The notes beneath the pieces are model-generated. The model saw only the letters and a list, made by a program, of their open reading frames with translations. It searched no databases and was not told where the DNA came from. The position numbers and the translations under genes were made by a program. This document shows positions 1 through 64,000 of a stretch of DNA of 64,000 bases, one piece after another. The DNA lies in assembly GCA_022561635.1 (NCBI GenBank), contig JADFQV010000001.1, positions 7,917 to 71,916 of the forward strand, written 5' to 3'. The stretch comes from Chloroflexota bacterium. GTDB lineage: Bacteria; Chloroflexota; Dehalococcoidia; SM23-28-2; RBG-16-64-32. Positions within the stretch are counted from its first letter, which is position 1, and each line of letters starts with the position of its first letter.

Positions 1-1
1 C

Positions 2-376
2 GTCCCGTTCCCGAACGCCCTGGGCGTCGACGACAGCAACCTTGACTGGCCCGGGGACCTGGACCGCATTCCGGTGCCGTTCAACAACGTCTGCGGCAAC
101 GTCGGCAGCTTCCACTTATGGTGCGACATGAACCTGAACATACCTTCAATCATGGCCGAGCAGGTGATCCCGCTATCGACGGTCGTCGGCCTGGCGGTGG
201 CGATTATCTATGTCTTATTTCGCGTCGGCTGGTTGCGCACCAAACGTGACCTCTTCATCGTCATGTTTACGGCGGTGCTGGTCTCCTACCTGGCGCTAGC
301 GATGGTTGGGAGCTTCTTCCGCGGTGAGGGTCAGAACCTGATCTGGCCGTGGGAGATCAAGGTAGACGAGGGCTAA
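2..376 (+). CDS. C-terminal part of a polytopic membrane protein, probably the cytochrome b subunit of the bc complex (5' end outside window)
   Basis: The frame is open from the window edge and the ORF-track Met at 74 is internal. Two hydrophobic helices lie directly upstream of the Rieske gene, with a 12 nt gap. Confidence 0.4.
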   Translation, partial: VPFPNALGVDDSNLDWPGDLDRIPVPFNNVCGNVGSFHLWCDMNLNIPSIMAEQVIPLSTVVGLAVAIIYVLFRVGWLRTKRDLFIVMFTAVLVSYLALAMVGSFFRGEGQNLIWPWEIKVDEG

Positions 377-388
377 ACGAGGAGCTAA

Positions 389-1111
389 ATGACCGACGAA
401 CCAGACCCGCAAGCTGACCTGCCCCAGGCGACGCCCGACCCGGCGCGCTCATTGGCCGTCGACACGCCCGTCGCCACGCCGTTGCCGAAACGCGAGCTGG
501 TCACACGCCGTATCTTCCTCCTGGGCGGCTTCTGGACCGCCATGGCCCTGATTCCCGTCGGCCTTCTCGGCTCGACGCTGGACTTCATGTGGCCACGCGG
601 CGGTGGCGGCTTCGGCGGGCCGATCAGCGTCACGCCCGACCGGATACCCGAAGAGGGCGCCGACCCGCTGAATATCGTCGAAGGGCGCTTCTGGCTCGTC
701 AACATGGAGCCCGGCCCAACGCCCTCCGGTGTGGCTACCCCCGGCGGACTGCTCGCGTTATACCAGAAGTGCCCTCACCTGGGCTGCAGAATCCCCTACA
801 CCCCGGGGTTCAGTTTCCGGGACATCAAGGGTTGGTTCCGCTGCCCCTGCCACGGCTCGACCTATACGAAGCGCGGCGGCGTCATCCTGTCCGGACCGGC
901 GCCGCGGCCGATGGACGTTTTCCCGCTGGAGGTGAACGACGACCTTAGCATCACCGTGCAGACGGGCCGCGACTTCGAGGGCACGGGCAGCGTCCTCAAC
1001 CCGCGCCTCTCCGCACCCTGGGAGGCCGGTGCAACAACACCCCTGCCCGGTGATCTGGAAAGCAGCGATGAGGGTGCCGAAGAAGAGGAAGAGACGCAGG
1101 ATTCCGCTTGA
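389..1111 (+). CDS. Rieske [2Fe-2S] iron-sulfur subunit of a cytochrome bc-type complex
   Basis: Both Rieske boxes are present: CPHLGC and CPCHGS. There is an N-terminal TM segment. The stop overlaps the next start (TTGA). Confidence 0.85.
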   Translation: MTDEPDPQADLPQATPDPARSLAVDTPVATPLPKRELVTRRIFLLGGFWTAMALIPVGLLGSTLDFMWPRGGGGFGGPISVTPDRIPEEGADPLNIVEGRFWLVNMEPGPTPSGVATPGGLLALYQKCPHLGCRIPYTPGFSFRDIKGWFRCPCHGSTYTKRGGVILSGPAPRPMDVFPLEVNDDLSITVQTGRDFEGTGSVLNPRLSAPWEAGATTPLPGDLESSDEGAEEEEETQDSA

Positions 1112-2277
1112 ACACCGCTAAGCAGATCAACATCATGATCGGCCTCATGATTGTGGGGCTCTTCGGCACGTTCCTGTACTTCATCTTCGACAACGGCTTC
1201 AACGCCTTCGGGCTCGATTTCGAGGGGCGCCAGAACGCAGCAGTCGTCCGGCAGGAGAAGACGAACGTCGAACGCGGCGCCGTGCTCTTCTCGCTCAACT
1301 GCCGGGCCTGCCACGGGCTCACGGGCCAGGGCGCACTGGAGCGAGCCGGGTTGCCGGGAGCGCCGCTGAACCTCGAAGACAACCGCCCGCCCGAGCTCAC
1401 AGAGGCTCAGGTCAAGGCGAAGGCGGACCGTTTCAACGGCACGATCACCTGCGGCCGTGTCGGCACGCTGATGCCGCCGTGGTCCAGAGACGAAAACGGC
1501 CCTCTCAACGATTTTCAGATCGAGCAGCTCGTCCTGCTCATCACGAGCGAGTTCTCCGAGGAAGGCTGGGAGCACGTCGTCGAAGACGGCAACCACAGCG
1601 ACCAGTTTGGCCCGCGGAAGCAGCTTGCCGCCGCCGTCGGACCGGGCGACACCACGATCCAGCTGAACGACGCGTCCGGGCTGATCGTCGAGGACGCGCT
1701 GAGAATAGGTGGCGACACGATCGACGAGGCCTACGAAGTGCTGATCATCCTCTCCATCGACGAGGATACCGGCAGCGTTGAGGTTGAGCGCGCCGCGATG
1801 GGCTCCAAGGCGCTGTCGCATGAGGCTGAGGTGGAGGTCTACAACGGCCCGCTGGCCCCGCCCGACGGCCCGATCATCGGCGCACCCGGTACGGTGCCGC
1901 CGTGCGGCCAGAAGAACGCCGAACCGGAAGCAGCAACAGGGTCGGCCGCTATCGTCAGCATCTCAGGCGATGTCGAGTTCAAGATGAGCGACAACTTCTT
2001 CGGCCTGGACGAGGCGATCAACCCGACGTTGGAGATCGCCGCCGAAGATATAGTGAACTTCACGATCCCCAACGTCGGCACGGCCATCCACAACCTGCGC
2101 TTCGCCGGCCCGGACGGCGAGTACCAGACGGACGACGACTTCGTTTCCGACCCGGACTTGATCTCGGGCGGCGAGGAAGGCACGCTGGAGTTCACGTTCG
2201 GCGAAGCGGCGACGTTCCCCTACCGCTGCGACTTCCACCCTACAGAGATGCTGGGCGAAGTCACGGTCACCGGGTAG
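1108..2277 (+). CDS. Membrane-anchored monoheme cytochrome c fused to a C-terminal type-1 copper (cupredoxin) domain
   Basis: TTG start overlaps the Rieske stop. It has an N-terminal TM helix and a single CRACH heme-binding motif. The C-terminus carries the H..C-x2-H-x4-M ligand set (AIHN, YRCDFHPTEM). Confidence 0.75.
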   Translation: MNTAKQINIMIGLMIVGLFGTFLYFIFDNGFNAFGLDFEGRQNAAVVRQEKTNVERGAVLFSLNCRACHGLTGQGALERAGLPGAPLNLEDNRPPELTEAQVKAKADRFNGTITCGRVGTLMPPWSRDENGPLNDFQIEQLVLLITSEFSEEGWEHVVEDGNHSDQFGPRKQLAAAVGPGDTTIQLNDASGLIVEDALRIGGDTIDEAYEVLIILSIDEDTGSVEVERAAMGSKALSHEAEVEVYNGPLAPPDGPIIGAPGTVPPCGQKNAEPEAATGSAAIVSISGDVEFKMSDNFFGLDEAINPTLEIAAEDIVNFTIPNVGTAIHNLRFAGPDGEYQTDDDFVSDPDLISGGEEGTLEFTFGEAATFPYRCDFHPTEMLGEVTVTG

Positions 2278-2336
2278 CCTGTGCCGGTTCCGGGGTTGTA
2301 TTCTCGACCTGGAAACGCCCCCCGGAGGTTCGTTGA

Positions 2337-2813
2337 TTGAGGCTCGCGCCCGCACTGTTATTGCTCCTGGCCGCCGCGCTGTTCGTTGCCGCCTGCGTGA
2401 ACGACGATGACGGTAGCGACGCCGTCGTCAGCGAAACGCCGAACCTCTTTCCCTCGCAGCCTGTGCCGCAGGAACAGCCGGACCCAGCCCAGGCGCTGGA
2501 CGCAACGCTGACCGAACCTGTGGACGGCGTGATCGAAGTGACGCTGCAGGACATCCTATTCTCGCCGAACAACCTGCACGTCCCGCTTGGCGAGGCGGTA
2601 ACGATCCGGCTCACCAACAACGACCCGGCGACGCACACTATGCGTGTCGCCGGCATCGACGGCCGCTACGACACCGAGGACGATGCCCTCGTGCCGGAGA
2701 TCGCCCCCGGCACAGTAGAGGAGCTGACGCTCGATGGCGCAGCCGCCGGGACGCTCACGTTCCGCTGCGATCTACACCCGGGCACCATGGGCGGCGTAAT
2801 CGTCGTCGATTAG
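2337..2813 (+). CDS. Blue-copper (plastocyanin/auracyanin-like cupredoxin) lipoprotein
   Basis: TTG start. Lipoprotein signal LFVAAC. Type-1 Cu ligands H (ATHTM) and C-x2-H-x3-M (RCDLHPGTM). Confidence 0.75.
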   Translation: MRLAPALLLLLAAALFVAACVNDDDGSDAVVSETPNLFPSQPVPQEQPDPAQALDATLTEPVDGVIEVTLQDILFSPNNLHVPLGEAVTIRLTNNDPATHTMRVAGIDGRYDTEDDALVPEIAPGTVEELTLDGAAAGTLTFRCDLHPGTMGGVIVVD

Positions 2814-2825
2814 CGCGACCTCGCT

Positions 2826-4476
2826 CTACTTGCGGCCGAGCGACTGCTTGCTCGGCCGGTCCCGCCGCTGATCGATCAGCTCGTGGCACTCGCCGTCGCT
2901 GATCTCGTAGACGTGCGTAGCCACCTGCTCAAGGATGCCCGGATCGTGGGCGGCGCAGATGATCGTGCCATCGTACTTCGCCAGCACCTCGATCAGCTTG
3001 CGGCGCGTCGTGTGGTCGAGGTGGTTCGTCGGCTCGTCGAGGACGAGGACGTTGGTCGGTTGCACGGTCAGCCGGGCCAACGCGACGCGGCTGCGCTCGC
3101 CGCCGGAAAGCGAGCGGATGCGCTGAAAGACATCGTCCCCGCGGAAGAGGAACTGACCGAGCACCGTTCGCAGACGCTCGTCGCGCGCCGTCGGCGCGGC
3201 GGTCCGCAGCTCCTCGAGGGGCGTCTTGTCCGGATCGAGAGCTTCGTCCTGGTGCTGGTCGTAGTAGCCGCAGCGGGCGAGCTCGGCCCACCGCACGCTA
3301 CCCTCCGTAGGTTGGATGTGGCCGGTGGCGATCTTGAGGAGCGTGCTCTTGCCGCTGCCGTTCGGGCCCACGAGCACGATTTTCTGTCCGCGCTCCACGT
3401 GCAGGTTCACATCAACGAGGACGACGTGGTCAGTCTGGCCGTCCGGGTCGCCCGCTCGTAGCGGATACGCGTGGCCGATGCCCTCCAGGACGAGCACGTC
3501 GTTCTCGGTACGGCCCTGAGCCTGAAGCCCGATGTGCACCTCTGACTCCTTGCTCGGCCGTTTGATGCGCTCGATGCGATCCAGCGCCTTCTGGCGGCTC
3601 TTGACCGCCGTAGCCTTCGTATTCTTGGCGCGAAAACGCTCGATGAAGCGCTCCTGCTTCCTCAGCTGGCTCTCCTGGCGGCCGGCTGCTTTGTCCAGCT
3701 GCTGAAGCTTGGCGGCCTTCACGCGCTGGTACTCGCTATAGTTGCCGTGATAAAGCTCGACCGCGCCCTCGCGTAGCTCCAGGATGCGATTGGCGACGGC
3801 GTCGAGGAACTCGCCGTCGTGGGTGACGATGAGCAGCGCCCCGTTGTAGTCGGAGAGGTCTTCCGCCAACCAGTCGCGAGCGGCTTTGTCGAGGTGGTTG
3901 GTCGGCTCGTCGAGGAGGATGTTGGCGGGGCGTCGCACGAGGACCTTGGCCAGCGCGATGCGCATCTGCCAGCCACCGCTGAAGGCGCCGCAATGCTTCT
4001 TGCGGTCCGGCACCGAGAAGCCCAGCCCGTCCAGCACCCGCGCGATGCGGGACTCGATGCGATAGCCGTCGAGGCGGTCGAACTCCTCGAAGAGCGCGGC
4101 CTGCTCCCCGATCAGCGCGTCGACGTCGCCATCCCCCGCGACGAGTGCGTCGGCGACTTCCGCCAGGCGCAGCTCGATGCGGCGGGCCTCCGGGAAGGCA
4201 GTCCACATCTCGGCGAAGAGAGTGTTGTCGCTCTCGACGCCCGATTCCTGCTTCAGGTAGCCGAGCTCACCCCCGCGGCCCTCGTGCGACTTGCCGGAGA
4301 AGCCCGCCCGGCCCTCGTCCGCCTCGTCCTCGCCGGCGATGAGGCGCAGAAGCGTCGTCTTGCCAGCGCCGTTCGGCCCCACCAGGCCGACGCGCTCGCC
4401 CTTGCCCACGGTGAAGGAGACGCCCTGGAGCACATCCAGGCCGCCGAACGATCGCGCTATGGATTCAGCGAAAAGC
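2826..4476 (-). CDS. ABC-F family ATPase (two tandem ABC domains, no TMD; EttA/Uup-like translation factor)
   Basis: Two Walker A motifs (GPNGAGKT, GPNGSGKS) and two signature motifs (FSGGWQMR, LSGGERSR). True start is ATG 4476 (MLFAESIARSF). The ORF-track N-terminal 150 aa is a spurious Arg-rich read-through that overlaps trxB. Confidence 0.85.
2833..2858. terminator. Perfect 9-bp GC hairpin (cggccgagc/gctcggccg) at the convergent junction of the cupredoxin gene and the ABC-F gene; possible bidirectional terminator
   Basis: Inverted repeat read directly. It lies inside the last codons of the ABC-F CDS, 20 nt past the cupredoxin stop. There is no U-tract. Confidence 0.4.
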
Positions 4477-4549
4477 ATCGTTATCCAGTGTATCGCGGCC
4501 GCAAGAACGCCGCCCCGAAGGACGGCGCTCACAACTTTCGCGGCGCTGG

Positions 4550-5527
4550 TTAGGCGGAGGCGGTGGCCTCGGCCGGTTCGGCGGAGTGCAGCTCCAAGTC
4601 CGGGAACTTGTCGGCGAGGTAGTGCTCGACGCCGATGGCGGCGGTGACGCCGTCGCCGACGCTCGAAGCGACCTGGCGGGCGCTGTTCTGGCGCACGTCG
4701 CCGGCGACGAAGAGGCCGGGCTGCGGCGTGCGCATCCATTCGTCGACGATGACGTGGCCGCCCTTGTCCATCGGGACGAGGTCGCCGACGAAGTTCGAGT
4801 TCGGGTGCTGGCCGATGAAGATGAAGACGGCAGCGATAGGCTTCTCGCTCTCCTCGCCGGTCTTGACGTCCTTCAGCTTCACGCCCGTCACCTGCTCGTC
4901 GCCGAGGATCTCGGTGACGATAGTGTTCCACTGGAAGTCGATCTTGTCGTTGGCGAAGGCGCGCTCCTGCAGGATCGCGCTTCCGCGCAGCTCGTCCCGG
5001 CGGTGCACGATCGTGACCTTCGTGACATAGCGAGTCGTGAAGATCGCTTCCTCGAGCGCCGCGTCGCCGCCGCCGACGACGATCGCCTCCATGTCCTTGA
5101 AGAACGCCGCGTCGCAGGTGGCGCAGTAGGAGACACCCTTGCCGGTCAGCTCCTCCTCGCCGGGGATGCCAAGCTTGTCGTAGTCGGCGCCGGCGGTCAT
5201 GATGATCGCCTTCGCCGTGTAGTCACCGTCGCTCGTGCGCACGGTCCAGAGGTCACCGGACTGCTCGATGCCGTTGACTTCGACGTAGGCCGTCTCCATG
5301 CCGTAGCTCTCGGCCTGCTGAAGCATCTCCTGCGCCAGGTCGAAGCCGTTGATGCTCTTGATGCCGGGGTAGTTCTCGACCAGCTCTGTGAGAGCGATCT
5401 GGCCGCCGATCACGCCCTTCTCTAGTAGGACGGTCTTGCGGCGGCCACGCGCCGCATAAACACCGGCGGCGAGTCCAGCCGGACCGCCGCCGATAATTAC
5501 GACGTCGTGTTGTCGGTCGTCAGCCAC
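4550..5527 (-). CDS. trxB: Thioredoxin-disulfide reductase
   Basis: FAD motif GGGPAGLAAG, redox-active CATCD and an NADPH motif. Directly follows trxA with a 0 nt gap. Confidence 0.9.
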   Translation of the reverse strand: MADDRQHDVVIIGGGPAGLAAGVYAARGRRKTVLLEKGVIGGQIALTELVENYPGIKSINGFDLAQEMLQQAESYGMETAYVEVNGIEQSGDLWTVRTSDGDYTAKAIIMTAGADYDKLGIPGEEELTGKGVSYCATCDAAFFKDMEAIVVGGGDAALEEAIFTTRYVTKVTIVHRRDELRGSAILQERAFANDKIDFQWNTIVTEILGDEQVTGVKLKDVKTGEESEKPIAAVFIFIGQHPNSNFVGDLVPMDKGGHVIVDEWMRTPQPGLFVAGDVRQNSARQVASSVGDGVTAAIGVEHYLADKFPDLELHSAEPAEATASA

Positions 5528-5854
5528 CTAGGCGAGAGCCTTGTCCAACGACTTCTTCAGTTCGCTCTTGGGCCGGAAGCCGACCACCTGCTCGACGGCC
5601 TCGCCGCCCTTGAACACCATGAGCGTGGGGATGCTGCGAATGCCGTACTTGGATGCCGTCTCGATGTTGTCGTCTGTGTTGAGCTTGACGAACTTCACCT
5701 TGCCGTCGTACTCCTCGGCCAGCTCATCGACGACTGGGGCCACCATCTTGCAGGGACCGCACCAGGGCGCCCAGAAGTCTACTAGCACTGGCGTATCGCT
5801 GGACAGGACCTCTGCATCCCACTCGTTGTCCGATACGTCCTGGGGCTTGGTCAT
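5528..5854 (-). CDS. trxA: Thioredoxin
   Basis: WCGPC active site; 108 aa. Confidence 0.9.
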
Positions 5855-5884
5855 GTGGATCCTCCTGCGGTTTCTACCTTGCGG

Positions 5885-5914
5885 TTGACTCGTTTGGTGA
5901 GCTTATGCTAGCAT
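5885..5914 (+). promoter_or_regulatory. Putative sigma-70-like promoter of csoR (TTGACT-18nt-TAGCAT)
   Basis: Hexamers read in sequence. The operator lies immediately downstream. Confidence 0.35.
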
Positions 5915-5929
5915 ACCCCCGAGGGGTAT
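5913..5929. promoter_or_regulatory. CsoR-type operator: 7-bp GC-rich inverted repeat ATACCCC-cga-GGGGTAT overlapping the csoR start codon
   Basis: Perfect palindrome read directly. It matches the known architecture of CsoR/RcnR operators (ATACCC...GGGTAT type). It sits in the 73-nt divergent trxA/csoR intergenic region. Confidence 0.5.
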
Positions 5930-6251
5930 GTCAATGGACACTGATACGAAGCAAAAGACCAGCGACGATCTGGAGCAGGACGTACAGGCCTTGCTCGCTC
6001 GTCTGCGCCGCATCGAGGGCCAAATTCGCGGCATCCAGCGCATGCTGGAAGAGGACCGCGTGTGCGAGGACATAGTGACACAACTAATGGCTGCGCGCAG
6101 CAGCCTCGACCAGGTAGGTGTGCGCCTCCTGGATCACCACGTGGAACGCTGCCTCTGCGATGACGAGTCGCCAGAGCAGCGGGTCCGCAACATGCAGCAG
6201 GCGCTCAAGATGTGGATGCGCATGGGCGCCCCGAAACAGCAAGACGCCTAG
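5928..6251 (+). CDS. csoR: CsoR/RcnR/FrmR-family metal-sensing transcriptional repressor (Cys-His-Cys, Cu(I)-sensor type)
   Basis: RIEGQIRGIQRML helix; ligand pattern C (RVCED) ... H-x3-C (HVERC). 107 aa. Alternative start at ATG 5934. Confidence 0.75.
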   Translation: MSMDTDTKQKTSDDLEQDVQALLARLRRIEGQIRGIQRMLEEDRVCEDIVTQLMAARSSLDQVGVRLLDHHVERCLCDDESPEQRVRNMQQALKMWMRMGAPKQQDA

Positions 6252-6324
6252 CGCCGGCTCTGGCGCCGCTCTCCTGGTAGGCCGACCGGTCAGTCTCTTT
6301 CGCTCGCAATCCCCTACTCTGGCG

Positions 6325-6332
6325 TGTATAAT
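6325..6332 (+). promoter_or_regulatory. Extended -10 element TGTATAAT for tetR (predicts a leaderless or near-leaderless mRNA)
   Basis: Perfect TGnTATAAT lies 13 nt upstream of ATG 6345. Confidence 0.4.
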
Positions 6333-6344
6333 CCGGCACGATTC

Positions 6345-6965
6345 ATGACTACCGCGCCAACACCCATCAAGCGCCGCCGCAGCCGTGAACAGACCCGCCA
6401 GCGGCTTCTCGACGCTGCTCTTCAGATTTTCGCCCGCAACGGCTTCGAACGCGCGACGATCGACGAAATCGTGCGCGAGGCCGGCTTCTCCAAGGGTGCC
6501 TTCTACGTCCACTTCGAGAGCAAGGAAGACCTCTTCTGGGAGATTCTTCGCCAGCGCATCGAGGCGCGCAAGGAGACCCTGCGGCAAGCCCTCGAACCGA
6601 GCGCCGGCATCGCCGAGAATCAGCGCCTCCTCCTTGAGGCTCTCTTCGAGGCTCCTGGCAGCGAACCGCTGGGCCCGGCCGTCTACTACGAGTTCATGGC
6701 CCATGGCATGCGCAACGAAAAGGTTCGCGCGCGCCTGTCCGAGTTCTACGCCGGCTGGCACGACTTCGTCGTCGATGCAATCAAGGTTGGCCGCGAAAGA
6801 CAGGTCATCCGCGACGACGTGGACATCTCGCTGCAGGCCTCGGCTCTCATGGCCACGTACGAGGGTGCGCTGATCCAGTCACAGCTGGCGCCCGAACATC
6901 TGCGCCTCAGCGGCCGCGTAACCGAGCTCTCGGAGCTACTCGCCGACTGGCTCGTCCGCCGCTAA
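6345..6965 (+). CDS. TetR/AcrR-family transcriptional regulator
   Basis: N-terminal HTH (RLLDAALQIFARNGFERATIDEIVREAGFSKGAFYVHF). Start moved to in-frame ATG 6345 because the extended -10 sits at 6325-6332. The ORF-track start at 6324 would lie inside the promoter. Confidence 0.75.
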   Translation: MTTAPTPIKRRRSREQTRQRLLDAALQIFARNGFERATIDEIVREAGFSKGAFYVHFESKEDLFWEILRQRIEARKETLRQALEPSAGIAENQRLLLEALFEAPGSEPLGPAVYYEFMAHGMRNEKVRARLSEFYAGWHDFVVDAIKVGRERQVIRDDVDISLQASALMATYEGALIQSQLAPEHLRLSGRVTELSELLADWLVRR

Positions 6966-7985
6966 AGCGGCTGCCGTCTGCGCCTGCGCCGGGACCGTCT
7001 GCTGAATCGCCTCCAGCATGCCTGAGCGCGCGGACTCCACCGCCACCCTCAGCGAGCTCGAGATCGCCTTGGCGTCGCTGCTGCCGTGGCCGATGAACAC
7101 GAGCCCCTTCGTGCCCAGGAGTGGGCCGGCGCCATACTCCCGGTAGTCTGTCTTCTTTCGCACCTGTCCGAACGCGGGCAGAAGCAGGACGCCAGCAGCC
7201 ATGTACCAGGGCCGGCTCTTGATCGCGCTCCGGATCTCGCCCATCACGTATTCCGCCATGCCCTCCATCGTCTTGACGACGACGTTGCCCGTGAAGCCGT
7301 CCGTGACGATGACGTCGGCCGTGGCGAACGGTAAGTCGCGCCCCTCGACGTTGCCGATGAAGTTGAGCGAGCTGGCCTTCAGCAGGTCGTACGCCTCCTG
7401 CGTCAGCGAGTTGCCCTTGCCCTCCTCCTCGCCGATGTTAAGCAGCGCCACTGTGGGGTTGTCGCGCTTCCAGACGCGTTCCATGTAGGCTGCCGCCATC
7501 TGCGCCCACTGCAGCATGTACGAAGGCCGTGCGTCGGCGTTCGCGCCCGCGTCCAGCAGCACGGTAAGTTGGCCGGAAAGCGGCATCAGCGCCGCGAGCG
7601 TCGGCCGCTCGATGCCGCGGACGCGACCGATGTACATGATCGCACCAGCCAATATCGCGCCCGTGTTGCCCGCGGAGACGAAGGCGTCTGCTTCGCCGCG
7701 CTTGACCAGCTTGAGGCCGACGACGATCGACGACTTCTTCTTCTGGCGGGCCGCCAGCGCCGGTGACTCTTCCATCGCGATCACTTCCGGCGCGTGCACA
7801 ACCGTGACGCCATCAGGGCGCGCACCGTGCTTGGCGATCTCGGCCTCCAGCACCTCCTGCGGGCCGACGAGCGCGACGCGCACGCCCAGGTCGCGGGCGG
7901 CTTGCAAGCCGCCGAGGACGATCTCGCCCGGGGCGTCGTCGCCGCCCATGGCGTCGAGGGCGATTATGGGGTCAGAGGTGGTCAT
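6936..7985 (-). CDS. plsX: Phosphate acyltransferase PlsX
   Basis: PlsX-family fold over the full length (MTTSDPIIALDAMGGD...). Its 3' end overlaps the 3' end of tetR by 30 nt (convergent). Confidence 0.85.
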   Translation of the reverse strand: MTTSDPIIALDAMGGDDAPGEIVLGGLQAARDLGVRVALVGPQEVLEAEIAKHGARPDGVTVVHAPEVIAMEESPALAARQKKKSSIVVGLKLVKRGEADAFVSAGNTGAILAGAIMYIGRVRGIERPTLAALMPLSGQLTVLLDAGANADARPSYMLQWAQMAAAYMERVWKRDNPTVALLNIGEEEGKGNSLTQEAYDLLKASSLNFIGNVEGRDLPFATADVIVTDGFTGNVVVKTMEGMAEYVMGEIRSAIKSRPWYMAAGVLLLPAFGQVRKKTDYREYGAGPLLGTKGLVFIGHGSSDAKAISSSLRVAVESARSGMLEAIQQTVPAQAQTAAALAADEPVGE

Positions 7986-7994
7986 GTCCGAGGC

Positions 7995-9197
7995 CTATCC
8001 CGAACCATCGAATTCATCCTTCATTCGTTTGCGAAGATCCGGGCTCAGGAGCACGTCGATGCCCGTCATCGCCAGTGCCTTTGCGCCGTCCAGCAAGCCC
8101 GCGTGACCCGACTCGCTCCGGGCGATCTCGCGGAACTCCTCCGTATGGATCGGCACGTCGGGCGGCGCGATCGAGATCGCCGGGTGGATGCCGGGGACGA
8201 CCTGGCTGACGTTGCCCATGTCGGTTGATCCCATCGAGCGCTTCGACTCTGGCATCACCGTCGTCCGGCCGAGGCCCTCGATGTTGTCGCGATAAGCCTC
8301 GGCGAGAGCCATGTTCGTGCGCATCGTCTTGTAGCGGGACTCCTCGCCCCACTTGTGGACGAGCTCGCAGCCGGTGGCCTGGGCAGCGCCCTCGAAGCAG
8401 GCGAGCACCTTCGGCTTCAGCGCCTCGTCCATGTACGTGTCTTCCTCGGTGCGGATGAGAAGCTTGGCCTTCGTGAGAGAAGGGATCACGTTCACGGCCT
8501 GCCCGCCTTCTGTGATGATGCCGTGGACGCGAGCGGAGTCGCGGATCTGCTGGCGCATGAGGCCGAGGTTCGAGAACGCAGCGACCATTGCATCGAGAGC
8601 GTTCAGGCCGGCCTCCGGGCGAGCGGCGGCGTGCGCTGCCTTGCCGCGAAACTCGATCTCCAGCTCAAGGCAAGCGAGCGCATAGGCGACGAAGGTGTTG
8701 CGGTTGCCGGGGTGCACCATCATCGCGCAGTCGAGGCCCTCGAAGGCGCCGCGGGAGACCATGTACACCTTGCCGCCGGCGGCTTCCTCGGCGGGCGTGC
8801 CGATCACAACCACGGTGCCACTACCGTCTTCCTGCAACAAGCTCTTGAGCGCGATGCCAGCCGCCGCCGCCGCCGTGCCGATGATGTTGTGTCCGCAGCC
8901 GTGACCGACGCCCGGCAGCGCATCGTATTCGGCCACGAAGGCGATGCGCGGCTCGCCACTGCCGTAGGTGGCGCGAAAAGCTGTCTCGATCTCGCAGATG
9001 CCGCGCTCGAGGGCAAATCCCTGTCCCTCCAGAAAGTCCGCGAGCATGGCGGAGGACTTGTGCTCCTGGAAGGCGACCTCGGGCGTGGCGTGAATCCGCA
9101 GCGAAAGGTCGATCAGCTCCTGCTTTCGCCCTTCGATCTCATCCGCCGCCCGCTGTTTGATGGCGGCTGCGTTCTCGCTGACCCGTTGCTTGCTCAA
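7995..9197 (-). CDS. M20-family amidohydrolase / aminoacylase (peptidase M20D)
   Basis: Metal-binding motifs (AEYDALPGVGHGCGHNIIG, GTPAEE). TTG start at 9197 is preceded by GGGAGGAG. The upstream 290 aa in the ORF track is a spurious extension. Confidence 0.8.
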   Translation of the reverse strand: MSKQRVSENAAAIKQRAADEIEGRKQELIDLSLRIHATPEVAFQEHKSSAMLADFLEGQGFALERGICEIETAFRATYGSGEPRIAFVAEYDALPGVGHGCGHNIIGTAAAAAGIALKSLLQEDGSGTVVVIGTPAEEAAGGKVYMVSRGAFEGLDCAMMVHPGNRNTFVAYALACLELEIEFRGKAAHAAARPEAGLNALDAMVAAFSNLGLMRQQIRDSARVHGIITEGGQAVNVIPSLTKAKLLIRTEEDTYMDEALKPKVLACFEGAAQATGCELVHKWGEESRYKTMRTNMALAEAYRDNIEGLGRTTVMPESKRSMGSTDMGNVSQVVPGIHPAISIAPPDVPIHTEEFREIARSESGHAGLLDGAKALAMTGIDVLLSPDLRKRMKDEFDGSG

Positions 9198-9272
9198 GAA
9201 ATCTCCTCCCTGACGGGATTCTAACGCAAGACGTGGACTGAGAGGCAGGCAGACGGTAGTCTTACGCTCCGG

Positions 9273-9788
9273 ATGGACCTCAAGAAGCATATCCGCGACG
9301 TCCCGGACTTCCCACAGCCCGGCATCCTTTTTCGCGATATCACGCCGCTCCTCAAGAACCCTGAGGCGATGCGAGAGGTCATCGACGCATTCACGGCGGA
9401 ATACCGCCAGGCCGAGCTGGCGGCGATCGTCTCGATCGAGTCGCGCGGCTTCCTCTTCGGCGCCCCGCTGGCGTACAACCTGAGCTTGCCCCTGGTTCCG
9501 GTACGCAAGCCGGGCAAGCTGCCGGCCCGCCGTATGAGCGTCGAGTACGAACTGGAGTACGGAACGGGCTCGCTCGACATCCACGAAGACGCGCTGAGCA
9601 AAGGCGACCTGGTCGTGATCGTCGATGATCTGCTGGCGACGGGCGGAACGGCGGTGGCCGCGGCCAAGCTCGTCGAGCTGCTCGGCGCGCGCGTGCACAG
9701 CCTCGCCTTCCTGGTGGAGTTGGACTTCCTCAGCGGCCGCTCGCGCCTGGAAAACTACGACGTCTTCTCGCTCGTCAACTACGAGTAA
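9273..9788 (+). CDS. apt: Adenine phosphoribosyltransferase
   Basis: PRT type-I fold with PRPP motif VVIVDDLLATGGT. 171 aa. Divergent from the M20 gene. Confidence 0.9.
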   Translation: MDLKKHIRDVPDFPQPGILFRDITPLLKNPEAMREVIDAFTAEYRQAELAAIVSIESRGFLFGAPLAYNLSLPLVPVRKPGKLPARRMSVEYELEYGTGSLDIHEDALSKGDLVVIVDDLLATGGTAVAAAKLVELLGARVHSLAFLVELDFLSGRSRLENYDVFSLVNYE

Positions 9789-9805
9789 CGGCCACCGCTC
9801 GTTCC

Positions 9806-9835
9806 TTGACACCTCCTCGACACGACAGATACCAT
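9806..9835 (+). promoter_or_regulatory. Putative promoter TTGACA-18nt-TACCAT driving the riboswitch leader
   Basis: Hexamers read in sequence. The same TTGACA-N18-TACCAT architecture occurs upstream of rpsL. Confidence 0.35.
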
Positions 9836-9862
9836 CAGCTAGGTACCAATCGAATAGAAACA

Positions 9863-9964
9863 CTCTCATCGAGAGCGGTGGAGGGAACGGCCCTGGGAAG
9901 CCCGGCAACCGGTCTCCGGACACGGTGCCAACTCCGATTCGCCCCCGGGCGAATGAGATGAGAG
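9863..9964 (+). ncRNA. SAM-I (S-box) riboswitch aptamer
   Basis: P1 is CTCTCATC...GATGAGAG. The conserved core is GAGAGCGGTGGAGGGAACGGCCC, then GAAGCCCGGCAACC, then GGTGCCAA, with a P4 hairpin (ATTCGCCC/GGGCGAAT). This is a near-consensus match to the S-box. Confidence 0.8.
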
Positions 9965-9975
9965 TGGAGCATGAG

Positions 9976-10001
9976 ACTTCTCCGCCGCGAGAAGTTTTTT
10001 T
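9976..10001 (+). terminator. Intrinsic terminator forming the riboswitch expression platform (acttctc-cgccgc-gagaagt + T7)
   Basis: A 7-bp stem is followed by TTTTTTT. This is the only clear U-tract terminator in the window. RBS GAGGAG at 10014-10019. Confidence 0.65.
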
Positions 10002-10026
10002 ATACCCGAGAACGAGGAGTAGCGCG

Positions 10027-11080
<1,054 letters not shown>

Positions 11081-11088
<8 letters not shown>

Positions 11089-11962
11089 GGCGATCCGCGC
11101 CGCGGTGATCGGCGGCAGCGGCTTCTACGAGATGGAAGGCCTCTCGGAGATCGAGACGTTGAACGTCGACACGCCGTTCGGGCCGACGAGCGACGCCATT
11201 ACGACGGGCGCGCTGGACGGCCAGAGAGTCGCCTTCCTGCCGCGCCACGGCGTGGGCCACCGCTTACTGCCCGCAGAGATCCCGGCGCGCGCCAACATCT
11301 GGGCGCTCAAGCAGCTGGGCGTCGAGTTCATCGTCAGCGTCAGCGCCGTCGGCAGCCTGCGCGAGGAGATCGAACCGCTGCACCTGGTCGTGCCGGATCA
11401 GTTGATCGACCGCACCAAGGGACGCGCCTCGACGTTCTTCGGCGATGGCCTCGTCGCTCACATCGCGTTCGGCGAGCCGTTCTGCTCTCACCTGAGCGGT
11501 GTCGTCAGCGACGCCGCGGACGAGACGGCGACGACAGTACACCACGAGGGTGCTCTGGTCGTCATCGAGGGCCCGGCGTTCTCGACGCGCGCCGAGTCGA
11601 ACCTTTACCGCGCGTGGGGCGCCGACATCATCGGCATGACAGCGCTGCCCGAAGCCAAGCTGGCGCGCGAAGCGGAGATCTGTTTCGCCGTGCTCGCCTG
11701 CTCGACCGACTACGACTGCTGGCACGAGGGCCACGAGGACGTGACCGCCGAGATGATCGTCGCCAACCTCCTGCGCAACGTCGGCGTCTCGCGACAGGCC
11801 GTGCGCCTGGCTCTGGGACGGCTGCCGGCGACGCGCGAGTGCGCCTGCAAGGACGCCCTCAAGGACGCGCTCGTGACGTCGCTCGACCTCGTGCCGCCAG
11901 CAACGAAGCAGCGCCTTGGGCCGATTATCGCGCGCTACGCCGGGCAGGCGGTGAGCGGATGA
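11081..11962 (+). CDS. mtnP: S-methyl-5'-thioadenosine phosphorylase (PNP/MTAP family)
   Basis: PNP-UDP fold (AVIGGSGFY, LPRHGVGH, IIGMTALPE). The start overlaps the mtnA stop. Confidence 0.85.
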
Positions 11963-12855
11963 CCTCCGTATCCCGCGAGCGCCCGACGGCGGCAGCGCGA
12001 GCCGAGTACCGCATCACGGAGCTAGACGACCCGGCGGTGATCCGGCGCCTTCTGGAACCACAGCGCGCCTACACCGCCTACGCGCTCGCGCAGCTCGACC
12101 CGCGCATGTTCCCGCGCAACAAGTGGTATCGCTCGGCCGGGCCAAACGGTCAGGCGTTACTCGTGCACTCGAAGAGCCCGCTCGGCAACGCGCTCTTCGC
12201 GCTCGGCAACGCAACGGCGCTGGATGCCGTACTCTCGCTGCACCCGGGACCGCGCTTCTCCTTCGGCAGCCTGATGCTGGAGCACAAAGCGATCGTTCGC
12301 AAATACTTCCTCATGACGCGGCCCCAGGTGATGCTGCGCATGACCGTCGAGAGCGACACGTTCCGGCCGGTGGAGGCCGACGCACAACGCCTGGCCACCT
12401 CTGACATCGCGGCCGTCAACCGCTTGTACTCGATGGAGGGCGGGCCGACGGCCTACCGCACCGAGCACCTCAACGACGCCGTCTACTACGGGATCTACGA
12501 GGGCCGGGATCTGATCTCGATCGCTGGTACGCACGTTGTCTCTGGCGCGGAACGAATCGCCGTAGTGGGCAACGTCTTCACTCACCCACGGCACCGCGGT
12601 CAGGGCCTGGCCAAGGCAACGACAGGCGCCGTCACCCGGTACCTGCTAGCGGACTGTGATTTCGTCGCCCTCACGGTTGAGGAAGAGAACGCAGCGGCCG
12701 TCGCCGTCTACCGCAGCCTCGGCTACGAAACGAAGTGCAAGCTGCACGAAACGCCTGTCGTGCGCAAGGAGCCCATCGGCGTGGTTAGCTTCGTCCGGCG
12801 CGCGATCGCCGGCTGGCGAGGCCGCGGCGAGGGCAGGAAGGTCGTCACGCGATGA
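11959..12855 (+). CDS. Two-domain GNAT-family N-acetyltransferase
   Basis: ATG overlaps the mtnP stop (ATGA). The C-terminal GNAT motif A is VVGNVFTHPRHRGQGLAKA. A ~150 aa N-terminal domain of GNAT-like size precedes it, giving an MshD-like architecture. Confidence 0.65.
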   Translation: MTSVSRERPTAAARAEYRITELDDPAVIRRLLEPQRAYTAYALAQLDPRMFPRNKWYRSAGPNGQALLVHSKSPLGNALFALGNATALDAVLSLHPGPRFSFGSLMLEHKAIVRKYFLMTRPQVMLRMTVESDTFRPVEADAQRLATSDIAAVNRLYSMEGGPTAYRTEHLNDAVYYGIYEGRDLISIAGTHVVSGAERIAVVGNVFTHPRHRGQGLAKATTGAVTRYLLADCDFVALTVEEENAAAVAVYRSLGYETKCKLHETPVVRKEPIGVVSFVRRAIAGWRGRGEGRKVVTR

Positions 12856-13466
12856 CGAAGACCATCGGCATCGTCCTCTTCCCCGACTTCGAAGACCTGG
12901 ACGCCATCGGACCCAAGGAGGTCTTCGGCATGCTGGCCACGAGCTCGAACGGCGAGTGGCAAGTCGCCACCGTCTCGCAGGGCGGCGAACCGGTGCGCTC
13001 CTTCCTCGGCACGACGATCGAAGCAGACCACTCGTTTGGCGACTGCCCACAGCTGGACGTACTCCTGGTACCGGGCGGGCTCGGCACTCGCACTGAAGTG
13101 GACAACGAGGCGATCATCGGCTTCGTGCGCAAGCAGGGCGCTGGCGCAGACTGGATAACGTCCGTCTGCACGGGCGCTTTTCTCTTGCACCGCGCCGGAT
13201 TCCTCGAGGGCAAGCGCGCGACGACGCACTGGGCCGCGGTCGAACTGCTGCGGCAGGAAAGCAACGTTACGGTCGTCGACGACGAGCGCTGGGTGCGAGA
13301 CGGCAACGTGATCACGGCGGCGGGAGTCTCCGCCGGCATCGACATGGCACTGTATCTGGTCGCCGAACTGACGAACAGCGAGACGGCGAAGCGCGTCCAG
13401 CACATGATGGAGTACTATCCCAAGCCCCCGCAGTTCGCCGAAGCGGGCGAGGAGACACCGGTATGA
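12852..13466 (+). CDS. DJ-1/PfpI (class-I glutamine amidotransferase-like) family protein
   Basis: Conserved nucleophile-elbow Cys (ITSVCTGAFLL). ATGA overlap with the upstream gene. Confidence 0.8.
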   Translation: MTKTIGIVLFPDFEDLDAIGPKEVFGMLATSSNGEWQVATVSQGGEPVRSFLGTTIEADHSFGDCPQLDVLLVPGGLGTRTEVDNEAIIGFVRKQGAGADWITSVCTGAFLLHRAGFLEGKRATTHWAAVELLRQESNVTVVDDERWVRDGNVITAAGVSAGIDMALYLVAELTNSETAKRVQHMMEYYPKPPQFAEAGEETPV

Positions 13467-14182
13467 CGTTTTCCATAGTCGCGCGCTGCCCGCGCACCGG
13501 GGCGCTGGGTGTCGCAACCTCAAGCAAGGCGCTATCGGCCGGTGGCGGCGTGCCTCATGGCCGCGCAGGCGTGGGCGCCATCGCCAGCCAGGCCTTCTCG
13601 AACCCCTACCTCGGCATCGACGGCCTCGCTCTGCTGGAGCAGGGTTTGCCGGCCGAGCGTGCCCTGGAGCGCCTGATCGAGAGCGACCGCGGGCGAGACC
13701 TGCGACAGCTGGCGATCGTGGACAAGGACTCACGGGTTGCCGCATACACCGGCGAGCGCTGCATCGACTGGGCCGGACACGTCAGCGGCGGCGGATACGT
13801 CTGCCTCGGCAACATCCTTACCGGCGAGGACGTCGTCAAGGCGATGGCGACGGCGTTCGAGAGAAGCGTCGATGAGGATCTGCCGGAGCGACTGATGCGC
13901 ACCCTGGAGGCCGGGCAGGATGCGGGCGGCGACCGGCGGGGGCGTCAATCGGCCGGCATCCGCGTTGTCCAGACCGAGGAGTATCCGTACTGCGACCTGC
14001 GCGTCGACGACCACCCGGATCCGGTACCTGAACTGCGCAGGGTGCTGGCGATCTGGCAGCGCGACGAACCGCTTCTCCAGGCGGAGCCCCGGAGGGATGA
14101 TTTCACCCCCCACTGGGAAGCGGTCGTGCGAACACGGGACATCATAGAGGAGTCGCTACAGGAAGACGCAGCGGCCAGGTAA
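13463..14182 (+). CDS. DUF1028-family protein (Ntn-hydrolase-like fold)
   Basis: Characteristic N-terminal MTFSIVARC...G.GVA. ATGA overlap with the DJ-1 gene. Confidence 0.65.
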   Translation: MTFSIVARCPRTGALGVATSSKALSAGGGVPHGRAGVGAIASQAFSNPYLGIDGLALLEQGLPAERALERLIESDRGRDLRQLAIVDKDSRVAAYTGERCIDWAGHVSGGGYVCLGNILTGEDVVKAMATAFERSVDEDLPERLMRTLEAGQDAGGDRRGRQSAGIRVVQTEEYPYCDLRVDDHPDPVPELRRVLAIWQRDEPLLQAEPRRDDFTPHWEAVVRTRDIIEESLQEDAAAR

Positions 14183-15466
<1,284 letters not shown>

Positions 15467-15481
15467 TTGCGAAAAAGAAAA

Positions 15482-15505
15482 GGGAACAGGCTTTCGCCTG
15501 CTCCC
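15482..15505 (+). terminator. GC hairpin (gggaacaggc-tttc-gcctgctccc) just after ahcY; U-tract-less terminator candidate
   Basis: 9/10 bp stem read directly. An A-tract precedes it and no T-tract follows. Confidence 0.3.
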
Positions 15506-15589
15506 AACCGCCAAGTAGCGGCCGCGCTTGATACCGACTCAATCATCAACTGAATGGCAGCCGAGAGCCACAAGGAGGAACGAAACCCA

Positions 15590-16792
15590 ATGACTATGAC
15601 GTTCATGAGCAGTCCCAGCCTCCTCGTCACTTCCGAGAGCGTAACGGAGGGTCACCCGGATAAGATCTGCGACCAGATCGCCGACGCCATCCTCGACGAG
15701 ATCATCGCCAACGACCCGGACGGCCACGTCGCCTGCGAAGTCGTGGCGACGACCGGCCTCGTGATGGTCATGGGCGAGATTTCAACCAGCCATTACGTGG
15801 ACATCACAAAGATCGTGCGCGACGTCATCGCCGACATCGGCTACACGAAGCCGGAGTACGCCTTCGACGCCCAGAGCTGCGGCGTCCTCGTCTCCGTCAA
15901 GGAGCAGTCGCGGGAGATTTCCGACGCCGTCGGCGAGGACGAAGGCGCCGGCGACCAGGGGATCATGCTGGGTTTCGCCTGCAACGAGACGCCGGAGCTG
16001 ATGCCGCTGCCGATCAGCCTGGCGCACGGCCTCTGCCTGCGCCTGGCGCAGGTGCGCAAGGACGGAACGCTCCCCTACCTGCGCCCGGACGGCAAGTCGC
16101 AGGTGACGATCGAGTACGAGTTCGGCAAGCCGAAGCGTGCGCACGCCGTCGTCGTCGCCGCTCAGCACGATCCCGACGTTTCGATGGATCAGCTCAAGAG
16201 CGACATCAACGAGCACGTTATCAAGCCCGTCATCGGCGACTGGATGGACGACAAGACGGAAATCCACATCAACCGCAGCGGGTCGTTCATCCTGGGCGGC
16301 CCGGCGGCGGACAGCGGGCTCTCCGGGCGCAAGAACATCGTCGATACGTATGGCGCCATCGGCAGGCATGGCGGCGGGTCGTACTCCGGAAAGGATCCGT
16401 CGAAGGTAGACCGCTCGGCCTCTTACGCCGCACGCTGGGTGGCGAAGAACCTGGTCGCAGCCGGGCTGGCGGATCGCTGCGAGGTCGAGCTCTCTTACGC
16501 CATCGGGCATCCGCAGCCGATCGGCGTCTCGGTCGAGACGTTCGGCACGCACAAAGTGAACCACGGGGCGATCGAGAAGCTCGTCCGCGATCACTTCGAC
16601 CTTAGCCCCAGGGGGATCATCCGCGACCTGAAGCTGCGCCGTCCGATCTACCGGCCGACCGCATCATACGGGCACTTCGGCCGCCTGGACATCGACGCGC
16701 CGTGGGAGGAAACGAACAAGGCCGACGAACTACGCGCCGCGGCAGCGAAACTCAGTGCCGAGACGCCGGCTGAGGAAGCGCAGCGAGCCTAG
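15590..16792 (+). CDS. metK: S-adenosylmethionine synthetase
   Basis: [16 protein letters not shown] motif. ATG 15590 lies 10 nt after AAGGAGG. The ORF-track start at 15554 has no RBS. Confidence 0.9.
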
Positions 16793-17485
16793 GTGTACGC
16801 GCTGATCATCGCCGGCGGCGAAGGTGAGCGGTTGCGGCCCCTGACCGACGACCGCCCGAAGAACATGGTGCTGGTCGGCGGCCGGCCGATGGTCGAGCGG
16901 CAGCTCGAATGGCTGGGCGAGAACGGCGTCACGGACGCCGTCTTCCTCTGCGGCTACAAGGCGGACGTCCTACAGGCGCACGTTGGCGACGGCTCGCCGT
17001 TCGGCGTCCGGGTGCATTACTCGGTCGAGACGGAGCCGCTGGGCCGCGGCGGCGCGCTGAAGAAAGGGTTCGCGCTTGTGCCCGAGGGCGAGGAGACGAT
17101 CATCGCCTGCAACGGCGATATCCTCACCGACCAGACTCTGGCCGAGATGATCGTCTCGCACCAGGCGTGGGGTGCGAGCGCCTCGGTCATGCTGACGCCG
17201 CTGACGAGCCCGTACGGCGTCGTCGACGTCGGCGAAGACGGCCGGATCACGTCGTTTCGCGAGAAGCCGGTGCTGCCTTACTGGATCAACGCCGGAATCT
17301 ACGTGCTCTCGCGCTCGTTCTTCGCGCTGCTGCCGGACAAGGGCGACCACGAGACCGAGACGTTCCCCGCCCTGGCCAGCGAGGGAAAGCTCTTCGGCTT
17401 CAAGAGCGACGCCTACTGGCGGCCCGTCGACAGCATCAAGGACATCGCCGAAGCGGAAAAGGAGCTGGCCGCCGGCCGCGGCTGA
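16793..17485 (+). CDS. Sugar-phosphate nucleotidyltransferase (mannose-1-P guanylyltransferase-like)
   Basis: LIIAGGEGERLRPLT NTP-transferase motif. GTG start abuts the metK stop. Confidence 0.8.
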   Translation: MYALIIAGGEGERLRPLTDDRPKNMVLVGGRPMVERQLEWLGENGVTDAVFLCGYKADVLQAHVGDGSPFGVRVHYSVETEPLGRGGALKKGFALVPEGEETIIACNGDILTDQTLAEMIVSHQAWGASASVMLTPLTSPYGVVDVGEDGRITSFREKPVLPYWINAGIYVLSRSFFALLPDKGDHETETFPALASEGKLFGFKSDAYWRPVDSIKDIAEAEKELAAGRG

Positions 17486-17521
17486 GCAGCGGGTGTTGTC
17501 AACGAGATTCAGTGCGGCGCT

Positions 17522-18988
17522 GTGGAACGTAAGCGGCGCGTGTTGTCAGATGTTGGCGGTTTGAAAGACTCACCCATCAAGTTCGGCACCGACGGTTGGC
17601 GGGCGATCATCGCCGACGAGTTCACCTTCGCCAACGTGCGCTACTGCGCGCAGGGCACTGCCGACTACATCAAGGACGCCGGCCTCGCCTCTCGCGGCAT
17701 GGTCGTCGGTTACGACACGCGCTTTCAATCGGACGCTTTCGCGGCGGCCGTCGCTGAGGTCTTCGCCGCCAACGAGATCAAGGTCCGCCTGGCTTCGGCT
17801 CCGGCGCCGACACCCGTCATCGGCTACGAGATCGTCCGGGACGAGGCCGCCGGGTCTGTCGTCATCACATCGAGCCACAACCCGGCGGAGTATTCCGGCT
17901 TCAAGGTGCGTACGGAGTACGCCGGCGCCGCGCCGCCCGAGGTGCTGTCGCAGATCGAGGCGCGCATCGGCGAAAGCTACGGCACGGACGTGCCTCGCCT
18001 GCCGCTCGACGACGCGATCTCAAGCGGGCTCGTCGAGAAGTTCGACCCCAGACCGGCCTACCTCGAGCACCTGGGCCGCCTGCTCGACCTGGAGGCGATC
18101 CGCGACGCCGGCCTGAGCGTCGTCGTCGACCCGATGCACGGCGCGGGCGCCGGCTACCTCTCGGAGCTGGTCGGCGGCGGTAAGACGCGGGTGCGCGAGA
18201 TCCGCGGCGAGCACAACCCGGCGTTCCCGGGGATGCACAACCCCGAGCCTATACCGCGCAATCTTGAGATCACCTCCGCAGCCGTCAAGGACTACGGCGC
18301 GCAGGTCGCGCTCGCCACCGACGGCGACGCCGACCGCATCGGCGTCCTGGACGCCAACGGCGACTTCGTGAACCAGCTCCAGACGTTTGCGCTCCTGACG
18401 TACTACCTGCTGGAGGTGCGCCGCGACCGTGGGCCGCTGGTCAAGTCGATCACGACGACCAGCATGATCGATAGGCTGGGAGAGCTCTACGACGTCCCCG
18501 TCCACGAGACGTCAGTCGGATTCAAGTTCCTCGGCCCCAAGATGCGCGAGACCGACGCCCTGATCGCCGGCGAGGAGTCCGGCGGCTTCGCCTACCGCGG
18601 CCACCTGCCGGAACGCGACGGCGTGCTGTCCGGCCTCTACATTCTCGACCTGATGGCCCGCAAGGGTAAGAATCTGACGTCGATCATCGACGAGCTTTTC
18701 AGGAAGGTCGGCGCGCACTACTACGACCGAGACGACATTACGATGACACCGGCCGATCGCGACCGCGTTGCGCAGCTCTTGCCCACGCTTGAGCCGAAAG
18801 AGCTCGCCGGCCTTCCCGTCAGCGGCTACGACCGCGCCGACGGCCTGCGCTTCGTGCTGCCAGACGGCGCCTGGGCGCTGATTCGGCTCTCCGGAACAGA
18901 GCCGCTCATGCGCATATACACCGAGGTGCGCGAGGATGCCCTCGTGCGACCTGTGCTGGACGCTGTACGCGGGCTGACGGGCGCGTGA
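17522..18988 (+). CDS. Phosphomannomutase/phosphoglucomutase (alpha-D-phosphohexomutase)
   Basis: Active-site TSSHNPAEYSGFK, GTDGWR and GEESGG motifs. The start (GTG 17522) is uncertain. Confidence 0.85.
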   Translation: MERKRRVLSDVGGLKDSPIKFGTDGWRAIIADEFTFANVRYCAQGTADYIKDAGLASRGMVVGYDTRFQSDAFAAAVAEVFAANEIKVRLASAPAPTPVIGYEIVRDEAAGSVVITSSHNPAEYSGFKVRTEYAGAAPPEVLSQIEARIGESYGTDVPRLPLDDAISSGLVEKFDPRPAYLEHLGRLLDLEAIRDAGLSVVVDPMHGAGAGYLSELVGGGKTRVREIRGEHNPAFPGMHNPEPIPRNLEITSAAVKDYGAQVALATDGDADRIGVLDANGDFVNQLQTFALLTYYLLEVRRDRGPLVKSITTTSMIDRLGELYDVPVHETSVGFKFLGPKMRETDALIAGEESGGFAYRGHLPERDGVLSGLYILDLMARKGKNLTSIIDELFRKVGAHYYDRDDITMTPADRDRVAQLLPTLEPKELAGLPVSGYDRADGLRFVLPDGAWALIRLSGTEPLMRIYTEVREDALVRPVLDAVRGLTGA

Positions 18989-20061
18989 GCGCGTCTAACG
19001 TGCTCGACGACCCTGCCGCGCTGGCCAAGCTCGACCCCGGCGGCATGCTGTCCTGCCTGCGGGGTCTCCCAGACCAGTGCCGGGAGGCCTGGAAGACCGC
19101 GCACGGCCTTGCGCTGCCCGCCTCCTACCAGGAGATCGACAGCATCGCCGTGCTGGGCATGGGTGGTTCGGCGATCGCCGGCGACATCTGGCGCGCGCTG
19201 CTCGAACGCGAGTGCGCCGTTCCCGTCTTCAACGTCCGCGCGTACGACCTGCCGCCGTACGTCGATGAACGCACGCTGGTGATCGCCTCCAGCTTCAGCG
19301 GCGACACGGAGGAGGTGCTCTCGGCGTTCGGCCAGGCGCTGGCCATGCCGGCGCCGAAGATCGTCGTCACGACCGGCGGCCAGCTGCTGGCGACGGCGCG
19401 CGCCAACGGCGTGCCGTCGTTCACGTTCGATTACGCCGGCGAGCCGCGCGCCGCCTTCGGCTGGAGCCTGATGCCGCTGCTCGCCATCGCTACGTCCCTG
19501 CGCCTGATGCAGAACATCGCTGCCGACGTCGAGGAAGCGGTCGCCGTGCTTGATGCGCTCGTGGGGGAGATTGCCGAGGACGTTCCGGCCAAGACCAATC
19601 CGGCGAAGCGGTTGGCACGCGACCTACAGGACAGGCTGCCTGTCGTCTATGGCGCCGGGCCGCTGATCGAGGTCGCCCGGCGCTGGAAGGCGCAACTAAA
19701 CGAGTCCGGCAAGTCGTGGGCGTCCTGCGAAGAGCTGCCGGAGATCCACCACAACGCGATCATCGGCTACTCATACCCAGGCGAGATCGCCAACCGCACG
19801 GCCGTCGTCTTCCTGGAGTCGGCCGATCTCGTACATGAGCGGGTGCAGTTGCGCTACGGCTTCACGAAAGAGCTGCTGGGGCGCAGCGGCGTCGCCGCGC
19901 ACTCGGTCCAGGCGCGCGGCCTGAGTGCGTTGGCACAGATGTTGTCTCTCGTCCTCTTCGGCGACTACGTCAGCGCATACCTGTCGTTCCTCTACGGCGA
20001 AGATCCAACGCCGACGGCTGCCATCGACGAGCTCAAGGCCTGGCTGGCCCGGCAGAAGTAA
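18985..20061 (+). CDS. Bifunctional phosphoglucose/phosphomannose isomerase (SIS-domain PGI/PMI family)
   Basis: Family pattern IAVLGMGGSAIAGD. GTGA overlap with the PMM gene. Confidence 0.8.
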   Translation: MSASNVLDDPAALAKLDPGGMLSCLRGLPDQCREAWKTAHGLALPASYQEIDSIAVLGMGGSAIAGDIWRALLERECAVPVFNVRAYDLPPYVDERTLVIASSFSGDTEEVLSAFGQALAMPAPKIVVTTGGQLLATARANGVPSFTFDYAGEPRAAFGWSLMPLLAIATSLRLMQNIAADVEEAVAVLDALVGEIAEDVPAKTNPAKRLARDLQDRLPVVYGAGPLIEVARRWKAQLNESGKSWASCEELPEIHHNAIIGYSYPGEIANRTAVVFLESADLVHERVQLRYGFTKELLGRSGVAAHSVQARGLSALAQMLSLVLFGDYVSAYLSFLYGEDPTPTAAIDELKAWLARQK

Positions 20062-20065
20062 GCGA

Positions 20066-20092
20066 AAGGGACGGGCCTAAGCCCGCCCCTTT
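20066..20092. terminator. Bidirectional terminator hairpin (gggacgggc-ctaa-gcccgcccc flanked by AAA / TTT) between the convergent PGI/PMI and rpsI genes
   Basis: Read directly. Confidence 0.5.
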
Positions 20093-20112
20093 GCTTCGTT
20101 TCCTTGATACGC

Positions 20113-20538
20113 CTAGCGCTTGGTGTACTGAGGCGCCTTACGCGCGCGCTTGAGGCCGGGCTTCTTGCGCTCCTTGACGCGCGGGTCACGCGTTAGCAGG
20201 CCAGCGCGGCGCAGCACGGGCCGATGGCCCTCATCAACGACGAGTAGCGCGCGGGAGATGCCGTGGGCGAGCGAGTCGGCCCAGCCGGTGATTCCACCGC
20301 CTTTGATCTTGGCGTAGACGTCGAACTGGCTGGCGGTGCTGGTTATCTCGAGAGGTTGGCGGATCTTGATCTGGTAGATGGAGCGGGTGAACATCTCCAT
20401 GTAGGGCTTGCCGTTGATGAGGATGTTGCCGGAGCCGGCATACAGGCGCACGCGGGCGACCGCTTCCTTGCGCCGGCCGGTGCCGTAGAAGTATTCACCG
20501 GGCGGCGTCTTCATCTCAGTCGTGGGTTCGTCCGTCAT
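20113..20538 (-). CDS. rpsI: 30S ribosomal protein S9
   Basis: The C-terminal KAPQYTKR and full-length similarity to S9. Confidence 0.9.
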   Translation of the reverse strand: MTDEPTTEMKTPPGEYFYGTGRRKEAVARVRLYAGSGNILINGKPYMEMFTRSIYQIKIRQPLEITSTASQFDVYAKIKGGGITGWADSLAHGISRALLVVDEGHRPVLRRAGLLTRDPRVKERKKPGLKRARKAPQYTKR

Positions 20539-21011
20539 GATTTCTTCTCCGAGGTAGCGGCCACAGCCGGCTGGCGGCGGTCGGCGCGCTTGCGCGAGAT
20601 GTTGATCTGGGCTTCGTGTGGGTGATCGGGGCCGGCGTAGACCTTGAGGTGACGCAGGAGGTGCTTCGCCAGCTTGTTGCGCGGCAGCATCCCGCGCACG
20701 GCAAGCTCGACGACGCGTTCCGGACGCCGCTCCAGCAGGGTGCCGAGATTCTCTTCCTTAAGGCCGCCCATGTAGCCGGTGTGGCGGTAGTAGATCTTGT
20801 CCTCCAGCTTGTTGCCGGTGACTTTGATCTTCGTGGCGTTGACGACGATGACGTAGTCGCCCATGTCCAGGTGAGGTGAGTAGGAGACCTTGTGCTTACC
20901 CATGAGCAAGCCGGCCACCCGCGTCGCAAGGCGGCCCAGGATCTGACCCGCGGCGTCAACCACGACCCAGTCCTTCTCTATGTCCTTAGCCGAAAGGCTG
21001 TAGGTCTTCAT
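20535..21011 (-). CDS. rplM: 50S ribosomal protein L13
   Basis: MKTYSLSAKDIEKDWVVVDA is the L13 N-terminus. The start could be 6 codons upstream (21026). Confidence 0.85.
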   Translation of the reverse strand: MKTYSLSAKDIEKDWVVVDAAGQILGRLATRVAGLLMGKHKVSYSPHLDMGDYVIVVNATKIKVTGNKLEDKIYYRHTGYMGGLKEENLGTLLERRPERVVELAVRGMLPRNKLAKHLLRHLKVYAGPDHPHEAQINISRKRADRRQPAVAATSEKKS

Positions 21012-21789
21012 CCGTTTCATCGTCAAACAACCCGCTTTCGTAGCGAACCTTGATCAGGCAGAGGCCCCGGGCAGGGGCCGTACGACTCGCTTCGCCCGGC
21101 GTCGCCTCGCGCACCAGGCGCTCGAACGCTTCCGGGGTCAGCTTGCCTCGTCCAACCTCGACAAGTGTGCCCATGATACGCCTCACCATGTGCGGGAGGA
21201 AGGCGTTGGCCTCAATGTCGAAGGAGGCGGCCTTGCCCCGTCGCACTAGCGCCGTGCCGTGGACCACTCGTTCCGTCCGCCTGCGCCTCGCCTCAGACGG
21301 CGCGGTGAAGGCGGCGAAGTCGTGGGACCCTTCCAGGTGCCGCGCCGCCGCGGCCATCGCCGCCAGGTCGAGGCTAGGTCCGACGCGCCAGACGACCTCT
21401 CGGTAGAGGGCCGGGCGCTCCGAGCCCAGGTCAAGCGAGTATCGGTACAAGCGTCGCCGGGCGTGTCGCCGCGGATCGAACTCCGCGGGGACGCTGGCGG
21501 CAGCGTGTACGGCGATGTCTTCCGGCAGGTGCGCGTTCGTCCCTCGCACGAAGACGTCGATGCGGCGCTGGCTCTCCGTGGGGAAAGCCGCCACCTGTCC
21601 TCGGGCGTGGACTCCGGCGTCTGTCCGGCCTGCCATCGCCACCCGTATTGGTTCACCTGTTAACGTTCCCAAGGCCCGCTCCAGCGCGCCCTGCACCGTC
21701 GGTGCGTTCTTCTGGTACTGGGACCCTCCGTAAGCTGTCCCCTGGTACTCGACCAGGAGCGCTATGCGGCGAGACCCGTTTCCATTCAA
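20986..21789 (-). CDS. truA: tRNA pseudouridine(38-40) synthase TruA
   Basis: Catalytic RTDAGVHA motif. Positioned after rplQ as in the canonical alpha operon. Confidence 0.85.
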   Translation of the reverse strand: MNGNGSRRIALLVEYQGTAYGGSQYQKNAPTVQGALERALGTLTGEPIRVAMAGRTDAGVHARGQVAAFPTESQRRIDVFVRGTNAHLPEDIAVHAAASVPAEFDPRRHARRRLYRYSLDLGSERPALYREVVWRVGPSLDLAAMAAAARHLEGSHDFAAFTAPSEARRRRTERVVHGTALVRRGKAASFDIEANAFLPHMVRRIMGTLVEVGRGKLTPEAFERLVREATPGEASRTAPARGLCLIKVRYESGLFDDETDEDLQPFG

Positions 21790-21816
21790 GTTATCCGGCG
21801 CCCTTCGCCGGCGAGG

Positions 21817-22179
21817 TTAGATCTCCGACCCCACCAGTTCGATCTGCGCCATGCGTGCGGCGTCGCCACCGCGCGCGCCCAGCTTAATGACCCGCGTATA
21901 GCCACCGGGCCGGTCGGCATAGCGCTCGGCCAGGTCGTCGAAGATCTTGTCGACGATGGCCTTGTCGTAGACGAAGCCGAGCACCCTTCGGCGCGCGGGC
22001 AGGTCGCCCTTCTTGCCGAGAGTGATCATGCGTTCGGCGAAGCCACGCATCTCTTTCGCCTTGGCTTCCGTGGTGATGATCTTCTCGTACTTGAGCAGGT
22101 CTGTCACGAGGTTGCGGAACATCGCCAGCCGGTGATCTGTGGGCCGGCCAAGCTTGCGCCCGTTGATGCGGTGGCCCAT
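21817..22179 (-). CDS. rplQ: 50S ribosomal protein L17
   Basis: L17 family; abuts rpoA. Confidence 0.9.
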
Positions 22180-23436
22180 CTACTCGTCGCCTTCACCGTC
22201 GGTTAGCTCAAGGAGTTTTCGCTTCCATTCTGGCATCTCTTCGTCGCCAGCCTCGGCGGCCGGCTCGGCCTTCCCTTTAGCCTTCTTCGTGCGGCGGCCG
22301 ACGGGCGCGGGCTCGGTGTCCGGTACGGTTTCGGCTTCTGGTTCGGCCACGGCTACGGCAGCGGACTCCGTCGGGGGCTCCGCCGTCGCGCTGATCGGGC
22401 GCTCTTCGGCGTCCAACGGCGGCGCGTCGAGAATCTCTTCCTCGTCACCGGCGCCGGCGGGCAGCAGGCCCAGCTCGTCCAGCCGTTCCCTCAACTCGTC
22501 GTAGGATTTGAGCCCGAAGTTACGCAACGCCAACAGCTCTTCTTCGCTCTTCTCGAGTACCTGGCCGATGGTCATCAGACCGCTGCGGCGCAGGCAGTTG
22601 TAGGCGCGCATCGAGAGGTTCAGGTCCTCGATCGCCATGTTGTACCGCTCGGGCGAAAGCTGAAGTCCGGCACCCAGGCCGCGTTCGACAGTCGGCATCG
22701 CCGGCCGGCCCATGTGCGAGAAGAGCTTGAACTGCTCGATGAGGATGTCCGCACTCTTGCTCACAGCCTCGGTAGCGCTGATCGTGCCATCGGTCCAGAG
22801 TTCGATCGTCAGCTTGTCGAAGTTCGTAGCTTGGCCGACGCGCGTCTGCTCGATGCGATAGTTGACCTTGCGCACCGGCGAGAAGATGCCGTCGACGGGT
22901 ATGACGCCGAGCTGCGTCCCGTCGACATGGCCGGCCGGGACGTAGCCGCGCCCCTGCTCCACGTTGAACTCGACGTAGAGCTTCCCGTTCTTGTCGTCCA
23001 TAGTGGCCAGGTGCAGGTCCGGGTTGGCGATCTCAAAATGCTCCGGAAGCTGGATGTCGCCGGCAGTCACCGGTCCGGCGCGGCCAGTGTGGTCAAGGAT
23101 GAGCATGCCGGCGCGATCTGAGAGTGCGCGCAGGCGGATCTCTTTGACGTTGAGGAGGAACTCGATGGAGTCCTCCTTGATGTGGGGGATCGTCGAGAAC
23201 TCGTGCTGGATGCCTTCGATGCGGACGGACGTGACCGCGGCCCCAGGTAGCGAGCTCAGGAGGACACGCCGCAGGGCGTTGCCCAGCGTGATCCCGAACC
23301 CAGGCAGCAGGGGCGACGCGACGATGCGCGCGTAATCATCCGCCGACTCTTCGACCTCGATCGTCGGCTCGTCGGACGTCTGCTCCGTGGTTGCGACTCC
23401 GGCTGCCCGGAACAATTGCTGTTCTAGCATTATCAC
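22180..23436 (-). CDS. rpoA: DNA-directed RNA polymerase alpha subunit, with a ~85 aa acidic/low-complexity C-terminal extension
   Basis: Alpha NTD and CTD are recognisable. The protein is 418 aa, against about 315-330 typical. Confidence 0.9.
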   Translation of the reverse strand: MIMLEQQLFRAAGVATTEQTSDEPTIEVEESADDYARIVASPLLPGFGITLGNALRRVLLSSLPGAAVTSVRIEGIQHEFSTIPHIKEDSIEFLLNVKEIRLRALSDRAGMLILDHTGRAGPVTAGDIQLPEHFEIANPDLHLATMDDKNGKLYVEFNVEQGRGYVPAGHVDGTQLGVIPVDGIFSPVRKVNYRIEQTRVGQATNFDKLTIELWTDGTISATEAVSKSADILIEQFKLFSHMGRPAMPTVERGLGAGLQLSPERYNMAIEDLNLSMRAYNCLRRSGLMTIGQVLEKSEEELLALRNFGLKSYDELRERLDELGLLPAGAGDEEEILDAPPLDAEERPISATAEPPTESAAVAVAEPEAETVPDTEPAPVGRRTKKAKGKAEPAAEAGDEEMPEWKRKLLELTDGEGDE

Positions 23437-23438
23437 CT

Positions 23439-24062
23439 CTAGCGCGAGTAGTATTCGACGATCGTCGCCGCGCTGAACTTGGCGCCGATCTCCTCCATGC
23501 CGGGCAGCTCGTTGACCTTGCCTGTCATGGCAGTGTCATCGCGGCTGACCCAGGAGGGTATTTCCTTACTCGCGACCTTTTCACTTACAAGCTTGAAGTA
23601 TTCGCTTTTTTCTCCGCGCGGGCTCCACGTCACGGCGTCGCCGGGCTTCAGAATGTGCGAGGCGATCGTGGTCCGGCGGCCGTTGACCGCGAAAAGACCG
23701 TGCGACGCTACCTGGCGCGCTTGCTGCCGCGAATCGGCGAAGCCCAGACGGTATATGACGTTGTCCAGCCGCAGCTCCAGCGTCCGCAGCAGTGTTTCGC
23801 CGGTGACGCCAGGGCGGCGGACGGCGTCCTCGTAGTACTTGCGGAACTGGCTCTCCAGCACGCCGTAAATGGCGCGCGCCTTCTGCTTCTCCCGCCACTG
23901 CAGACCACGGTCGGACACCTTGCGGCGGCGCGACTGGCGCGGTCCCGGCGGAAATGGGCGCTTGTCGAAGACACAGTTGGAGTAGCACTTGTCGCCCTTG
24001 AGGTAGAGCTTCTCCCCCAGGCGACGGCACAGCCGGCAGCGAGCGTCAGTGTATCGAGCCAT
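23439..24062 (-). CDS. rpsD: 30S ribosomal protein S4
   Basis: S4 N-terminus MARYTDARCRLCRR... and S4 domain. Confidence 0.9.
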   Translation of the reverse strand: MARYTDARCRLCRRLGEKLYLKGDKCYSNCVFDKRPFPPGPRQSRRRKVSDRGLQWREKQKARAIYGVLESQFRKYYEDAVRRPGVTGETLLRTLELRLDNVIYRLGFADSRQQARQVASHGLFAVNGRRTTIASHILKPGDAVTWSPRGEKSEYFKLVSEKVASKEIPSWVSRDDTAMTGKVNELPGMEEIGAKFSAATIVEYYSR

Positions 24063-24070
24063 CGGTGCTC

Positions 24071-24460
24071 TTACACTCGCCGCCGTTTGGGTGGCCGGCA
24101 GCCGTTGTGCGGGATCGGCGTCACGTCTCGGATCAGCGTCACCTGCAGGCCGCTGGACTGCAGCGAGCGAATCGCCGCCTCCCGGCCGCTGCCAGGACCC
24201 TTCACACGCACTTCGACCTGGCGCAGGCCGTGGTCCATCGCCCGGCGGGCGGCGGCTTCGGCGGCGAGTCCGGCGGCGTAAGGCGTGCTCTTGCGGGAAC
24301 CCTTGAAGCCGGCGGTTCCGGCGGAAGCCCAGGAGAGCACGGCGCCGTTGGGGTCGGTCAGCGTGATCACGGTGTTATTGAACGTCGACGTGATGTAAGC
24401 ACGGCCAACCGGCACGTTCTTCTTTTCGCGTCGTCGTGATTTGCTCTTGCGTTCTGCCAT
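24071..24460 (-). CDS. rpsK: 30S ribosomal protein S11
   Basis: Start at the internal Met (MAERKSKS...). The ORF-track N-terminal extension overlaps rpsM. Confidence 0.85.
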
Positions 24461-24476
24461 CGTTAGTCCTTCTGGT

Positions 24477-24860
24477 CTACTTCTTGACTGCGGCGCGGCG
24501 CCTACCGGCGACGGTGCGGCGCGGGCCACGCTTTGTGCGGGCGTTCGTCTTTGTGCGCTGGCCACGGGCGGGCAGGCCGCGGCGGTGCCGGATGCCGCGA
24601 TAGCTGTTGATCTCGATCAGGCGCTGAATGTCCGTGCGCACCTGCTTTCGCAGCTCACCTTCAACGGTGAAGTTCTTGTCGATGAACTCGCGGATGCGGG
24701 TGACTTCATCGTCGCTCAGGTCGCGCACCTTGCTTTCGCGTGAGATGCCAACGGAGTCGCAGATCTTCTCCGCGGTGGGCCGCCCGATGCCGTAGATGTA
24801 GGACAGCGAGATATCGACCTTCTTGTCGCGGGGGATGTCTACTCCGGAGATGCGAGCCAT
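24477..24860 (-). CDS. rpsM: 30S ribosomal protein S13
   Basis: [13 protein letters not shown]... Confidence 0.9.
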
Positions 24861-24869
24861 ACGCCTCTT

Positions 24870-24983
24870 CTACCCCTGCCTCTGCTTGTGACGGGGGTTC
24901 GGACAGACGACGCGGACGACGCGCTTACGCACGACGATTCTGCACCTTTCGCAACGCTTTTTTACTGACGCCTGAACCTTCAT
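24870..24983 (-). CDS. rpmJ: 50S ribosomal protein L36 (below the ORF-track size cutoff)
   Basis: Manual translation of the minus strand gives [37 protein letters not shown] between rpsM and infA. Confidence 0.8.
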
Positions 24984-24987
24984 ATGC

Positions 24988-25206
24988 CTACCTGAAACGA
25001 TAAGTGACCCTGCCACGGGTCAGGTCATAAGGGGATAGCTCGACCAGAACTCTGTCACCGGGGAGGATGCGAATATAGTGCATCCGGATCTTGCCGGACG
25101 CATGGGCAAGCACCCTGTGCCCGTTAGCCAATTCTACACGAAACATGGCGTTGGGCAAATTCTCCTTCACGGTTCCCTCGACCTCGATTGCTTCTTTCTT
25201 ACCCAT
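24988..25206 (-). CDS. infA: Translation initiation factor IF-1
   Basis: S1-like OB fold. 72 aa. Confidence 0.9.
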
Positions 25207-25278
25207 TCACCCCTTGCGAGGCATTCTCCTCCCTGCTGTTGGTCGCCCAAAATATGAATACTACAGACACTCCGACCC

Positions 25279-26028
25279 TTACGGCAACGTTAGCACCTCG
25301 GCGTCGCCGTCCGTGATCGCCAGCGTGTGCTCGAAGTGCGCGGACAGCGCGCCGTCGATCGTGCGCACGGTCCATTCGTCGTCGTCCCGCTTCGTGCGCC
25401 AATCGCCCATGTTAACCATCGGCTCGATGGCGATCACCATGCCGGGCCGCAGCGGCGTTCCGGTGCCCGGATCGCCGTAGTTCGGCACCGCCGGGTCTTC
25501 GTGCATCTCGCGTCCGACGCCGTGGCCCACGTACTCGCGCACGATCGCCAGTCCCTCGCTCTCGACGTAGGTCTGGATGGCGTGACCGATGTCGCCGGTC
25601 TTCGAGCCGGCACGAGAGGCGCGGATGCCTCGCCAGACCGCCTCGCGCGTGACGTCGATAAGGTGCTGGGCCTCGGCCGAAAGGTTGCCGACTCCGGCTG
25701 AGACGGCCGTATCGGCGACGAAGCCTTTGTACGTGCAGCCGATATCGATGCTGACGATGTCGCCGTCCTGGATCTTGCGCTTGCCGGGGATGCCGTGGAC
25801 GATTTCATCGTTGATCGAAATGCAGACGGTGGCGGGATAGCCATGGTAGTCCAGGAACGTGGGAATCACACCAGCCTTCTTGAACTCGCGGCGGGCGATC
25901 TCGTCCAGCTCCAGCTCCACCATGCCGGGGCGCAGGCTGGCGACGAGCAGGTCACGAACGGCCGAGACGATGCGTCCGGCCTCTTTCATGATCGCGATCT
26001 CGTCTCGCGACTTGACGACGATGGCCAC
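25279..26028 (-). CDS. map: Methionine aminopeptidase type I
   Basis: Pita-bread metal ligands. GTG start at 26028 abuts the adk stop. The ORF-track N-terminal 83 aa is spurious. Confidence 0.85.
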   Translation of the reverse strand: MAIVVKSRDEIAIMKEAGRIVSAVRDLLVASLRPGMVELELDEIARREFKKAGVIPTFLDYHGYPATVCISINDEIVHGIPGKRKIQDGDIVSIDIGCTYKGFVADTAVSAGVGNLSAEAQHLIDVTREAVWRGIRASRAGSKTGDIGHAIQTYVESEGLAIVREYVGHGVGREMHEDPAVPNYGDPGTGTPLRPGMVIAIEPMVNMGDWRTKRDDDEWTVRTIDGALSAHFEHTLAITDGDAEVLTLP

Positions 26029-26030
26029 GC

Positions 26031-26675
26031 CTAGCCCTCCACAGCCTTCTGGAGGTCGGCCCCAACGGCTGCAGCGTCGCGGCTGCCGTCCACGGTGGTC
26101 AGTTTGTCCTGGCCTGCGTAGTAATCCACCAGCGACTGCATGTTGCCGATGTTCACCTTGAGCCGGTTGCGGACAACGTCGGCCTTGTCGTCGGATCGTT
26201 GCGTCAACTCGCTGCCGCACTTGTCGCAGATGCCTGCCCTGGCCGGTGGCGCGCTGACTTCGTGGTAGACGGCGGCGCACTTGGGGCAGAGCCAGCGGCC
26301 CGAGAGGCGGCGCACGAGCTCGTCCTCAGCCACTTCGATGTAGATCGCGCGGTCTATCTGCTTTCCGGCCGAAGTCAGAGCTTCGTCCAGCGCGATGGCC
26401 TGCTCTGTGTTGCGGGGGTAGCCGTCGAACATGCAGCCGTTGGCGCAGTCGGGCTGGTTGATACGTTCCAGCAGCATGCCGATGGTCAGCTCGTTGGGCA
26501 CGAGGTCGCCGGCGTCGTAGTAGGGCTTCGCCTTCTTTCCCAGCTCTGTCTCGGCGGCGATGTTTTCACGGAAGAGGTCGCCGGTGGTGACGTGAGGCAG
26601 CCCCAGGTCCTCCTTGAGACGGGCAGCCTGCGTTCCCTTGCCTGCGCCGGGCAGGCCGAGAAGGACTACGAACAC
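26031..26675 (-). CDS. adk: Adenylate kinase (with Zn-ribbon lid CPKC...CDKC)
   Basis: P-loop GLPGAGKGTQA and 4-Cys lid. Confidence 0.9.
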   Translation of the reverse strand: MFVVLLGLPGAGKGTQAARLKEDLGLPHVTTGDLFRENIAAETELGKKAKPYYDAGDLVPNELTIGMLLERINQPDCANGCMFDGYPRNTEQAIALDEALTSAGKQIDRAIYIEVAEDELVRRLSGRWLCPKCAAVYHEVSAPPARAGICDKCGSELTQRSDDKADVVRNRLKVNIGNMQSLVDYYAGQDKLTTVDGSRDAAAVGADLQKAVEG

Positions 26676-26676
26676 G

Positions 26677-28041
26677 CTACTTGATGAAGCCTTCGTACTG
26701 GCGCATCATCAGCTGCGCCTCGATCTGGCGCAGCGTATCGAGCACGACGCCGACGGCGATGATCAGGCCGGCGCTTGTGATGCCGAAGGCCGTCGAGCGG
26801 CTGCCCGTCGCCCCGGCGCCAACGAAGCTCGAGAAGATGAACGGCGCCACCGCCACCGAAGCCAGGAAGAAGGCGCCGGCCCAGGTGATGCGGAGAAGTA
26901 CGCGGTTGATGTACTGGTCGGTCGGCTTGCCGGGCCGAATGCCGGGCACAAAGCCACCCTGGCGTTGAAGGTTCTCGGCCAGGTTCTGTTGCTGGAAGGT
27001 GACGATCGTATAGAAGAACGTGAAGACGACCACCGTGAAGAAGACGAAGACCCAGTAACCGAAGTTGTCCGGGTTGAAGGCCGTCACGACAAAGTCGCCG
27101 AACGACGCCAGCGTGCTGTTGTCGGAAGCCGCGAACATCTGGCCGATGAACGCCGGGAAGATGATCACGGAGAAGGCGAAGATGAGCGGGATCATCCCGG
27201 TGCTGTTCAGTTTCAGGGGTATATGTGTCTGCCCCGATTGTCTATACATGCGGCCCGATCTGAAGACGCTGCGAGAGTACTGAACGGGTATCTTTCGCTG
27301 CGCCTCCTGGAAGAAGACGATGTAGGCCACGAGCCCGATCATGAACCCACCGAGGAGGATCGTCGTCGTGATGCCGTCCCCGGTGCCGGTATATAACCGG
27401 CCACCGATGAACTGCGGCAGTCCGGCGATGATGCCGGCGAAAATGAGCACAGATATGCCGTTGCCGATGCCTTTCTCGCTGATCAGTTCGGCGATCCAGA
27501 CGAGGAACATCGTGCCGGCGACCATCGTGATCACCGCCGCGAAAGTGGGCAAGGCGTTGGGACCCGTCAGCTCGATGCCCGTGATGCCGCCCTGGCTCTG
27601 GACGATGATCAGCTGACCGTAGCCCTGCACGAAGGCCATCGGCACGGTCATCCAGTGTGTGTAGATGTTGATCTGCTTGCGTCCTGAGTCGCCTTCCTTC
27701 GATAGCGCCTGCAACGCCGGCACGATCGGCACCATGAGCTGCATGATGATGGAGGCGGTGATGTACGGGTAAACGCCCATCGCCGCCACGCTCATGTTGG
27801 CCAGCGCGCCGCCGCTGAAGATGTTGAGGAACCCGAGGACTGTGCTGCTCTCGAATAGCGCACTGAGTGCCAGCGGGTTGACGCCCGGCACGGGCAGATT
27901 CGCTACGAAGCGGAAGATGACGAGCATGGCGAACGTGAAGAGCAGCTTCTCGCGGATGTCCGCCTGCCCCATCGCCGTGATGGCCGACTGCAGCAGCTGC
28001 GGTCCTTGCTGCTGCGGCCGTGATTCTGCTCTAGTCGCCAT
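26677..28041 (-). CDS. secY: Preprotein translocase subunit SecY
   Basis: 10-TM SecY family. Positioned after rplO. Confidence 0.9.
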   Translation of the reverse strand: MATRAESRPQQQGPQLLQSAITAMGQADIREKLLFTFAMLVIFRFVANLPVPGVNPLALSALFESSTVLGFLNIFSGGALANMSVAAMGVYPYITASIIMQLMVPIVPALQALSKEGDSGRKQINIYTHWMTVPMAFVQGYGQLIIVQSQGGITGIELTGPNALPTFAAVITMVAGTMFLVWIAELISEKGIGNGISVLIFAGIIAGLPQFIGGRLYTGTGDGITTTILLGGFMIGLVAYIVFFQEAQRKIPVQYSRSVFRSGRMYRQSGQTHIPLKLNSTGMIPLIFAFSVIIFPAFIGQMFAASDNSTLASFGDFVVTAFNPDNFGYWVFVFFTVVVFTFFYTIVTFQQQNLAENLQRQGGFVPGIRPGKPTDQYINRVLLRITWAGAFFLASVAVAPFIFSSFVGAGATGSRSTAFGITSAGLIIAVGVVLDTLRQIEAQLMMRQYEGFIK

Positions 28042-28894
28042 GGCCCTCGGAGTCCTTGCCTATTTCGGCTTTGTCGGCGGCGGCGGCTCCGTCTGTCTTG
28101 CCTTCGGCCTTGGCGCCACCCTTTTCGGCCTTCGCCTTGCCGCCACCCTTCTGAGCCTTGGTCTTGCCTTCGGTCTTCTTGTCGTCGCCGGTGCCCTCGG
28201 TCTCGGCACCGCCCTTCTCGGCCTCTACCTTGGCGCCGCCCTTCTGAGCTTTGGCCTTGCCTTCGCCCTTCTTGTCGTCGCCGGCACCCTCGGCAGTGCC
28301 CTTCTCAGCCTCTGCCTTGCCGCCGCCCTTCTGAGCCTTGGCCTTGCCTTTGCCCTTCTTGTCGTCTCCAGCAGCTTCGCCCTCGGCGGGCTTGTTCTTG
28401 CGCCGCTTCCGTTTGGCTGCGCCGCGCCGCTCTGACCTCACCTTGCGCTCGGTCGTCTCTTCCGCCGTGCCGCCCGCGGCCTCGATCTTCTCCTTCGCCG
28501 TCAGCGAGAGGCGCTCAACGCGCACGTTCAGCTTGCGGGTGATCTCGCCGCTGGCGAGAATCTTGACCGGCTTCTTGGCCGAATCGATGAGCCCGGCTTC
28601 CTTGAGAATATCGTTGGTGATGTCTGCGCCGTCGTCAAAGCGTTCGAGGTCGCGCAGGTTGACAGGCTGGTATTCGATGCGGAAGCGGTTAACGAAGCCG
28701 CGGCGGCGGGGCAGACGGCGCATGAGGCGCGTCTGGCCACCCTCGAAGAAGCGGCGTGGCTTGCGGCCGGAGCGGGACTTCTGTCCCCCGAGACCGCGCC
28801 CGGCATGGGTGCCCGTTCCGGAGGCGTTGCCTCTGCCGATCCTCTTGCGATTTTGCCTCGACCCGCGCGCGGGTTTCAGCTCGTGGGCCTGCAT
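28031..28894 (-). CDS. rplO: 50S ribosomal protein L15 with a ~140 aa Lys/Gly/Ala-rich repetitive C-terminal tail
   Basis: L15 core covers aa 1-145. Three ~30 aa repeats GDDKKGxGKAKAQKGGGKAEAEKG follow. Confidence 0.85.
   Translation of the reverse strand: MQAHELKPARGSRQNRKRIGRGNASGTGTHAGRGLGGQKSRSGRKPRRFFEGGQTRLMRRLPRRRGFVNRFRIEYQPVNLRDLERFDDGADITNDILKEAGLIDSAKKPVKILASGEITRKLNVRVERLSLTAKEKIEAAGGTAEETTERKVRSERRGAAKRKRRKNKPAEGEAAGDDKKGKGKAKAQKGGGKAEAEKGTAEGAGDDKKGEGKAKAQKGGAKVEAEKGGAETEGTGDDKKTEGKTKAQKGGGKAKAEKGGAKAEGKTDGAAAADKAEIGKDSEGHGD
28070..28369 (-). repeat. ~90-nt tandem coding repeats (x3) in the rplO 3' region
   Basis: Protein-level repeats map here; they are also seen as near-identical DNA blocks. 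Confidence 0.6.
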
Positions 28895-29083
28895 TTATTC
28901 TCCGTCCTCGCTTACGTCGACGAGGTGGCGAACCTTGTGCAGCATACCACGTATAGGCCTCGTATCCTCGTGCTCGACAGTGTGCCCCAGGCGCTTGAGG
29001 CCCAGCGCTTCGATCGTTCGCTTCTGGTCGATCCTGTAGCCGATGGCGCTCTTGCGCCAGGTAACGCGCAGTTTAGCGGCCAA
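28895..29083 (-). CDS. rpmD: 50S ribosomal protein L30
   Basis: 62 aa; L30 fold. Confidence 0.85.
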   Translation of the reverse strand: MAAKLRVTWRKSAIGYRIDQKRTIEALGLKRLGHTVEHEDTRPIRGMLHKVRHLVDVSEDGE

Positions 29084-29609
29084 TGCTCGCCTCGTCGGAA
29101 AACTGCCGTCGCTTCTCGAGCACTTCCTCAGGAGAGCGCATCAGAGATAGCGCCAGCATGGTCGCCTTGACGGCGTTGGTTGGGTTGGTGGAGCCGAGCT
29201 GCTTGGCGACCGCGTCCTTGACGCCGGCCATCTCCAGGACGGCACGCACGCCGCCGCCGGCGATGAGGCCGGTGCCGGCCGGCGCGGGCTTGATCAAGAT
29301 CTTCGATGCGCCGAAGCGCACGAGCAGCGGATGAGGCAGGCTCGTCTTCAGCATCGGTACCCTGATGATGTTCTTGCGGGCGACGACCGCGGCCTTGCGA
29401 ATCGCCTCCGGCACTTCCTTGGCCTTGGCCATGGCGACGCCGACGTGGCCGTTCATGTCACCAACGACGACGATGGCGGTGAAGTGGAAGCGGCGGCCGC
29501 CCTTCATCACCTTGGCCACGCGGTTGATGAACACGACCTTCTCTTGAAGTTCGAGGTCGTTCGGGTCCACGCGTTCTTTCTTCGCGATGTACTTACTGGG
29601 ATTCGACAT
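29073..29609 (-). CDS. rpsE: 30S ribosomal protein S5
   Basis: S5 dsRBD-like N-domain plus C-domain. Confidence 0.9.
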   Translation of the reverse strand: MSNPSKYIAKKERVDPNDLELQEKVVFINRVAKVMKGGRRFHFTAIVVVGDMNGHVGVAMAKAKEVPEAIRKAAVVARKNIIRVPMLKTSLPHPLLVRFGASKILIKPAPAGTGLIAGGGVRAVLEMAGVKDAVAKQLGSTNPTNAVKATMLALSLMRSPEEVLEKRRQFSDEASIGR

Positions 29610-29627
29610 ATCTCACTCGTCCTGCCT

Positions 29628-29999
29628 TTAGAAGGTCAGGCCTCCCTTTCGCACAGCCTCGGCCAACGCCTTGACTCGACCGTGGTATTGGAAGCCACCA
29701 CGGTCGAAGACGACCTTCGTGATTCCTTTTTCTTTCGCCCGCTTCGCCAGTGCCGTGCCAACGACCGTCGCCACTTCCGTCTTCTTCTGGCTCTCCTTGA
29801 CCGTGGGTCGGATCTCCTTGTCCACGTCGGAGGCGGAGACGAGCGTGTGGTCGGCGCCGTCGTCGATGATCTGGGCGTATATGTGGTTCAGGCTGCGGAA
29901 GACGTCGAGTCGCGGCCGCGCCGCCGTGCCCGCGAGGTTCTTGCGGACGCGCAGGTGCCGGCGCTTGCGAGCAGCCCTTGCCGTTTTCGATCCCTTCAT
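29628..29999 (-). CDS. rplR: 50S ribosomal protein L18
   Basis: L18 family. Confidence 0.9.
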
Positions 30000-30005
30000 A
30001 GCGAC

Positions 30006-30551
30006 TTACTCCATCGCCTTACCGGCCTTGCCGGCCTTGCGTCGGACGTATTCACCCTCGTAGCGGATGCCCTTGCCCTTGTACGGTTCGGGCTTGCGGA
30101 TCTTGCGCACGTCGGCGGCCGCCTGGCCCACCGCCTGCTTGTCCGAGCCCTTGACGATAATCTTTGATGTGCCGTCGACCTCGAACTCGACGCCCTGGGG
30201 CGGCGAGACCTTTACGGTGTGAGAGTAGCCGACGCTGAGCTCCAGGTCCTTGCCCTGCATCTGCGCCCTGTAGCCGACGCCGTGCATCTCCAGCGTCTTC
30301 GAGAAGCCCTCGGTAACGCCCGTCACCATGTTGGCGAGCAGCGTGCGTGAGAGGCCGTGCATCGCCTTGTGGCGCGCCTGGTCGGACGGCCGGCTGACGA
30401 TGATCTGGTCGTTTTCCTGCTTGAAGGTGATTTCGCTCTGGAAGGCCCAGGAGAGTTCGCCCTTCGGTCCCTTGACGGAGACCTGCGAGCCGTCGATCTT
30501 GACCTCGACGCCCTTGGGGAGCGCGATCGGGTTGGCGCCTACTCTAGACAT
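30006..30551 (-). CDS. rplF: 50S ribosomal protein L6
   Basis: L6 duplicated domain. Confidence 0.9.
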   Translation of the reverse strand: MSRVGANPIALPKGVEVKIDGSQVSVKGPKGELSWAFQSEITFKQENDQIIVSRPSDQARHKAMHGLSRTLLANMVTGVTEGFSKTLEMHGVGYRAQMQGKDLELSVGYSHTVKVSPPQGVEFEVDGTSKIIVKGSDKQAVGQAAADVRKIRKPEPYKGKGIRYEGEYVRRKAGKAGKAME

Positions 30552-30557
30552 CGTTGA

Positions 30558-30953
30558 CTACCACACATAGCACAGTATTTCGCCGCCCACGCCGCGCTTG
30601 CGCGCTTCCTTGCCGGTCATCACGCCTTCCGGCGTGGACAGAATAGCGATACCAAGGCCTCCGTAAACCCGCGGCACTTCGCTGCGCGAGGTATAAACGC
30701 GCAGGCCCGGCTTGCTCACACGGTTGAGGCCGACGATCACCGGCTCTTTCTTGCCGGTGTAGGCCAGTTGGACGCGGATACTGCCGTGTCCGTCGTCTTC
30801 CCGCTCTTCGTAGCTCGCGATGTAGCCTTCTTTTTTCAGCACGGCGGCGATCGACTCCTTGACCTTGGATGTCGGGATGTCCGTGAAGTCATGCCGCGCT
30901 ACGAGTGCGTTGCGGATGCGGGTCAGCATGTCGGCGATGGGATCAGTGACCAT
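30558..30953 (-). CDS. rpsH: 30S ribosomal protein S8
   Basis: S8 family. Confidence 0.9.
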
Positions 30954-30959
30954 GTTCTC

Positions 30960-31148
30960 TTACCAGCTCGACTTCTTGACGCCCGGTAGGTGGCCCAGCA
31001 GCGCCTGCTCCCGGAAGCAGATTCGGCAGAGGGCGAAGCGGCGCATGTAAGCGCGCGGCCGGCCACAAAGGCGGCAGCGGTTGCGGTGGCGCCCCGGGAA
31101 CTTCGGCGTCTTGTTGAACGTCTTTTCGTAGAGGGCTTTTCGTGTCAC
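30960..31148 (-). CDS. rpsZ: 30S ribosomal protein S14 type Z (zinc-binding, 62 aa)
   Basis: CRLCGRP...CRIC zinc ribbon. Confidence 0.9.
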
Positions 31149-31160
31149 GTCTTGCTCCCG

Positions 31161-31736
31161 TTATCCGCGCTCTGCGAACGGCATGCCCAGCAGTTGGAGC
31201 AGCCTCTTCGCCTCTTCGTCAGTGGTTGCCGTCGTCCCGATAGTGATCTGCATGCCTCTGATCTTATCGATTTTGTCGAATTCAAGCTCGGCGAAGATCA
31301 GCTGCTCACGCAGGCCCAGGCTGTAGTTTCCGTGCCCGTCGAAGGAGTTGGGCGATATGCCCTGGAAGTCCCGCACACGCGGCAGCGCCGCGTTCACCAT
31401 GCGGTCGAAGAACTCCCACATGCGGTCGTTGCGCAGCGTCACCGTGACGCCGATGGGCATGCCTTCGCGCAGCTTGAAGTTGGAGATCGACTTCTTGGCG
31501 CGAGTGATCACGGGCCGCTGGCCGGAGATCGTGGCGATATCGCTGACGGCGGCGTCGATCGACTTCGCCTCCGCCACCGCCTCGCCGAGGCCGATGTTGA
31601 GATTGATCTTGTCCAGACTAGGCGCCTGCATGACGTTAGCGTAGCTGAACTCCTGCATAAGCACAGGCAGCACGTCGCTCTTGTAGATCGCCTTCATCCG
31701 TGGTTCAACTCTGGTTACCAACTGCGCCTCACTCAA
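31161..31736 (-). CDS. rplE: 50S ribosomal protein L5
   Basis: L5 family. Confidence 0.9.
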
Positions 31737-32080
31737 TCGATGTTCTCGTCACAACTCTTGCAGAAGCGCGTCTTGCCACCATCGGCCAGCGCCCGCAGAC
31801 CAACGCGCGTCGGGTCACCGCAGGCGGCGCAGATGAGCGCGACGTTCGTCCAGGAGATCGGCGCCTCGCGCTCGATGATCCCCCCGGGCTTCTTAGGGCC
31901 GGTCGCCTTCTGGTGCCGCTTGACGATATTGACGCCGGCGACGACGACCCTGGCTGGCCGGGGCCGGCCGAACTTGTCAGTCTTCTTGCCTGGCGGCAGC
32001 ACGCCCAGCACCTCGCCGGTGCGGCCGCGGTCCTTGCCCTTGGTCACGATTACGGTGTCTTGCTTGCGTATCTTCTGCAC
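31733..32080 (-). CDS. rplX: 50S ribosomal protein L24 (with a C-terminal CxxC...CxxC insertion)
   Basis: KOW motif ([17 protein letters not shown]). GTG start at 32080 abuts the rplN stop. The ORF-track upstream extension is spurious. Confidence 0.8.
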
Positions 32081-32082
32081 GT

Positions 32083-32451
32083 CTATACCACTTCCGGAGC
32101 CAGCGATACGATCTTCATGAAGTTGCGCTCGCGCAGCTCCCTCGCCACAGGACCGAAGATGCGTGTGCCCCGCGGGTTGAAGTCGTCTTCCAGGATCACG
32201 GCGGCGTTTTCGTCGAAGCGAATGTAGGAACCGTCGCCACGGCGCCACGGCTGTGCCGTGCGCACGACGACGGCTTTCACCACTTCGCCCTTCTTCACTG
32301 CGCTGTTCGGCGCCGCCAGCCTCACCGAGGCGACGATGACGTCGCCGACTGCACCGTAGCGACGCCGCGAACCACCCAGGACCTGGATGACGCGTATCTG
32401 CTTGGCGCCCGAGTTGTCGGCCACGCGGAGGCGGGAAGACTTCTGGATCAT
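32083..32451 (-). CDS. rplN: 50S ribosomal protein L14
   Basis: [17 protein letters not shown]... Confidence 0.9.
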
Positions 32452-33056
32452 TCCGCTTTCCCTTCGTCCGTTGGCTCTTCGGCCGCTATCCCCGCGTCCG
32501 CGGGTTCTTCGGCCTCGGTCGATTCCTCGCCCGCCTCCTCCGAAGCAGCAGCCGCCTCTTCGGCAGCAGGCGCTTCGGGCTCGGCCGGCGCGTCTTCGGC
32601 GGTCTTCACCTCTTCGGGAGGCTCGATCTCTTCTGTGGTTTCTGCGGCCGGCTGAGTGGCCTGGTCCGTCGCCTCGGCCGCGGGCTGCTCGGCTTGTGTC
32701 TCAGCGAGAGCTGCCGGCGCCTCTTCCTCTTGCGGCTTCACTTCGCCGATGACCTCAAGGTCGATCTCTTCGGGAGCGAGATCCGGCAGCTCGATCTGGC
32801 GCAGCACCTCGATCAGGCGCCAGCGCTTGGTCTTGGAGATCGGCTCGGCTTCGACGATGCGCACGCGATCACCCTTGTGGGCCTCGCCGTTCTCGTCGTG
32901 CACGATGTAGTTCCGGTTGCGCCGGATCGTCTTTTTGTAAAGCCTATGGCGAATGGCCGAAGCGACAGAGACGACTACGGTCTTCTCCATAGAGTGGCTG
33001 ACCACGGTGCCTTCGCGCATCTTGCGGCCGCCGTACTTACTGGTGGCGGCCGTCAT
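32448..33056 (-). CDS. rpsQ: 30S ribosomal protein S17 with a ~110 aa acidic Glu/Ala/Pro-rich C-terminal tail
   Basis: S17 OB core covers aa 10-95. Confidence 0.85.
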
Positions 33057-33286
33057 GACGCCCCTCCCTCGTTCGCCTTCGATAGCTCACGCTGGCGCTG
33101 GAACGTCTTCAGCCTGGCGATCGTTCGCCTGATGGTCGGTATCTCCCGGTGGTTGGTCAGCTGCAGCGTTTCTTTCTGAAGGCGCAGTGAGAAGAGCCGG
33201 CGATAGGATTCGTCCAACTCCTTCTGCAGGTCTTCATCGGACATCTTGAGTATCTCCTCAACCTTGCCCTTGATCTTCTTCGCCAC
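33053..33286 (-). CDS. rpmC: 50S ribosomal protein L29
   Basis: 77 aa; L29 helical hairpin. Confidence 0.85.
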   Translation of the reverse strand: MAKKIKGKVEEILKMSDEDLQKELDESYRRLFSLRLQKETLQLTNHREIPTIRRTIARLKTFQRQRELSKANEGGAS

Positions 33287-33288
33287 GG

Positions 33289-33702
33289 CTAGAACTCCAT
33301 CCTTCCGATGAAGCGGACCTTGATCGGCAGCTTCTGCGCCGCCAACCTCATCGCCTCGCGGGCGACGTCTTCGCTGACGCCGGATATTTCGTAGATCATG
33401 CGGCCCGGCTTGACGACGGCAACCCAGCCTTCGACGGGGCCCTTACCTTTTCCCTGCCGCACTTCCAGCGGCTTCTTGGTTATTGGCTTGTCCGGGAAGA
33501 CGCGTATCCAGAGCTTTCCGCCACGCTTTACGTAGCGCGTGATGGCGCGACGGCCCGCCTCGATCTGACGGTTGGTCATCCAGCATGCGCCAAGCGCCTG
33601 CAGACCGTAGTCACCAAAGGTGACCACGTTGCCGGTCTGGGCGATGCCCCGCCGGCGGCCGCGATGCGCCTTGCTGTATTTCGTTCGTTTAGGCTGAAGC
33701 AT
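33289..33702 (-). CDS. rplP: 50S ribosomal protein L16
   Basis: L16/L10e family. Confidence 0.9.
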
Positions 33703-34582
33703 CGCTCTCCTCGGCCTTCACTTCCGGCGGCGGCTCTTTAGCAGTCGCGGGCTTCTCCTCGGCGGCCGGCTGCGGCTCAGCGGCCGGCTCCTTCTCTGCC
33801 GGCGCTGCTTCAGCGGCCGGCTCGGGCGCCTCTTTGGCCTCGGCCGCGGGGGGCGCTCCAGCTTCAGCCTCTGCGGGGGCCGCTGTGCCACCTTCGGCGG
33901 CCTCCGCCTCTTCGGCAGCGGCGGCCTGAGCGGCGGCGCGGAGCCGTTCGCGCTCTTCGGCGATCTTGTCGCCCTTGTAGATCCAGACCTTGACGCCGAT
34001 GCGACCCAGCGTCGTTTTCGCTTCTGAAGTGCCATAGTCAACGTCGGCTTTGAGAGTGTGCAGCGGCACGCGGCCCTGGCGCTCCGTGTCGACGCGACCC
34101 ATGTCCGAGCCGCCGAGGCGGCCGGCGACGCGAATGCGCACGCCCTGGGCGCCACGCTGCATGGCGCGCCCGGCCGCTTGCTTGATCGCCCGGCGGTGAG
34201 AGACGCGACGCTCGATCTGCTCGGCGACTGCGCGGGCGACGAGCGGCGCCTCGATCTCCGGCACACGGATTTCGCTGATGTTAACGCGCAGCTTACGGCC
34301 GGTGAGCTTCTCAAGGTTCGTGCGAAGCTCGTCGACACGCTGGCCGCCGCGACCGATGACGATGCCGGGGCGCGCTGTGTTGATCGACACGGTCACCTGA
34401 TTGGCGTTGCGTTCGATCTCGACTTTGGCAATGCCGGCGTCCGGCAGCATCTCCGTGATCTTCTTGCGGATACCCAGGTCCTCGTGGAGGAGCTCGGTGT
34501 AGTTCTTGTCCGCGTACCACTTGCTCTTCCAGTCGTAGATGTACCCGAGGCGGAAGCCGTTGGGATGAACTTTCTGTCCCAT
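33689..34582 (-). CDS. rpsC: 30S ribosomal protein S3 with a ~70 aa acidic Ala/Glu/Pro-rich C-terminal tail
   Basis: KH plus S3-C domains. Confidence 0.9.
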
Positions 34583-34924
34583 CTAGTTCTCCTCTTCTTC
34601 CACAACGATGGTTATGTTGGCGCTGCGGCGGCGCATGATGTCGCCACGGCCGCGGGCTCGCGGCAGCAGGCGGCGCACTTTGTCGGCGTCGCCGGCGAAG
34701 GCTTCGATTACGAGCAGGCGGCGTGGGTCCATGTCGAAGTTGTTCTCGGCGTTGGCAGCGGCCGAGCGCACCGACTTGGCGATCAGTTCGGAGTGTGGCG
34801 ATGTCATGAATCGCAAGATAGACATCGCCTCGTCCACACGCTTGCCGCGGATCTCATCGAGGATGAGGCGCAGCTTCTTCGGCGAGGCCGGCGCGCTGCG
34901 GGCGAAGGAACGTACGGCGACCAT
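34583..34924 (-). CDS. rplV: 50S ribosomal protein L22
   Basis: Starts at the internal Met (MVAVRSFARSA...). The ORF-track upstream 140 aa is a spurious extension over rpsS. Coordinates are ±1. Confidence 0.8.
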   Translation of the reverse strand: MVAVRSFARSAPASPKKLRLILDEIRGKRVDEAMSILRFMTSPHSELIAKSVRSAAANAENNFDMDPRRLLVIEAFAGDADKVRRLLPRARGRGDIMRRRSANITIVVEEEEN

Positions 34925-34926
34925 CG

Positions 34927-35217
34927 CTAGATCTTCCTCACCTGGGTGGAGGCGGCTGTCTTGGCGGTGTGGCCGCGGAAGGTGCGCGTCGGGGCGAACT
35001 CTCCCAGCTTGTGGCCGACCATGTTTTCGGTGATCAGGATGGGCACGTGACGACGGCCGTCGTGAACGGCGAACGTCATGGCGACCATCTCCGGAAGAAT
35101 CGTCGAGCGGCGCGACCAGGTGCGGATCACTTCCCTGTTCCCGCTGGCCTGCAGTTTGTGAATCTTGGCCATCAGCTTGGGGTCGACGTAGGGGCCCTTT
35201 TTCGTCGATCGTGACAT
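34927..35217 (-). CDS. rpsS: 30S ribosomal protein S19
   Basis: [15 protein letters not shown]... Confidence 0.9.
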
Positions 35218-36050
35218 TAGACGTCGTACCTCCGCCTGACGATGTACTTGTTCGTGTCCTTGCGGCGACGCGTACGCGCACCGAGAGTCGGCTTCCCCCA
35301 GGGCGACTTGGGCCCCGGCAGGCCGATCGGCGCTTTGCCTTCACCGCCGCCGTGCGGGTGGTCTCGCGGGTTCATAGCGGTGCCGCGGACGTGCGGACGG
35401 CGGCCCATGAGTCGCCTGCGGCCGGCGCGGCCCAGCTTGATCTGGCTGTGCTCTGCGTTGCCCACCTGGCCGATCGTCGCCATGCAGTCGGCGAGAATGC
35501 GGCGGACCTCGCCGGACGGTAGGCGGACGAGCGCGTAGGCCTCTTCGTCGCGGGCCAGGAGCTGTGCTGAGCCGCCGGCGCCGCGCACGAGTTGGGCGCC
35601 CTTGCCCTTGTGCAACTCCAGGTTGTGGACGATCGTGCCGGACGGGATGTTCCGCAGCGGCAGGGCGTTTCCGGTCTTGATCTCTGCGTCCGGCCCGGAG
35701 ACTACCGTGTCGCCGACCTTGAGGCCGACCGGCCAGATGATGTAGCGCTTCTCGCCGTCGACGTAGTGGAGGAGGGCGATGCGCGCTGTGCGGTTCGGGT
35801 CGTACTCGACGGAGGCGACCTTCGCCGGGATGCCGTGCTTATCGCGCTTGAAGTCGATGATGCGCAGACGCCTTTTGTGGCCACCGCCGCGGTGACGCAC
35901 GCTGATGCGCCCGCGGTTGTTGCGGCCGGCGTTCTGCTTCTTGCCGAAAGTTAGCGACTTCTCCGGCTTCGAGCGGGTGATCTCATCGAACGTATAGCCG
36001 GTCGCGCCACGGCGGCCGGGCGAAGTGGGCTTGTACTGCTTAATGCCCAT
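35217..36050 (-). CDS. rplB: 50S ribosomal protein L2
   Basis: L2 family. Confidence 0.9.
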
Positions 36051-36052
36051 CT

Positions 36053-36352
36053 CTATACGCCCTCAAATAGCTCTAGCTTGTCGTCCGGGTGCAGCGTGAC
36101 GACGGCCTTCTTCCAGTTGGGCCGGTGCGTCATGCGGTTACCGCGAACGCGCTTCGGCTTGCCCTTCATGATCATCACGTTGACGTTCACCACCTTGACG
36201 TCGAAGCCTTTTTCGACGGCTTCCCGGATCTGCGCCTTGTTCGCGACTCTTCGCACCTCGAAGCAGTACTTGTTCTCGGCGCCAAGGCGGGTCGCTTTCT
36301 CGGTGATCAGCGGCCGGACGAGGATGGAGAGTGGGTTCAATGGCTTTGCCAT
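36053..36352 (-). CDS. rplW: 50S ribosomal protein L23
   Basis: L23 family. Confidence 0.9.
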
Positions 36353-36355
36353 AGT

Positions 36356-37321
36356 CTAGCCCTCGCTCTCTTCCGTCTTCTTCGTCGTGCGGCTGCGCGT
36401 CGTCTTCGGCTTGTCCCCGCCGTCGGTGGCCTTGGCCTTGGCGCGGGTCGCCCGTTTCGGCTTGTCCGCGGTTGACCCCTTCGCCTTCGAAGCGCGAGTG
36501 GTCGTCTTCTTGGCGGCGCCATCGTCCTTCGGCTTGGCCGCGGCGCGAGTCCGGCTAGCGGCCTTCTTCGGCTTGGCCGGAGCTTCCGCGGTCGCCTCGG
36601 CATCGGTCGCCGGCGCTTCGGCTTTGGCCTTGGCCTTCGGCTTAGCGGCGGCCTTCTTGCGGTCGGTCTTGGCGGGCTTCTTCGCCACCTTGGCGCCCGC
36701 GACGGCCCACAGCGACTCGGCGATGCGGACGGCGTCCACGGTCATGAGGAGACTCTGGTGGTTGAGCATGTCGCCGACGTTGAGGTAGCGCGCCGGAAGC
36801 ACCTTCGTGCGGTGCAGGTTTCGCGTGCTGGCCAGCACCTGGCGGTCGGACTCACTCGTGACGATGAGCGTCGAGCGCTTGATGCCGACGTTCTGCAGGA
36901 TGCGGGCGATCTCTTTAGTCTTCGGCGTTTCGAAGGCGAGCTGGTCGATGACCACGAGCTGGCCGTCGGCCGCCTTGCCCGAAAGCGCGGAGCGGATCGC
37001 CAGGCGCCGCATCTTCTTCGGCATCGCCTGGCTGTAGTCGCGCACGCGCGGACCGAACGCGGTGCCGCCACCGACGCGCGTCGGTGAGCCAGCCGTGCCG
37101 GCGCGGGCGCGGCCGGTGCCCTTCTGACGGTGGAGTTTTCGCGTGCTGCCCACGACCTCGCCGCGCGTGCGGGTCTGCGCGGTGCCGGCGCGCTGGTTGT
37201 TGCGCTGCCTGACGTAGGCCTGGTGGAGAACGGTGCCGTTGGGCTCGATGCCGAAGACGCTGTCGTCGACGTTGAGCTTTCGCAGCTCCTTGCCCTCGGC
37301 GTTCATTACGGGCAGTTTCAT
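36356..37321 (-). CDS. rplD: 50S ribosomal protein L4 with a ~115 aa basic Ala/Lys/Pro-rich C-terminal tail
   Basis: L4 core ([13 protein letters not shown]...) then a histone-H1-like tail. The start abuts the rplC stop. The ORF-track upstream region is spurious. Confidence 0.85.
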   Translation of the reverse strand: MKLPVMNAEGKELRKLNVDDSVFGIEPNGTVLHQAYVRQRNNQRAGTAQTRTRGEVVGSTRKLHRQKGTGRARAGTAGSPTRVGGGTAFGPRVRDYSQAMPKKMRRLAIRSALSGKAADGQLVVIDQLAFETPKTKEIARILQNVGIKRSTLIVTSESDRQVLASTRNLHRTKVLPARYLNVGDMLNHQSLLMTVDAVRIAESLWAVAGAKVAKKPAKTDRKKAAAKPKAKAKAEAPATDAEATAEAPAKPKKAASRTRAAAKPKDDGAAKKTTTRASKAKGSTADKPKRATRAKAKATDGGDKPKTTRSRTTKKTEESEG

Positions 37322-37953
37322 TGCTTGACCTTCAGTGCCGGCGACCGGCGCACGCGGACGACGATGCCTTCGTTGCCCGGTACTGCGCCACGGACGAAGA
37401 GGACGCCTTTGTCGGCGTCGACCCGAACGACCTTCAGGTTCCTGATGGTGGCCTCGCCGGTGCCCATGTGACCGGCCATCCGCATGCCCTTGATCACACG
37501 TCCCGGTGAAGTGCCGGCGCCGATGGAGCCAGCCGCGCGGTGGCGGTCGGACTGGCCGTGCGTCTTGGGGCCGCCGCGGAAACCGTGGCGCTTGACGACG
37601 CCGGCGAAACCTTTGCCTTTGCTCGCCCCGGAGACGTCGACGAGATCGCCGACCTCGAAGATGTCGCAACCGACCTTGACGCCGGCTTCGGCCGCCGCGA
37701 TGTCATCTGTGCCGAACTCGCGGAGGACCTGGAACTTACCGTAGTCCTTCATGTGGCCTTGGAGGGCCTTGGTGACGCGCTTGCGCTCGCCGAAGCCGAG
37801 CTGGAGAGCCTCGTAGCCATCCTTTTCCTTTGTCTTGACCTGGACGATCGTGCAGGAAGTGGTGTCGATGACGGTTACCGGCACGGACGTGCCGTCGTCC
37901 TCGAATATCTGCGTCATGCCGATCTTGCGGCCCAGCAGTCCTTCGACGCTCAC
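37318..37953 (-). CDS. rplC: 50S ribosomal protein L3
   Basis: L3 family. Confidence 0.9.
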
Positions 37954-38258
37954 AGCTTGATCTCGATGTCCACGCCGGACGGCAGCTGCAGCCGCATCAG
38001 GGCGTCGACCGTCTTCGGCGACGGCTCCAGTATCTCGATAATGCGCTTGTGCGTCCGCGTCTCGAACTGCTCACGGGAGTCTTTGTCGATGTTCGGCCCG
38101 CGGATCACCGTGTATTTCTCGATGTGAGTGGGCAGCGGGATAGGACCGGCCACGGCGGCGCCGGTGCGCTCGGCCGCTTCGACGATGAGCACCGCAGACT
38201 GATCCAGTATGCGGTGGTCGAACGCCTTGAGGCGGATTCTAATCTTTTGCCGTGCCAT
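37950..38258 (-). CDS. rpsJ: 30S ribosomal protein S10
   Basis: [15 protein letters not shown]... Confidence 0.9.
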
Positions 38259-38261
38259 CTG

Positions 38262-40361
38262 TTATCTCCGTACCGCCCCTTGCATGCGCCCGGACACCTG
38301 TTCGGCGATGGACGCGGGAACCTCGCTGTAGTGGTCGAACTCCATCGTGTAGCTCGCGCGGCCCTGCGTGACGGAGCGCAATGTCGTGGCATAGCCAAAC
38401 GTCTCCGCAAGGGGGACGTGCGCCGAAATCACACGCAGGTGGCCGCGATGGTCCACGTCGGAGACCTGACCCCGACGAGAACTGGCGTCGCTTAGGACTT
38501 CGCCGAAGAACTCATCAGGTGTCGCCACCTCTACCTTCATGACGGGCTCGAGAAGAACGGGGCGGCCCCTCTTCATCGCTTCCTGGATCGCCAGGGACCC
38601 CGCCATCTTGAAGGCCAGCTCGGATGAGTCTACAGGGTGATGCTGCCCATCCACAAGCTCCACTCTCACGTCGACGACCGGATAGCCGGCCTTGACGCCC
38701 GTCTCCAGCGCCTCGCGGACGCCGTGTTCGACGGCCGAGACGAACTCGCGCGGGACGGCGCCGCCGACGATCTTGTTCTCGAATTCGATGCCGCTGCCCT
38801 TTTCCAAAGGCTCGACATGAAGCTTGACGACGCCGAACTGGCCGCGGCCACCGGTCTGGCGCACGAAGCGACCCTCAGCGTCGGCGGCATCTCTGATCGT
38901 CTCTTTGTAGGCCACTTCTGGCCGGCCGACGTCCGCCTGAACGTTGAACTCACGCAGCATGCGGTCGACGATGATTTCCAGGTGTAGCTCGCCCATGCCG
39001 GAGATGATCGTCTGCCCGGTCTCGTCATCGTAGCGGGCGTGGAACGTCGGGTCTTCTTCGACCAGCCGCACGAGCGCGTCGCCCATGCGTTCCTGGTCTT
39101 CTTTGGTCTTCGGTTCGATGGCGACGGCGATCACCGGCTCAGGGAACTTGATCGCCTCGAGGAGGATCTGGTTCTTCTGGTCGCACAGCGTGTCACCGGT
39201 GAACGTGTTCTTGAGGGCGACCGTGGCAGCGATCTGCCCGGCCGAAATCTCCGTCAGCTCTTCGCGCCGGTTGGAGTGCATGCGCAGGATGCGGCCCAGG
39301 CGCTCTTTCTGCCCGCGGCTGCTGTTAATCACTACCCCGCCTTGCTTGACCATGCCCGAGTAGACACGGAAGTAGACGAGCCGGCCGACGTACGGGTCGG
39401 CGACTATCTTGAATGCCAGCGCCGCGAACGGTGCGTCGGGGTCTGGCTCGCGTTCGATCAGCTCGCCGGTCGCCGGATCGGTACCGGTGATGGCCGCCAC
39501 CTCGACGGGAGAAGGCAGGTAGTCGATGACGGCGTCGAGCATGGGCTGCACACCCTTGTTCTTGAGCGCGCTGCCGCAGAGGACGGGGTTGACCAGGCCG
39601 GTAATCGTCGCGCGACGGATCGCCTTCTTCAACTCGACTGCTGTTACCTCGTGCTGCTCGACGAAGCTGATCAGCATCTGGTCGTCGACTTCGCCGATCG
39701 CCTCGATGAGATCTTCGCGACGCCTGGCGGCCTCTTCCTTGAGGTCGGCCGGTATCTCGCCGACGGTTACCTCGAGCGCGCCGTCGGGGAAAGTGTAGGC
39801 GACCATCTCCACGAGGTCGATGGCGCCCTCGTGCTTGTCCTCGTGGCCGATCGGCATCTGAACGGCGAGCGGGCGCGCGTTCAGGCGCTCGCGGATGCTT
39901 TCGATCGCCGCCCAGAAGTCGGCGCCGACGCGGTCCATCTTGTTGACGAAGCAGATGCGCGGGATGTGGTAACGGTCGGCCTGTCGCCAGACGGTCTCCG
40001 ACTGGCTCTGGACGCCGGCCACCGCGTCGAACACAACAACGCCCCCGTCCAAAACACGGAGGCTGCGCTCGACTTCGACGGTGAAGTCCACGTGGCCGGG
40101 CGTATCCACGATGTTGATCTGGTGGTCGTTCCAGGTGGTCGTCGTGGCAGCGGCGGTGATGGTGATGCCGCGCTCTCGCTCCTGCGCCATCCAGTCCATG
40201 ACGGCAGTGCCGGCGTCGACGTCACCGATCTTGTACGTGATCCCCGTATGAAAGAGGATCCGTTCAGTCACGGTGGTCTTACCGGCATCGATGTGCGCGA
40301 TAATTCCTATGTTTCGTACCCGCTCAACGGGCACAGACTCACTCATATCTCCCACTTGCAC
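38262..40361 (-). CDS. fusA: Elongation factor G
   Basis: GTPase G1 AHIDAGKTT and EF-G domains II-V. 699 aa. Confidence 0.9.
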   Translation of the reverse strand: MQVGDMSESVPVERVRNIGIIAHIDAGKTTVTERILFHTGITYKIGDVDAGTAVMDWMAQERERGITITAAATTTTWNDHQINIVDTPGHVDFTVEVERSLRVLDGGVVVFDAVAGVQSQSETVWRQADRYHIPRICFVNKMDRVGADFWAAIESIRERLNARPLAVQMPIGHEDKHEGAIDLVEMVAYTFPDGALEVTVGEIPADLKEEAARRREDLIEAIGEVDDQMLISFVEQHEVTAVELKKAIRRATITGLVNPVLCGSALKNKGVQPMLDAVIDYLPSPVEVAAITGTDPATGELIEREPDPDAPFAALAFKIVADPYVGRLVYFRVYSGMVKQGGVVINSSRGQKERLGRILRMHSNRREELTEISAGQIAATVALKNTFTGDTLCDQKNQILLEAIKFPEPVIAVAIEPKTKEDQERMGDALVRLVEEDPTFHARYDDETGQTIISGMGELHLEIIVDRMLREFNVQADVGRPEVAYKETIRDAADAEGRFVRQTGGRGQFGVVKLHVEPLEKGSGIEFENKIVGGAVPREFVSAVEHGVREALETGVKAGYPVVDVRVELVDGQHHPVDSSELAFKMAGSLAIQEAMKRGRPVLLEPVMKVEVATPDEFFGEVLSDASSRRGQVSDVDHRGHLRVISAHVPLAETFGYATTLRSVTQGRASYTMEFDHYSEVPASIAEQVSGRMQGAVRR

Positions 40362-40416
40362 TTCCCTGGAAGGAATTCTCCTAGTTAACTATCATTCGCC
40401 GCGCCCGTCCTCGCCC

Positions 40417-40887
40417 CTACCACCTGTAGTGAACGAAGGCTTTGTTGGCTTCGGCCATGCGGTGCGTATCTTCACGCTTCTTGATTGCGCTGCCTTGCTC
40501 TCGGTAAGCGTCCATAAGTTCCGCTGAGAGCCGCTCCGCCATCGGCCTGCCACTGCGGGCGCGGGCGGCGATGAGGAGCCAGCGCATGGCCAGTGAGACC
40601 TGGCGCACCGGGCGGACTTCCAACGGGATCTGGTACGTGGCGCCACCGACTCGGCGGGGGCGGACCTCGAGAATCGGCATCGTGTTGCGAATCGCCTGCT
40701 CGACGACCTGGCGCGGGTCTTCCTTCAAGCGCTCTGCCACCTGGTCCATCGCCTGGTAGACGATGCGTTCAGCGGTGCTCTTCTTGCCGTTGTGCATCAC
40801 CTTGTTGATCAGCGTCTGGACCATGACGCTGTTGAACTTAGCGTCTGGCTCGATTATGCGTTTTATGGATTTTCCACGTCGCGGCAT
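40417..40887 (-). CDS. rpsG: 30S ribosomal protein S7
   Basis: S7 family. Confidence 0.9.
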
Positions 40888-40904
40888 CTTCTCGTCCTCG
40901 GCGC

Positions 40905-41321
40905 CTACCCGGCGTCCTTGCGGGTGCCGTACTTGCTGCGCTGCTGCTTTCGACCCTCGACGCCGCCGGCGTCAAGCGCGCCGCGGATGATGTGGTAGCG
41001 GACTCCGGAAAGGTCCTTGACGCGGCCGCCACGGATGAGCACGACGGAGTGCTCCTGGAGCGTGTGGCCTTCGCCCGGGATGTAGGCGGTGACCTCCATG
41101 CCGTTCGTCAGGCGCACACGAGCGACCTTGCGCAGGGCCGAGTTCGGCTTGCGCGGCGTGACGGTGCGCACGTTGGTGCAGACGCCGCGCTTCTGCGGGC
41201 TGCCGGGGCCACGAATCATGCGGTTCTTGAGGGCGTTGAAATGGAAGCGCAGGGCCGGCGATTTTGTCTTCTTCGTCAGCTTCTTCCGGCCTTTTCGTAC
41301 CAGCTGGTTGATCGTTGGCAC
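40905..41321 (-). CDS. rpsL: 30S ribosomal protein S12 (with a ~14 aa insertion in the PAL...PQKRGVC loop)
   Basis: GTG start gives [12 protein letters not shown]... The ORF-track upstream 28 aa is spurious. Confidence 0.85.
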
Positions 41322-41477
41322 TTCTCGCGTTTCCCTTCCTGAACTACACCCGGCGCAAACAAAAAGCCGAAAGCTTACCGCATTCGCTCTGGCCCGCAGG
41401 GCCAAAACGTCTGCACGGGCAAGTCTTCCGACCGTTGAAACAGCCGCACACCCGCACTATACGGGCGCTAAGGTGAA

Positions 41478-41508
41478 ATGGTAGCTAGAAAGGGGGGCCT
41501 ATGTCAAC
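41478..41508 (-). promoter_or_regulatory. Putative rpsL (str operon) promoter TTGACA-18nt-TACCAT; implies a ~150 nt leader
   Basis: Hexamers read on the minus strand. Confidence 0.3.
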
Positions 41509-41546
41509 CGAAAACGCGGCGTCGGCCGCCTTCGTCGACAGACGTG

Positions 41547-42488
41547 CTAGACGCCGGCGTAACTGTGCAGGCCGGAGATCCAGAGGTTGACCACGAAGTA
41601 CGTGAACAGCACCGCTCCGAAGCCGACCACGAGCACGACCGACGAGCGCGTCCCCGACCACTTGCGCAGGCCGCGCATGTGCAGGTAGACGCCGTAGATC
41701 AGTAGCGTGACGAGCGCCGCCGATTCCTTGGGGTCCCAGCCCCAGTAGCGGCCCCAGGCGCTGTTCGCCCAGTACGCACCCAGCGCGATGCCGCCCGCCA
41801 GCAGCGGGAAGCCCAGCGCCACGCTCTTGTAGCCGATTTCGTCCAGCAGCTTTGATTTGGGCAGGCGCTGGAAGCGGTTCTTCGCACCCTGCACGAGGTA
41901 CAGCACGCCCGAGGCAAAGGAGACGCTCAGCGCCGCGTAGGCGAGGATCATCGCCGCGACGTGTATCGCCAACAGGTCCGTGTTCTGCAGCGCCGGCACC
42001 AGCGGCCGCACGTCCGACGGGAAGTAGAGCGCCGCTACGACGAGGCCGGTGAGCACGACGGGCAGCGCAACGCTGCCAAGCGCCCGCGGCGAGCGCAGCC
42101 CACGGCTCCTGTCGCCAGTTCCCTGCCTGGCCACGTAGACCTGCTCGAAGATGGCATAGAACGCCAGAATCGCCGTCGCGAAGGCGATCGTGAACTCGTA
42201 CATGTTCGACCACGGGGCGTGATCGACGGCCTGCCAGCGAGCGAGAAGCGACACGGAGAGCAGGGCCAGCGCTGTCCACGTAGCGAAGGTTGCAAAACGC
42301 CCACTGACCTGAGCCCAGCCGTTGGCGTCGCTGCGCTCGATCGAGGCGACGGCCGGGCCTGCGCCGATCGGCGTCGCCAGCCGGCGCACGACGAGCCCGA
42401 GGCCGAGGGTGTGCGCCCAGTAGGCCATCGTCGCCACGGCGCAGGCGGCGATCGCCAGGTACAGGGTCGTGCTGGCGAGCGATTCCAC
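41547..42488 (-). CDS. ccsA: Cytochrome c biogenesis protein CcsA/ResC (System II heme handling, WWD domain)
   Basis: WGRYWGWDPKE tryptophan-rich motif. 8 TM segments. The overlapping 461-aa Arg-rich ORF is spurious. Confidence 0.8.
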   Translation of the reverse strand: MESLASTTLYLAIAACAVATMAYWAHTLGLGLVVRRLATPIGAGPAVASIERSDANGWAQVSGRFATFATWTALALLSVSLLARWQAVDHAPWSNMYEFTIAFATAILAFYAIFEQVYVARQGTGDRSRGLRSPRALGSVALPVVLTGLVVAALYFPSDVRPLVPALQNTDLLAIHVAAMILAYAALSVSFASGVLYLVQGAKNRFQRLPKSKLLDEIGYKSVALGFPLLAGGIALGAYWANSAWGRYWGWDPKESAALVTLLIYGVYLHMRGLRKWSGTRSSVVLVVGFGAVLFTYFVVNLWISGLHSYAGV

Positions 42489-42491
42489 CGC

Positions 42492-43208
42492 CTAGCGCCA
42501 GGCCATGCGGCGGAACGACTCCGCCAGCTCGAAATCCTGATCTTTGGCCGCCTCCGCCATGCGCTCCTTGATCCGTTTGCGCATCTCGCGGATCGGCGCC
42601 TGGCCGAGCTGGCTCTTGTGTTTCTTGAGAGCGTTGATCTTGCGCTTGAAGGCGTCCGGGGGGATCTCGATCCAGTGATCCGGCTCCTCGTGACCGGCGA
42701 GCAGCAGCTCCATCACGCGATGCGGTTCGAGGCCGTCTAGCTGGTGCTCCGGGTAGGCCAGCGGATCGCGGGCGAGCGGGAAGACGGCGTCGACCACGGA
42801 CTGGCCGGTGAGGCGGTGGTCGCGGTGCGTGAACGAACTGCGGTAAGGGTTCCAGGTGATCACGGTCCACGGCTTGAGCCGGCGCAGCTCGCGAACGATG
42901 CGCCCGCGCATCTCGGCCGTGTCCTCGACGAAGCCGTCGGGATAGCGCAGGAATACGAGCTCCTTGACGCCGAGCACATCACAGGCGGCGCGCTGTTCTT
43001 TCTCGCGGATCTGGGCCAGCTTTTCGCGGGTCAGCGAAGTGTCCTTCGTGCCCATGTCGCCGCTGGTCGTGAGCATGTAGTGCACATCCCAGCCGTCGGC
43101 GGCCCACGCGGCGGCGGTGCCGCCGCAGAGGAACTCGGCGTCGTCTGGGTGAGCGACGACGACGAGCGCCGTCTTCGGGTGCTTTGCTTTCGGGTCGACG
43201 TGGGTCAT
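42492..43208 (-). CDS. PIG-L/LmbE-family N-acetylglucosaminyl deacetylase (MshB/BshB-like)
   Basis: VVAHPDDAE zinc-binding motif. Start at the internal Met MTHVDPK. The ORF-track upstream region is spurious. Confidence 0.75.
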   Translation of the reverse strand: MTHVDPKAKHPKTALVVVAHPDDAEFLCGGTAAAWAADGWDVHYMLTTSGDMGTKDTSLTREKLAQIREKEQRAACDVLGVKELVFLRYPDGFVEDTAEMRGRIVRELRRLKPWTVITWNPYRSSFTHRDHRLTGQSVVDAVFPLARDPLAYPEHQLDGLEPHRVMELLLAGHEEPDHWIEIPPDAFKRKINALKKHKSQLGQAPIREMRKRIKERMAEAAKDQDFELAESFRRMAWR

Positions 43209-43219
43209 CAGGCAGTAGT

Positions 43220-44467
43220 CTAGGCGACGTGCGCGCCGACGGCGACCCCGCGGTAGCTGCCGACGAGGTCGTGATAGACAGACTCCACCTGCTCGGCGAC
43301 GCGGGACCAGCGGTAGGTCTCGGCGACGGCGCGGGCTTCGCGGCCGAGGCTGCGCCGCAGCGGCTCGTTCGTAAGCAAGAGGTCCAGGCGCTCGGCAAAC
43401 GGCTCCGGGCAGCGCCACGGCACCAGGTAGCCCGTCCGGCCGTCCTGCACCGTGTCCTTCAGTCCACCAACGCGCGTGGCGACCACGGGCACGCCGCAGG
43501 CCATCGCCTCCAGCGCGACGAGGCCGAAGCTCTCGTAGTACGAAGGAACGGCGCAAACGTCGGCGGCGTTGTAGTAATAGGGCAGGTCATCGCGGCTGGC
43601 GGCTGAGGTGAAGGTGACGCGGTCCTCGACGCCCTGATCGCGCGCCAGGCGCGCCAGGTCGCGCAGGCGGCGCCCGTCCTTCTCGTCGCCACCGACGACG
43701 AGCACGCGGAACGGCCCCTCGAGATGGCTCGCCGCCTGGATCAGCACGTCGATCCCTTTGAGCGGCTCGATGCGCCCGACGAAGAGGATCAGAGGCTCGT
43801 CGGCGTCGAGGCCGACGTGCGCCCGCGCTTCAGCCCGGTCGATCGGGCGGAAGTGGTCGACGTCGACGCCGCAGGGGATGACGCTGATGGCGGAGCGCTG
43901 AGCGCGGTAGAGGTCGGTCAGCATTCGCGCCTCGGCCTCGCCGGCGCAGATGATCCGGTCGGCGCCAGCGACGACCGTGCGCTCGCCGGCGATTCTGTAC
44001 TTCGGCTCGCGCTCGCCCAGGTGATGGCGGTTCTTGGCCTCGGCCAGGGTGTGGAACATGACGACGTGCGGCGTCTCCCAGCAGTCGGCCAGCGTGCGAC
44101 CGACCCAGCCGGACATCCAGTAGTGGCTGTGCACGAGGTCGTACGAGAGATCGTTGCGCTCCTGGAAGGCGACCACACCGCGGCGGAACTCCTCGAGGTA
44201 GCGGCGCTGGGCCCGCTTGTCGGCGTCGAGTGGCCCGGCGGCGATTTGGATGACGCGCGTGCGTCCTGCGGATCCCTTGGCGTCGTCCAGCAGCGTAATC
44301 TCCGGCGAGTCGGCGTCCGTGCGGCGCGTGAAGACGTCCATCGTGTGGCCGCGCTTGGCCATCTCCCGGCCGAGGGAACGCACGTAGACGTTCAGTCCGC
44401 CGCTGTCACGGGTGCCGGGGCGGGCCAGGGGCGACGTATGTACGGAAACGACCGCTATGTTGCACAT
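43220..44467 (-). CDS. GT4 glycosyltransferase, MshA-like (D-inositol-3-phosphate glycosyltransferase family)
   Basis: MshA-type N-terminus VSVHTSPLARPGTRDSGGLNVYV, then HSHYWMSG, with the EX7E region in the C-domain. Confidence 0.75.
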   Translation of the reverse strand: MCNIAVVSVHTSPLARPGTRDSGGLNVYVRSLGREMAKRGHTMDVFTRRTDADSPEITLLDDAKGSAGRTRVIQIAAGPLDADKRAQRRYLEEFRRGVVAFQERNDLSYDLVHSHYWMSGWVGRTLADCWETPHVVMFHTLAEAKNRHHLGEREPKYRIAGERTVVAGADRIICAGEAEARMLTDLYRAQRSAISVIPCGVDVDHFRPIDRAEARAHVGLDADEPLILFVGRIEPLKGIDVLIQAASHLEGPFRVLVVGGDEKDGRRLRDLARLARDQGVEDRVTFTSAASRDDLPYYYNAADVCAVPSYYESFGLVALEAMACGVPVVATRVGGLKDTVQDGRTGYLVPWRCPEPFAERLDLLLTNEPLRRSLGREARAVAETYRWSRVAEQVESVYHDLVGSYRGVAVGAHVA

Positions 44468-44570
44468 GCCCTGCGATGATACTACGAAGGATCCGGTTTC
44501 GGAGCGTGAGATACCTCACACAACGGGGGCGCGACGCGTGAGGCAGGGCGCTCCTCGCCTCGACCAACGA

Positions 44571-45167
44571 TCACCTGCCTTGCACGAGCGAGAGGAACTC
44601 GCTGCGGGTGACGCCCCGCCGGCGGAAGCTGCCCCGGATCGCCGAGGTGATCATGCGCGATCCCGGCTTCTGAGCGCCCCGCATCGTCAGGCAAAGGTGC
44701 TCGGCCTCGATGACGACGGCGACGCCGTCCGGGCGCAGGCCCTCCATGATGGCGTCGGCGACCTGGCTCGTCAGGCGCTCTTGCATCTGGGGTCGCCGGG
44801 CCAGGATGTCGACGACGCGGGCCAGCTTGCTGACGCCGACCAAGCGCCCCTCGGGCACGTAGCCGACGTGCGCCTCGCCGTGGAACGGCAGAAAGTGGTG
44901 TTCGCAGAGGGAGTAGAAGGGGATGCTCTTGAGGATCACCATCTCCTTGTGCGATTCATCGAACCCCTTGCGCAGGACGTCCAGCGGGTCCTCGCGCAGC
45001 CCCGAGAAGAGCTCGGCGTAGAGCCGCCCGATCCGCTCCGGCGTTTCGGCCAGCCCCTCCCGCGTGCCGTCTTCGCCGATCGCCGCGATGATCTCGCGGA
45101 CGGCGGCAGCGATGCGCTCCTGGTCGACGTCCTGCGGATCCGTTGGGCCGGCGATACGTGTGTCCAT
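44571..45167 (-). CDS. folE: GTP cyclohydrolase I
   Basis: FYSLCEHHFLPFHG zinc/active-site motif. Confidence 0.9.
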   Translation of the reverse strand: MDTRIAGPTDPQDVDQERIAAAVREIIAAIGEDGTREGLAETPERIGRLYAELFSGLREDPLDVLRKGFDESHKEMVILKSIPFYSLCEHHFLPFHGEAHVGYVPEGRLVGVSKLARVVDILARRPQMQERLTSQVADAIMEGLRPDGVAVVIEAEHLCLTMRGAQKPGSRMITSAIRGSFRRRGVTRSEFLSLVQGR

Positions 45168-45373
45168 CAGGACAGGAATTGTATCAGGCGGCGTCAGCCA
45201 GGCGGCGCGCTGAGGATGTCGAGGCGGGAAGTCATGCCACCAAATTTACCGGAAAGCCAATGCCACGGGCGCTCCCCTCGCGAAAAAGTGGAAGTGTACC
45301 GCAGTGTGGCAAGCTCTCAAAATAGTCCCCAATGCACGTAGACAGCACCGCCATGTCGTAGAATGGCTGCGCC

Positions 45374-46198
45374 ATGGAGCCACGACCCCAGCACGTCCAG
45401 ATTAGGGACAAGAGCCTCCGGGCTGTGGGCCAGTGGGCGCCCTTAGGCCTAGCTGCGCTGACCTTACTACTGTGGGTGGCCCTGGCGGGCCCTGCGATTT
45501 CGGCTGAGCTAGCATCGGAGCTTCGGCCTAACCTTAAAGCGCTGCCGGCAGACGAACTTCGGTTGGAAACCGATTCCGCCGGCCGTACTTATCTGCGGTT
45601 CAGCACGACTACTTGGAACGGCGGATTCGGACCCCTTGAACTCGTGGCCGGTGACAGAGATGCAGCTAAGCAGAACATCCACCAGCGGATCCATCTAGAC
45701 GATGGGAGCTACTATGACGTGCTGGCAGGAACGTTTGAGTGGCACGAGCAGCACGGGCACTTCCACTTTGAGGATTACGCCCTCTACACTCTTCAGGCGG
45801 CCGATGCGCCTGGCGCCTCAGAACGAACTAGCAGTAAGACCACTTTCTGCATCATCGACACCGACCGCATCAACCACAAGCTTCCGGGGGCGCCCAAGCG
45901 ATCCGTGTACAGGACCTGTGGTAGCGAGATTCAAGGCATGTCCGTCGGATGGGGCGACAGGTACCCGTACTACCTAGCTGGGCAGGCGATCGACGTGACT
46001 GATCTGCCCGACGGTGACTACCAACTCACGATCGAGGTCGATCCAAAGAATCGGCTCCTCGAGACGAATGACGCGGACAACACAAGTACCTTGAGCCTTC
46101 GCATCAGCGTGAGCGACGGGACGGTGGAAGAACTGTCTAATGGCGAGAGCGGGCCCGGCAACGGGAATGGACGGGGAAACGGACGAGGTCCTAGGTAG
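45374..46198 (+). CDS. Secreted lysyl-oxidase-like copper amine oxidase (bacterial LOX catalytic domain)
   Basis: Signal peptide. Copper-binding FEWHEQHGHFHFEDY matches the LOX WEWHSCHQHYHSMD box. KTTFCIIDTDRI matches the LOX SFCLEDT box. Local GC is visibly lower than in the flanks. Confidence 0.7.
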   Translation: MEPRPQHVQIRDKSLRAVGQWAPLGLAALTLLLWVALAGPAISAELASELRPNLKALPADELRLETDSAGRTYLRFSTTTWNGGFGPLELVAGDRDAAKQNIHQRIHLDDGSYYDVLAGTFEWHEQHGHFHFEDYALYTLQAADAPGASERTSSKTTFCIIDTDRINHKLPGAPKRSVYRTCGSEIQGMSVGWGDRYPYYLAGQAIDVTDLPDGDYQLTIEVDPKNRLLETNDADNTSTLSLRISVSDGTVEELSNGESGPGNGNGRGNGRGPR

Positions 46199-46386
46199 TT
46201 CGCGGAACTGCATGGGTTCAAGGTTCCCATGCGAGTGTAAGAGGTGCGGTGGTGAGAGCAAGTAATATCGCCACTAGGCAGCCAGCGATACCCGGAACCT
46301 GAGGTCACGGTTGGTTCCCCTCGAGTAGAGCCAAGGGCGGATAATTCCCGCAGCGTTGTGAGCCTCCGTACCGCTTGAGGCGGCGC

Positions 46387-46779
46387 TCACGACCAGAACG
46401 CATCGACCTCGTAGCGGTCTTCGACGAGGAACCAGAACTCGGCGATCCGGCCCTCCGCGATGCGGAACGTCCAGGCTTGCAGCGAGCCGTCCAGCTTCTT
46501 GCCTTCGCGTTCGGCGTGAACGCGGACCAGGGCGATGGCGTAGTCATCGCCGGCCATGACGTCGAGGATCTGCGGGCGCACGGTGCCGTTGGAGAGTTCG
46601 CGCGGGCGGGCGAGGAAGGCGAGCACTTCGTCCGGGCCGCGATAGTCCGCCGAGAGCGGGCTGCGGCCGGGCACGTGCCAGACGACATCGTCGGCCAGCG
46701 CGGCGCGCACGGCGGCTTCGTCGCCGCGGGCCTGGGCGACGAACCAGCTTCGGACCAGCACTTCGTTGACGTGGGGCAT
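46387..46779 (-). CDS. SnoaL-like / NTF2-fold (ketosteroid-isomerase-like) protein
   Basis: 130 aa with the alpha+beta cone pattern. Weak family-level call. Confidence 0.55.
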   Translation of the reverse strand: MPHVNEVLVRSWFVAQARGDEAAVRAALADDVVWHVPGRSPLSADYRGPDEVLAFLARPRELSNGTVRPQILDVMAGDDYAIALVRVHAEREGKKLDGSLQAWTFRIAEGRIAEFWFLVEDRYEVDAFWS

Positions 46780-46841
46780 CTCGGTGGAGACGTTACCAGA
46801 TCACGGCGGAGCAGAGCTGGAGCAGGCGCACAGTCGGCGCC

Positions 46842-47936
46842 CTACGCAAGGCCCATCGCGGACTCGACGGCCGCGAGGTCAGCGTCGACCTCGGGCACTT
46901 CTGCCTCGATGGCGAGGGCGGTTTCTGGGTCCTTGAGGCCGTGGCCGGTGATGACGCAGACGATGGTCTGGTCGCGAAGGCTCTCGGGTCCTTCGAGAGC
47001 CTCAGGACGAGCGGCATACTTGAGGAGACCGGCCACGCAGGCGGCGGAGGCCGGCTCGCAGAAGATTCCCTCTTCTTCGGCCAGGAGGCGGTAGGCGGCC
47101 AGGATCTCTTCGTCGGTGACGGCGCTGATCTCGCCGCCAGACTCGTCGCGGGCGGCGACGGCGGCCTCCCACGAGGCCGGGTTGCCGATGCGAATGGCCG
47201 TGGCCACCGTCTGCGGATCGTCCAGCGGTTCGCCGCGGACGATTGGCGCGGCACCGGCGGCCTGCCAGCCGATCAAGCGCGGCTTCTGGCTGGCCCGCTC
47301 CGCCTGGAAGTACTCGACGAAGCCGCGCCAGTAAGCGGTGATGTTGCCGGCGTTGCCGACGGGGATGAACAGCAGGTCCGGCGCATCGCCCAGGTCGTCG
47401 ACGATCTCGAAGGCGGCGGTCTTCTGGCCCTCGATACGGTGTGGGTTGACGGAGTTGACGAGCGCGATCGGGTGCTTTTCGGAGACCCGGCGGGCGATGG
47501 CGAGCGCGTCGTCGAAGTTGCCGCGGATGGCGAATATCCGGGCGCCGTGGGCGACGGCCTGGGCCAGCTTTCCTTTGGCGACGCGGCCGTGCGGGACGAG
47601 CACGAAGGCGTCGAGGCCGCTGCGCGCAGCATAGGCCGCCGCTGAGGCACTTGTGTTGCCTGTCGACGCGCAGAGGACGGCTCGTGCATCGGCTTCTGCC
47701 GCCTTGGCCACCGCGACGACCATTCCCCGGTCTTTGAACGAGGAGGTCGGGTTGCACATCTCGAGCTTGAAGTAGAGGTCTTTGCAGCCGATGCGCTCGA
47801 TCAGCCGCCGCGAACTGACTAGTGGGGTACCGCCCTCGCCGAGGCTGAGCATCGGCGTCTCGTTGGTGACGGGCAGGCGGTCCCGGTACCGATCGAGAAC
47901 ACCTCGGGCGGCTGGCTTGTCGGTCAAGCGCTCCAA
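46842..47936 (-). CDS. thrC: Threonine synthase
   Basis: PLP-lysine motif SFKDRGM. 364 aa. Confidence 0.85.
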   Translation of the reverse strand: MERLTDKPAARGVLDRYRDRLPVTNETPMLSLGEGGTPLVSSRRLIERIGCKDLYFKLEMCNPTSSFKDRGMVVAVAKAAEADARAVLCASTGNTSASAAAYAARSGLDAFVLVPHGRVAKGKLAQAVAHGARIFAIRGNFDDALAIARRVSEKHPIALVNSVNPHRIEGQKTAAFEIVDDLGDAPDLLFIPVGNAGNITAYWRGFVEYFQAERASQKPRLIGWQAAGAAPIVRGEPLDDPQTVATAIRIGNPASWEAAVAARDESGGEISAVTDEEILAAYRLLAEEEGIFCEPASAACVAGLLKYAARPEALEGPESLRDQTIVCVITGHGLKDPETALAIEAEVPEVDADLAAVESAMGLA

Positions 47937-47966
47937 ATTAGAGGCCTCATGTCGATCGGCGACGGT

Positions 47967-48974
47967 CTAGTCCGTGGAGTGCAGCTCACCCTGAATAAGC
48001 TCCTTGATCTCCTGGTTCAGTGCTTCGGAGGCGCGTCGGCGCTGGCGGAGAAACGTCTGGTAGACCTTCTTCAGTGCTTGCTTCGTCTGGTCCGTCAGGT
48101 CTTCCAGTCGCGCGGCCATCGCCATCAGCTCGCTTGCCTGGTTCTGGCTCCGCTGGTCAAGGCGGCCCAGGCCCTTGATGAACTCGTCCGTACGCTCGGT
48201 GATGTCGGTGGCGATTTGTTCGAGGCTGGCCATGCGCTGGCTGATCTGCTCCCGCTCGTAGGCGGCGCCTTGCAGCGCTTCCTTGGCCTCTTCCTGCGTA
48301 CCGGCGATCAGCTCGATATGCTCCTGGCGCTCCATCACCCTGTGCAGCTGATCGAGGGCCAGGGACAGGCGGTCCGCCAGCCCCTCGCTAGACGCCTCCA
48401 GCCGCTGGAAGTCACCGCTGAAGCGCGCGAACTCCTGGTCCAGCCTCAGCGTCGCCTCGTGGCTGCGATCGGACTTCGTCTGGATATCTTCCATCGCGCG
48501 CTCTCCGGCCTGTGCTTTCAAACGGCCGGCGGCGATCTCCTCTTCGATGTGCCGTGCAACTTCTTCGAGCGCCTTCATGCGGCCGTCGAACTGAGAGATC
48601 GTGCGGCTGATCGACTCCACCTGCTTGGCGACCATACCTACGTCGTATCGCTCCCGTCCGGACTCGGTCTTGCGGCCCTTCCCATCGTGCTCAACGCGGT
48701 CGGCCAGCTGGCCCTGGCGCTCTTGAACCTTGCCCAGCTGCGCGCTTACTTCACGCACTTCCTCTCGAAGCGACTGAATCGTCGCCTCCACTGAGCCGGA
48801 GACAGCCACGCCCTGCAGGACCTTCTGCACTTCGGCGTCGAGCGACCAGGCGATCTTAAGCGCCTGCGCCAGTTCGCCCTCCAGCTTATGCAGCCGCGCT
48901 TTGGTATCGAGGACTTCGCTTTCGAGCCATTCGGTCGAGCCGGAAGTGGGAGCGGCGGCCTTCGTGCGGGGCAC
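47967..48974 (-). CDS. Coiled-coil protein of unknown function
   Basis: 335 aa, almost entirely heptad-like E/Q/R/L-rich helices. ATGA overlap with the hom stop. Confidence 0.6.
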   Translation of the reverse strand: MPRTKAAAPTSGSTEWLESEVLDTKARLHKLEGELAQALKIAWSLDAEVQKVLQGVAVSGSVEATIQSLREEVREVSAQLGKVQERQGQLADRVEHDGKGRKTESGRERYDVGMVAKQVESISRTISQFDGRMKALEEVARHIEEEIAAGRLKAQAGERAMEDIQTKSDRSHEATLRLDQEFARFSGDFQRLEASSEGLADRLSLALDQLHRVMERQEHIELIAGTQEEAKEALQGAAYEREQISQRMASLEQIATDITERTDEFIKGLGRLDQRSQNQASELMAMAARLEDLTDQTKQALKKVYQTFLRQRRRASEALNQEIKELIQGELHSTD

Positions 48975-48976
48975 GG

Positions 48977-50272
48977 TCAGTCCTCCACCCTGAGGACGGC
49001 GCCGACCTTATGCACGCCATCCTTCAGGCCCTTGATCTCGGAGATGCTGCGCTGGATGTCTGCTTCCTGCGCGGCGTGCGTCATGATCACGATTTCGGCG
49101 GTCTGGGCCTCGTCATCGGTCTCTTTCTGGATGACCGAGGCGATGCTGACGTCGTTGTCGCCGCAGGCGCGGGCGATCTCGGCGAGCACGCCGGGCCTGT
49201 CGCCCACCTCGACGCGGATGTAGTAGCGAGTGGTGAGTTGGGAGATCGTCTTCATCGCCATGTCGGCAGTATAACGCCAGGGTGAGGGCCGGCTGCCGTG
49301 AGCGATCGAACGCGACGCCTCCAGGACGTCCGCCATGATCGCCGACGTCGTGGGCATGGAGCCTGCGCCGGCGCCCTGGAAGAGGACGCGGCCGATCAGG
49401 TCGCCCTCCACCTGCACGGCGTTGAGGACACCGTCCACGTTGGCGAGCAGCTCGTCGTTGGGGACGAGCGCGGGGTGAACGCGTACACAGATGCCGTCGG
49501 CGTCGCGCTGGCCGATGGCCAGGAGCTTGATCGCGTACCCCAGTTCGGCCGCATAGTGGAAGTCGCGCGGCATGAGACCTGTGATCCCCTCACGATAGAC
49601 GTCCTCCACGCGGACGTGCCCATGGAACGCCAGGCTGGAGAGGATGGCGAGCTTGTAGGCGGCGTCGTAGCCTTCGACGTCGCCGGCCGGGTCGGCTTCA
49701 GCGTAGCCCAGATCCTGTGCCTGGCGAAGTGCGTCATCGAAGGCGGCGCCCTCGCGGCTCATCTGCGTCAGGATGTAGTTCGTCGTGCCGTTGATGATCG
49801 CGCGCACGCTCGTGATCTGGTTGGCGAAAAGGTCACGCCTGAGCGGCGAGACGATGGGCATGCCACCGCCAACGCTAGCCTCGAACAGGATGTCCACGCC
49901 GCCGGCCGTGGCCTCTGCCAGCAGCTCCGGCCCATACTTGGCCATCAGCTCCTTGTTCGCGGTCACCACCCAGCGGCCCCGGCTCAGGCTTTCCTGGATG
50001 TACTCATGAGCGGGCTCTTCGCCGCCCATGACCTCGACGACGATGTCGCAGTCGGCGCCTAGCGCCTCGGCGGCGTCCGTCGTGATCAGTGATCGGTCCG
50101 GTGTGAAGTCGCGTTCGCGCGTAGCGTCGCGCACCAGCACCTTGCGTAGTTCGATGCGGGCGCCGACGCGATCGGCGTACAGCGCGGCGCGTTCAGTCAG
50201 AGCCCGGGCAACGCCGCTGCCGACGACACCGAGGCCCAGCAGGACAATTCCGACGCTCTCGCGTTCTGCCAT
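48977..50272 (-). CDS. hom: Homoserine dehydrogenase with C-terminal ACT domain
   Basis: NAD-binding GLGVVGSG, catalytic domain and ACT. Confidence 0.85.
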   Translation of the reverse strand: MAERESVGIVLLGLGVVGSGVARALTERAALYADRVGARIELRKVLVRDATRERDFTPDRSLITTDAAEALGADCDIVVEVMGGEEPAHEYIQESLSRGRWVVTANKELMAKYGPELLAEATAGGVDILFEASVGGGMPIVSPLRRDLFANQITSVRAIINGTTNYILTQMSREGAAFDDALRQAQDLGYAEADPAGDVEGYDAAYKLAILSSLAFHGHVRVEDVYREGITGLMPRDFHYAAELGYAIKLLAIGQRDADGICVRVHPALVPNDELLANVDGVLNAVQVEGDLIGRVLFQGAGAGSMPTTSAIMADVLEASRSIAHGSRPSPWRYTADMAMKTISQLTTRYYIRVEVGDRPGVLAEIARACGDNDVSIASVIQKETDDEAQTAEIVIMTHAAQEADIQRSISEIKGLKDGVHKVGAVLRVED

Positions 50273-50328
50273 CGCAGCCCCTTAGTTGACTAGTTGTGTC
50301 CAGGCTGATGTACAGGCTGGGGTGCAGC

Positions 50329-51339
50329 CTAACGTTGGAGGTCCAGGTTAGCGTGGGAGATCACGTAAGCGACCTTGTCGGGGTTGCCAAGCTGGAGGTC
50401 AAACTCGTTCACGATCACCACGGACTCCTGCTTCTCGATCAGCCAGGCGGCATAGGCGGCGCCGCCAAGAGTGATCCTGTGATCCTCGGCCACTTCCCGG
50501 CTCTCCGATTTCTCCAGCACCTGAAAAACAAACACGGCGTTGGTGCTGCTGAAAGTCGTAATCTCGTTCACTGCGAGCCCGAAGAGGACGGCCTCTTCCG
50601 TTGGGTCCAGGACGCCCTCCGGCACCCAAACGGGCTCACCGGCGACGGCGTCCAGAACCAGGGAGTCCTCGGTGGCCAGGGTGACGAAGTCAGCCCCTGC
50701 GTCCAGTTGCGCGACGATGTCGTCCGCAGCATCCTGGTCGGCGACCTGGATCTGGCGATAGTTAACGGAAGGCAACGACTTAGCCACCTCCGAGGCGAAC
50801 GAATCTCGCACACCCACGACTAGAACGGCGGCTCGCGCCATGTCTCTGAAGTCTTCTTCGCTGAAGCCGGTGCGGGTCAACTCTTCCTCGAAGCGGGCAT
50901 CGAAGTTCACGTCGTCGGCTTCGATGCCGAGCCTTGATGCGATCTCGGCGCGGACTTCGTCATCCGAGGCGGTCGCCGACAGTTCATCAGCGAACTGCAG
51001 CAGTAGCGCTTCTTCGACCAGCGCCGCATTCAGTGCGGGAATTATCGTGGTGGCGGTGGCGATTCCGAACTCTTCGGCAAAGAGGCTTGCCCGCGTCGTA
51101 TATTCCGCGACGGTTAGCTCCGAGTCCGCGACACGGAGGCCTAACGACCCGGGCCGCTGTTGATCGTCGATGTAGTCGGCGAGGTAGGCCCAGCCGATGA
51201 CCCCCAGCGCGGCGAACACAAGAACGAGAATTCCGGCCGTGGCCCAGATTTGCCAGCGATTGGCATCTAGCTTGCGCGTGATGCCAGTCTGTTCGTGCTC
51301 CCAGGTGGGTGTTGGAATCTTGGTGCGTCGTTTTGACAT
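50329..51339 (-). CDS. Membrane-anchored SurA-N/PpiC-like chaperone-type protein (weak call)
   Basis: Single N-terminal TM helix, then an acidic periplasmic-type domain. Only loose resemblance to SurA N-domain / parvulin proteins. Confidence 0.35.
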   Translation of the reverse strand: MSKRRTKIPTPTWEHEQTGITRKLDANRWQIWATAGILVLVFAALGVIGWAYLADYIDDQQRPGSLGLRVADSELTVAEYTTRASLFAEEFGIATATTIIPALNAALVEEALLLQFADELSATASDDEVRAEIASRLGIEADDVNFDARFEEELTRTGFSEEDFRDMARAAVLVVGVRDSFASEVAKSLPSVNYRQIQVADQDAADDIVAQLDAGADFVTLATEDSLVLDAVAGEPVWVPEGVLDPTEEAVLFGLAVNEITTFSSTNAVFVFQVLEKSESREVAEDHRITLGGAAYAAWLIEKQESVVIVNEFDLQLGNPDKVAYVISHANLDLQR

Positions 51340-51399
51340 GGTTCAGCCTACTTGATCAACAGGCGAGGCCCGCTGTTTGTTTCGATGTTAACCAGAGCG

Positions 51400-51777
51400 C
51401 TAACGGCCCTGCGAGATCCTGATGTGGTCGGGCGTGTAGGGCAGCAAGGCCAGGTGGCGGGCGCGCTTGATGGCGTTGGAAATCGCGCGCTGGTGCTTGG
51501 CACAGGCGCTGGTGCGGCGACGCGTCTCGATGCGGGCGCGATCGGAGACGAAGCGGCGCAGGAACGAGACGTTCTTGTAGTCCACGTACTTCATGTGGTC
51601 GGCGCACATGATGCAGACGCGCCGGCGGCGGCCGCCGGTGCGACCCCGCGGCCGGTCGTCATCGTCTCGCGATCTGCCTCCCGCGGCCGGGCGCGGACGT
51701 GGCTGCGCAGCGCCTGCTGGGGCAGCAGCCGGGGCGGGTGCTGGGGTACTCGTGGTCGTCGTTTCGCTGTCAGTCAT
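51400..51777 (-). CDS. rpsR: 30S ribosomal protein S18 with a ~50 aa Thr/Pro/Ala/Arg-rich N-terminal extension
   Basis: S18 core (CADHMKYVDYKNVSFLRRFVSDRARI). Confidence 0.85.
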   Translation of the reverse strand: MTDSETTTTSTPAPAPAAAPAGAAQPRPRPAAGGRSRDDDDRPRGRTGGRRRRVCIMCADHMKYVDYKNVSFLRRFVSDRARIETRRRTSACAKHQRAISNAIKRARHLALLPYTPDHIRISQGR

Positions 51778-51785
51778 CGCTTGTC

Positions 51786-52190
51786 CTATTCGAACGGTAC
51801 GTCTTCGGGTTCCAGGTCCATCGCGGCGTCCTGATTATCGCCTTGAGGCGCGCCGCCGGGCTTGCTGTCTAGAAATTGTACGTCCTGGGCTATCACTTCG
51901 GTTGTGTAGCGCTTCTGGCCATCTTGGCCTTCCCAGGAACGCGTCTGCAGCCGGCCTTCGACGTATACGCGGCGACCTTTCTGCAGGTACTGGTTACAGA
52001 GCTCAGCTAGTTTGCCAAAGGCAACTATTCTGAACCACTCGGTCTCTTCTTTGCGTTCGCCGTCGGAGGCGGTGTAGTTGCGGCTGGCGGCGATCCGGAA
52101 GTTCGTGACGGCGGCGCCGTCCGCTGTGTAGCGCATCTCTGGATCGGCGCCCAGGTTGCCGATGACCATGACTTTGTTGAGGCCAGCCAT
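51786..52190 (-). CDS. ssb: Single-stranded DNA-binding protein
   Basis: OB fold ([17 protein letters not shown]) and acidic C-terminal tip [10 protein letters not shown]. Confidence 0.9.
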
Positions 52191-52191
52191 G

Positions 52192-52803
52192 CTAGTTCTC
52201 GGCCGTCGCCTCGGGGGGCTTCTCTGGCGGCTCTTCAGCCGGTGCTTCCGGCGGTGCTTCCGCAGGCGTTTCTGTGGTGGCCTCTGCCGGTGCTTCCGCA
52301 GGCGTCTCTGGAGTGGCGTCTGCTGGTGCTTCGGCAGGTGTCTCTGTGGTGGCCTCTGGCGGTGCTTTCGCAGGCGTCTCCGGCGTGGCCTCTGCCGCTG
52401 GCTTGGTGGGCTCTTCGGTGGTTGCTTCTTTCGATGGCTGGGACGCAGTTTCAGCAGGCTTATCTGCGGGCGCCTCGATGGGCGCGTCCGGGTCGAGCTC
52501 GGGCCTGATCACGATCGGCTCGTCCATGCGCACGACGAGGTGACGCATGATGTCCTCTGCCCGGTCGAGGCTGTTTTCGATCTCCCGCACGGCCTGCGGG
52601 TCGAGCGTGAACTGCGTGATGCAGTAGTAGCCCTCGGTGATCCGGTCGATCGGATAGGCGAGGCGCCGGCGGCCCCAGCGGTCGACGTTCTTGACCTCGC
52701 CGCCGTGTTCCTTGATCAGGCCGTGAACGCGATCGACGGTGGCGGGGAAGTCTTCTTCTCCGCCTTCGGGGCTAACGACAAGTACTAGCTCGTAATCTCG
52801 CAA
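52192..52803 (-). CDS. rpsF: 30S ribosomal protein S6 with a ~100 aa repetitive acidic ([11 protein letters not shown])n C-terminal tail
   Basis: S6 core covers aa 1-100. Confidence 0.85.
52195..52422 (-). repeat. ~33-nt tandem coding repeats (about x6) in the rpsF 3' region
   Basis: ggtgcttccgcaggcgtctctg... blocks are visible on the plus strand. Confidence 0.5.
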
Positions 52804-52926
52804 TGGTTCCTCTCAACGCAAAGTAAGCCCCGTGAGTCTTGGCCACAACGACCATTCCCACGGGCACCAGCGGATTATAACACCAGGCTATTGGTCGAAC
52901 AACGGGCCGCTGGCAAAGCAATGCCG

Positions 52927-54207
52927 CTAGGCTGTGACGCCCTGGCGATCGCTAATCCCGGGCACGGTGAAGGCGCCGGCGAACTCCTCGACTTCGGCGC
53001 GCAGCCTGGCCAGCGCGCCATCGTCGTCTCGCACTTCCAGCGCGCGGGCGAAGAAGCCGGCCACGGTGCGCATCTCGTCGGGACCCATGCCGCGGGTGGT
53101 GAGAGCCGGGGTGCCGATGCGCACGCCGCTGCCCTGCAGGGGCGGCCGCTCGTCATAGGGGATCGTGTTGCGGTTGACGGTGATCGCCGCCTTGTCGCAG
53201 ACCTGCTCCGCCTTGCGGCCGCTGATGCCCTTGAGGCCGACGTCCACCAGCATCAGGTGGTTGTCCGTGCCGCCGGAGACGAGCCGGAAGTCGTGGCCCT
53301 GCAGCGCTTCCGCCAGCACCCTGGCGTTCTCGACGATCTGCTCGGCGTAGCGCTTGAAATCCGGCTGCAACGCCTCACCGAAGCAGACGGCCTTGGCGGC
53401 GATGGTGTGCATGTGCGGCCCGCCCTGAACGCCCGGGAAAACGGTCTTGTCGAGCTGCTTGGCGAGCTCTTCAGTGCTGAGGATGAAGCCGCTGCGGGGC
53501 CCGCGCAAAGTCTTGTGCGAGGTCGAGGTAACGACGTGCGAATGCGGCACCGGCGACGGGTGCACGCCGCCAGCGACGAGGCCGGCGATGTGCGCCATGT
53601 CCGTGACCAGGTAGGCGCCGACGGAATCGGCGATCTCACGGGCGCGGGCGAAGTCGATGATCCGCGGGTAGGCGGTGGCGCCGACGACGATCATCTTCGG
53701 CTTGTGCTCGCGGGCCAGCGTCGCCATCTCGTCGTAATCGATGAGCTCGGATTCGCGGTCGACGCTATAGGGCACGAAGTTGTATAGCTGGCCGGAGAAG
53801 TTGATCTCGCGGCCGTGCGTCAGGTGGCCGCCCTGCGCCAGGTTCATGCCCATCGCCGTGTCGCCCGGCTCGATCAGCGAGAAGTAGGTGGCGAGGTTGG
53901 CCTCGGCGCCGCTGTGGGACTGGACGTTGACGTGCTCTGCGCCGAACAGCTCCTTCGCCCGCTCGATCGCCAGCGTCTCGGCATCGTCGACGACGTGGCA
54001 GCCGCCGTAGTAGCGCTTGCCGGGATAGCCCTCGGCGTACTTGTTCGTGAGGATGGAGCCCATCGCCTCGAGGACGGCGGCGCTCGTGTAGTTCTCGGAT
54101 GCGATCAGTTCGAGGCCGAGGCGCTGCCGGTCCTTCTCGCGCTTGATGATGTCGGCCACGGCGGGATCGCTGCGGCCGAGTGTGCTTTCTACTGAGCCGT
54201 CGGACAT
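52927..54207 (-). CDS. glyA: Serine hydroxymethyltransferase
   Basis: PLP-lysine motif [14 protein letters not shown]. Confidence 0.9.
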
Positions 54208-54391
54208 GGGGCACCTCGCTTAAACACAAAGCAGCGCCTCCCCATGGGGAAAGACACTGCGTTTCGGGCGGTTCTACTTGTGATTGTGAACTGAGGTTTT
54301 CTCCTGCGCCTCCACCTGCGGCGGAGACAGCATCAGTTTATGTCTGGCGGCCGCACCCGTCAATTGGTCGAGGTGCTAGGATGGGGCCGCC

Positions 54392-55762
54392 ATGGAGCCG
54401 CGCATCCAGTACGCTCACGCCGCCGACGGAGTGAACGTCGCCTACTGGACATCGGGGAAAGGGATTCCCATAGTCGGCATGCCGACGATGCCGTGGAGTC
54501 ATCTCGAGTTAGAGTGGCAGATTCCCGAATTCCGCCGCTTCTATGAGCGCATCCTCCAGAACAACAGCCTGATTCGCTATGACAACAGAGGGTCCGGGTT
54601 GTCCGACCGCGACGTGACTGATTACTCGCTCGACGCTCACGTGAGCGACCTTGACGCGGTGATTGACGCGCTCGGCCTGGATCGGGTCGCTCTGCTTGCG
54701 ACCGTGAATATGGGGCCGGTAGCCATAGCCTTCGCTGCCCGCCGGCCGGAAAGAGTGTCGCACGTCATGCTCTGGTGCACCTGGGCGCGAATGTCAGACT
54801 ACTATGCCTCGCCGATAGCTCAGACACTGGCGGCGATGAGGGACAAGGACTTCGAGCTGTACACGGAGACAGTCTCGCACGCCGCGTTGGGGTGGACGGA
54901 AGGTGAGTCAGCCCTCCAATTCGCTGCCTTGATGCGAGATTGTGCAGATCAGGAAGCGGTCAACACAATGTTCGAGGCGATGGGCGACTGGGACGTGTCA
55001 GGGCTGTTGGCGCAAGTCAAGTCGCCGACGCTTGTACTTCACCGTCGCCAGGTCAACTTTCCTGGCGTGGAGACATCCAAGAGCCTCGCTTCCACAATTC
55101 CTGGCGCACGTCTATCGCTCCTGGAGGGCACTTCACTGGCGATCTTCCTCGGCGACATGGAAGCGGTGGTTAGCTCAATAGAAGAGTTCGTTGGCGAAGG
55201 TGAGGAGGCAGAAGCGGAGCCGTCGCCTGTAGGGGCAGTTCAGACGATACTGTTCACCGATGTCGAAGGCTCGACGACGCTCACCCAGCGCCTCGGCGAC
55301 GCCCGGGCCCGCGAGCTTCTGCGAGAGCACGAGCGGATTACGCGGGAGGCGCTGAAGGCCCACGGCGGGTCGGAGGTGAAGACGATGGGCGACGGCTTCA
55401 TGGCCTCGTTCGGCTCCGCCACGAAAGCCCTGGAGTGCGCCATCGCCATCCAGACCGCTTTCGCCGAGCGCAATGAATCGGCGGACGAGCCGATCAAGGT
55501 GCGCATTGGCCTGAACGCTGGCGAACCGATCGCGGAAGATGACCCAGATGGGCGCAGCGACCTGTTCGGAACCACCGTCAACCTCGCTGCGCGTATCTGC
55601 GCCCACGCCGAGGCCGGCCAGATCCTGGCGCCGATCGTGGTCCGGGAGCTGGTGGCGGGGAAGGGGTTCCTGTTCTCGGACCGGGGCGAGACGGAGATGC
55701 GCGGCTTCGAGGACCCGGTGCGGATCTATGAACTCAGGTGGGAACGGCCCAGCGCCGGCTAG
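54392..55762 (+). CDS. Alpha/beta-hydrolase domain fused to a class III adenylyl/guanylyl cyclase domain (LipJ-like)
   Basis: The N-terminal ~270 aa is an a/b-hydrolase fold. The C-terminus carries cyclase-domain motifs (ILFTDVEGSTTL, KTMGDGFMASFG, TVNLAARI). Confidence 0.75.
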   Translation: MEPRIQYAHAADGVNVAYWTSGKGIPIVGMPTMPWSHLELEWQIPEFRRFYERILQNNSLIRYDNRGSGLSDRDVTDYSLDAHVSDLDAVIDALGLDRVALLATVNMGPVAIAFAARRPERVSHVMLWCTWARMSDYYASPIAQTLAAMRDKDFELYTETVSHAALGWTEGESALQFAALMRDCADQEAVNTMFEAMGDWDVSGLLAQVKSPTLVLHRRQVNFPGVETSKSLASTIPGARLSLLEGTSLAIFLGDMEAVVSSIEEFVGEGEEAEAEPSPVGAVQTILFTDVEGSTTLTQRLGDARARELLREHERITREALKAHGGSEVKTMGDGFMASFGSATKALECAIAIQTAFAERNESADEPIKVRIGLNAGEPIAEDDPDGRSDLFGTTVNLAARICAHAEAGQILAPIVVRELVAGKGFLFSDRGETEMRGFEDPVRIYELRWERPSAG

Positions 55763-56859
55763 GCTTCTTGCTCGCCCAGCGCCCAGGCGTGCTCGTTGAG
55801 CGCCATCAGGCCGCCGGACATCAGCGAGTGGCCACCCAGAAGCACCGGGATCGTCGCCGACAGCGCCGAGCGGGTGAAGTCGCGGAGGAACGGCTCCGAG
55901 ATCGCGTCCGCCTCTCCCAGGTCGGAGAGAAAGCGGTCCTCGCGGCTGGCGGCGATGCGTTTGTGCGCGAGCAGCACGCGCGTGTCGATGAACGCGGCGT
56001 CGCCGAGTTCGCTCAGCGCCTCGAAGAAGCGCTCAAGGCCGACCGCTTCCAGGAAAAAACCGAGCAGCGAGCGCGCGGAGCCGGCCTCCGCGCGGCCGTC
56101 GGCCACCATGCCGCGCTCTTCGGCGAACAGACGCACGCGGCAGGCCGTTTCGCGCTCCAGATAGGCCCAGGAGTGGCTGCCGACGCGCCCGGCGACGACG
56201 ATCTGCGACGCCCGGTTCGTGAACAGCGGCAACGTTCGCTCGTAGAGGGCCGTGCCCGGCGCGAGGCCGACGATATGCTTCCGCAGCCGCGGCCCCCCTT
56301 CGCCAGTCAGCGCGAGGATCCGCAGATCGCTCGGCGAATCGATGTCCATCTGGGTAGCCACGGTGCGGGGCAGCTCTTCCACCGGCAAGCCGGACTCGTC
56401 GAAGGCCCGGGCGAGCGCGTTGTCACGCTCGACGCGCCCGACGACGGCGAGAGCCCGTTCGTTGGCCGGAAAGGCGATGAGGTCGGACGAGAAGCTGTTG
56501 TTCGTAACGATGACGCCGCCTGCGAGCCGAGATGCGACTTCGCGAAAGTCGTCCGCGGCGAACAGCGGCACGCTGCCCGCTCCGGCGTAGATGACGGAGT
56601 CGAGTTGGCGGCGCCGCGCGACCGCCGCGAGGCGCCGTCCGAAGTGAAACGGCGCGTTCGAGAAGTCGACTTCCAGGCCCGGCAAGTCGCTGGTCAGATC
56701 AGGCTGGTCGGTGACGAGGATGGTGCGCTCTACGCCGCCTTCGCGCGCGGCCTCGACGGCGTCTAGGGCGGCGGCGAGTCGGGCGTCGTCGACCGTTCGC
56801 TCTGCGTCCGAATCGCCCCTGCCACCGTAAAAGACGAGGAGCGCCGGCGGCTCCGGCAT
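55759..56859 (-). CDS. Hypothetical protein (366 aa) with no recognisable motif
   Basis: Long ORF with genome-typical codon usage. Starts 5 nt after the pfkB stop. Confidence 0.5.
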   Translation of the reverse strand: MPEPPALLVFYGGRGDSDAERTVDDARLAAALDAVEAAREGGVERTILVTDQPDLTSDLPGLEVDFSNAPFHFGRRLAAVARRRQLDSVIYAGAGSVPLFAADDFREVASRLAGGVIVTNNSFSSDLIAFPANERALAVVGRVERDNALARAFDESGLPVEELPRTVATQMDIDSPSDLRILALTGEGGPRLRKHIVGLAPGTALYERTLPLFTNRASQIVVAGRVGSHSWAYLERETACRVRLFAEERGMVADGRAEAGSARSLLGFFLEAVGLERFFEALSELGDAAFIDTRVLLAHKRIAASREDRFLSDLGEADAISEPFLRDFTRSALSATIPVLLGGHSLMSGGLMALNEHAWALGEQEA

Positions 56860-56863
56860 CGGG

Positions 56864-57817
56864 TCAGTTGCGGCTGCCGACCGCGTCCGCGATCGGCTCG
56901 ACGCGGACGCGGGGGTAGAGGATGTCGACCTCGCGGCGGTGGCAGAGCTCGGTGCCGGGCGTCAGCACGGCGGCCGTGCCGGCGGCGATGCCCAGGCGCA
57001 GCGCGTCCTCCATCGGATCGCCGCGGCTGAGCGTGAGGACGATGCCGGCAGTGAAAGCGTCGCCGGAGCCGACCGCACTGACAGCGCGAACCCGGGGCGC
57101 GACGCCGCGCCAGATGTTGCCGCGCGAGACCGCGATGGCGCCGTGGCGGCCGCGTGTAGCGAGCACCGTGGGGACGCCCCTTTCGTTCACCTCACAAGCA
57201 GCGCCGAGAGTCGAGTCCTCATCGTCCAGCGGCCGGCCGACCAGGCGCTCGAACTCTCGCCGGTTGCCCTTGACGATTTCCGGGTGCGCCGCAGCACCCT
57301 CGGCCAGAGGACCGCGGTCGGCGTCGAGCACGGTGTGTACGCCCACGGCGCTGGCCTCCTGAATGATCTCGTTGTAGCAGTGGTTGGAGAGAGGCGGCGG
57401 AATGCTGCCGGCCAGCACCAGCCAATCGCCGGGCCGCAACCGCGAGCGAAGGCGAGCGCGCAGCTCATCGACGGCCGCGGGGTCCGTATTCGGGCCGGGC
57501 GCGCTGAGAATCGTCGTCCCGTGACGCGCCTCGTCGAGGATCGCGATATTCGTGCGCGTCTCACCCTCCGTGTGCACGAAGTCCGTCTCGATGCCGGCCT
57601 TCTCCAGTTCCTGCTCGATGTAGCGGCCGAGGCCACCGGGCGCGAAGCCCATCGCGATGCTCTCGCCGCCCAGCTCCCTGATGACGCGCGAGACGTTGAT
57701 CCCCTTGCCGCCCGGGTCGATGCGGCTGGACCTGACGCGCAAGGTATCCCCCGCTACGAACTTCTGCAGCACGAGGGTCTGGTCGACGGCCGGGTTCATG
57801 GTGACGGTGAGGATCAT
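56864..57817 (-). CDS. PfkB-family carbohydrate kinase (1-phosphofructokinase / tagatose-6-P kinase-like)
   Basis: N-terminal MILTVTMNPAVDQT, GG dipeptide (DPGGKGIN) and C-terminal DAVGSGDAF anion hole. Confidence 0.8.
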   Translation of the reverse strand: MILTVTMNPAVDQTLVLQKFVAGDTLRVRSSRIDPGGKGINVSRVIRELGGESIAMGFAPGGLGRYIEQELEKAGIETDFVHTEGETRTNIAILDEARHGTTILSAPGPNTDPAAVDELRARLRSRLRPGDWLVLAGSIPPPLSNHCYNEIIQEASAVGVHTVLDADRGPLAEGAAAHPEIVKGNRREFERLVGRPLDDEDSTLGAACEVNERGVPTVLATRGRHGAIAVSRGNIWRGVAPRVRAVSAVGSGDAFTAGIVLTLSRGDPMEDALRLGIAAGTAAVLTPGTELCHRREVDILYPRVRVEPIADAVGSRN

Positions 57818-58398
57818 GCCGGTTCCAGGTTTTCCTCCAGGATCAGGCCGCAGTCGCCATCGGCGCGCTGGTAGACCAACGCCAGCTGCTCGCGGTCGGC
57901 GTCGCGGAAGAGGAAGAACGTGTGACCCAGCATCTCCATCTGCTCGATCGCCTCGGCCTCCGTCATCGGCTTCATCGCAAAGTGCTTGATGCGCACGACG
58001 CGGCCGGCGACGATCTCGGCATCGGGCGGCAGCCGTTCGTCTTCGGCCTCGGGCGAGCCAGTGTCGGGCAGGCGATCTTCCTTGCTCACGCGGCGCTCGC
58101 TGCGCAGGAGCTTGCGTTCCTTGAACCGCTTGGCCTGGCGGTCTAGCACGTGGGCGACGGCGTCGACGGCGGCCTCCATATCATGGTTACGCTCTTCGGC
58201 GCGGAGGTAGGTGCCGTTGGCGTCGATCGTCACCTGCACGACGAAACGTCCCTCGCCGCTCTTGGCCTCGCGACGGACGTCCACGATGGCGTGTTCCGCC
58301 GTCGGCAAGTGCCGCTCGATGCGCGCCAGGTGGTCGGCCGCGTACTTGCGGAAGCGATCGCTGATCGTCAGGTGTTGTCCGCGGAAGATGACGTCCAT
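57814..58398 (-). CDS. hpf: Ribosome hibernation-promoting factor, long form (RaiA/HPF with C-terminal dimerisation domain)
   Basis: ATG 58398 follows GAAGGAG. S30AE N-domain and C-terminal HFAMKPMTEAEAIEQMEMLGHTFFLF. Confidence 0.85.
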   Translation of the reverse strand: MDVIFRGQHLTISDRFRKYAADHLARIERHLPTAEHAIVDVRREAKSGEGRFVVQVTIDANGTYLRAEERNHDMEAAVDAVAHVLDRQAKRFKERKLLRSERRVSKEDRLPDTGSPEAEDERLPPDAEIVAGRVVRIKHFAMKPMTEAEAIEQMEMLGHTFFLFRDADREQLALVYQRADGDCGLILEENLEPA

Positions 58399-58457
58399 CC
58401 AGACTCCTTCGCTATTACCTTTCTGCGATCGATTGTATGCCGCTTGCGAATCCCGCC

Positions 58458-59195
58458 TCAACCGCTGTTCGGCAGCGCCTTTCGGCTCTCTCGCGCAAAC
58501 GTGAGACCGTAGACTCGGTCCGCGCCCTCGCTCTTGAGGACGCGAGCGCAAGCGTCGAGTGTTGCGCCGGTCGTCAACACGTCGTCGACGAGCAGGACGC
58601 CGCCGCCGACCGGCTCGCGCCCGGCCGCGAAGGCGTCCCCGACGTTGGCCCGCCGCGCCGCCTCGTCCGGCTGCTCCACTTGAGACGGACCCGGCCGGCG
58701 CACCAAGGCCCGCCCGGCAACCCGGATGCCGGTGAAGCGACCGATCTCCCGCGCCAGGAGGTCTGACTGGTTGTAGCCCCGCCGGCGCTGGCGAGAACCG
58801 GCCATCGGCACCGGCACGATCGTTGAAACGTCCGGCGCCCAGCGCAGCAGCAGGCCCGCCATCTCTTCACCCATCAGTGGCGCGACGGCGGAGACGCCGC
58901 TGTACTTGAGGGCGTGGATCAGGTCGCGCGCCGGGCCGCCGAAGGCGTAGACGGAACGGACGGCGGTGAAAGCTGGTTGCTGGCGACGACATTGCTGGCA
59001 GCGGCGATCGGCGATCGGCTGCCAGCAGACGCCGCAGCGCGGATGCTCGGCCCTCACCATCTGCGCCAGGCAATCGTGGCAGACGAAGCGGCCGAAAGAG
59101 CGGCAGGAGACACAGCGCGGCGGAAAGACCGCGTCGACTGCGTGTGACCAGAGGCGGGAGGCAAGCGTCCGCTGACGGACGAGCGCCGGGGTCAC
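58458..59195 (-). CDS. ComF-family protein (N-terminal 4-Cys zinc finger plus phosphoribosyltransferase domain)
   Basis: CVSCRSF...CHDC finger and PRT motif VLLVDDVLTTGATL. Confidence 0.75.
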   Translation of the reverse strand: MTPALVRQRTLASRLWSHAVDAVFPPRCVSCRSFGRFVCHDCLAQMVRAEHPRCGVCWQPIADRRCQQCRRQQPAFTAVRSVYAFGGPARDLIHALKYSGVSAVAPLMGEEMAGLLLRWAPDVSTIVPVPMAGSRQRRRGYNQSDLLAREIGRFTGIRVAGRALVRRPGPSQVEQPDEAARRANVGDAFAAGREPVGGGVLLVDDVLTTGATLDACARVLKSEGADRVYGLTFARESRKALPNSG

Positions 59196-60511
59196 TTCGC
59201 CTCTTCCCGCTCCCGGGTAAGGCCGTCGATGAAGTCCATGATCACGTTGCGCACCATGCCGCGGTCCGACATCCCCACGACCGAGCCGTAGACGCCGGCG
59301 CCTGTGGACTTGCCGCCCTTTTCGCGCACGTCGGCAACGGCCTCACGCAGCGTCGTTAGAAACTCGTCAACGATGGCCGCGTGGGCGGGCGTGACCATGA
59401 AGTGCAAGCTCGGCGGCAGCTGCTGACGGTCCGGGAACCAGCCGCGCGCGCCCAGCGCCTCGGAAAGCACGTAGATGTCGAACTCGTCGGAGCCGACGGC
59501 GAAGAGGCTGACGTCTGGCTCGCCGAGGATCTTGAGGCCGGGCGTCGCGCGGATGCCGTCCTGCAAACCCTTCGTCGCGCCGACGATCTTCTCGGCCAGC
59601 CGCAGGTATCCGGCCTCGCCGAGGTAGTTCATGCAGGCCCAGGCCGCCGCGATCGCACCGCCGGGGCGGCTGCCGGTCATCGTCGGCGAGCCGTAGAGGC
59701 CGCCGGGCCAGTCCGTCACGGCGAAGAACTGGTAGCGCCGGTAGGCCGGATCGCGATACATGATCGTTGAAGCGCCGCGGGCTGCGTAGCCGTATTTGTG
59801 GCAGTCCGCTGAGATGGAGCTGACGCCCGGCACGCGGAAGTCCCACGGCCGCACCTCGTGGCCCAATCGCTCCCAGAAGGGGAGCAGAAAGCCGCCGACA
59901 CAGGCGTCAACGTGGCAGGGAATATCGCGCTCGGAGGCAGCGGCGGCGATCTCCGGGATGGGGTCGATCGTGCCGAACGGGAAGTTGGGCGCCGAGCCGA
60001 CCATGAGGACTGTGTTCGGGGTGATCGCCTCTTGCATCGCCGAGACGTCGACGCGCAGGTCGTCACCCAGCGGGGCGTGGATGGCCTTGACGCCGAGGTA
60101 CTGCGCCGACTTGTCGAACGCCGGGTGGGCGCTGACCGGCAGCACCATCTCCGGCTCGCTGATCCCCTTCTCCTCGCGCGCCCGGTCGCGGGCCGTTTTG
60201 ACGGCCATCAGGATGCTCTCCGTGCCGCCGGACGTCATGTTGCCGATAGCCTCGGGCTCACCGAGCAGACTCGCGGTCATGGCCACGACCTCGGACTCGA
60301 ACTTCTTGAGGCTCTTGAAGGCGTCGGGGCCGAGGCCGTTCGTGAAGATCGCCTTGCTGTAGGCGTCGCGGAGGACCGCCGCCACGTCGTCGCCGGCGTA
60401 GTAGACGAGGCTCCAGATGCGGCCGCCCATCCAGTCGGCATCCTTCGTTAGAGCGTCGTCGAGTTCGGCGTTGACCTGATCACGGGATTTTCCGTCGGGG
60501 GGAAGGTTCAT
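59192..60511 (-). CDS. Group II PLP-dependent decarboxylase/lyase, sphingosine-1-phosphate-lyase-like
   Basis: PLP-lysine motif ISADCHKYGYA. ATG 60511 follows AGGAGG. The ORF-track upstream 76 aa is spurious. Confidence 0.75.
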   Translation of the reverse strand: MNLPPDGKSRDQVNAELDDALTKDADWMGGRIWSLVYYAGDDVAAVLRDAYSKAIFTNGLGPDAFKSLKKFESEVVAMTASLLGEPEAIGNMTSGGTESILMAVKTARDRAREEKGISEPEMVLPVSAHPAFDKSAQYLGVKAIHAPLGDDLRVDVSAMQEAITPNTVLMVGSAPNFPFGTIDPIPEIAAAASERDIPCHVDACVGGFLLPFWERLGHEVRPWDFRVPGVSSISADCHKYGYAARGASTIMYRDPAYRRYQFFAVTDWPGGLYGSPTMTGSRPGGAIAAAWACMNYLGEAGYLRLAEKIVGATKGLQDGIRATPGLKILGEPDVSLFAVGSDEFDIYVLSEALGARGWFPDRQQLPPSLHFMVTPAHAAIVDEFLTTLREAVADVREKGGKSTGAGVYGSVVGMSDRGMVRNVIMDFIDGLTREREEAK

Positions 60512-60609
60512 CGGGTGCCTCCTGGGCGAAGATAGCGCCATCCTAGCAGGGAACGCGGGAACTTTAAACATGGAAGAAGGCCCCGCACCGCAATAGACTG
60601 GGGGAGCAT

Positions 60610-60870
60610 ATGAGTACTGCGAACGTACGCCTGTTCGCGCGGCTGGCGGACCTCGCCGGGACGCGAGAGGCGGAGGTAGAGCTGGGCGAGGGGCTGACGG
60701 CGTCCGGCGTCTTCGACATCTTAGTGCAGCGCTACCCATCGCTCACAGGCTTCGAGACGATCGTGCGGTTCGCCGTCAACTCGGAGTACGTCCCGGCGTC
60801 GCACCCGGTGCGCCCCGGCGACGAAGTGGCGCTGATCCCGCCGGTCAGCGGGGGCTCTCGTGCTCTTTGA
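60610..60870 (+). CDS. moaD: MoaD/ThiS-family sulfur-carrier protein, with 4 residues (SRAL) after the Gly-Gly
   Basis: Beta-grasp size. ...IPPVSGG-SRAL*. Confidence 0.7.
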   Translation: MSTANVRLFARLADLAGTREAEVELGEGLTASGVFDILVQRYPSLTGFETIVRFAVNSEYVPASHPVRPGDEVALIPPVSGGSRAL

Positions 60871-61288
60871 AGTGACGGCTGATGAGCTCGATCCCGGGCG
60901 CGTCGTCGAGCATGTGCGTCGGGACGATGCCGGAGCGATCGCTCTCTTCTACGGAGTTGTGCGAGACCACAACCGCGGCCGCAAGGTGATGCACCTGGAG
61001 TACGATGCCTACCCGGAGATGGCGACGAAGGTGATGCAGCGCATTGCGGACGAGGTCAAAGAGCGCTTCAATATCGCCGAGACGGCGATCCAGCACCGCA
61101 CCGGCCGCCTGGAGGTCGGCGAGACGTCGCTCCTCGTGGCCGTCTCGTCGGCGCACCGCAAGGAGGCTTTCGAGGCCTGCCACGCGCTGGTCGACCGCCT
61201 CAAGGAAGAGGTGCCGATCTGGAAAAAGGAGGTCTTCGAGGGCGGCGAAGAGTGGATCGAGGGCGATGCTTCAGCGCCCGGCACCTAG
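60860..61288 (+). CDS. moaE: Molybdopterin synthase catalytic subunit
   Basis: MoaE family (HRTGRLEVGETSLLVAVSSAHR). GTG start overlaps the moaD 3' end by 11 nt. Confidence 0.8.
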   Translation: MLFEVTADELDPGRVVEHVRRDDAGAIALFYGVVRDHNRGRKVMHLEYDAYPEMATKVMQRIADEVKERFNIAETAIQHRTGRLEVGETSLLVAVSSAHRKEAFEACHALVDRLKEEVPIWKKEVFEGGEEWIEGDASAPGT

Positions 61289-61397
61289 TGCTGGCAAGAA
61301 ATCTGAGCATCTGCTAGAATAAGCCCGCCCAGAGCCTTGAAACGACGGCTCTTTCGGCGGGACCGTTGGACACCCAGCTCGGGAGAGGAATCCGATT

Positions 61398-62639
61398 ATG
61401 ACTACCGAACCAGCGAAGGCGCGTACCGAGCCCGTAAAGGACTGGGCGACCGACTACGACATTTTCGACGCGGGCTACGTGAAAGACCCCTTCCCCGTCT
61501 GGGACGAGCTGCGTGAGAAGTGCCCGGTGGCGCACACCGAACGCTGGGGCGGCTCCTGGATGCCGACCACCTACGAAGACCTGCGCAAGATTGCCGCAAA
61601 CGTCGAGATTTTCTCTTCCCGCAACCCGCTCGTCGCCAACGACGGCGAGCCGACTGAGGAGGTTGGAGCAGAGCTGGAGGAACAGTTCTCAGTGGGCGCA
61701 CCCCCAATCTCCTCCGATCCGCCGATCCACACCTGGTCACGAGCGCTCCTCCTGCCGAAGTTCTCGATCAAGGAGGTCGCCCGTTACGAAGAGGAGACGC
61801 GGGAACTCTGCCGCTCGCTGATCGACGGCTTCGTTGACAAGGGCCGCGCCGACGCCGCCGCTGACTACGCCCAGCAGATCCCGTCGCGCGTCATCGCCAG
61901 CATGCTCGGCATCCCGCAGGAGCGCGCCGGCGACTTCACCGACTGGGTCCGCGGCTTCCTGGAGTACGGCCTGACGAACGTTGACCTGCGCAGCGGCGCG
62001 GCGATGCAGATCCTCTCGTTCCTAAACGAGCAGATTCAAGAGCGCCAGGCCAACCCCGGCGACGACCTGATCAGCTACCTGCTCGAGGCGAAGACCGAGG
62101 GCGCGCCCGACCCGATCCCGCCGACGCACGTGCTCGGCACCTGCTTCTTGCTGCTCGTGGCCGGCATCGATACGACCTGGAGCTCGATCGGCTCCGCGAT
62201 GTGGCACCTGGCGCAGAACCCGGACGATTGCAAGCGCCTGATCGACGAGCCCGAGCTGATAACGTCGGCCGTCGAAGAGCTGCTGCGCGCCTACTCGCCG
62301 GTGACGATGGCCCGCGAGGTAACGAGGGACGCCGAGTACAACGGCTGCCCGATGCAAGAGAACGACAAGATCCTGATGAACTTCCCGGCCGCCAACCGCG
62401 ACCCGGCGAAGTTCGACAAGCCGGACGAGGTGATTTTGGACCGCGAGGTCAACCCGCACATCGCCTTCGGCGTCGGCATCCACCGCTGCGCTGGCTCCAA
62501 CCTGGCCCGGATGGAGATGAAGGTGGCGATTGAAGAGTGGCTGAAGCGCATTCCGGAGTTCCGCCTGGAGGACCCCGAAGCGGTCACCTGGGCCGGCGGG
62601 CAAGTGCGCGGGCCACGCAAATGCGCGGTGGTGTTCTAG
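61398..62639 (+). CDS. Cytochrome P450
   Basis: Heme-thiolate loop FGVGIHRCAGSNLA, EELLR K-helix and I-helix AGIDTT. Confidence 0.85.
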   Translation: MTTEPAKARTEPVKDWATDYDIFDAGYVKDPFPVWDELREKCPVAHTERWGGSWMPTTYEDLRKIAANVEIFSSRNPLVANDGEPTEEVGAELEEQFSVGAPPISSDPPIHTWSRALLLPKFSIKEVARYEEETRELCRSLIDGFVDKGRADAAADYAQQIPSRVIASMLGIPQERAGDFTDWVRGFLEYGLTNVDLRSGAAMQILSFLNEQIQERQANPGDDLISYLLEAKTEGAPDPIPPTHVLGTCFLLLVAGIDTTWSSIGSAMWHLAQNPDDCKRLIDEPELITSAVEELLRAYSPVTMAREVTRDAEYNGCPMQENDKILMNFPAANRDPAKFDKPDEVILDREVNPHIAFGVGIHRCAGSNLARMEMKVAIEEWLKRIPEFRLEDPEAVTWAGGQVRGPRKCAVVF

Positions 62640-62641
62640 CG

Positions 62642-62842
62642 ATGCGCATCAAGGTCGAAGTCGCGAAGTGCGAGGGGCACAACCGCTGCTTCGTGGTCGC
62701 GGGCGAGCTGTTCGAGCTCGATGACTCCGGCTACGCCCACGAGGTCAACGACGGCAAGGTGCCGGCCGACCTTGAGGAGAAGGCCCGCCTGGCGGTGACC
62801 AACTGCCCCGAGCTGGCAATCTCCATCGACGAAGACAAGTAG
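62642..62842 (+). CDS. Small ferredoxin (3Fe-4S / 4Fe-4S type; P450 redox partner)
   Basis: ATG at 62642 (MRIKVEV...). Cys ligands at KCEGHNRC and NCPE. 66 aa. The ORF-track upstream region overlaps the P450 gene. Confidence 0.75.
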   Translation: MRIKVEVAKCEGHNRCFVVAGELFELDDSGYAHEVNDGKVPADLEEKARLAVTNCPELAISIDEDK

Positions 62843-62888
62843 TCGCGCCCGCATCGCCCGAAGGCGGCGAACCGGTACAATCGGACGC

Positions 62889-63446
62889 GTGCCTGAAGAA
62901 CTGCCCCACGTCGGCGGCGAGAAGCTGCGCTTCTGCGCCCGCTGCGGCGAACCCCTCGTCATCCGCCTGATCGAGACCGAGGACCGGCCGCGCCTGATGT
63001 GCAAGAAGGGCCACATTCATTACGTCAACCCGGTGCTGGTTGTCGGTGTCATTCCGGAGCGGCGCGGACGCATCCTGCTGCTGCGGCGCGCGATCGAGCC
63101 CCGCATCGGCACGTGGACGTTCCCCGGCGGCTTCATGGAGATCGACGAGACGGTGGAGGAAGCCGCGGCGCGCGAGGCGCACGAAGAGGTCGGCCTGCAC
63201 GTGCGCGTGCTCGACCTGATCGGCGTCTACACAAAGCCCGGCCCGGCGCCCGGACCCGGCATCGTCTCCATCGTCTTCCGTGGCACGGTGGCGACCGGCC
63301 GCCCCGAGGCTGGGCGCGAGGCGCTGGAGGTGCGCTGGTTCAAGCCGGACGAGATCCCCTGGGAAGACCTGGCCTACGAGACGACGGGCTGGGCGCTCAG
63401 CGCCTGGATCGAACACAAACGCCACGCCGGACCGGCTCTCCGATGA
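62889..63446 (+). CDS. NUDIX hydrolase with an N-terminal zinc-ribbon (CARCG...C..H)
   Basis: Nudix box GGFMEIDETVEEAAAREAHEEVG. GTG start. Confidence 0.8.
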   Translation: MPEELPHVGGEKLRFCARCGEPLVIRLIETEDRPRLMCKKGHIHYVNPVLVVGVIPERRGRILLLRRAIEPRIGTWTFPGGFMEIDETVEEAAAREAHEEVGLHVRVLDLIGVYTKPGPAPGPGIVSIVFRGTVATGRPEAGREALEVRWFKPDEIPWEDLAYETTGWALSAWIEHKRHAGPALR

Positions 63447-63919
63447 GCGACATCAACGTCCGCAAAGTGCGCCCGGGCGACGGCGACGCGGTCTGCGAAC
63501 TGATTGAAGCGCTGCTGGCGTACGAAGAGATCGGCCCGATGACCGACGGCGCAAAGGAGCGCCTCGTCGCCGACATGTTCGCCGAAGACCCTCGCTTCGA
63601 TACGTTCGTCGCCGAGTCCGCCGGGCGCATCGTCGGCTACGCGATCGTGTATGAGACGTACTCCACGATGCGGGGCCGGCCGCGCCTCTTCATCGAAGAC
63701 ATTTTCGTGATCCCGGAAATGCGTGGCCAGAGCGCCGGATACGCGCTCTTTCGCCAAGTCGTCCGCCACGCCGTGGAGCGCGGTTGCGCGCAGATCGAGT
63801 GGCAGGTGCTGACGTGGAACCAGCTCGCCATCGACTTCTACGAACGGATCGGTGCCAAGCGCGACAGCGAATGGTACACGTTCCGCCTCGGTGAAGACGC
63901 CATGCGGCGGCTTGTCTGA
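63443..63919 (+). CDS. GNAT-family N-acetyltransferase
   Basis: ATGA overlap with the NUDIX stop. GNAT motif A is present. Confidence 0.7.
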   Translation: MSDINVRKVRPGDGDAVCELIEALLAYEEIGPMTDGAKERLVADMFAEDPRFDTFVAESAGRIVGYAIVYETYSTMRGRPRLFIEDIFVIPEMRGQSAGYALFRQVVRHAVERGCAQIEWQVLTWNQLAIDFYERIGAKRDSEWYTFRLGEDAMRRLV

Positions 63920-64000
63920 ACCGAGGTCACTCTGGCTCGGCGGTCAGCTCCAGGCGCGTGCCGACGGCCGGCGCGACGAACGCCTCCGGCATGGCGGCGG

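Follow-up and report, generated by a model that had tools for sequence, protein, structure and literature searches.

Rieske/cytochrome b complexes vary chiefly in the way electrons leave them, and the known solutions are cytochrome c1, cytochrome f, a dihaem cytochrome c or, in archaea, no heme at all and a separate copper protein. Copper proteins have been proposed as acceptors of the archaeal complexes; in the halocyanin cluster of haloarchaea and in the SoxM/sulfocyanin system of Sulfolobus, the copper protein is proposed to accept electrons from the complex and to donate them to a heme-copper oxidase (PMC3509893; PMC4122944). In the Chloroflexia, the membrane-anchored blue copper protein auracyanin accepts electrons from the quinol oxidase Alternative complex III (PMC5826079). 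The tethering of a cognate redox partner to its enzyme has been discussed elsewhere (PMC13324648).

We have analyzed a stretch of 64 kb from a Chloroflexota bacterium, called the window below, in which a cytochrome c and a copper protein are joined in a single subunit. The reading that we favor, at a probability of roughly 0.6, is that an operon of six genes, with positions 389-2813 as its distal half, encodes a b6-type Rieske/cytochrome b complex (complex III) in a Dehalococcoidia-type member of the Chloroflexota, and that in this complex electrons would pass from heme c to a fused type-1 copper center, on to one or more anchored cupredoxins, and from there to an aa3-type oxidase. This reading starts from the observed order of the genes, their domain architecture and folds, the conserved ligands and the conservation across the lineage. 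The features concerned are as follows.

2-376, + strand: 3' end (last 124 codons) of a subunit-IV-like gene, truncated by the window edge
389-1111, + strand: Rieske [2Fe-2S] subunit, 240 aa (PF00355, E 9.8e-9)
1108-2277, + strand: cytochrome c/cupredoxin fusion, 389 aa; the TTG start overlaps the Rieske TGA by 4 nt (TTGA)
1114-1194, + strand: N-terminal TM anchor of the fusion, residues ~3-29 (Kyte-Doolittle peak at residues 5-31; AF2 helix 3-29)
1228-1602, + strand: monoheme class-I-type cytochrome c domain of the fusion, residues ~41-165 (PF00034 and PF13442 matches)
1603-1857, + strand: small six-stranded beta-barrel spacer of the fusion, residues ~166-250, without any cofactor motif (pLDDT 93.9 in a model of this domain by itself)
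1858-1950, + strand: Pro-rich, low-confidence linker of the fusion, residues ~251-281, holding the motif PPC266GQ (pLDDT 57-69)
1951-2271, + strand: predicted type-1 (blue) copper cupredoxin domain of the fusion, residues ~282-388 (PF00127, Foldseek, ligand conservation)
2337-2813, + strand: lipoprotein cupredoxin, 158 aa (PF13473, E 7.9e-12; PF00127, E 5.3e-5)
41547-42488, - strand: CcsA/ResC-type heme attachment gene (PF01578, E 5e-41)
3285-4064 of contig L085: cytochrome b6-type subunit, 259 aa
4077-5057 of contig L085: complete subunit IV gene, 326 aa

An earlier note on this DNA had placed a cytochrome bc-type operon at 389-2813, and the Rieske, fusion and lipoprotein ORFs lie there with their motifs. 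They form the 3' half of a Rieske/cytochrome b operon, as can be seen from contig L085 and from related loci L001-L036, which have a matching gene order. Contig L085 is 99.84% identical to the window across 12 kb and carries the genes lost at the 5' edge of the window. Their products are a membrane peptide of 40 aa, a subunit of the cytochrome b6 type in which the heme-ci cysteine is present, and a subunit IV in a long form. The complete order is small TM peptide, cytochrome b6, long subunit IV, Rieske protein, cytochrome c/cupredoxin fusion, and lipoprotein cupredoxin. The fragment of subunit IV within the window has two TM helices at its C-terminal end and a conserved pair of cysteines, and shares 77% identity with residues 203-326 of its L001 homologue, which is 326 aa long. 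The latter matches PF00032 (E 1.1e-6), and its Qo motif is the APWY variant of the PEWY type; an APWY clade that includes Chloroflexi has been described (PMC4122944).

The cytochrome b subunit has its best match in the b6 of b6f complexes (E 4e-51, versus 1e-32 for bc1 cytochrome b). All four heme histidines (His86, His100, His187 and His202) are kept in an alignment with b6 from spinach and Chlamydomonas, and its YCLGG aligns with FYC35LGG of b6, which puts a cysteine at the position of Cys35, where heme ci is predicted to be attached. The Rieske protein has a twin-arginine (Tat) motif (TRRIFL), a single TM helix, an acidic C-terminal tail, and the cluster boxes CPHLGC (128-133) and CPCHGS (152-157, in CPCHGSTY). 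It matches the NCBIfam models for bc1 and b6f Rieske proteins only in part (E ~1e-13), all far under the curated cut-offs, and its orthologues (47-92% identity) occupy the equivalent operon position in L001-L036. We found no match to cytochrome f or cytochrome c1 as the third redox subunit of this complex. In its place is an N-terminally anchored class-I-type cytochrome c joined to a cupredoxin.

The start of the fusion gene, which overlaps the Rieske gene as the earlier note had seen, is supported by a conserved N-terminus, MNTAKQ. The N-terminal TM anchor and the single CxxCH that had been reported are both present, the former as a hydrophobic helix at about residues 5-29 and the latter as C65-R-A-C68-H69 (CRACH, nt 1300-1314). 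The heme domain scores slightly above the cut-off for PF00034 (22.3 versus 21.3 bits) and slightly below that for PF13442 (25.5 versus 27 bits), and is helical (residues 41-165) in the AF2 model. In a profile search the CxxCH region matched actinobacterial QcrC and CcoP; the best cytochrome matches were to QcrC (E 1e-7), with similarity spanning ~30 residues only, and the QcrC model NF050122 gave E 9e-5 and 21.9 bits against a cut-off of 200. Met122, followed by Pro123, is the likely axial heme ligand. The spacer barrel has no Pfam match, and its fold matches are weak, being to phage tailspike, baseplate and capsid barrels and an ATPase N-terminal barrel (E >= 6e-3, TMq 0.6-0.69). A Pro-rich linker had been proposed to join the two redox domains; it does exist, but it is not the sole joint, since the beta-barrel also intervenes.

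The C-terminal domain passes the PF00127 cut-off narrowly (22.1 versus 21.2 bits). Its candidate copper ligands are His328, Cys374, His377 and Met381, with the loop CDFHPTEM at nt 2227-2250. The spacing of C-x2-H-x4-M given previously is wrong, the loops of both cupredoxins being C-x2-H-x3-M. When a family profile was compared with solved structures, the best sequence match was plastocyanin (1pla, E 6.7e-8), followed by amicyanin (1.3e-5) and auracyanin A (9.8e-4). Foldseek gave a probability of 1.00 to the cupredoxins 2dv6, 4hcf, 2aan, 6kol and rusticyanin, and the fold matches included the tethered cupredoxin of HdNiR. The AF2 model of the whole fusion (pLDDT 90.8, pTM 0.71) consists of the TM helix, helical cytochrome c domain, beta-barrel, linker and cupredoxin.

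Among 67 aligned fusion homologues (47-88% identity), Cys68, His69, Met122-Pro123, His328, Cys374 and His377 are invariant, and Cys65 and Met381 are each kept in 66. Conservation of these predicted cofactor residues is far beyond chance. As judged from the alignments, the fusion is a genuine, conserved, TM-anchored monoheme cytochrome c joined to a type-1 cupredoxin, for which copper occupancy is predicted.

Two further cysteines are conserved to the same degree. Cys115, which sits beside the axial Met loop in the cytochrome c domain, and Cys266, together with Gly267 and Gln268, are invariant in all 67 homologues; the representative sequence P0188 lacks the first Cys of the pair. The segment between the two domains is variable: the barrel occurs in zero to three copies, LysM repeats take its place in some homologues, and about 20 longer forms (512-588 aa) have extra spacer modules, so that the query is covered in separate segments. 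In L036 the fusion is only 279 aa long and the spacer is absent. The Cys pair is kept whether the spacer is absent, single, multiple or of the LysM type, and in every architectural variant the equivalent of Cys266 lies ~100-115 residues ahead of the copper Cys. Cys115 and Cys266 probably form a disulfide, which would pin the copper domain onto the heme domain and leave the variable beta-barrel or LysM modules looped out. The constant distance of the copper-side Cys, whatever the spacer, fits a staple placed after the spacer better than a ruler.

The same region could be read differently. The copper domain may be unpinned and act as a tethered shuttle on a beta-barrel/Pro-rich arm that docks on the CuA of the oxidase, possibly in a III-IV supercomplex, with the lipoprotein serving a different branch, which could lead to a further oxidase or to a reductase of nitrite or nitrous oxide. 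Fused second redox domains do bridge to the oxidase in the actinobacterial bcc-aa3 system and in Rhodobacter cytochrome cy. A range of zero to three modules is what would be expected of an arm that sets reach, the Pro-rich linker with Cys266 is modelled with low confidence, and the lipoprotein is dispensable in several genomes and lacks one His ligand in two. Against this stand the fixed position of the second Cys irrespective of the spacer, the tether of only ~15-20 residues that remains after Cys266, and the pTM of the model, which suggests at least partly defined packing of the domains. We regard a free arm as rather unlikely, and retain the pinned heme c-copper module.

The second cupredoxin gene begins 59 nt past the stop codon of the fusion, with GGAGG 8 nt upstream of its start. 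As had been reported, it encodes a lipobox: the signal peptide MRLAPALLLLLAAALFVAAC20 ends in VAAC (nt 2385-2396), which fits the lipobox pattern [LVI][ASTVI][GAS]C, with lipidation predicted at Cys20, and is followed by an acidic stretch and a QPxPxQ linker. A Gly/Ser/Asp-rich stretch following the lipobox Cys is conserved in orthologues across loci. The predicted copper ligands are His100, Cys144, His147 and Met151, with the loop CDLHPGTM at nt 2766-2789. The first three align with His53, Cys92 and His95 of amicyanin, and Met151 falls one residue later than the amicyanin Met, the loop being longer. The protein is paralogous to the copper domain of the fusion (29-30% identity, E 5e-10 to 2e-9). 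The ligand set had been called auracyanin-like; it is a generic His/Cys/His/Met set, and no auracyanin appeared among the solved-structure sequence matches of the lipoprotein at E <= 1. We considered auracyanins as the nearest characterized relatives of these cupredoxins and rejected them, as plastocyanin and amicyanin score better and the auracyanin folds are no closer than those of other cupredoxins. For both cupredoxins, the closest sequences are those of plastocyanin, amicyanin and the Cupredoxin_1 family.

The lipoprotein gene follows the fusion in ~24 of the 28 informative related loci. It is missing from the operon in L001/L008, L023, L026 and L027, and in L011 and L012 a Phe replaces the second His ligand. 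A link that is absent or ligand-deficient in some loci is not an obligatory one for electron transfer. These losses, and a gene for a CsoR-type metal repressor 3 kb downstream in the window, would also be in keeping with a lipoprotein that serves chiefly to handle copper for, or to assemble, the fusion or CuA, so that only the fused domain would be redox-active. Cupredoxin-fold copper chaperones such as PCuAC do exist. On inspection of its sequence, however, the lipoprotein is without the Met/His-rich Cu(I) motif of PCuAC, and the full type-1 set in the window protein and most of its orthologues, aligned ligand for ligand with amicyanin, argues for a carrier. A role mainly in copper handling or assembly is improbable, and we prefer to see the lipoprotein as an anchored electron carrier.

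There is no terminal oxidase within the 64-kb window, and the aa3-type oxidase was chosen as the putative acceptor from other genomes for this reason. A metagenome-assembled genome with the fusion operon (L010) also has a ctaB-coxB-coxA-coxC cluster (L055), whose CoxB contains only COX2_TM and COX2 and no CxxCH. Beside this cluster is a TM-anchored protein ending in a cupredoxin with the loop CDFHPTEM, and the synteny of cox cluster and anchored cupredoxin recurs in L049, L052, L053 and L056. The window does encode the CcsA/ResC-type heme attachment protein listed above; a ResB partner was not found within it.

In the route that we propose, quinol would be oxidized at the Qo site with its APWY motif, and the Rieske head would reduce the membrane-anchored heme c domain of the fusion, which would stand in for cytochrome f or c1 as a member of the complex. 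The electron would then pass, within one polypeptide, to the type-1 copper center of the C-terminal cupredoxin, and on, directly or through membrane-anchored copper carriers such as the lipoprotein of the operon, to the CuA of an aa3-type oxidase lacking a heme c domain. The outcome would be a b6f-like complex to which its "plastocyanin" is joined covalently, a second copy being tethered to lipid. Such a chain could do without a diffusible cytochrome c and would be well suited to a cell that lacks an outer membrane, as the Chloroflexota are generally described to do. It is plausible that the copper domain replaces a soluble cytochrome c; this fits the context, because in a fusion-carrying genome an oxidase without a heme c domain adjoins an anchored cupredoxin. 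The potentials of heme c and type-1 copper overlap, so the order of the centers is not fixed by chemistry alone, and the direction from heme c to copper is a proposed one.

The direction could be the opposite, with the cupredoxins taking electrons from a donor outside the cytoplasm, such as Fe(II), Mn(II), nitrite or humics, and passing them through heme c into a complex running in reverse, as in the uphill branch of acidophilic iron oxidizers. Cupredoxins of the rusticyanin type act in this way upstream of the bc1 complex in Acidithiobacillus (PMC10654088), and rusticyanin is among both the fold and the sequence matches of the fused domain. The cupredoxin sequences are nevertheless nearer to plastocyanin and amicyanin, the window has the housekeeping genes of an ordinary heterotroph and no lithotrophy genes, and the similar cupredoxin linked to the aa3 oxidase cluster points to downhill flow. 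Electron entry at the copper sites is thus very improbable, and we continue with the downhill route from complex III to the oxidase.

A search for homologues of the fusion returned 311, and most of the best 120, from which coverage was read, cover at least 97% of the query. The fusion is complete in more than 100 homologues drawn from many studies, and also in about 30 genomes that represent species, each of which carries the label Chloroflexota, Dehalococcoidia or "Chloroflexia". At 50% identity, 119 clusters pass E <= 1e-30, and cytochrome c and copper domains are recognizable in at least 38 of the best 150. We give practically no weight to an assembly or frameshift artefact merging two genes: the separate cytochrome c and cupredoxin-fragment gene calls in L081 and L082, the only split cases found when close relatives were checked for two genes as the earlier note had advised, are frameshifted long-read contigs in which neighboring genes are broken too and tblastn finds fusion residues 1-388 colinear over ~1.17 kb, and in addition to the many full-length homologues the same 389-aa ORF occurs on the independent contig L085. 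The fusion had been called unusual, which holds relative to the literature searched; within the Dehalococcoidia-type Chloroflexota it is the rule and not an oddity. In that literature we found no paper describing this conserved electron hand-on without soluble cytochrome c. The homologues are currently named only "c-type cytochrome" or "plastocyanin/mono/diheme cytochrome c family protein", and NCBIfam has no equivalog for them.

More speculatively, in the soil and sediment Dehalococcoidia-type Chloroflexota the whole III-IV link of the aerobic chain might be a "copper wire" of anchored type-1 cupredoxins. A disulfide-stapled heme c-copper module in the b6-type complex III would deliver electrons to the lipoprotein, to the TM-anchored cupredoxin beside the oxidase, or to both, with no separate cytochrome c carrier, and the beta-barrel or LysM modules, looped out, would attach the complex to the envelope or to a III-IV supercomplex. 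Taken together, these elements are possible rather than probable. A fusion of heme c with type-1 copper would add a further solution to those known for handing electrons on, and would mean that a cytochrome and a cupredoxin, carriers that substitute for each other elsewhere, have been physically united. The protein is a natural one-polypeptide system for studies of heme-to-copper electron transfer, and a testable candidate for the link from complex III to the oxidase in aerobic members of a very abundant, uncultured soil lineage. The analysis also supplies an annotation for several hundred fusion proteins.

The complex resembles the b6f/plastocyanin system of cyanobacteria and chloroplasts in its split cytochrome b6 and subunit IV, with the four His and the Cys35 position, in its Rieske subunit and small TM peptide, and in the expected redox order from a c-type heme to a type-1 copper protein. 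Unlike b6f, it has no cytochrome f, its heme c subunit being the anchored class-I-type cytochrome; its subunit IV, at 326 aa, has a large insertion and extra helices; and its context is respiratory and non-phototrophic. Plastocyanin is soluble, whereas the copper protein here is covalently fused through a beta-barrel and linker and has a C-x2-H-x3-M loop. The haloarchaeal halocyanin-Rieske/cytochrome b clusters and SoxM likewise have a type-1 copper gene inside the cluster and a split cytochrome b. Those systems, as the cluster is defined (PMC3509893), are without any c-type cytochrome, whereas here the heme c domain is kept and fused to the cupredoxin, the second cupredoxin is lipid-anchored, and the lineage is bacterial.

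Like the dihaem QcrC of actinobacteria, the fusion would be a complex III subunit with a Rieske-accepting heme domain and a second redox domain, which may take the place of a diffusible carrier where the cell lacks an outer membrane. The second domain of QcrC is another heme c, whereas that of the fusion is a type-1 cupredoxin, with one CxxCH only and the anchor at the N-terminus. Subunit II of caa3 oxidase and the NirK enzymes with tethered cytochrome c or cupredoxin also combine a class I heme c and a cupredoxin-fold copper center in one polypeptide with intramolecular transfer, and the tethered-domain NirK structures 2dv6, 6tfo and 6hbe are among the top fold matches. These are terminal oxidases and reductases with CuA or catalytic type-2 copper, whereas the fusion would sit on a quinol-oxidizing complex and has a candidate electron-transfer type-1 site only. 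Alternative complex III and auracyanin belong to the same phylum, and the auracyanins 2aan, 6kol and 1qhq are among the fold matches, but the enzyme here is a Rieske/cytochrome b complex and auracyanin is a weak match to the fused domain (E 1e-3). The fusion complex is thus a variation on known precedents, namely b6f/plastocyanin, the haloarchaeal halocyanin clusters and the actinobacterial dihaem QcrC.

The three open reading frames that the earlier note placed at the left end of the window, for a Rieske protein, a cytochrome c-cupredoxin fusion and a second cupredoxin, were all confirmed. They follow the end of a subunit-IV-like gene.

2-376, + strand: subunit-IV-like gene, last 124 codons (the whole gene is at 4077-5057 of the related contig L085)
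389-1111, + strand: Rieske subunit, 240 aa; TRRIFL twin-arginine motif, one transmembrane helix, CPHLGC at 128-133, CPCHGSTY at 152-159; PF00355, E 9.8e-9
1108-2277, + strand: fusion, 389 aa; TTG start, hydrophobic helix at about 5-29, C65RAC68H69, His328, C374DFH377PTEM381
2337-2813, + strand: lipoprotein cupredoxin, 158 aa; GGAGG before the start, signal peptide, lipobox VAAC20, His100, C144DLH147PGTM151

The window's left edge cuts the gene preceding the Rieske gene. L085, which is 99.84% identical to window positions 1-12000, reaches 4.7 kb further upstream and contains genes for a 40-aa peptide with one helix, a 259-aa cytochrome b, the 326-aa subunit-IV-like protein, the Rieske protein, the fusion and the lipoprotein cupredoxin, in that order, followed by a convergent ABC-F gene. 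The gene for the 40-aa transmembrane peptide, the first of the operon, is conserved. The TGA stop of the Rieske gene is overlapped by the TTG start of the fusion (TTGA), and 59 nt lie between the stop of the fusion and the start of the lipoprotein cupredoxin. A promoter and terminator scan found no promoter-like sites in window positions 1-3200 and terminator-like sites at chance level. The identical six-gene order occurs in the related loci L001-L036. Sequence identity at these loci is 87-96% for cytochrome b, with few exceptions, and only 39-80% for the fusion.

The finding is genuine and the earlier reading of it was largely right: the fusion is a conserved, lineage-wide variant of complex III, not a one-off. 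A search of 5.8 billion proteins returned 311 homologues. Most of the best 120 of these cover at least 97% of the query, with identity down to about 46%, and about 20 longer forms among the same 120 (512-588 aa, with extra spacer modules) align to the fusion in separate segments. Where a source is named, in a few cases, it is Dehalococcoidia or Chloroflexota. In GTDB, with one genome per species, the full-length gene is present at about 30 loci, all labeled Chloroflexota, Dehalococcoidia or "Chloroflexia". HMMER, run exhaustively over 1.84 billion cluster representatives, found 119 clusters at E <= 1e-30, and both the cytochrome c and the copper domains are recognizable in at least 38 of the best 150 representatives. 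Cys68, His69, Met122-Pro123, His328, Cys374 and His377 are kept in all 67 aligned homologues, and Cys65 and Met381 in 66 of the 67 each.

The earlier note had allowed for a frameshift or assembly artefact, with two separate genes in close relatives. Residues 1-165 were used as a query for relatives having a cytochrome c subunit without the copper domain, and mostly fragments on short contigs were returned. The two matches on long contigs, L081 and L082, represent the fusion with frameshifts, split by the gene callers in long-read contigs where other genes are broken too; with tblastn, fusion residues 1-388 align colinearly to both. Given these alignments, the full-length homologues, their occurrence in species-level genomes and the near-identical L085, we rejected an artefact.

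An AlphaFold2 model of the fusion, built on the alignment (pLDDT 90.8, pTM 0.71), has the following parts.

residues 3-29: transmembrane helix
residues about 41-165: helical cytochrome c domain
residues about 166-250: six-stranded beta-barrel (pLDDT about 97 in the whole-fusion model)
residues about 251-281: Pro-rich linker of low confidence
residues 282-388: beta-sandwich

The sole CxxCH motif of the fusion is C65RAC68H69. Pfam matches are above the cut-offs, at 22.3 bits for Cytochrom_C (cut-off 21.3) and 22.1 bits for Copper-bind (cut-off 21.2), and an NCBIfam search found no curated model for a complex III subunit of this architecture. The family profile matched plastocyanin (E 6.7e-8), amicyanin and rusticyanin, and also actinobacterial QcrC and CcoP in the region around their CxxCH. 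Foldseek retrieved cupredoxins at probability 1.00, including the tethered cupredoxin of Hyphomicrobium NirK, a Bacillus Cupredoxin_1 protein and auracyanins. Both copper loops read C-x2-H-x3-M (CDFHPTEM in the fusion, CDLHPGTM in the lipoprotein), which corrects the C-x2-H-x4-M reported earlier.

The Pro-rich linker described in the earlier note does exist, but it does not join the cytochrome domain directly to the copper domain, as the cytochrome is followed first by a further folded domain and only then by the Pro-rich stretch. This middle barrel, which reached pLDDT 93.9 when modeled by itself, has no cofactor motif and no match in Pfam or NCBIfam. A PDB profile search gave nothing better than a phage tip-attachment protein (E 0.045), and Foldseek gave weak matches (E >= 6e-3) to phage tailspike, baseplate and capsid barrels and to the N-terminal barrel of F1/V1 ATPases. 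We treat the barrel as a structural module. It is absent from the 279-aa protein of L036 and from fifteen cluster representatives of 280-310 aa, single in most homologues, present in about two copies in the 512-539-aa forms and in about three in the 586-588-aa forms. In one branch the spacer consists of LysM repeats: the 625-aa protein at L084 2754-4631, in the same operon position, has cytochrome c, LysM and a C-terminal cupredoxin, so the spacer can be a peptidoglycan-binding module. An envelope-anchoring role for the spacers, if demonstrated, would add to the interest of the finding.

Five cysteines occur in constant order in every architectural variant, with the representative P0188 as an exception: the CxxCH pair, Cys115, Cys266 (PPCGQ) and the copper-ligand cysteine. 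Cys115 lies in a T-C-G-R motif seven residues ahead of Met122. Cys266 is about 100-115 residues ahead of the copper cysteine across the variants, in a region where pLDDT is only 57-69. As this fourth cysteine goes with the copper domain and not with the spacer, we infer that a Cys115-Cys266 disulfide may staple the copper domain, at its start, to the loop that bears the Met ligand in the heme domain, which would leave the spacer modules looped out.

The lipoprotein cupredoxin (Cupredoxin_1, E 7.9e-12) is a paralogue of the fused copper domain (29-30% identity, E about 1e-9) and aligns with amicyanin ligand for ligand. Neither cupredoxin is specifically auracyanin-like, as the earlier note had labeled the lipoprotein; auracyanin membership was rejected for the fused domain by family profile search and for the lipoprotein by PDB search. 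Of 28 informative loci, about 24 have the lipoprotein gene after the fusion, and in these the protein keeps the lipobox cysteine followed by a Gly/Ser/Asp-rich stretch and, in most, a QPxPxQ-like segment. The operons of L001/L008, L023, L026 and L027 have no lipoprotein cupredoxin. Locus L007 has an extra free 140-aa cupredoxin (7233-7655) between the fusion and the lipoprotein, 77% identical to the fused copper domain; it appears to have arisen by recent duplication of that domain. In two metagenome-assembled genomes (L011 5087-5560 and L012 5561-6037) the loop reads CDFFPGTM, with Phe for the second His ligand, making a normal type-1 site unlikely there.

The best match of cytochrome b is cytochrome b6 of b6f complexes (E 4e-51, compared with 1e-32 for bc1 cytochrome b), and the four heme-ligand histidines are kept in the alignment to b6. 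The cysteine of its YCLGG motif aligns with b6 Cys35, to which heme ci is bound in b6f complexes; this meaning of the cysteine follows PMC3509893. Subunit IV has the Qo motif APWY, a variant known from Chloroflexi among other phyla (PMC4122944). The subunit-IV-like protein is about twice the usual size; four conserved cysteines lie in an extracytoplasmic insertion of about 110 residues, and the C-terminus has two additional transmembrane helices. The Rieske box CPCHGSTY contains both Ser and Tyr, residues linked with a high potential in Rieske proteins; this would fit cytochrome c or copper centers as acceptors.

The Q-cycle of Rieske/cytochrome b complexes is established. Given this, and the position and topology of the subunit encoded after the Rieske protein and anchored beside it, the heme c domain should take the Rieske electron. 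The next hop would be to the covalently attached type-1 copper center, and the lipid-anchored paralogue would be a plausible lateral carrier. We infer the direction from heme c to copper and the nature of the acceptor, as we do the disulfide; the predicted function is well motivated. Chloroflexota are generally regarded as having no outer membrane, and this would account for the anchoring of all the carriers.

No terminal oxidase was recognized by eye among the ORFs listed from the window's 67-gene GC3-guided set, nor any other CxxCH protein among the same ORFs (all but part of a ribosomal-protein cluster), so the partner is predicted from other loci. One metagenome-assembled genome holds both the fusion operon (L010) and a ctaB-coxB-coxA-coxC cluster (L055), whose CoxB comprises the COX2_TM and COX2 domains, with CuA but without CxxCH. 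Flanking this cluster convergently is a protein (L055 364-1368) with an N-terminal soluble domain, three transmembrane helices and a C-terminal cupredoxin with CDFHPTEM. The same synteny occurs in L049, L052, L053 and L056; the flanking protein is conserved (334-341 aa, loop CDFHP(T/D)(E/D)M) and CoxB has no heme c domain. This gene context lends contextual support to the oxidase as the destination. An all-copper link to the oxidase, if demonstrated, would make the finding more interesting still. The window also encodes a cytochrome c assembly protein.

41547-42488, - strand: CcsA/ResC-type cytochrome c assembly protein; PF01578, E 5e-41; WGWDPKE motif

This gene is not adjacent to a ResB gene, and PIG-L-type deacetylase- and glycosyltransferase-like genes (by eye) lie upstream of it.

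Other copper-related genes were observed. Downstream of the copper-protein operon, at a distance of about 3 kb, a CsoR/RcnR-type metal-sensing repressor (5928-6251, +; PF02583, E 5.5e-25) adjoins thioredoxin and thioredoxin reductase genes and is possibly linked to the cupredoxins' copper supply. A lysyl-oxidase-like secreted copper protein (45362-46195, +; PF01186, E 7e-15) belongs to a family uncommon in bacteria. On contig L078 a 1084-aa ORF (4516-7770) has seven tandem type-1-copper-like motifs (C-x2-H-x2-3-M) and, judged by these, may be a multi-cupredoxin chain. Elsewhere in the window, a SAM riboswitch (9863-9964, +; RF00162, 80 bits, E 3e-17) lies about 1 kb upstream of a 5'-methylthioadenosine phosphorylase-like ORF (10997-11959, by eye), with S-adenosylhomocysteine hydrolase and SAM synthetase genes (by eye) further downstream at 14183-16789. 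A cytochrome P450 (61341-62636, +; PF00067, E 2e-25) is encoded close to the window's end.

Fusions of heme c and cupredoxin domains are known in caa3 oxidases. They are also known in tethered nitrite reductases (PMC13324648). Chloroflexi bc complexes have been recorded from genomes, in a table that lists Dehalococcoidetes with neither a bc complex nor ACIII (PMC5826079). In Haloarchaea, cupredoxin genes occur within Rieske/cytochrome b clusters, and halocyanin has been proposed to act as acceptor there and to donate to the oxidase (PMC3509893); archaeal chains use copper proteins in place of cytochrome c (PMC4122944). Searches of the full-text literature, which excludes subscription-only papers, found work on bc complexes of Chloroflexi, on halocyanin clusters of Haloarchaea and on tethered NirKs, but none that describes a subunit combining cytochrome c and cupredoxin in a Rieske/cytochrome b complex. 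In functional terms the complex is like b6f carrying an attached plastocyanin, and it resembles the actinobacterial bcc complex with the second heme domain replaced by a cupredoxin.

Follow-up and report, generated by a model that had tools for sequence, protein, structure and literature searches.

The window analyzed here is a stretch of 64,000 nucleotides of DNA from a Chloroflexota bacterium. The interval from 45168 to 46386 contains an open reading frame, referred to below as LOX, on the + strand at 45374-46198. It encodes 274 amino acids followed by a stop codon, and its NCBI product name is 'hypothetical protein'. On one side lies folE, encoding GTP cyclohydrolase I (44571-45167, − strand; PF01227, E = 2e-72; TIGR00063), which is divergent from LOX, and on the other a gene for a 130-residue protein of the SnoaL_2 family (46387-46779, − strand; PF12680, E = 4e-15), which is convergent with it; these are the host-side boundary genes. 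The original prediction had placed LOX between folE and thrC. The folE side was correct, but on the other side the SnoaL_2-family gene separates LOX from thrC. The non-coding flanks measure 206 nt (45168-45373) and 188 nt (46199-46386), in agreement with the predicted length of about 200 nt each. The surrounding genes hom, a coiled-coil gene, thrC, SnoaL, folE, GT4 and PIG-L form a co-directional housekeeping array, to which LOX is opposed. Genes within 10 kb on either side are ribosomal, biosynthetic or envelope genes, and no integrase or transposase was found within 10 kb.

The LOX protein matched the lysyl oxidase profile PF01186 with E = 6.8e-15 and a score of 55.7 bits, compared with a gathering score of 20.4; the match extended over residues 120-242 and profile positions 77-192 of 204. 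Because the score is far above the gathering score, the match is not due to chance. A Pfam profile search detected no other domain in the ORF, and an NCBIfam search gave no match. The two boxes on which the lysyl oxidase prediction had been based were both located, the copper-binding His cluster WHEQHGHFHFEDY at residues 123-135 and the FCIIDTD box at residues 158-164. The sole sequence match in the PDB was to the human LOXL2 structure 5ZE3 (E = 7.8e-8).

Alignment to 5ZE3 identified the counterparts of the LOXL2 active-site residues. The copper 'talon' consists of H124 followed by H127-x-H129-x-H131 (45743-45766, + strand), as placed by the alignment to LOXL2 together with alignments of homologues; H127, H129 and H131 correspond to H626, H628 and H630, the copper ligands named for LOXL2 (PMC5899467), and H124 corresponds to H289 of human LOX, the first talon histidine. 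K155 (45836-45838, + strand) aligns with K653, the lysine of the lysyl-tyrosylquinone (LTQ) cofactor, and Y197 (45962-45964, + strand) with Y689, which is both the LTQ tyrosine and the fourth metal ligand. The sole cysteines of the catalytic domain, C159 and C182, align with the LOXL2 disulfide C657-C673, and E230, N232, D235 and N236 align with the Ca-site residues E722, D724, N727 and N728, whose roles, like that of the disulfide, are described in PMC5899467. In an alignment of 48 homologues all of these positions were invariant. In a larger alignment the four talon histidines were kept in 80-82 of 83 sequences, K155 and Y197 in 83/83, and the disulfide and Ca-site positions in 80-83 of 83. 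The dN/dS of LOX was 0.20-0.29 relative to the homologues in L007, L097 and L100, showing that the gene is under purifying selection; for the mature catalytic domain a range of 0.20-0.26 was obtained with close homologues.

An AlphaFold2 model of the protein had a pLDDT of 85.3 and a pTM of 0.76, with pLDDT mostly above 90 across residues 50-250. In a Foldseek search of the PDB, 5ZE3 was the sole match with E ≤ 0.001 (E = 2e-9, probability 1.0); about 236 columns were aligned to the LOXL2 catalytic domain, with a TM-score of 0.51 normalised to the query. The model and Foldseek thus predict a LOX beta-sandwich fold, with the mature catalytic domain at residues 45-256 (45506-46141, + strand). 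From sequence and fold, we conclude that 45374-46198 encodes a lysyl-oxidase-family protein in which the catalytic residues are all conserved. As regards family membership the original prediction was borne out, the copper site and both LTQ residues being kept.

Residues 1-44 (45374-45505, + strand) form a predicted Sec signal peptide or signal anchor, judging from the sequence and the model. They comprise a basic n-region (R4, R11, K13 and R16), a hydrophobic stretch at residues 21-38, modeled as a helix at 22-37, and A-I-S-A at 41-44. Across the 48 homologues conservation starts at about E45, and the N-terminus is variable yet hydrophobic in every one. Cleavage might occur after AISA44 or AGPA41; alternatively, the segment could be an uncleaved membrane anchor. 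These features favor the signal peptide that had been proposed, and the protein is probably exported. The Gly/Asn-rich tail GPGNGNGRGNGRGPR noted earlier is present as well; in the model it falls in a disordered Gly/Asn/Arg/Pro-rich C-terminal segment (residues 257-274; 46142-46195, + strand) with a pLDDT of about 38. A similar Gly/Asn/Arg tail was found in 44 of 196 homologues carrying the core motif.

The likeness to the animal enzymes has clear limits. The window protein shares with the human LOXL2 catalytic domain (5ZE3; Zhang et al. 2018, PMC5899467) the fold, the HxHxH plus Tyr metal site, the LTQ lysine and tyrosine, the C657-C673-type disulfide and the Ca-site residues, but overall identity is only about 20%. 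It differs from LOXL2 in being a 274-residue single-domain protein with a predicted bacterial signal peptide and a Gly/Asn/Arg tail, and has 2 cysteines where the LOXL2 catalytic domain has 10. The full set of five catalytic-domain disulfides, the propeptide and the SRCR domains of animal LOX/LOXL proteins were not found in it. The strict animal site signature is WEWHSCHQHYH (IPR019828, quoted in PMC4448552); the window has FEWHEQHGHFH, which matches at 7 of 11 positions, with the four histidines kept and S, C, Q and Y replaced. The boxes described as those of animal lysyl oxidases are present, but no animal origin should be read into them: prokaryotes have a large family of such genes, of which this is one.

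This family comprised 5047 representatives of 50%-identity clusters, with 457 matches in species-representative genomes, the closest copy there having 61% identity; among the matches listed, 120 of 120 homologues carried PF01186. Prokaryotic lysyl oxidases have a patchy distribution shaped by horizontal transfer (Grau-Bove et al. 2015, PMC4448552), which the window gene resembles. The five bacterial phyla listed with LOX in 2015 did not include Chloroflexi (PMC4448552), so that Chloroflexota (Dehalococcoidia) now join the bacterial lineages with enzymes of this family. The same study stated that bacterial sequences lack the first talon histidine. In the present alignment, however, 80/83 sequences had it, and this 'short' bacterial enzyme keeps the complete four-histidine talon. 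With the 'short' prokaryotic group of Pestov et al. (2019, PMC6452851), whose members include Truepera, Deinococcus pimensis, Nitrospira nitrosa and Parcubacteria (their Fig. 6 legend), the window protein has in common a signal peptide and a LOX domain; its placement in this group is suggested by taxa and length rather than by a joint tree.

The composition of LOX is foreign to the window genome. The ORF has a GC content of 0.598 and a GC3 of 0.684, compared with GC/GC3 values of 0.688/0.910 for folE, 0.695/0.885 for the SnoaL-like gene, 0.682/0.847 for thrC and 0.700/0.899 for GT4. No other ORF among the window's 54 had so low a GC3 (0.825 ± 0.049 for the rest; z = −2.9), and its synonymous-codon log-likelihood was similarly low (z = −3.0). 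Overall GC was less extreme (z = −1.75 among window ORFs) because some ribosomal-protein genes in the window are equally low. The prediction that LOX lies below its neighbors in GC therefore held, most strongly at third positions and in codon usage. The non-coding flanks had GC contents of 0.587 (45168-45373) and 0.596 (46199-46386).

Comparison with related genomes revealed an insertion. Window DNA aligned to that of relatives on either side of about 45197-46377, but not across it. This alignment break, together with the comparison with empty sites, defines an inserted segment (no strand assigned) of ~1.17-1.18 kb with a GC content of 0.59 (0.591 for the whole insert), which contains LOX alone with ~160-177 nt upstream and ~180 nt downstream. 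In L090/L091/L092 and in L095 the site is empty: SnoaL and folE are 27-28 bp apart with no LOX, and the whole gene order is retained, with thrC 86% identical in each group. The two groups have just 81% DNA identity with each other, and thus represent two distinct lineages. The closest relative, L093 (89.6% DNA identity), has a methyltransferase gene in the LOX slot in matching orientation; this gene has a GC of 0.609 and a GC3 of 0.710, and bordering it is a second copy of the SnoaL 3' end, 100-127 bp long and 88% identical.

On the window strand the empty sites read ...AATTGTATCAGGC(G/A)(C/G)GCGCTCA (the reverse complement of the relatives' junctions), and this sequence was found split and duplicated at both ends of the window insert. 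The folE-side copies (45186-45213, no strand assigned) are AGGCGGCGTCA (45186-45196) and AGGCGGCGCGCTGA (45200-45213); the SnoaL-side copy (46378-46389, likewise) is AGGCGGCGCTCA, whose TCA reads as the SnoaL stop codon on the opposite strand. The repeats are imperfect direct repeats of 11-14 bp, short and GC-rich, and may partly reflect chance; the 100-127-bp duplication in L093 makes a real target duplication at the window insert more likely. A generic repeat search of 44500-46900 returned only short, low-identity pairs, and the junction repeat emerged only by comparison with the empty sites.

Horizontal acquisition of LOX, as originally proposed, is therefore strongly supported by the empty sites, the different cargo in L093, the flanking repeats (11-14 bp, imperfect) and the several contexts in which near-identical genes occur (below). 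The opposite view is that LOX is ancestral at the SnoaL|folE junction, was vertically inherited here and was lost from the relatives. Only a handful of relatives were examined, and low GC3 can reflect low expression; however, two lineages only 81% identical share the same compact 27-28-bp junction, whose sequence is split and duplicated at the insert ends, and the closest relative holds a different low-GC gene in the same slot. Moreover, the GC content of LOX fits other genomes and not that of the window, and the flanks within the insert are also 59% GC. Vertical inheritance is thus largely refuted by the empty sites, the L093 cargo and the GC content, and we regard it as highly improbable. 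Even less credible is an artefact of assembly or binning, in which a chimeric contig joins the DNA of two organisms. The window does derive from metagenome-assembled genomes, and GC drops sharply at the insert, but at least 6 independently assembled records from different samples show this arrangement, and host sequence resumes on both sides of the insert with a short putative target duplication. A literature search for the accessions of these metagenome-assembled genomes gave no result.

Fifteen contigs from several assemblies encode the identical LOX protein, in every case in the context of the window. LOX genes with 83-87% protein identity were found in at least three other contexts: L007/L101, L097-L099 and L100. 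A metagenome scan added only L101, which is the L007 locus, and L111. A LOX GC content of 0.606-0.611 fits the contigs of L097, L099 and L100 (0.60-0.62), and not those of the window or L007. L120, which has a 92%-identical SDR neighbor, has no LOX at the site matching that of L100; the best named matches of the SDR neighbor in L100 are in Dehalococcoidia and Chloroflexota. The nearest named relatives of the window protein were from Paceibacterota, Adlerbacteria, Saccharibacteria, Dehalococcoidia and Nitrospira, and its nearest relatives in a neighbor-joining tree that carries no support values were from Dehalococcoidia and Patescibacteria. Homology with the contigs of close homologues reaches no further than 17-24 nt upstream of the ATG and 1-2 nt downstream of the stop codon, and a blastn search of the insert flanks against L007, L008, L097-L101 and L111 for a donor locus gave no match for the remaining ~140-nt and ~180-nt parts. 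From these results the donor pool would probably be other Dehalococcoidia of ~60-62% GC, and not animals, with LOX likely a mobile accessory gene among them. In L007 we also observed a repeated ~180-bp unit, ending in a −10 box, before unrelated genes on the same strand.

We conclude that the gene is not native to this Dehalococcoidia-like Chloroflexota genome. The reading we favor, with a probability of roughly 0.8, is that it encodes a Sec-exported, single-domain prokaryotic 'short' LOX that arrived as a single-gene insert from other Dehalococcoidia. The ~1.17-kb, 59%-GC insert would have entered the 27-28-bp SnoaL-folE spacer against the direction of the array, and probably carried with it a −10 element from which a leaderless transcript could start. 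The candidate element is the hexamer TAGAAT (45359-45364, + strand), which resembles a −10 box and lies 9 nt upstream of the ATG, with no Shine-Dalgarno sequence; it may be the promoter of a leaderless or near-leaderless mRNA. The loci L007, L097 and L101 share with the window only the 17-24 nt upstream of the ATG, and L097 has TACAAT at the same distance from the ATG. A simple sigma-70 scan did not call TAGAAT at 45359-45364, and a promoter/terminator scan returned a single promoter and a single terminator, weak sites on the − strand that were not in excess of shuffle expectation. Downstream, 12 nt past the stop codon, a minimum-free-energy fold contained the hairpin GCATGGG-N9-CCCATGC (46210-46232, + strand), which has no T-run and is possibly a transcript-end structure; taken in its entirety, the 3' flank showed no unusual degree of structure (folding z = −0.62). 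A search of 45100-46450 against Rfam at E ≤ 1 found nothing, which leaves no riboswitch or known sRNA in either flank. At gathering thresholds the only Rfam match in the whole window was a SAM riboswitch at 9863-9964.

The two cargoes found in the SnoaL|folE slot suggest a more speculative, and on balance quite unlikely, generalization. By-eye inspection revealed no convincing RYYYAAC/GTTRRRY pair of an integron attC. LOX and the L093 methyltransferase might both be cargo of a hitherto undescribed, integrase-less traffic of single-gene cassettes in Dehalococcoidia. If so, each cassette would enter at the end of a host gene and duplicate that end imperfectly, over 11-14 bp in the window and, for the SnoaL 3' end in L093, over 100-127 bp; the cyclase 3'-end fragment that follows LOX in L007 and L100 would be a further such duplicate. 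Same-strand arrays could then form, with a ~180-bp repeated unit before each unrelated gene as in L007, and the traffic would be functionally integron-like though lacking a recognizable attC or intI.

LOX homologues have been on record in bacteria since 2015, and there are thousands of them; the window holds a clear but fairly ordinary gene transfer, which does not substantially change the present picture of LOX. What the locus offers is an unusually clean before-and-after view of an acquisition, with an empty site, a filled site and a slot with different cargo.

The only biochemically characterized prokaryotic LOX found in a literature search was HTU-LOX of Haloterrigena turkmenica (PMC6452851), and it is, by analogy, the best functional model for the window protein. 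HTU-LOX oxidizes amines with broad specificity, and its function is cryptic; it becomes active once it has been truncated at its hydrophobic N-terminus and refolded with copper, and it is sensitive to BAPN. Its gene, too, reached the host by horizontal transfer (PMC6452851). It differs in being archaeal and in having an autoinhibitory stretch, Ala39-Gln92, without a demonstrated counterpart in the window protein; the two are likened here from the published description. In the mechanism proposed here, the window protein would be exported and would then probably lose about 44 N-terminal residues. Its beta-sandwich domain would bind Cu(II) through H127, H129, H131 and Y197, and copper and O2 would convert Y197 and K155 into the LTQ cofactor. 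The mature enzyme would oxidatively deaminate primary amines outside the cell, giving aldehydes, NH3 and H2O2; these amines could be peptidyl-lysine side chains, or else amines that are free or bound to polymers.

The possibility that the gene is only a passenger, silent or in decay and without present function, has to be weighed here, because HTU-LOX is barely expressed and its native activity is undetectable in its own host, where it is cryptic (PMC6452851). The codon usage of the window gene is foreign, which might lead to poor expression, and no partner genes lie beside it. Nevertheless, the ORF is intact with all catalytic residues kept, dN/dS is 0.2-0.3, the identical protein occurs on 15 contigs from different samples, and the −10-like element upstream is conserved. 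We therefore consider such a passenger very unlikely.

The original prediction further suggested cross-linking of a spore coat or sheath. In its general form, the proposal is that the enzyme acts on the cell that makes it, joining proteins of the envelope, sheath, S-layer or spore coat through their lysines, much as collagen and elastin are cross-linked by animal LOX. Oxidation of peptidyl-lysine is the canonical reaction of the family (PMC5899467), the window protein is probably exported on the sequence and model features given above, and in L097/L098 an 85%-identical LOX lies just upstream of a gene for a 680-residue surface-type protein with Big_9 and CarboxypepD_reg domains. Against this, LOX came alone into a set of housekeeping genes, no sporulation or sheath genes lie near it, and the same gene occurs in at least four unrelated contexts, so that no substrate gene travels with it. 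In addition, the specificity of HTU-LOX is relaxed (PMC6452851), and Grau-Bove et al. considered cross-linking of bacterial collagen-like proteins unlikely (PMC4448552). We rejected the spore-coat or sheath proposal as unsupported by its context, though it is not disproved, and judge cross-linking of the cell's own proteins in general to be rather unlikely. Since the gene moves by itself, it is likelier to encode a self-sufficient extracellular amine oxidase of broad specificity than a dedicated cross-linker of one structural protein. These lone moves into unrelated contexts argue against a dedicated matrix-building system. They bear on the purpose of prokaryotic LOX enzymes and on the descent of the animal matrix-cross-linking enzyme from bacterial ones. 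Among 80 genome loci, genes for Cys-rich small secreted, LuxR-type and DsbA-like proteins recurred beside the long-form LOX of Proteobacteria and Nitrospira; none of these is present in the window, and they therefore give no information on the role of the window protein.

Copper amine oxidases, with the cofactor TPQ, and LodA/GoxA, with CTQ, also convert an amine to an aldehyde, NH3 and H2O2 by means of a self-made quinone cofactor, and the secreted LodA-type enzymes work as antimicrobials by generating H2O2. The folds and cofactors of these enzymes are unrelated to those of LOX, and the window protein had no sequence or fold match to a copper amine oxidase or to LodA/GoxA; LOXL2 is likewise without overall structural similarity to copper amine oxidases (PMC5899467). 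An analogy between the window protein and the LodA-type antimicrobials is possible.

The interval 45168–46386 is the entire gap separating two minus-strand genes, folE (44571–45167; PF01227, E = 2e-72; TIGR00063) and a gene for a 130-aa SnoaL_2-family protein (46387–46779; PF12680, E = 4e-15). It contains a single credible ORF, at 45374–46198 on the plus strand, which encodes the 274-aa lysyl-oxidase-family protein (LOX) and has non-coding flanks of 206 nt and 188 nt. The remaining ORFs listed in the interval were rejected as antisense or overlapping shadows with GC1 greater than GC3. The motif strings WHEQHGHFHFEDY and FCIIDTD and the tail GNGNGRGNGRG, all named in the original prediction, were found in the ORF. 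Its placement between folE and thrC was correct on the folE side; thrC (46842–47936) lies beyond the SnoaL-like gene and does not adjoin LOX.

Membership of the ORF in the lysyl oxidase family was examined by sequence and predicted structure. The PF01186 model matched with 55.7 bits (gathering score 20.4; E = 6.8e-15), as the original prediction had anticipated; NCBIfam contained no model for the ORF, and the identical protein at NCBI is named 'hypothetical protein [Chloroflexota bacterium]'. The sole real match among all PDB sequences was human LOXL2 (5ZE3, E = 7.8e-8). In that alignment H127, H129 and H131 correspond to LOXL2 H626, H628 and H630, K155 to K653, Y197 to Y689, C159 and C182 to C657 and C673, and E230, N232, D235 and N236 to E722, D724, N727 and N728; in LOXL2 these residues are metal ligands, precursors of the lysyl-tyrosylquinone cofactor (LTQ), one of five disulfides, and a calcium site (PMC5899467). 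H124, H127, H129, H131, K155, C159, C182 and Y197 were invariant in an alignment of 48 homologues and were kept in 80–83 of the 83 sequences from named genomes. An AlphaFold2 model built from the 48-sequence alignment (mean pLDDT 85.3) had an N-terminal helix (22–37), an all-beta body and 16 disordered residues at the end, and in a Foldseek search of the PDB its single significant match was again 5ZE3 (E = 2e-9, probability 1.0). Because sequence, residues and predicted fold agree, we regard membership in the family as established. The animal LOX/LOXL subfamily was rejected: there are 2 versus 10 catalytic-domain cysteines, propeptide and SRCR domains are absent, and the strict signature WEWHSCHQHYH agrees at just 7 of 11 positions.

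A basic n-region, a hydrophobic core (residues 21–38) and an AISA motif (41–44) mark the N-terminus; in the 48-sequence alignment it is variable and hydrophobic in every homologue, and conserved positions start only near residue 45. A Sec signal peptide, as originally predicted, is the best reading of these features, and an uncleaved anchor is possible. The Gly/Asn/Arg/Pro-rich tail (46142–46195) is no peculiarity of this gene, since 44 of the 196 homologues having the core motif carry a similar one; others end in CPHC-, CPRC- or CPQC-type termini, carry an IPT/TIG-like extra domain, or have no tail. In the short LOX forms, whose tail types are exemplified by homologues P0019, P0028, P0055 and P0063, the tail is a conserved optional appendage.

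The lower GC content of the gene, originally judged by eye, was confirmed by calculation. GC and GC3 were 0.598 and 0.684 for LOX, 0.688 and 0.910 for folE, 0.695 and 0.885 for the SnoaL-like gene, 0.682 and 0.847 for thrC, and 0.700 and 0.899 for the GT4 gene. Of the 54 window ORFs whose GC pattern is coding-like, LOX had the lowest GC3 (z = −2.9; the rest 0.825 ± 0.049) and the second-lowest leave-one-out synonymous-codon log-likelihood (z = −3.0). Total GC (z = −1.75) is not decisive alone, since values just as low are seen in Lys-rich ribosomal-protein genes. Low GC also marks both non-coding flanks (0.587 and 0.596), as well as the entire inserted segment (0.591).

The exact LOX protein was found on 15 contigs from several assemblies, invariably in the same context; we therefore ruled out a chimeric contig. 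Relatives of the window were located through thrC. In three of them (L090, L091 and L092; thrC 86% identical) the SnoaL–folE gap is 28 bp without LOX, and the full gene order is kept: glyA, rpsF, ssb, rpsR, surA-like, hom, coiled-coil gene, thrC, SnoaL, folE, GT4, PIG-L, ccsA, rpsL, rpsG, fusA. In L095 (thrC 86%), whose DNA is just 81% identical to that of L090, SnoaL adjoins folE with a 27-bp gap. In the closest relative, L093 (89.6% DNA identity), a class-I methyltransferase gene occupies the slot (L093 3098–4111, compared with window 45186–46389) in the same orientation as LOX; its GC is 0.609 and its GC3 0.710, versus 0.882 for thrC, and it is flanked by a 100–127-bp, 88%-identical direct-repeat duplicate of the SnoaL 3′ end. 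A repeat of this kind is the hallmark of elements that bring a surrogate gene end with them, yet an integrase is absent.

DNA alignment placed the window breakpoints at ~45197–45213 and 46377/46378. The empty site, read from SnoaL to folE (window minus strand), is TGA-GCGC(GC/TG)CCTGATACAATT...ATG, and copies of this junction motif, read on the plus strand, occur at both ends of the insert: AGGCGGCGCTCA (46378–46389) on the SnoaL side, and AGGCGGCGTCA (45186–45196) and AGGCGGCGCGCTGA (45200–45213) on the folE side. Insertion with a probable short target duplication accounts for these copies, whereas precise loss of LOX in two separate lineages does not. The empty sites, the other cargo in L093, the end repeats and the foreign composition bear out the horizontal acquisition originally proposed. 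The SnoaL|folE junction is a variable slot, and both known cargos have ~60% GC. No integrase or transposase was found within 10 kb of LOX in the window; the most unusual aspect of the locus is the repeated insertion of single genes, without an integrase and with apparent duplication of the target end.

LOX proteins of equal length, 83–87% identical to that of the window, occupy other genomic contexts: after an acyltransferase gene in a same-strand array punctuated by repeats (L007/L101), between small hypothetical genes and a gene for a 680-aa Big_9/CarboxypepD_reg protein (L097–L099), and 16 bp downstream of an SDR gene (L100). In L120, whose SDR is 92% identical to that of L100, the site has no LOX, and ~0.25 kb stands where L100 has ~1.06 kb. 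The gene is thus mobile among related genomes, and its dN/dS of 0.20–0.29 indicates purifying selection. These loci are homologous to the window only in the ORF and 17–24 nt upstream of it. Within that upstream stretch a TAGAAT box lies 9 nt before the LOX ATG (TACAAT at equal distance in L097), and there is no Shine-Dalgarno sequence, from which we infer that the mRNA is leaderless.

LOX GC (0.606–0.611) is the same as the GC of contigs L097, L099 and L100 (0.60–0.62) and lower than that of the L007 contig (0.662) and the window. The best named matches of the SDR neighbor in L100 were from Dehalococcoidia and Chloroflexota. The phylogeny intended to find the donor, a neighbor-joining tree without support values, put L009, a Paceibacterota sequence and Dehalococcoidia sequences in one group with the window clade. 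Comparison of the window with the LOX-homologue contigs revealed no donor locus. Tree grouping, GC match and SDR matches make other Dehalococcoidia of ~60% GC the most likely donor pool.

Some of these loci had further features. In L007 (2182–9836) a ~180-bp repeat unit precedes several unrelated same-strand genes, LOX included, in an integron-like layout. The unit has an 83-nt core in five copies, along with 80-nt and 63-nt parts that end in GATGTCGTAGAAT(A/G)GC; its reverse strand resembles comEC/comEA 5′ coding fragments, and the window retains just its last 24 nt (45350–45373). Downstream of LOX in both L007 (9428–9471 and 5691–5734) and L100 (~2330–2380) lies a fragment (...LYEVRWRD*) like the 3′ end of a gene with an adenylate/guanylate-cyclase domain, which may be left over from an earlier insertion site and have been transferred together with LOX. 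In L111 (901–1527) the 5′ start of another LOX lies ~230 bp after a partial LOX 3′ portion; this contig therefore has tandem or rearranged copies.

The family is large, with 5047 representatives of 50%-identity clusters (E ≤ 1e-3). Species-representative genomes gave 457 matches, spanning Patescibacteria, Chloroflexota, Beta- and Gammaproteobacteria, Actinomycetota, Nitrospira, Methylomirabilota, Acidobacteriota and Planctomycetota; LOX GC follows host GC in most of these genomes. Bacterial and archaeal homologues were described in 2015, with horizontal transfer invoked (PMC4448552), and a 2019 paper mentions a 'short' group to which Parcubacteria and Nitrospira belong (PMC6452851). The phyla listed in 2015 did not include Chloroflexi, whereas the window LOX is from Chloroflexota. 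The first 'talon' histidine, reported absent from bacterial sequences (PMC4448552), is present here as H124 (45743–45745) and in 80 of the 83 homologues from named genomes.

The only biochemical characterization of a prokaryotic LOX found in our literature search was that of the Haloterrigena turkmenica enzyme (HTU-LOX), which is active, BAPN-sensitive, of broad specificity and of cryptic function (PMC6452851). The window protein would most likely be exported by Sec, bind Cu(II) at H127/H129/H131 and Y197, and generate LTQ itself from K155 and Y197; primary amines would then be oxidized to aldehydes with release of NH3 and H2O2. A dedicated partner is probably not needed, since LOX moves as a single unit into unrelated neighborhoods. 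The same behavior makes a dedicated cross-linker less likely than an extracellular oxidase that acts broadly on amines or peptidyl-lysine. The enzyme might serve to modify surface proteins, to release nitrogen from amines, to produce H2O2, or to inactivate amine-bearing antibiotics, as HTU-LOX can. Gene context gave no support to the spore-coat or sheath cross-linking originally suggested.

In long-form LOX loci a secreted Cys-rich protein of 120–160 aa is encoded on the same strand, 58–164 bp upstream of LOX (L023, L026, L029, L033, L035, L042, L045, L049, L057, L070 and L072; hosts Nitrospira, Beta- and Gammaproteobacteria, Methylomirabilota and one Dehalococcoidia genome). One such protein has a weak, below-threshold match (PF11617, E = 1e-4) to a copper-binding motif of the MopE type. 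Nearby genes also include a LuxR-type regulator (17 loci) and a DsbA-like gene (3 loci). These neighbors could be a copper chaperone or substrate; none of the three occurs in the window.

Two other window features were noted. A 335-aa coiled-coil-like protein without a Pfam family is encoded between thrC and hom (47967–48974, minus strand); its position is kept in every relative examined (L090, L094, L095 and L096), so that it belongs, as a lineage-specific component, to a threonine-biosynthesis cluster that is standard in other respects. A SAM riboswitch (RF00162, 80 bits; 9863–9964, plus strand) lies upstream of ORFs for an MtnA-like protein of the IF-2B family (9967–11088) and an MTAP-like phosphorylase (11081–11962), which looks like an ordinary arrangement for methionine salvage under SAM control.
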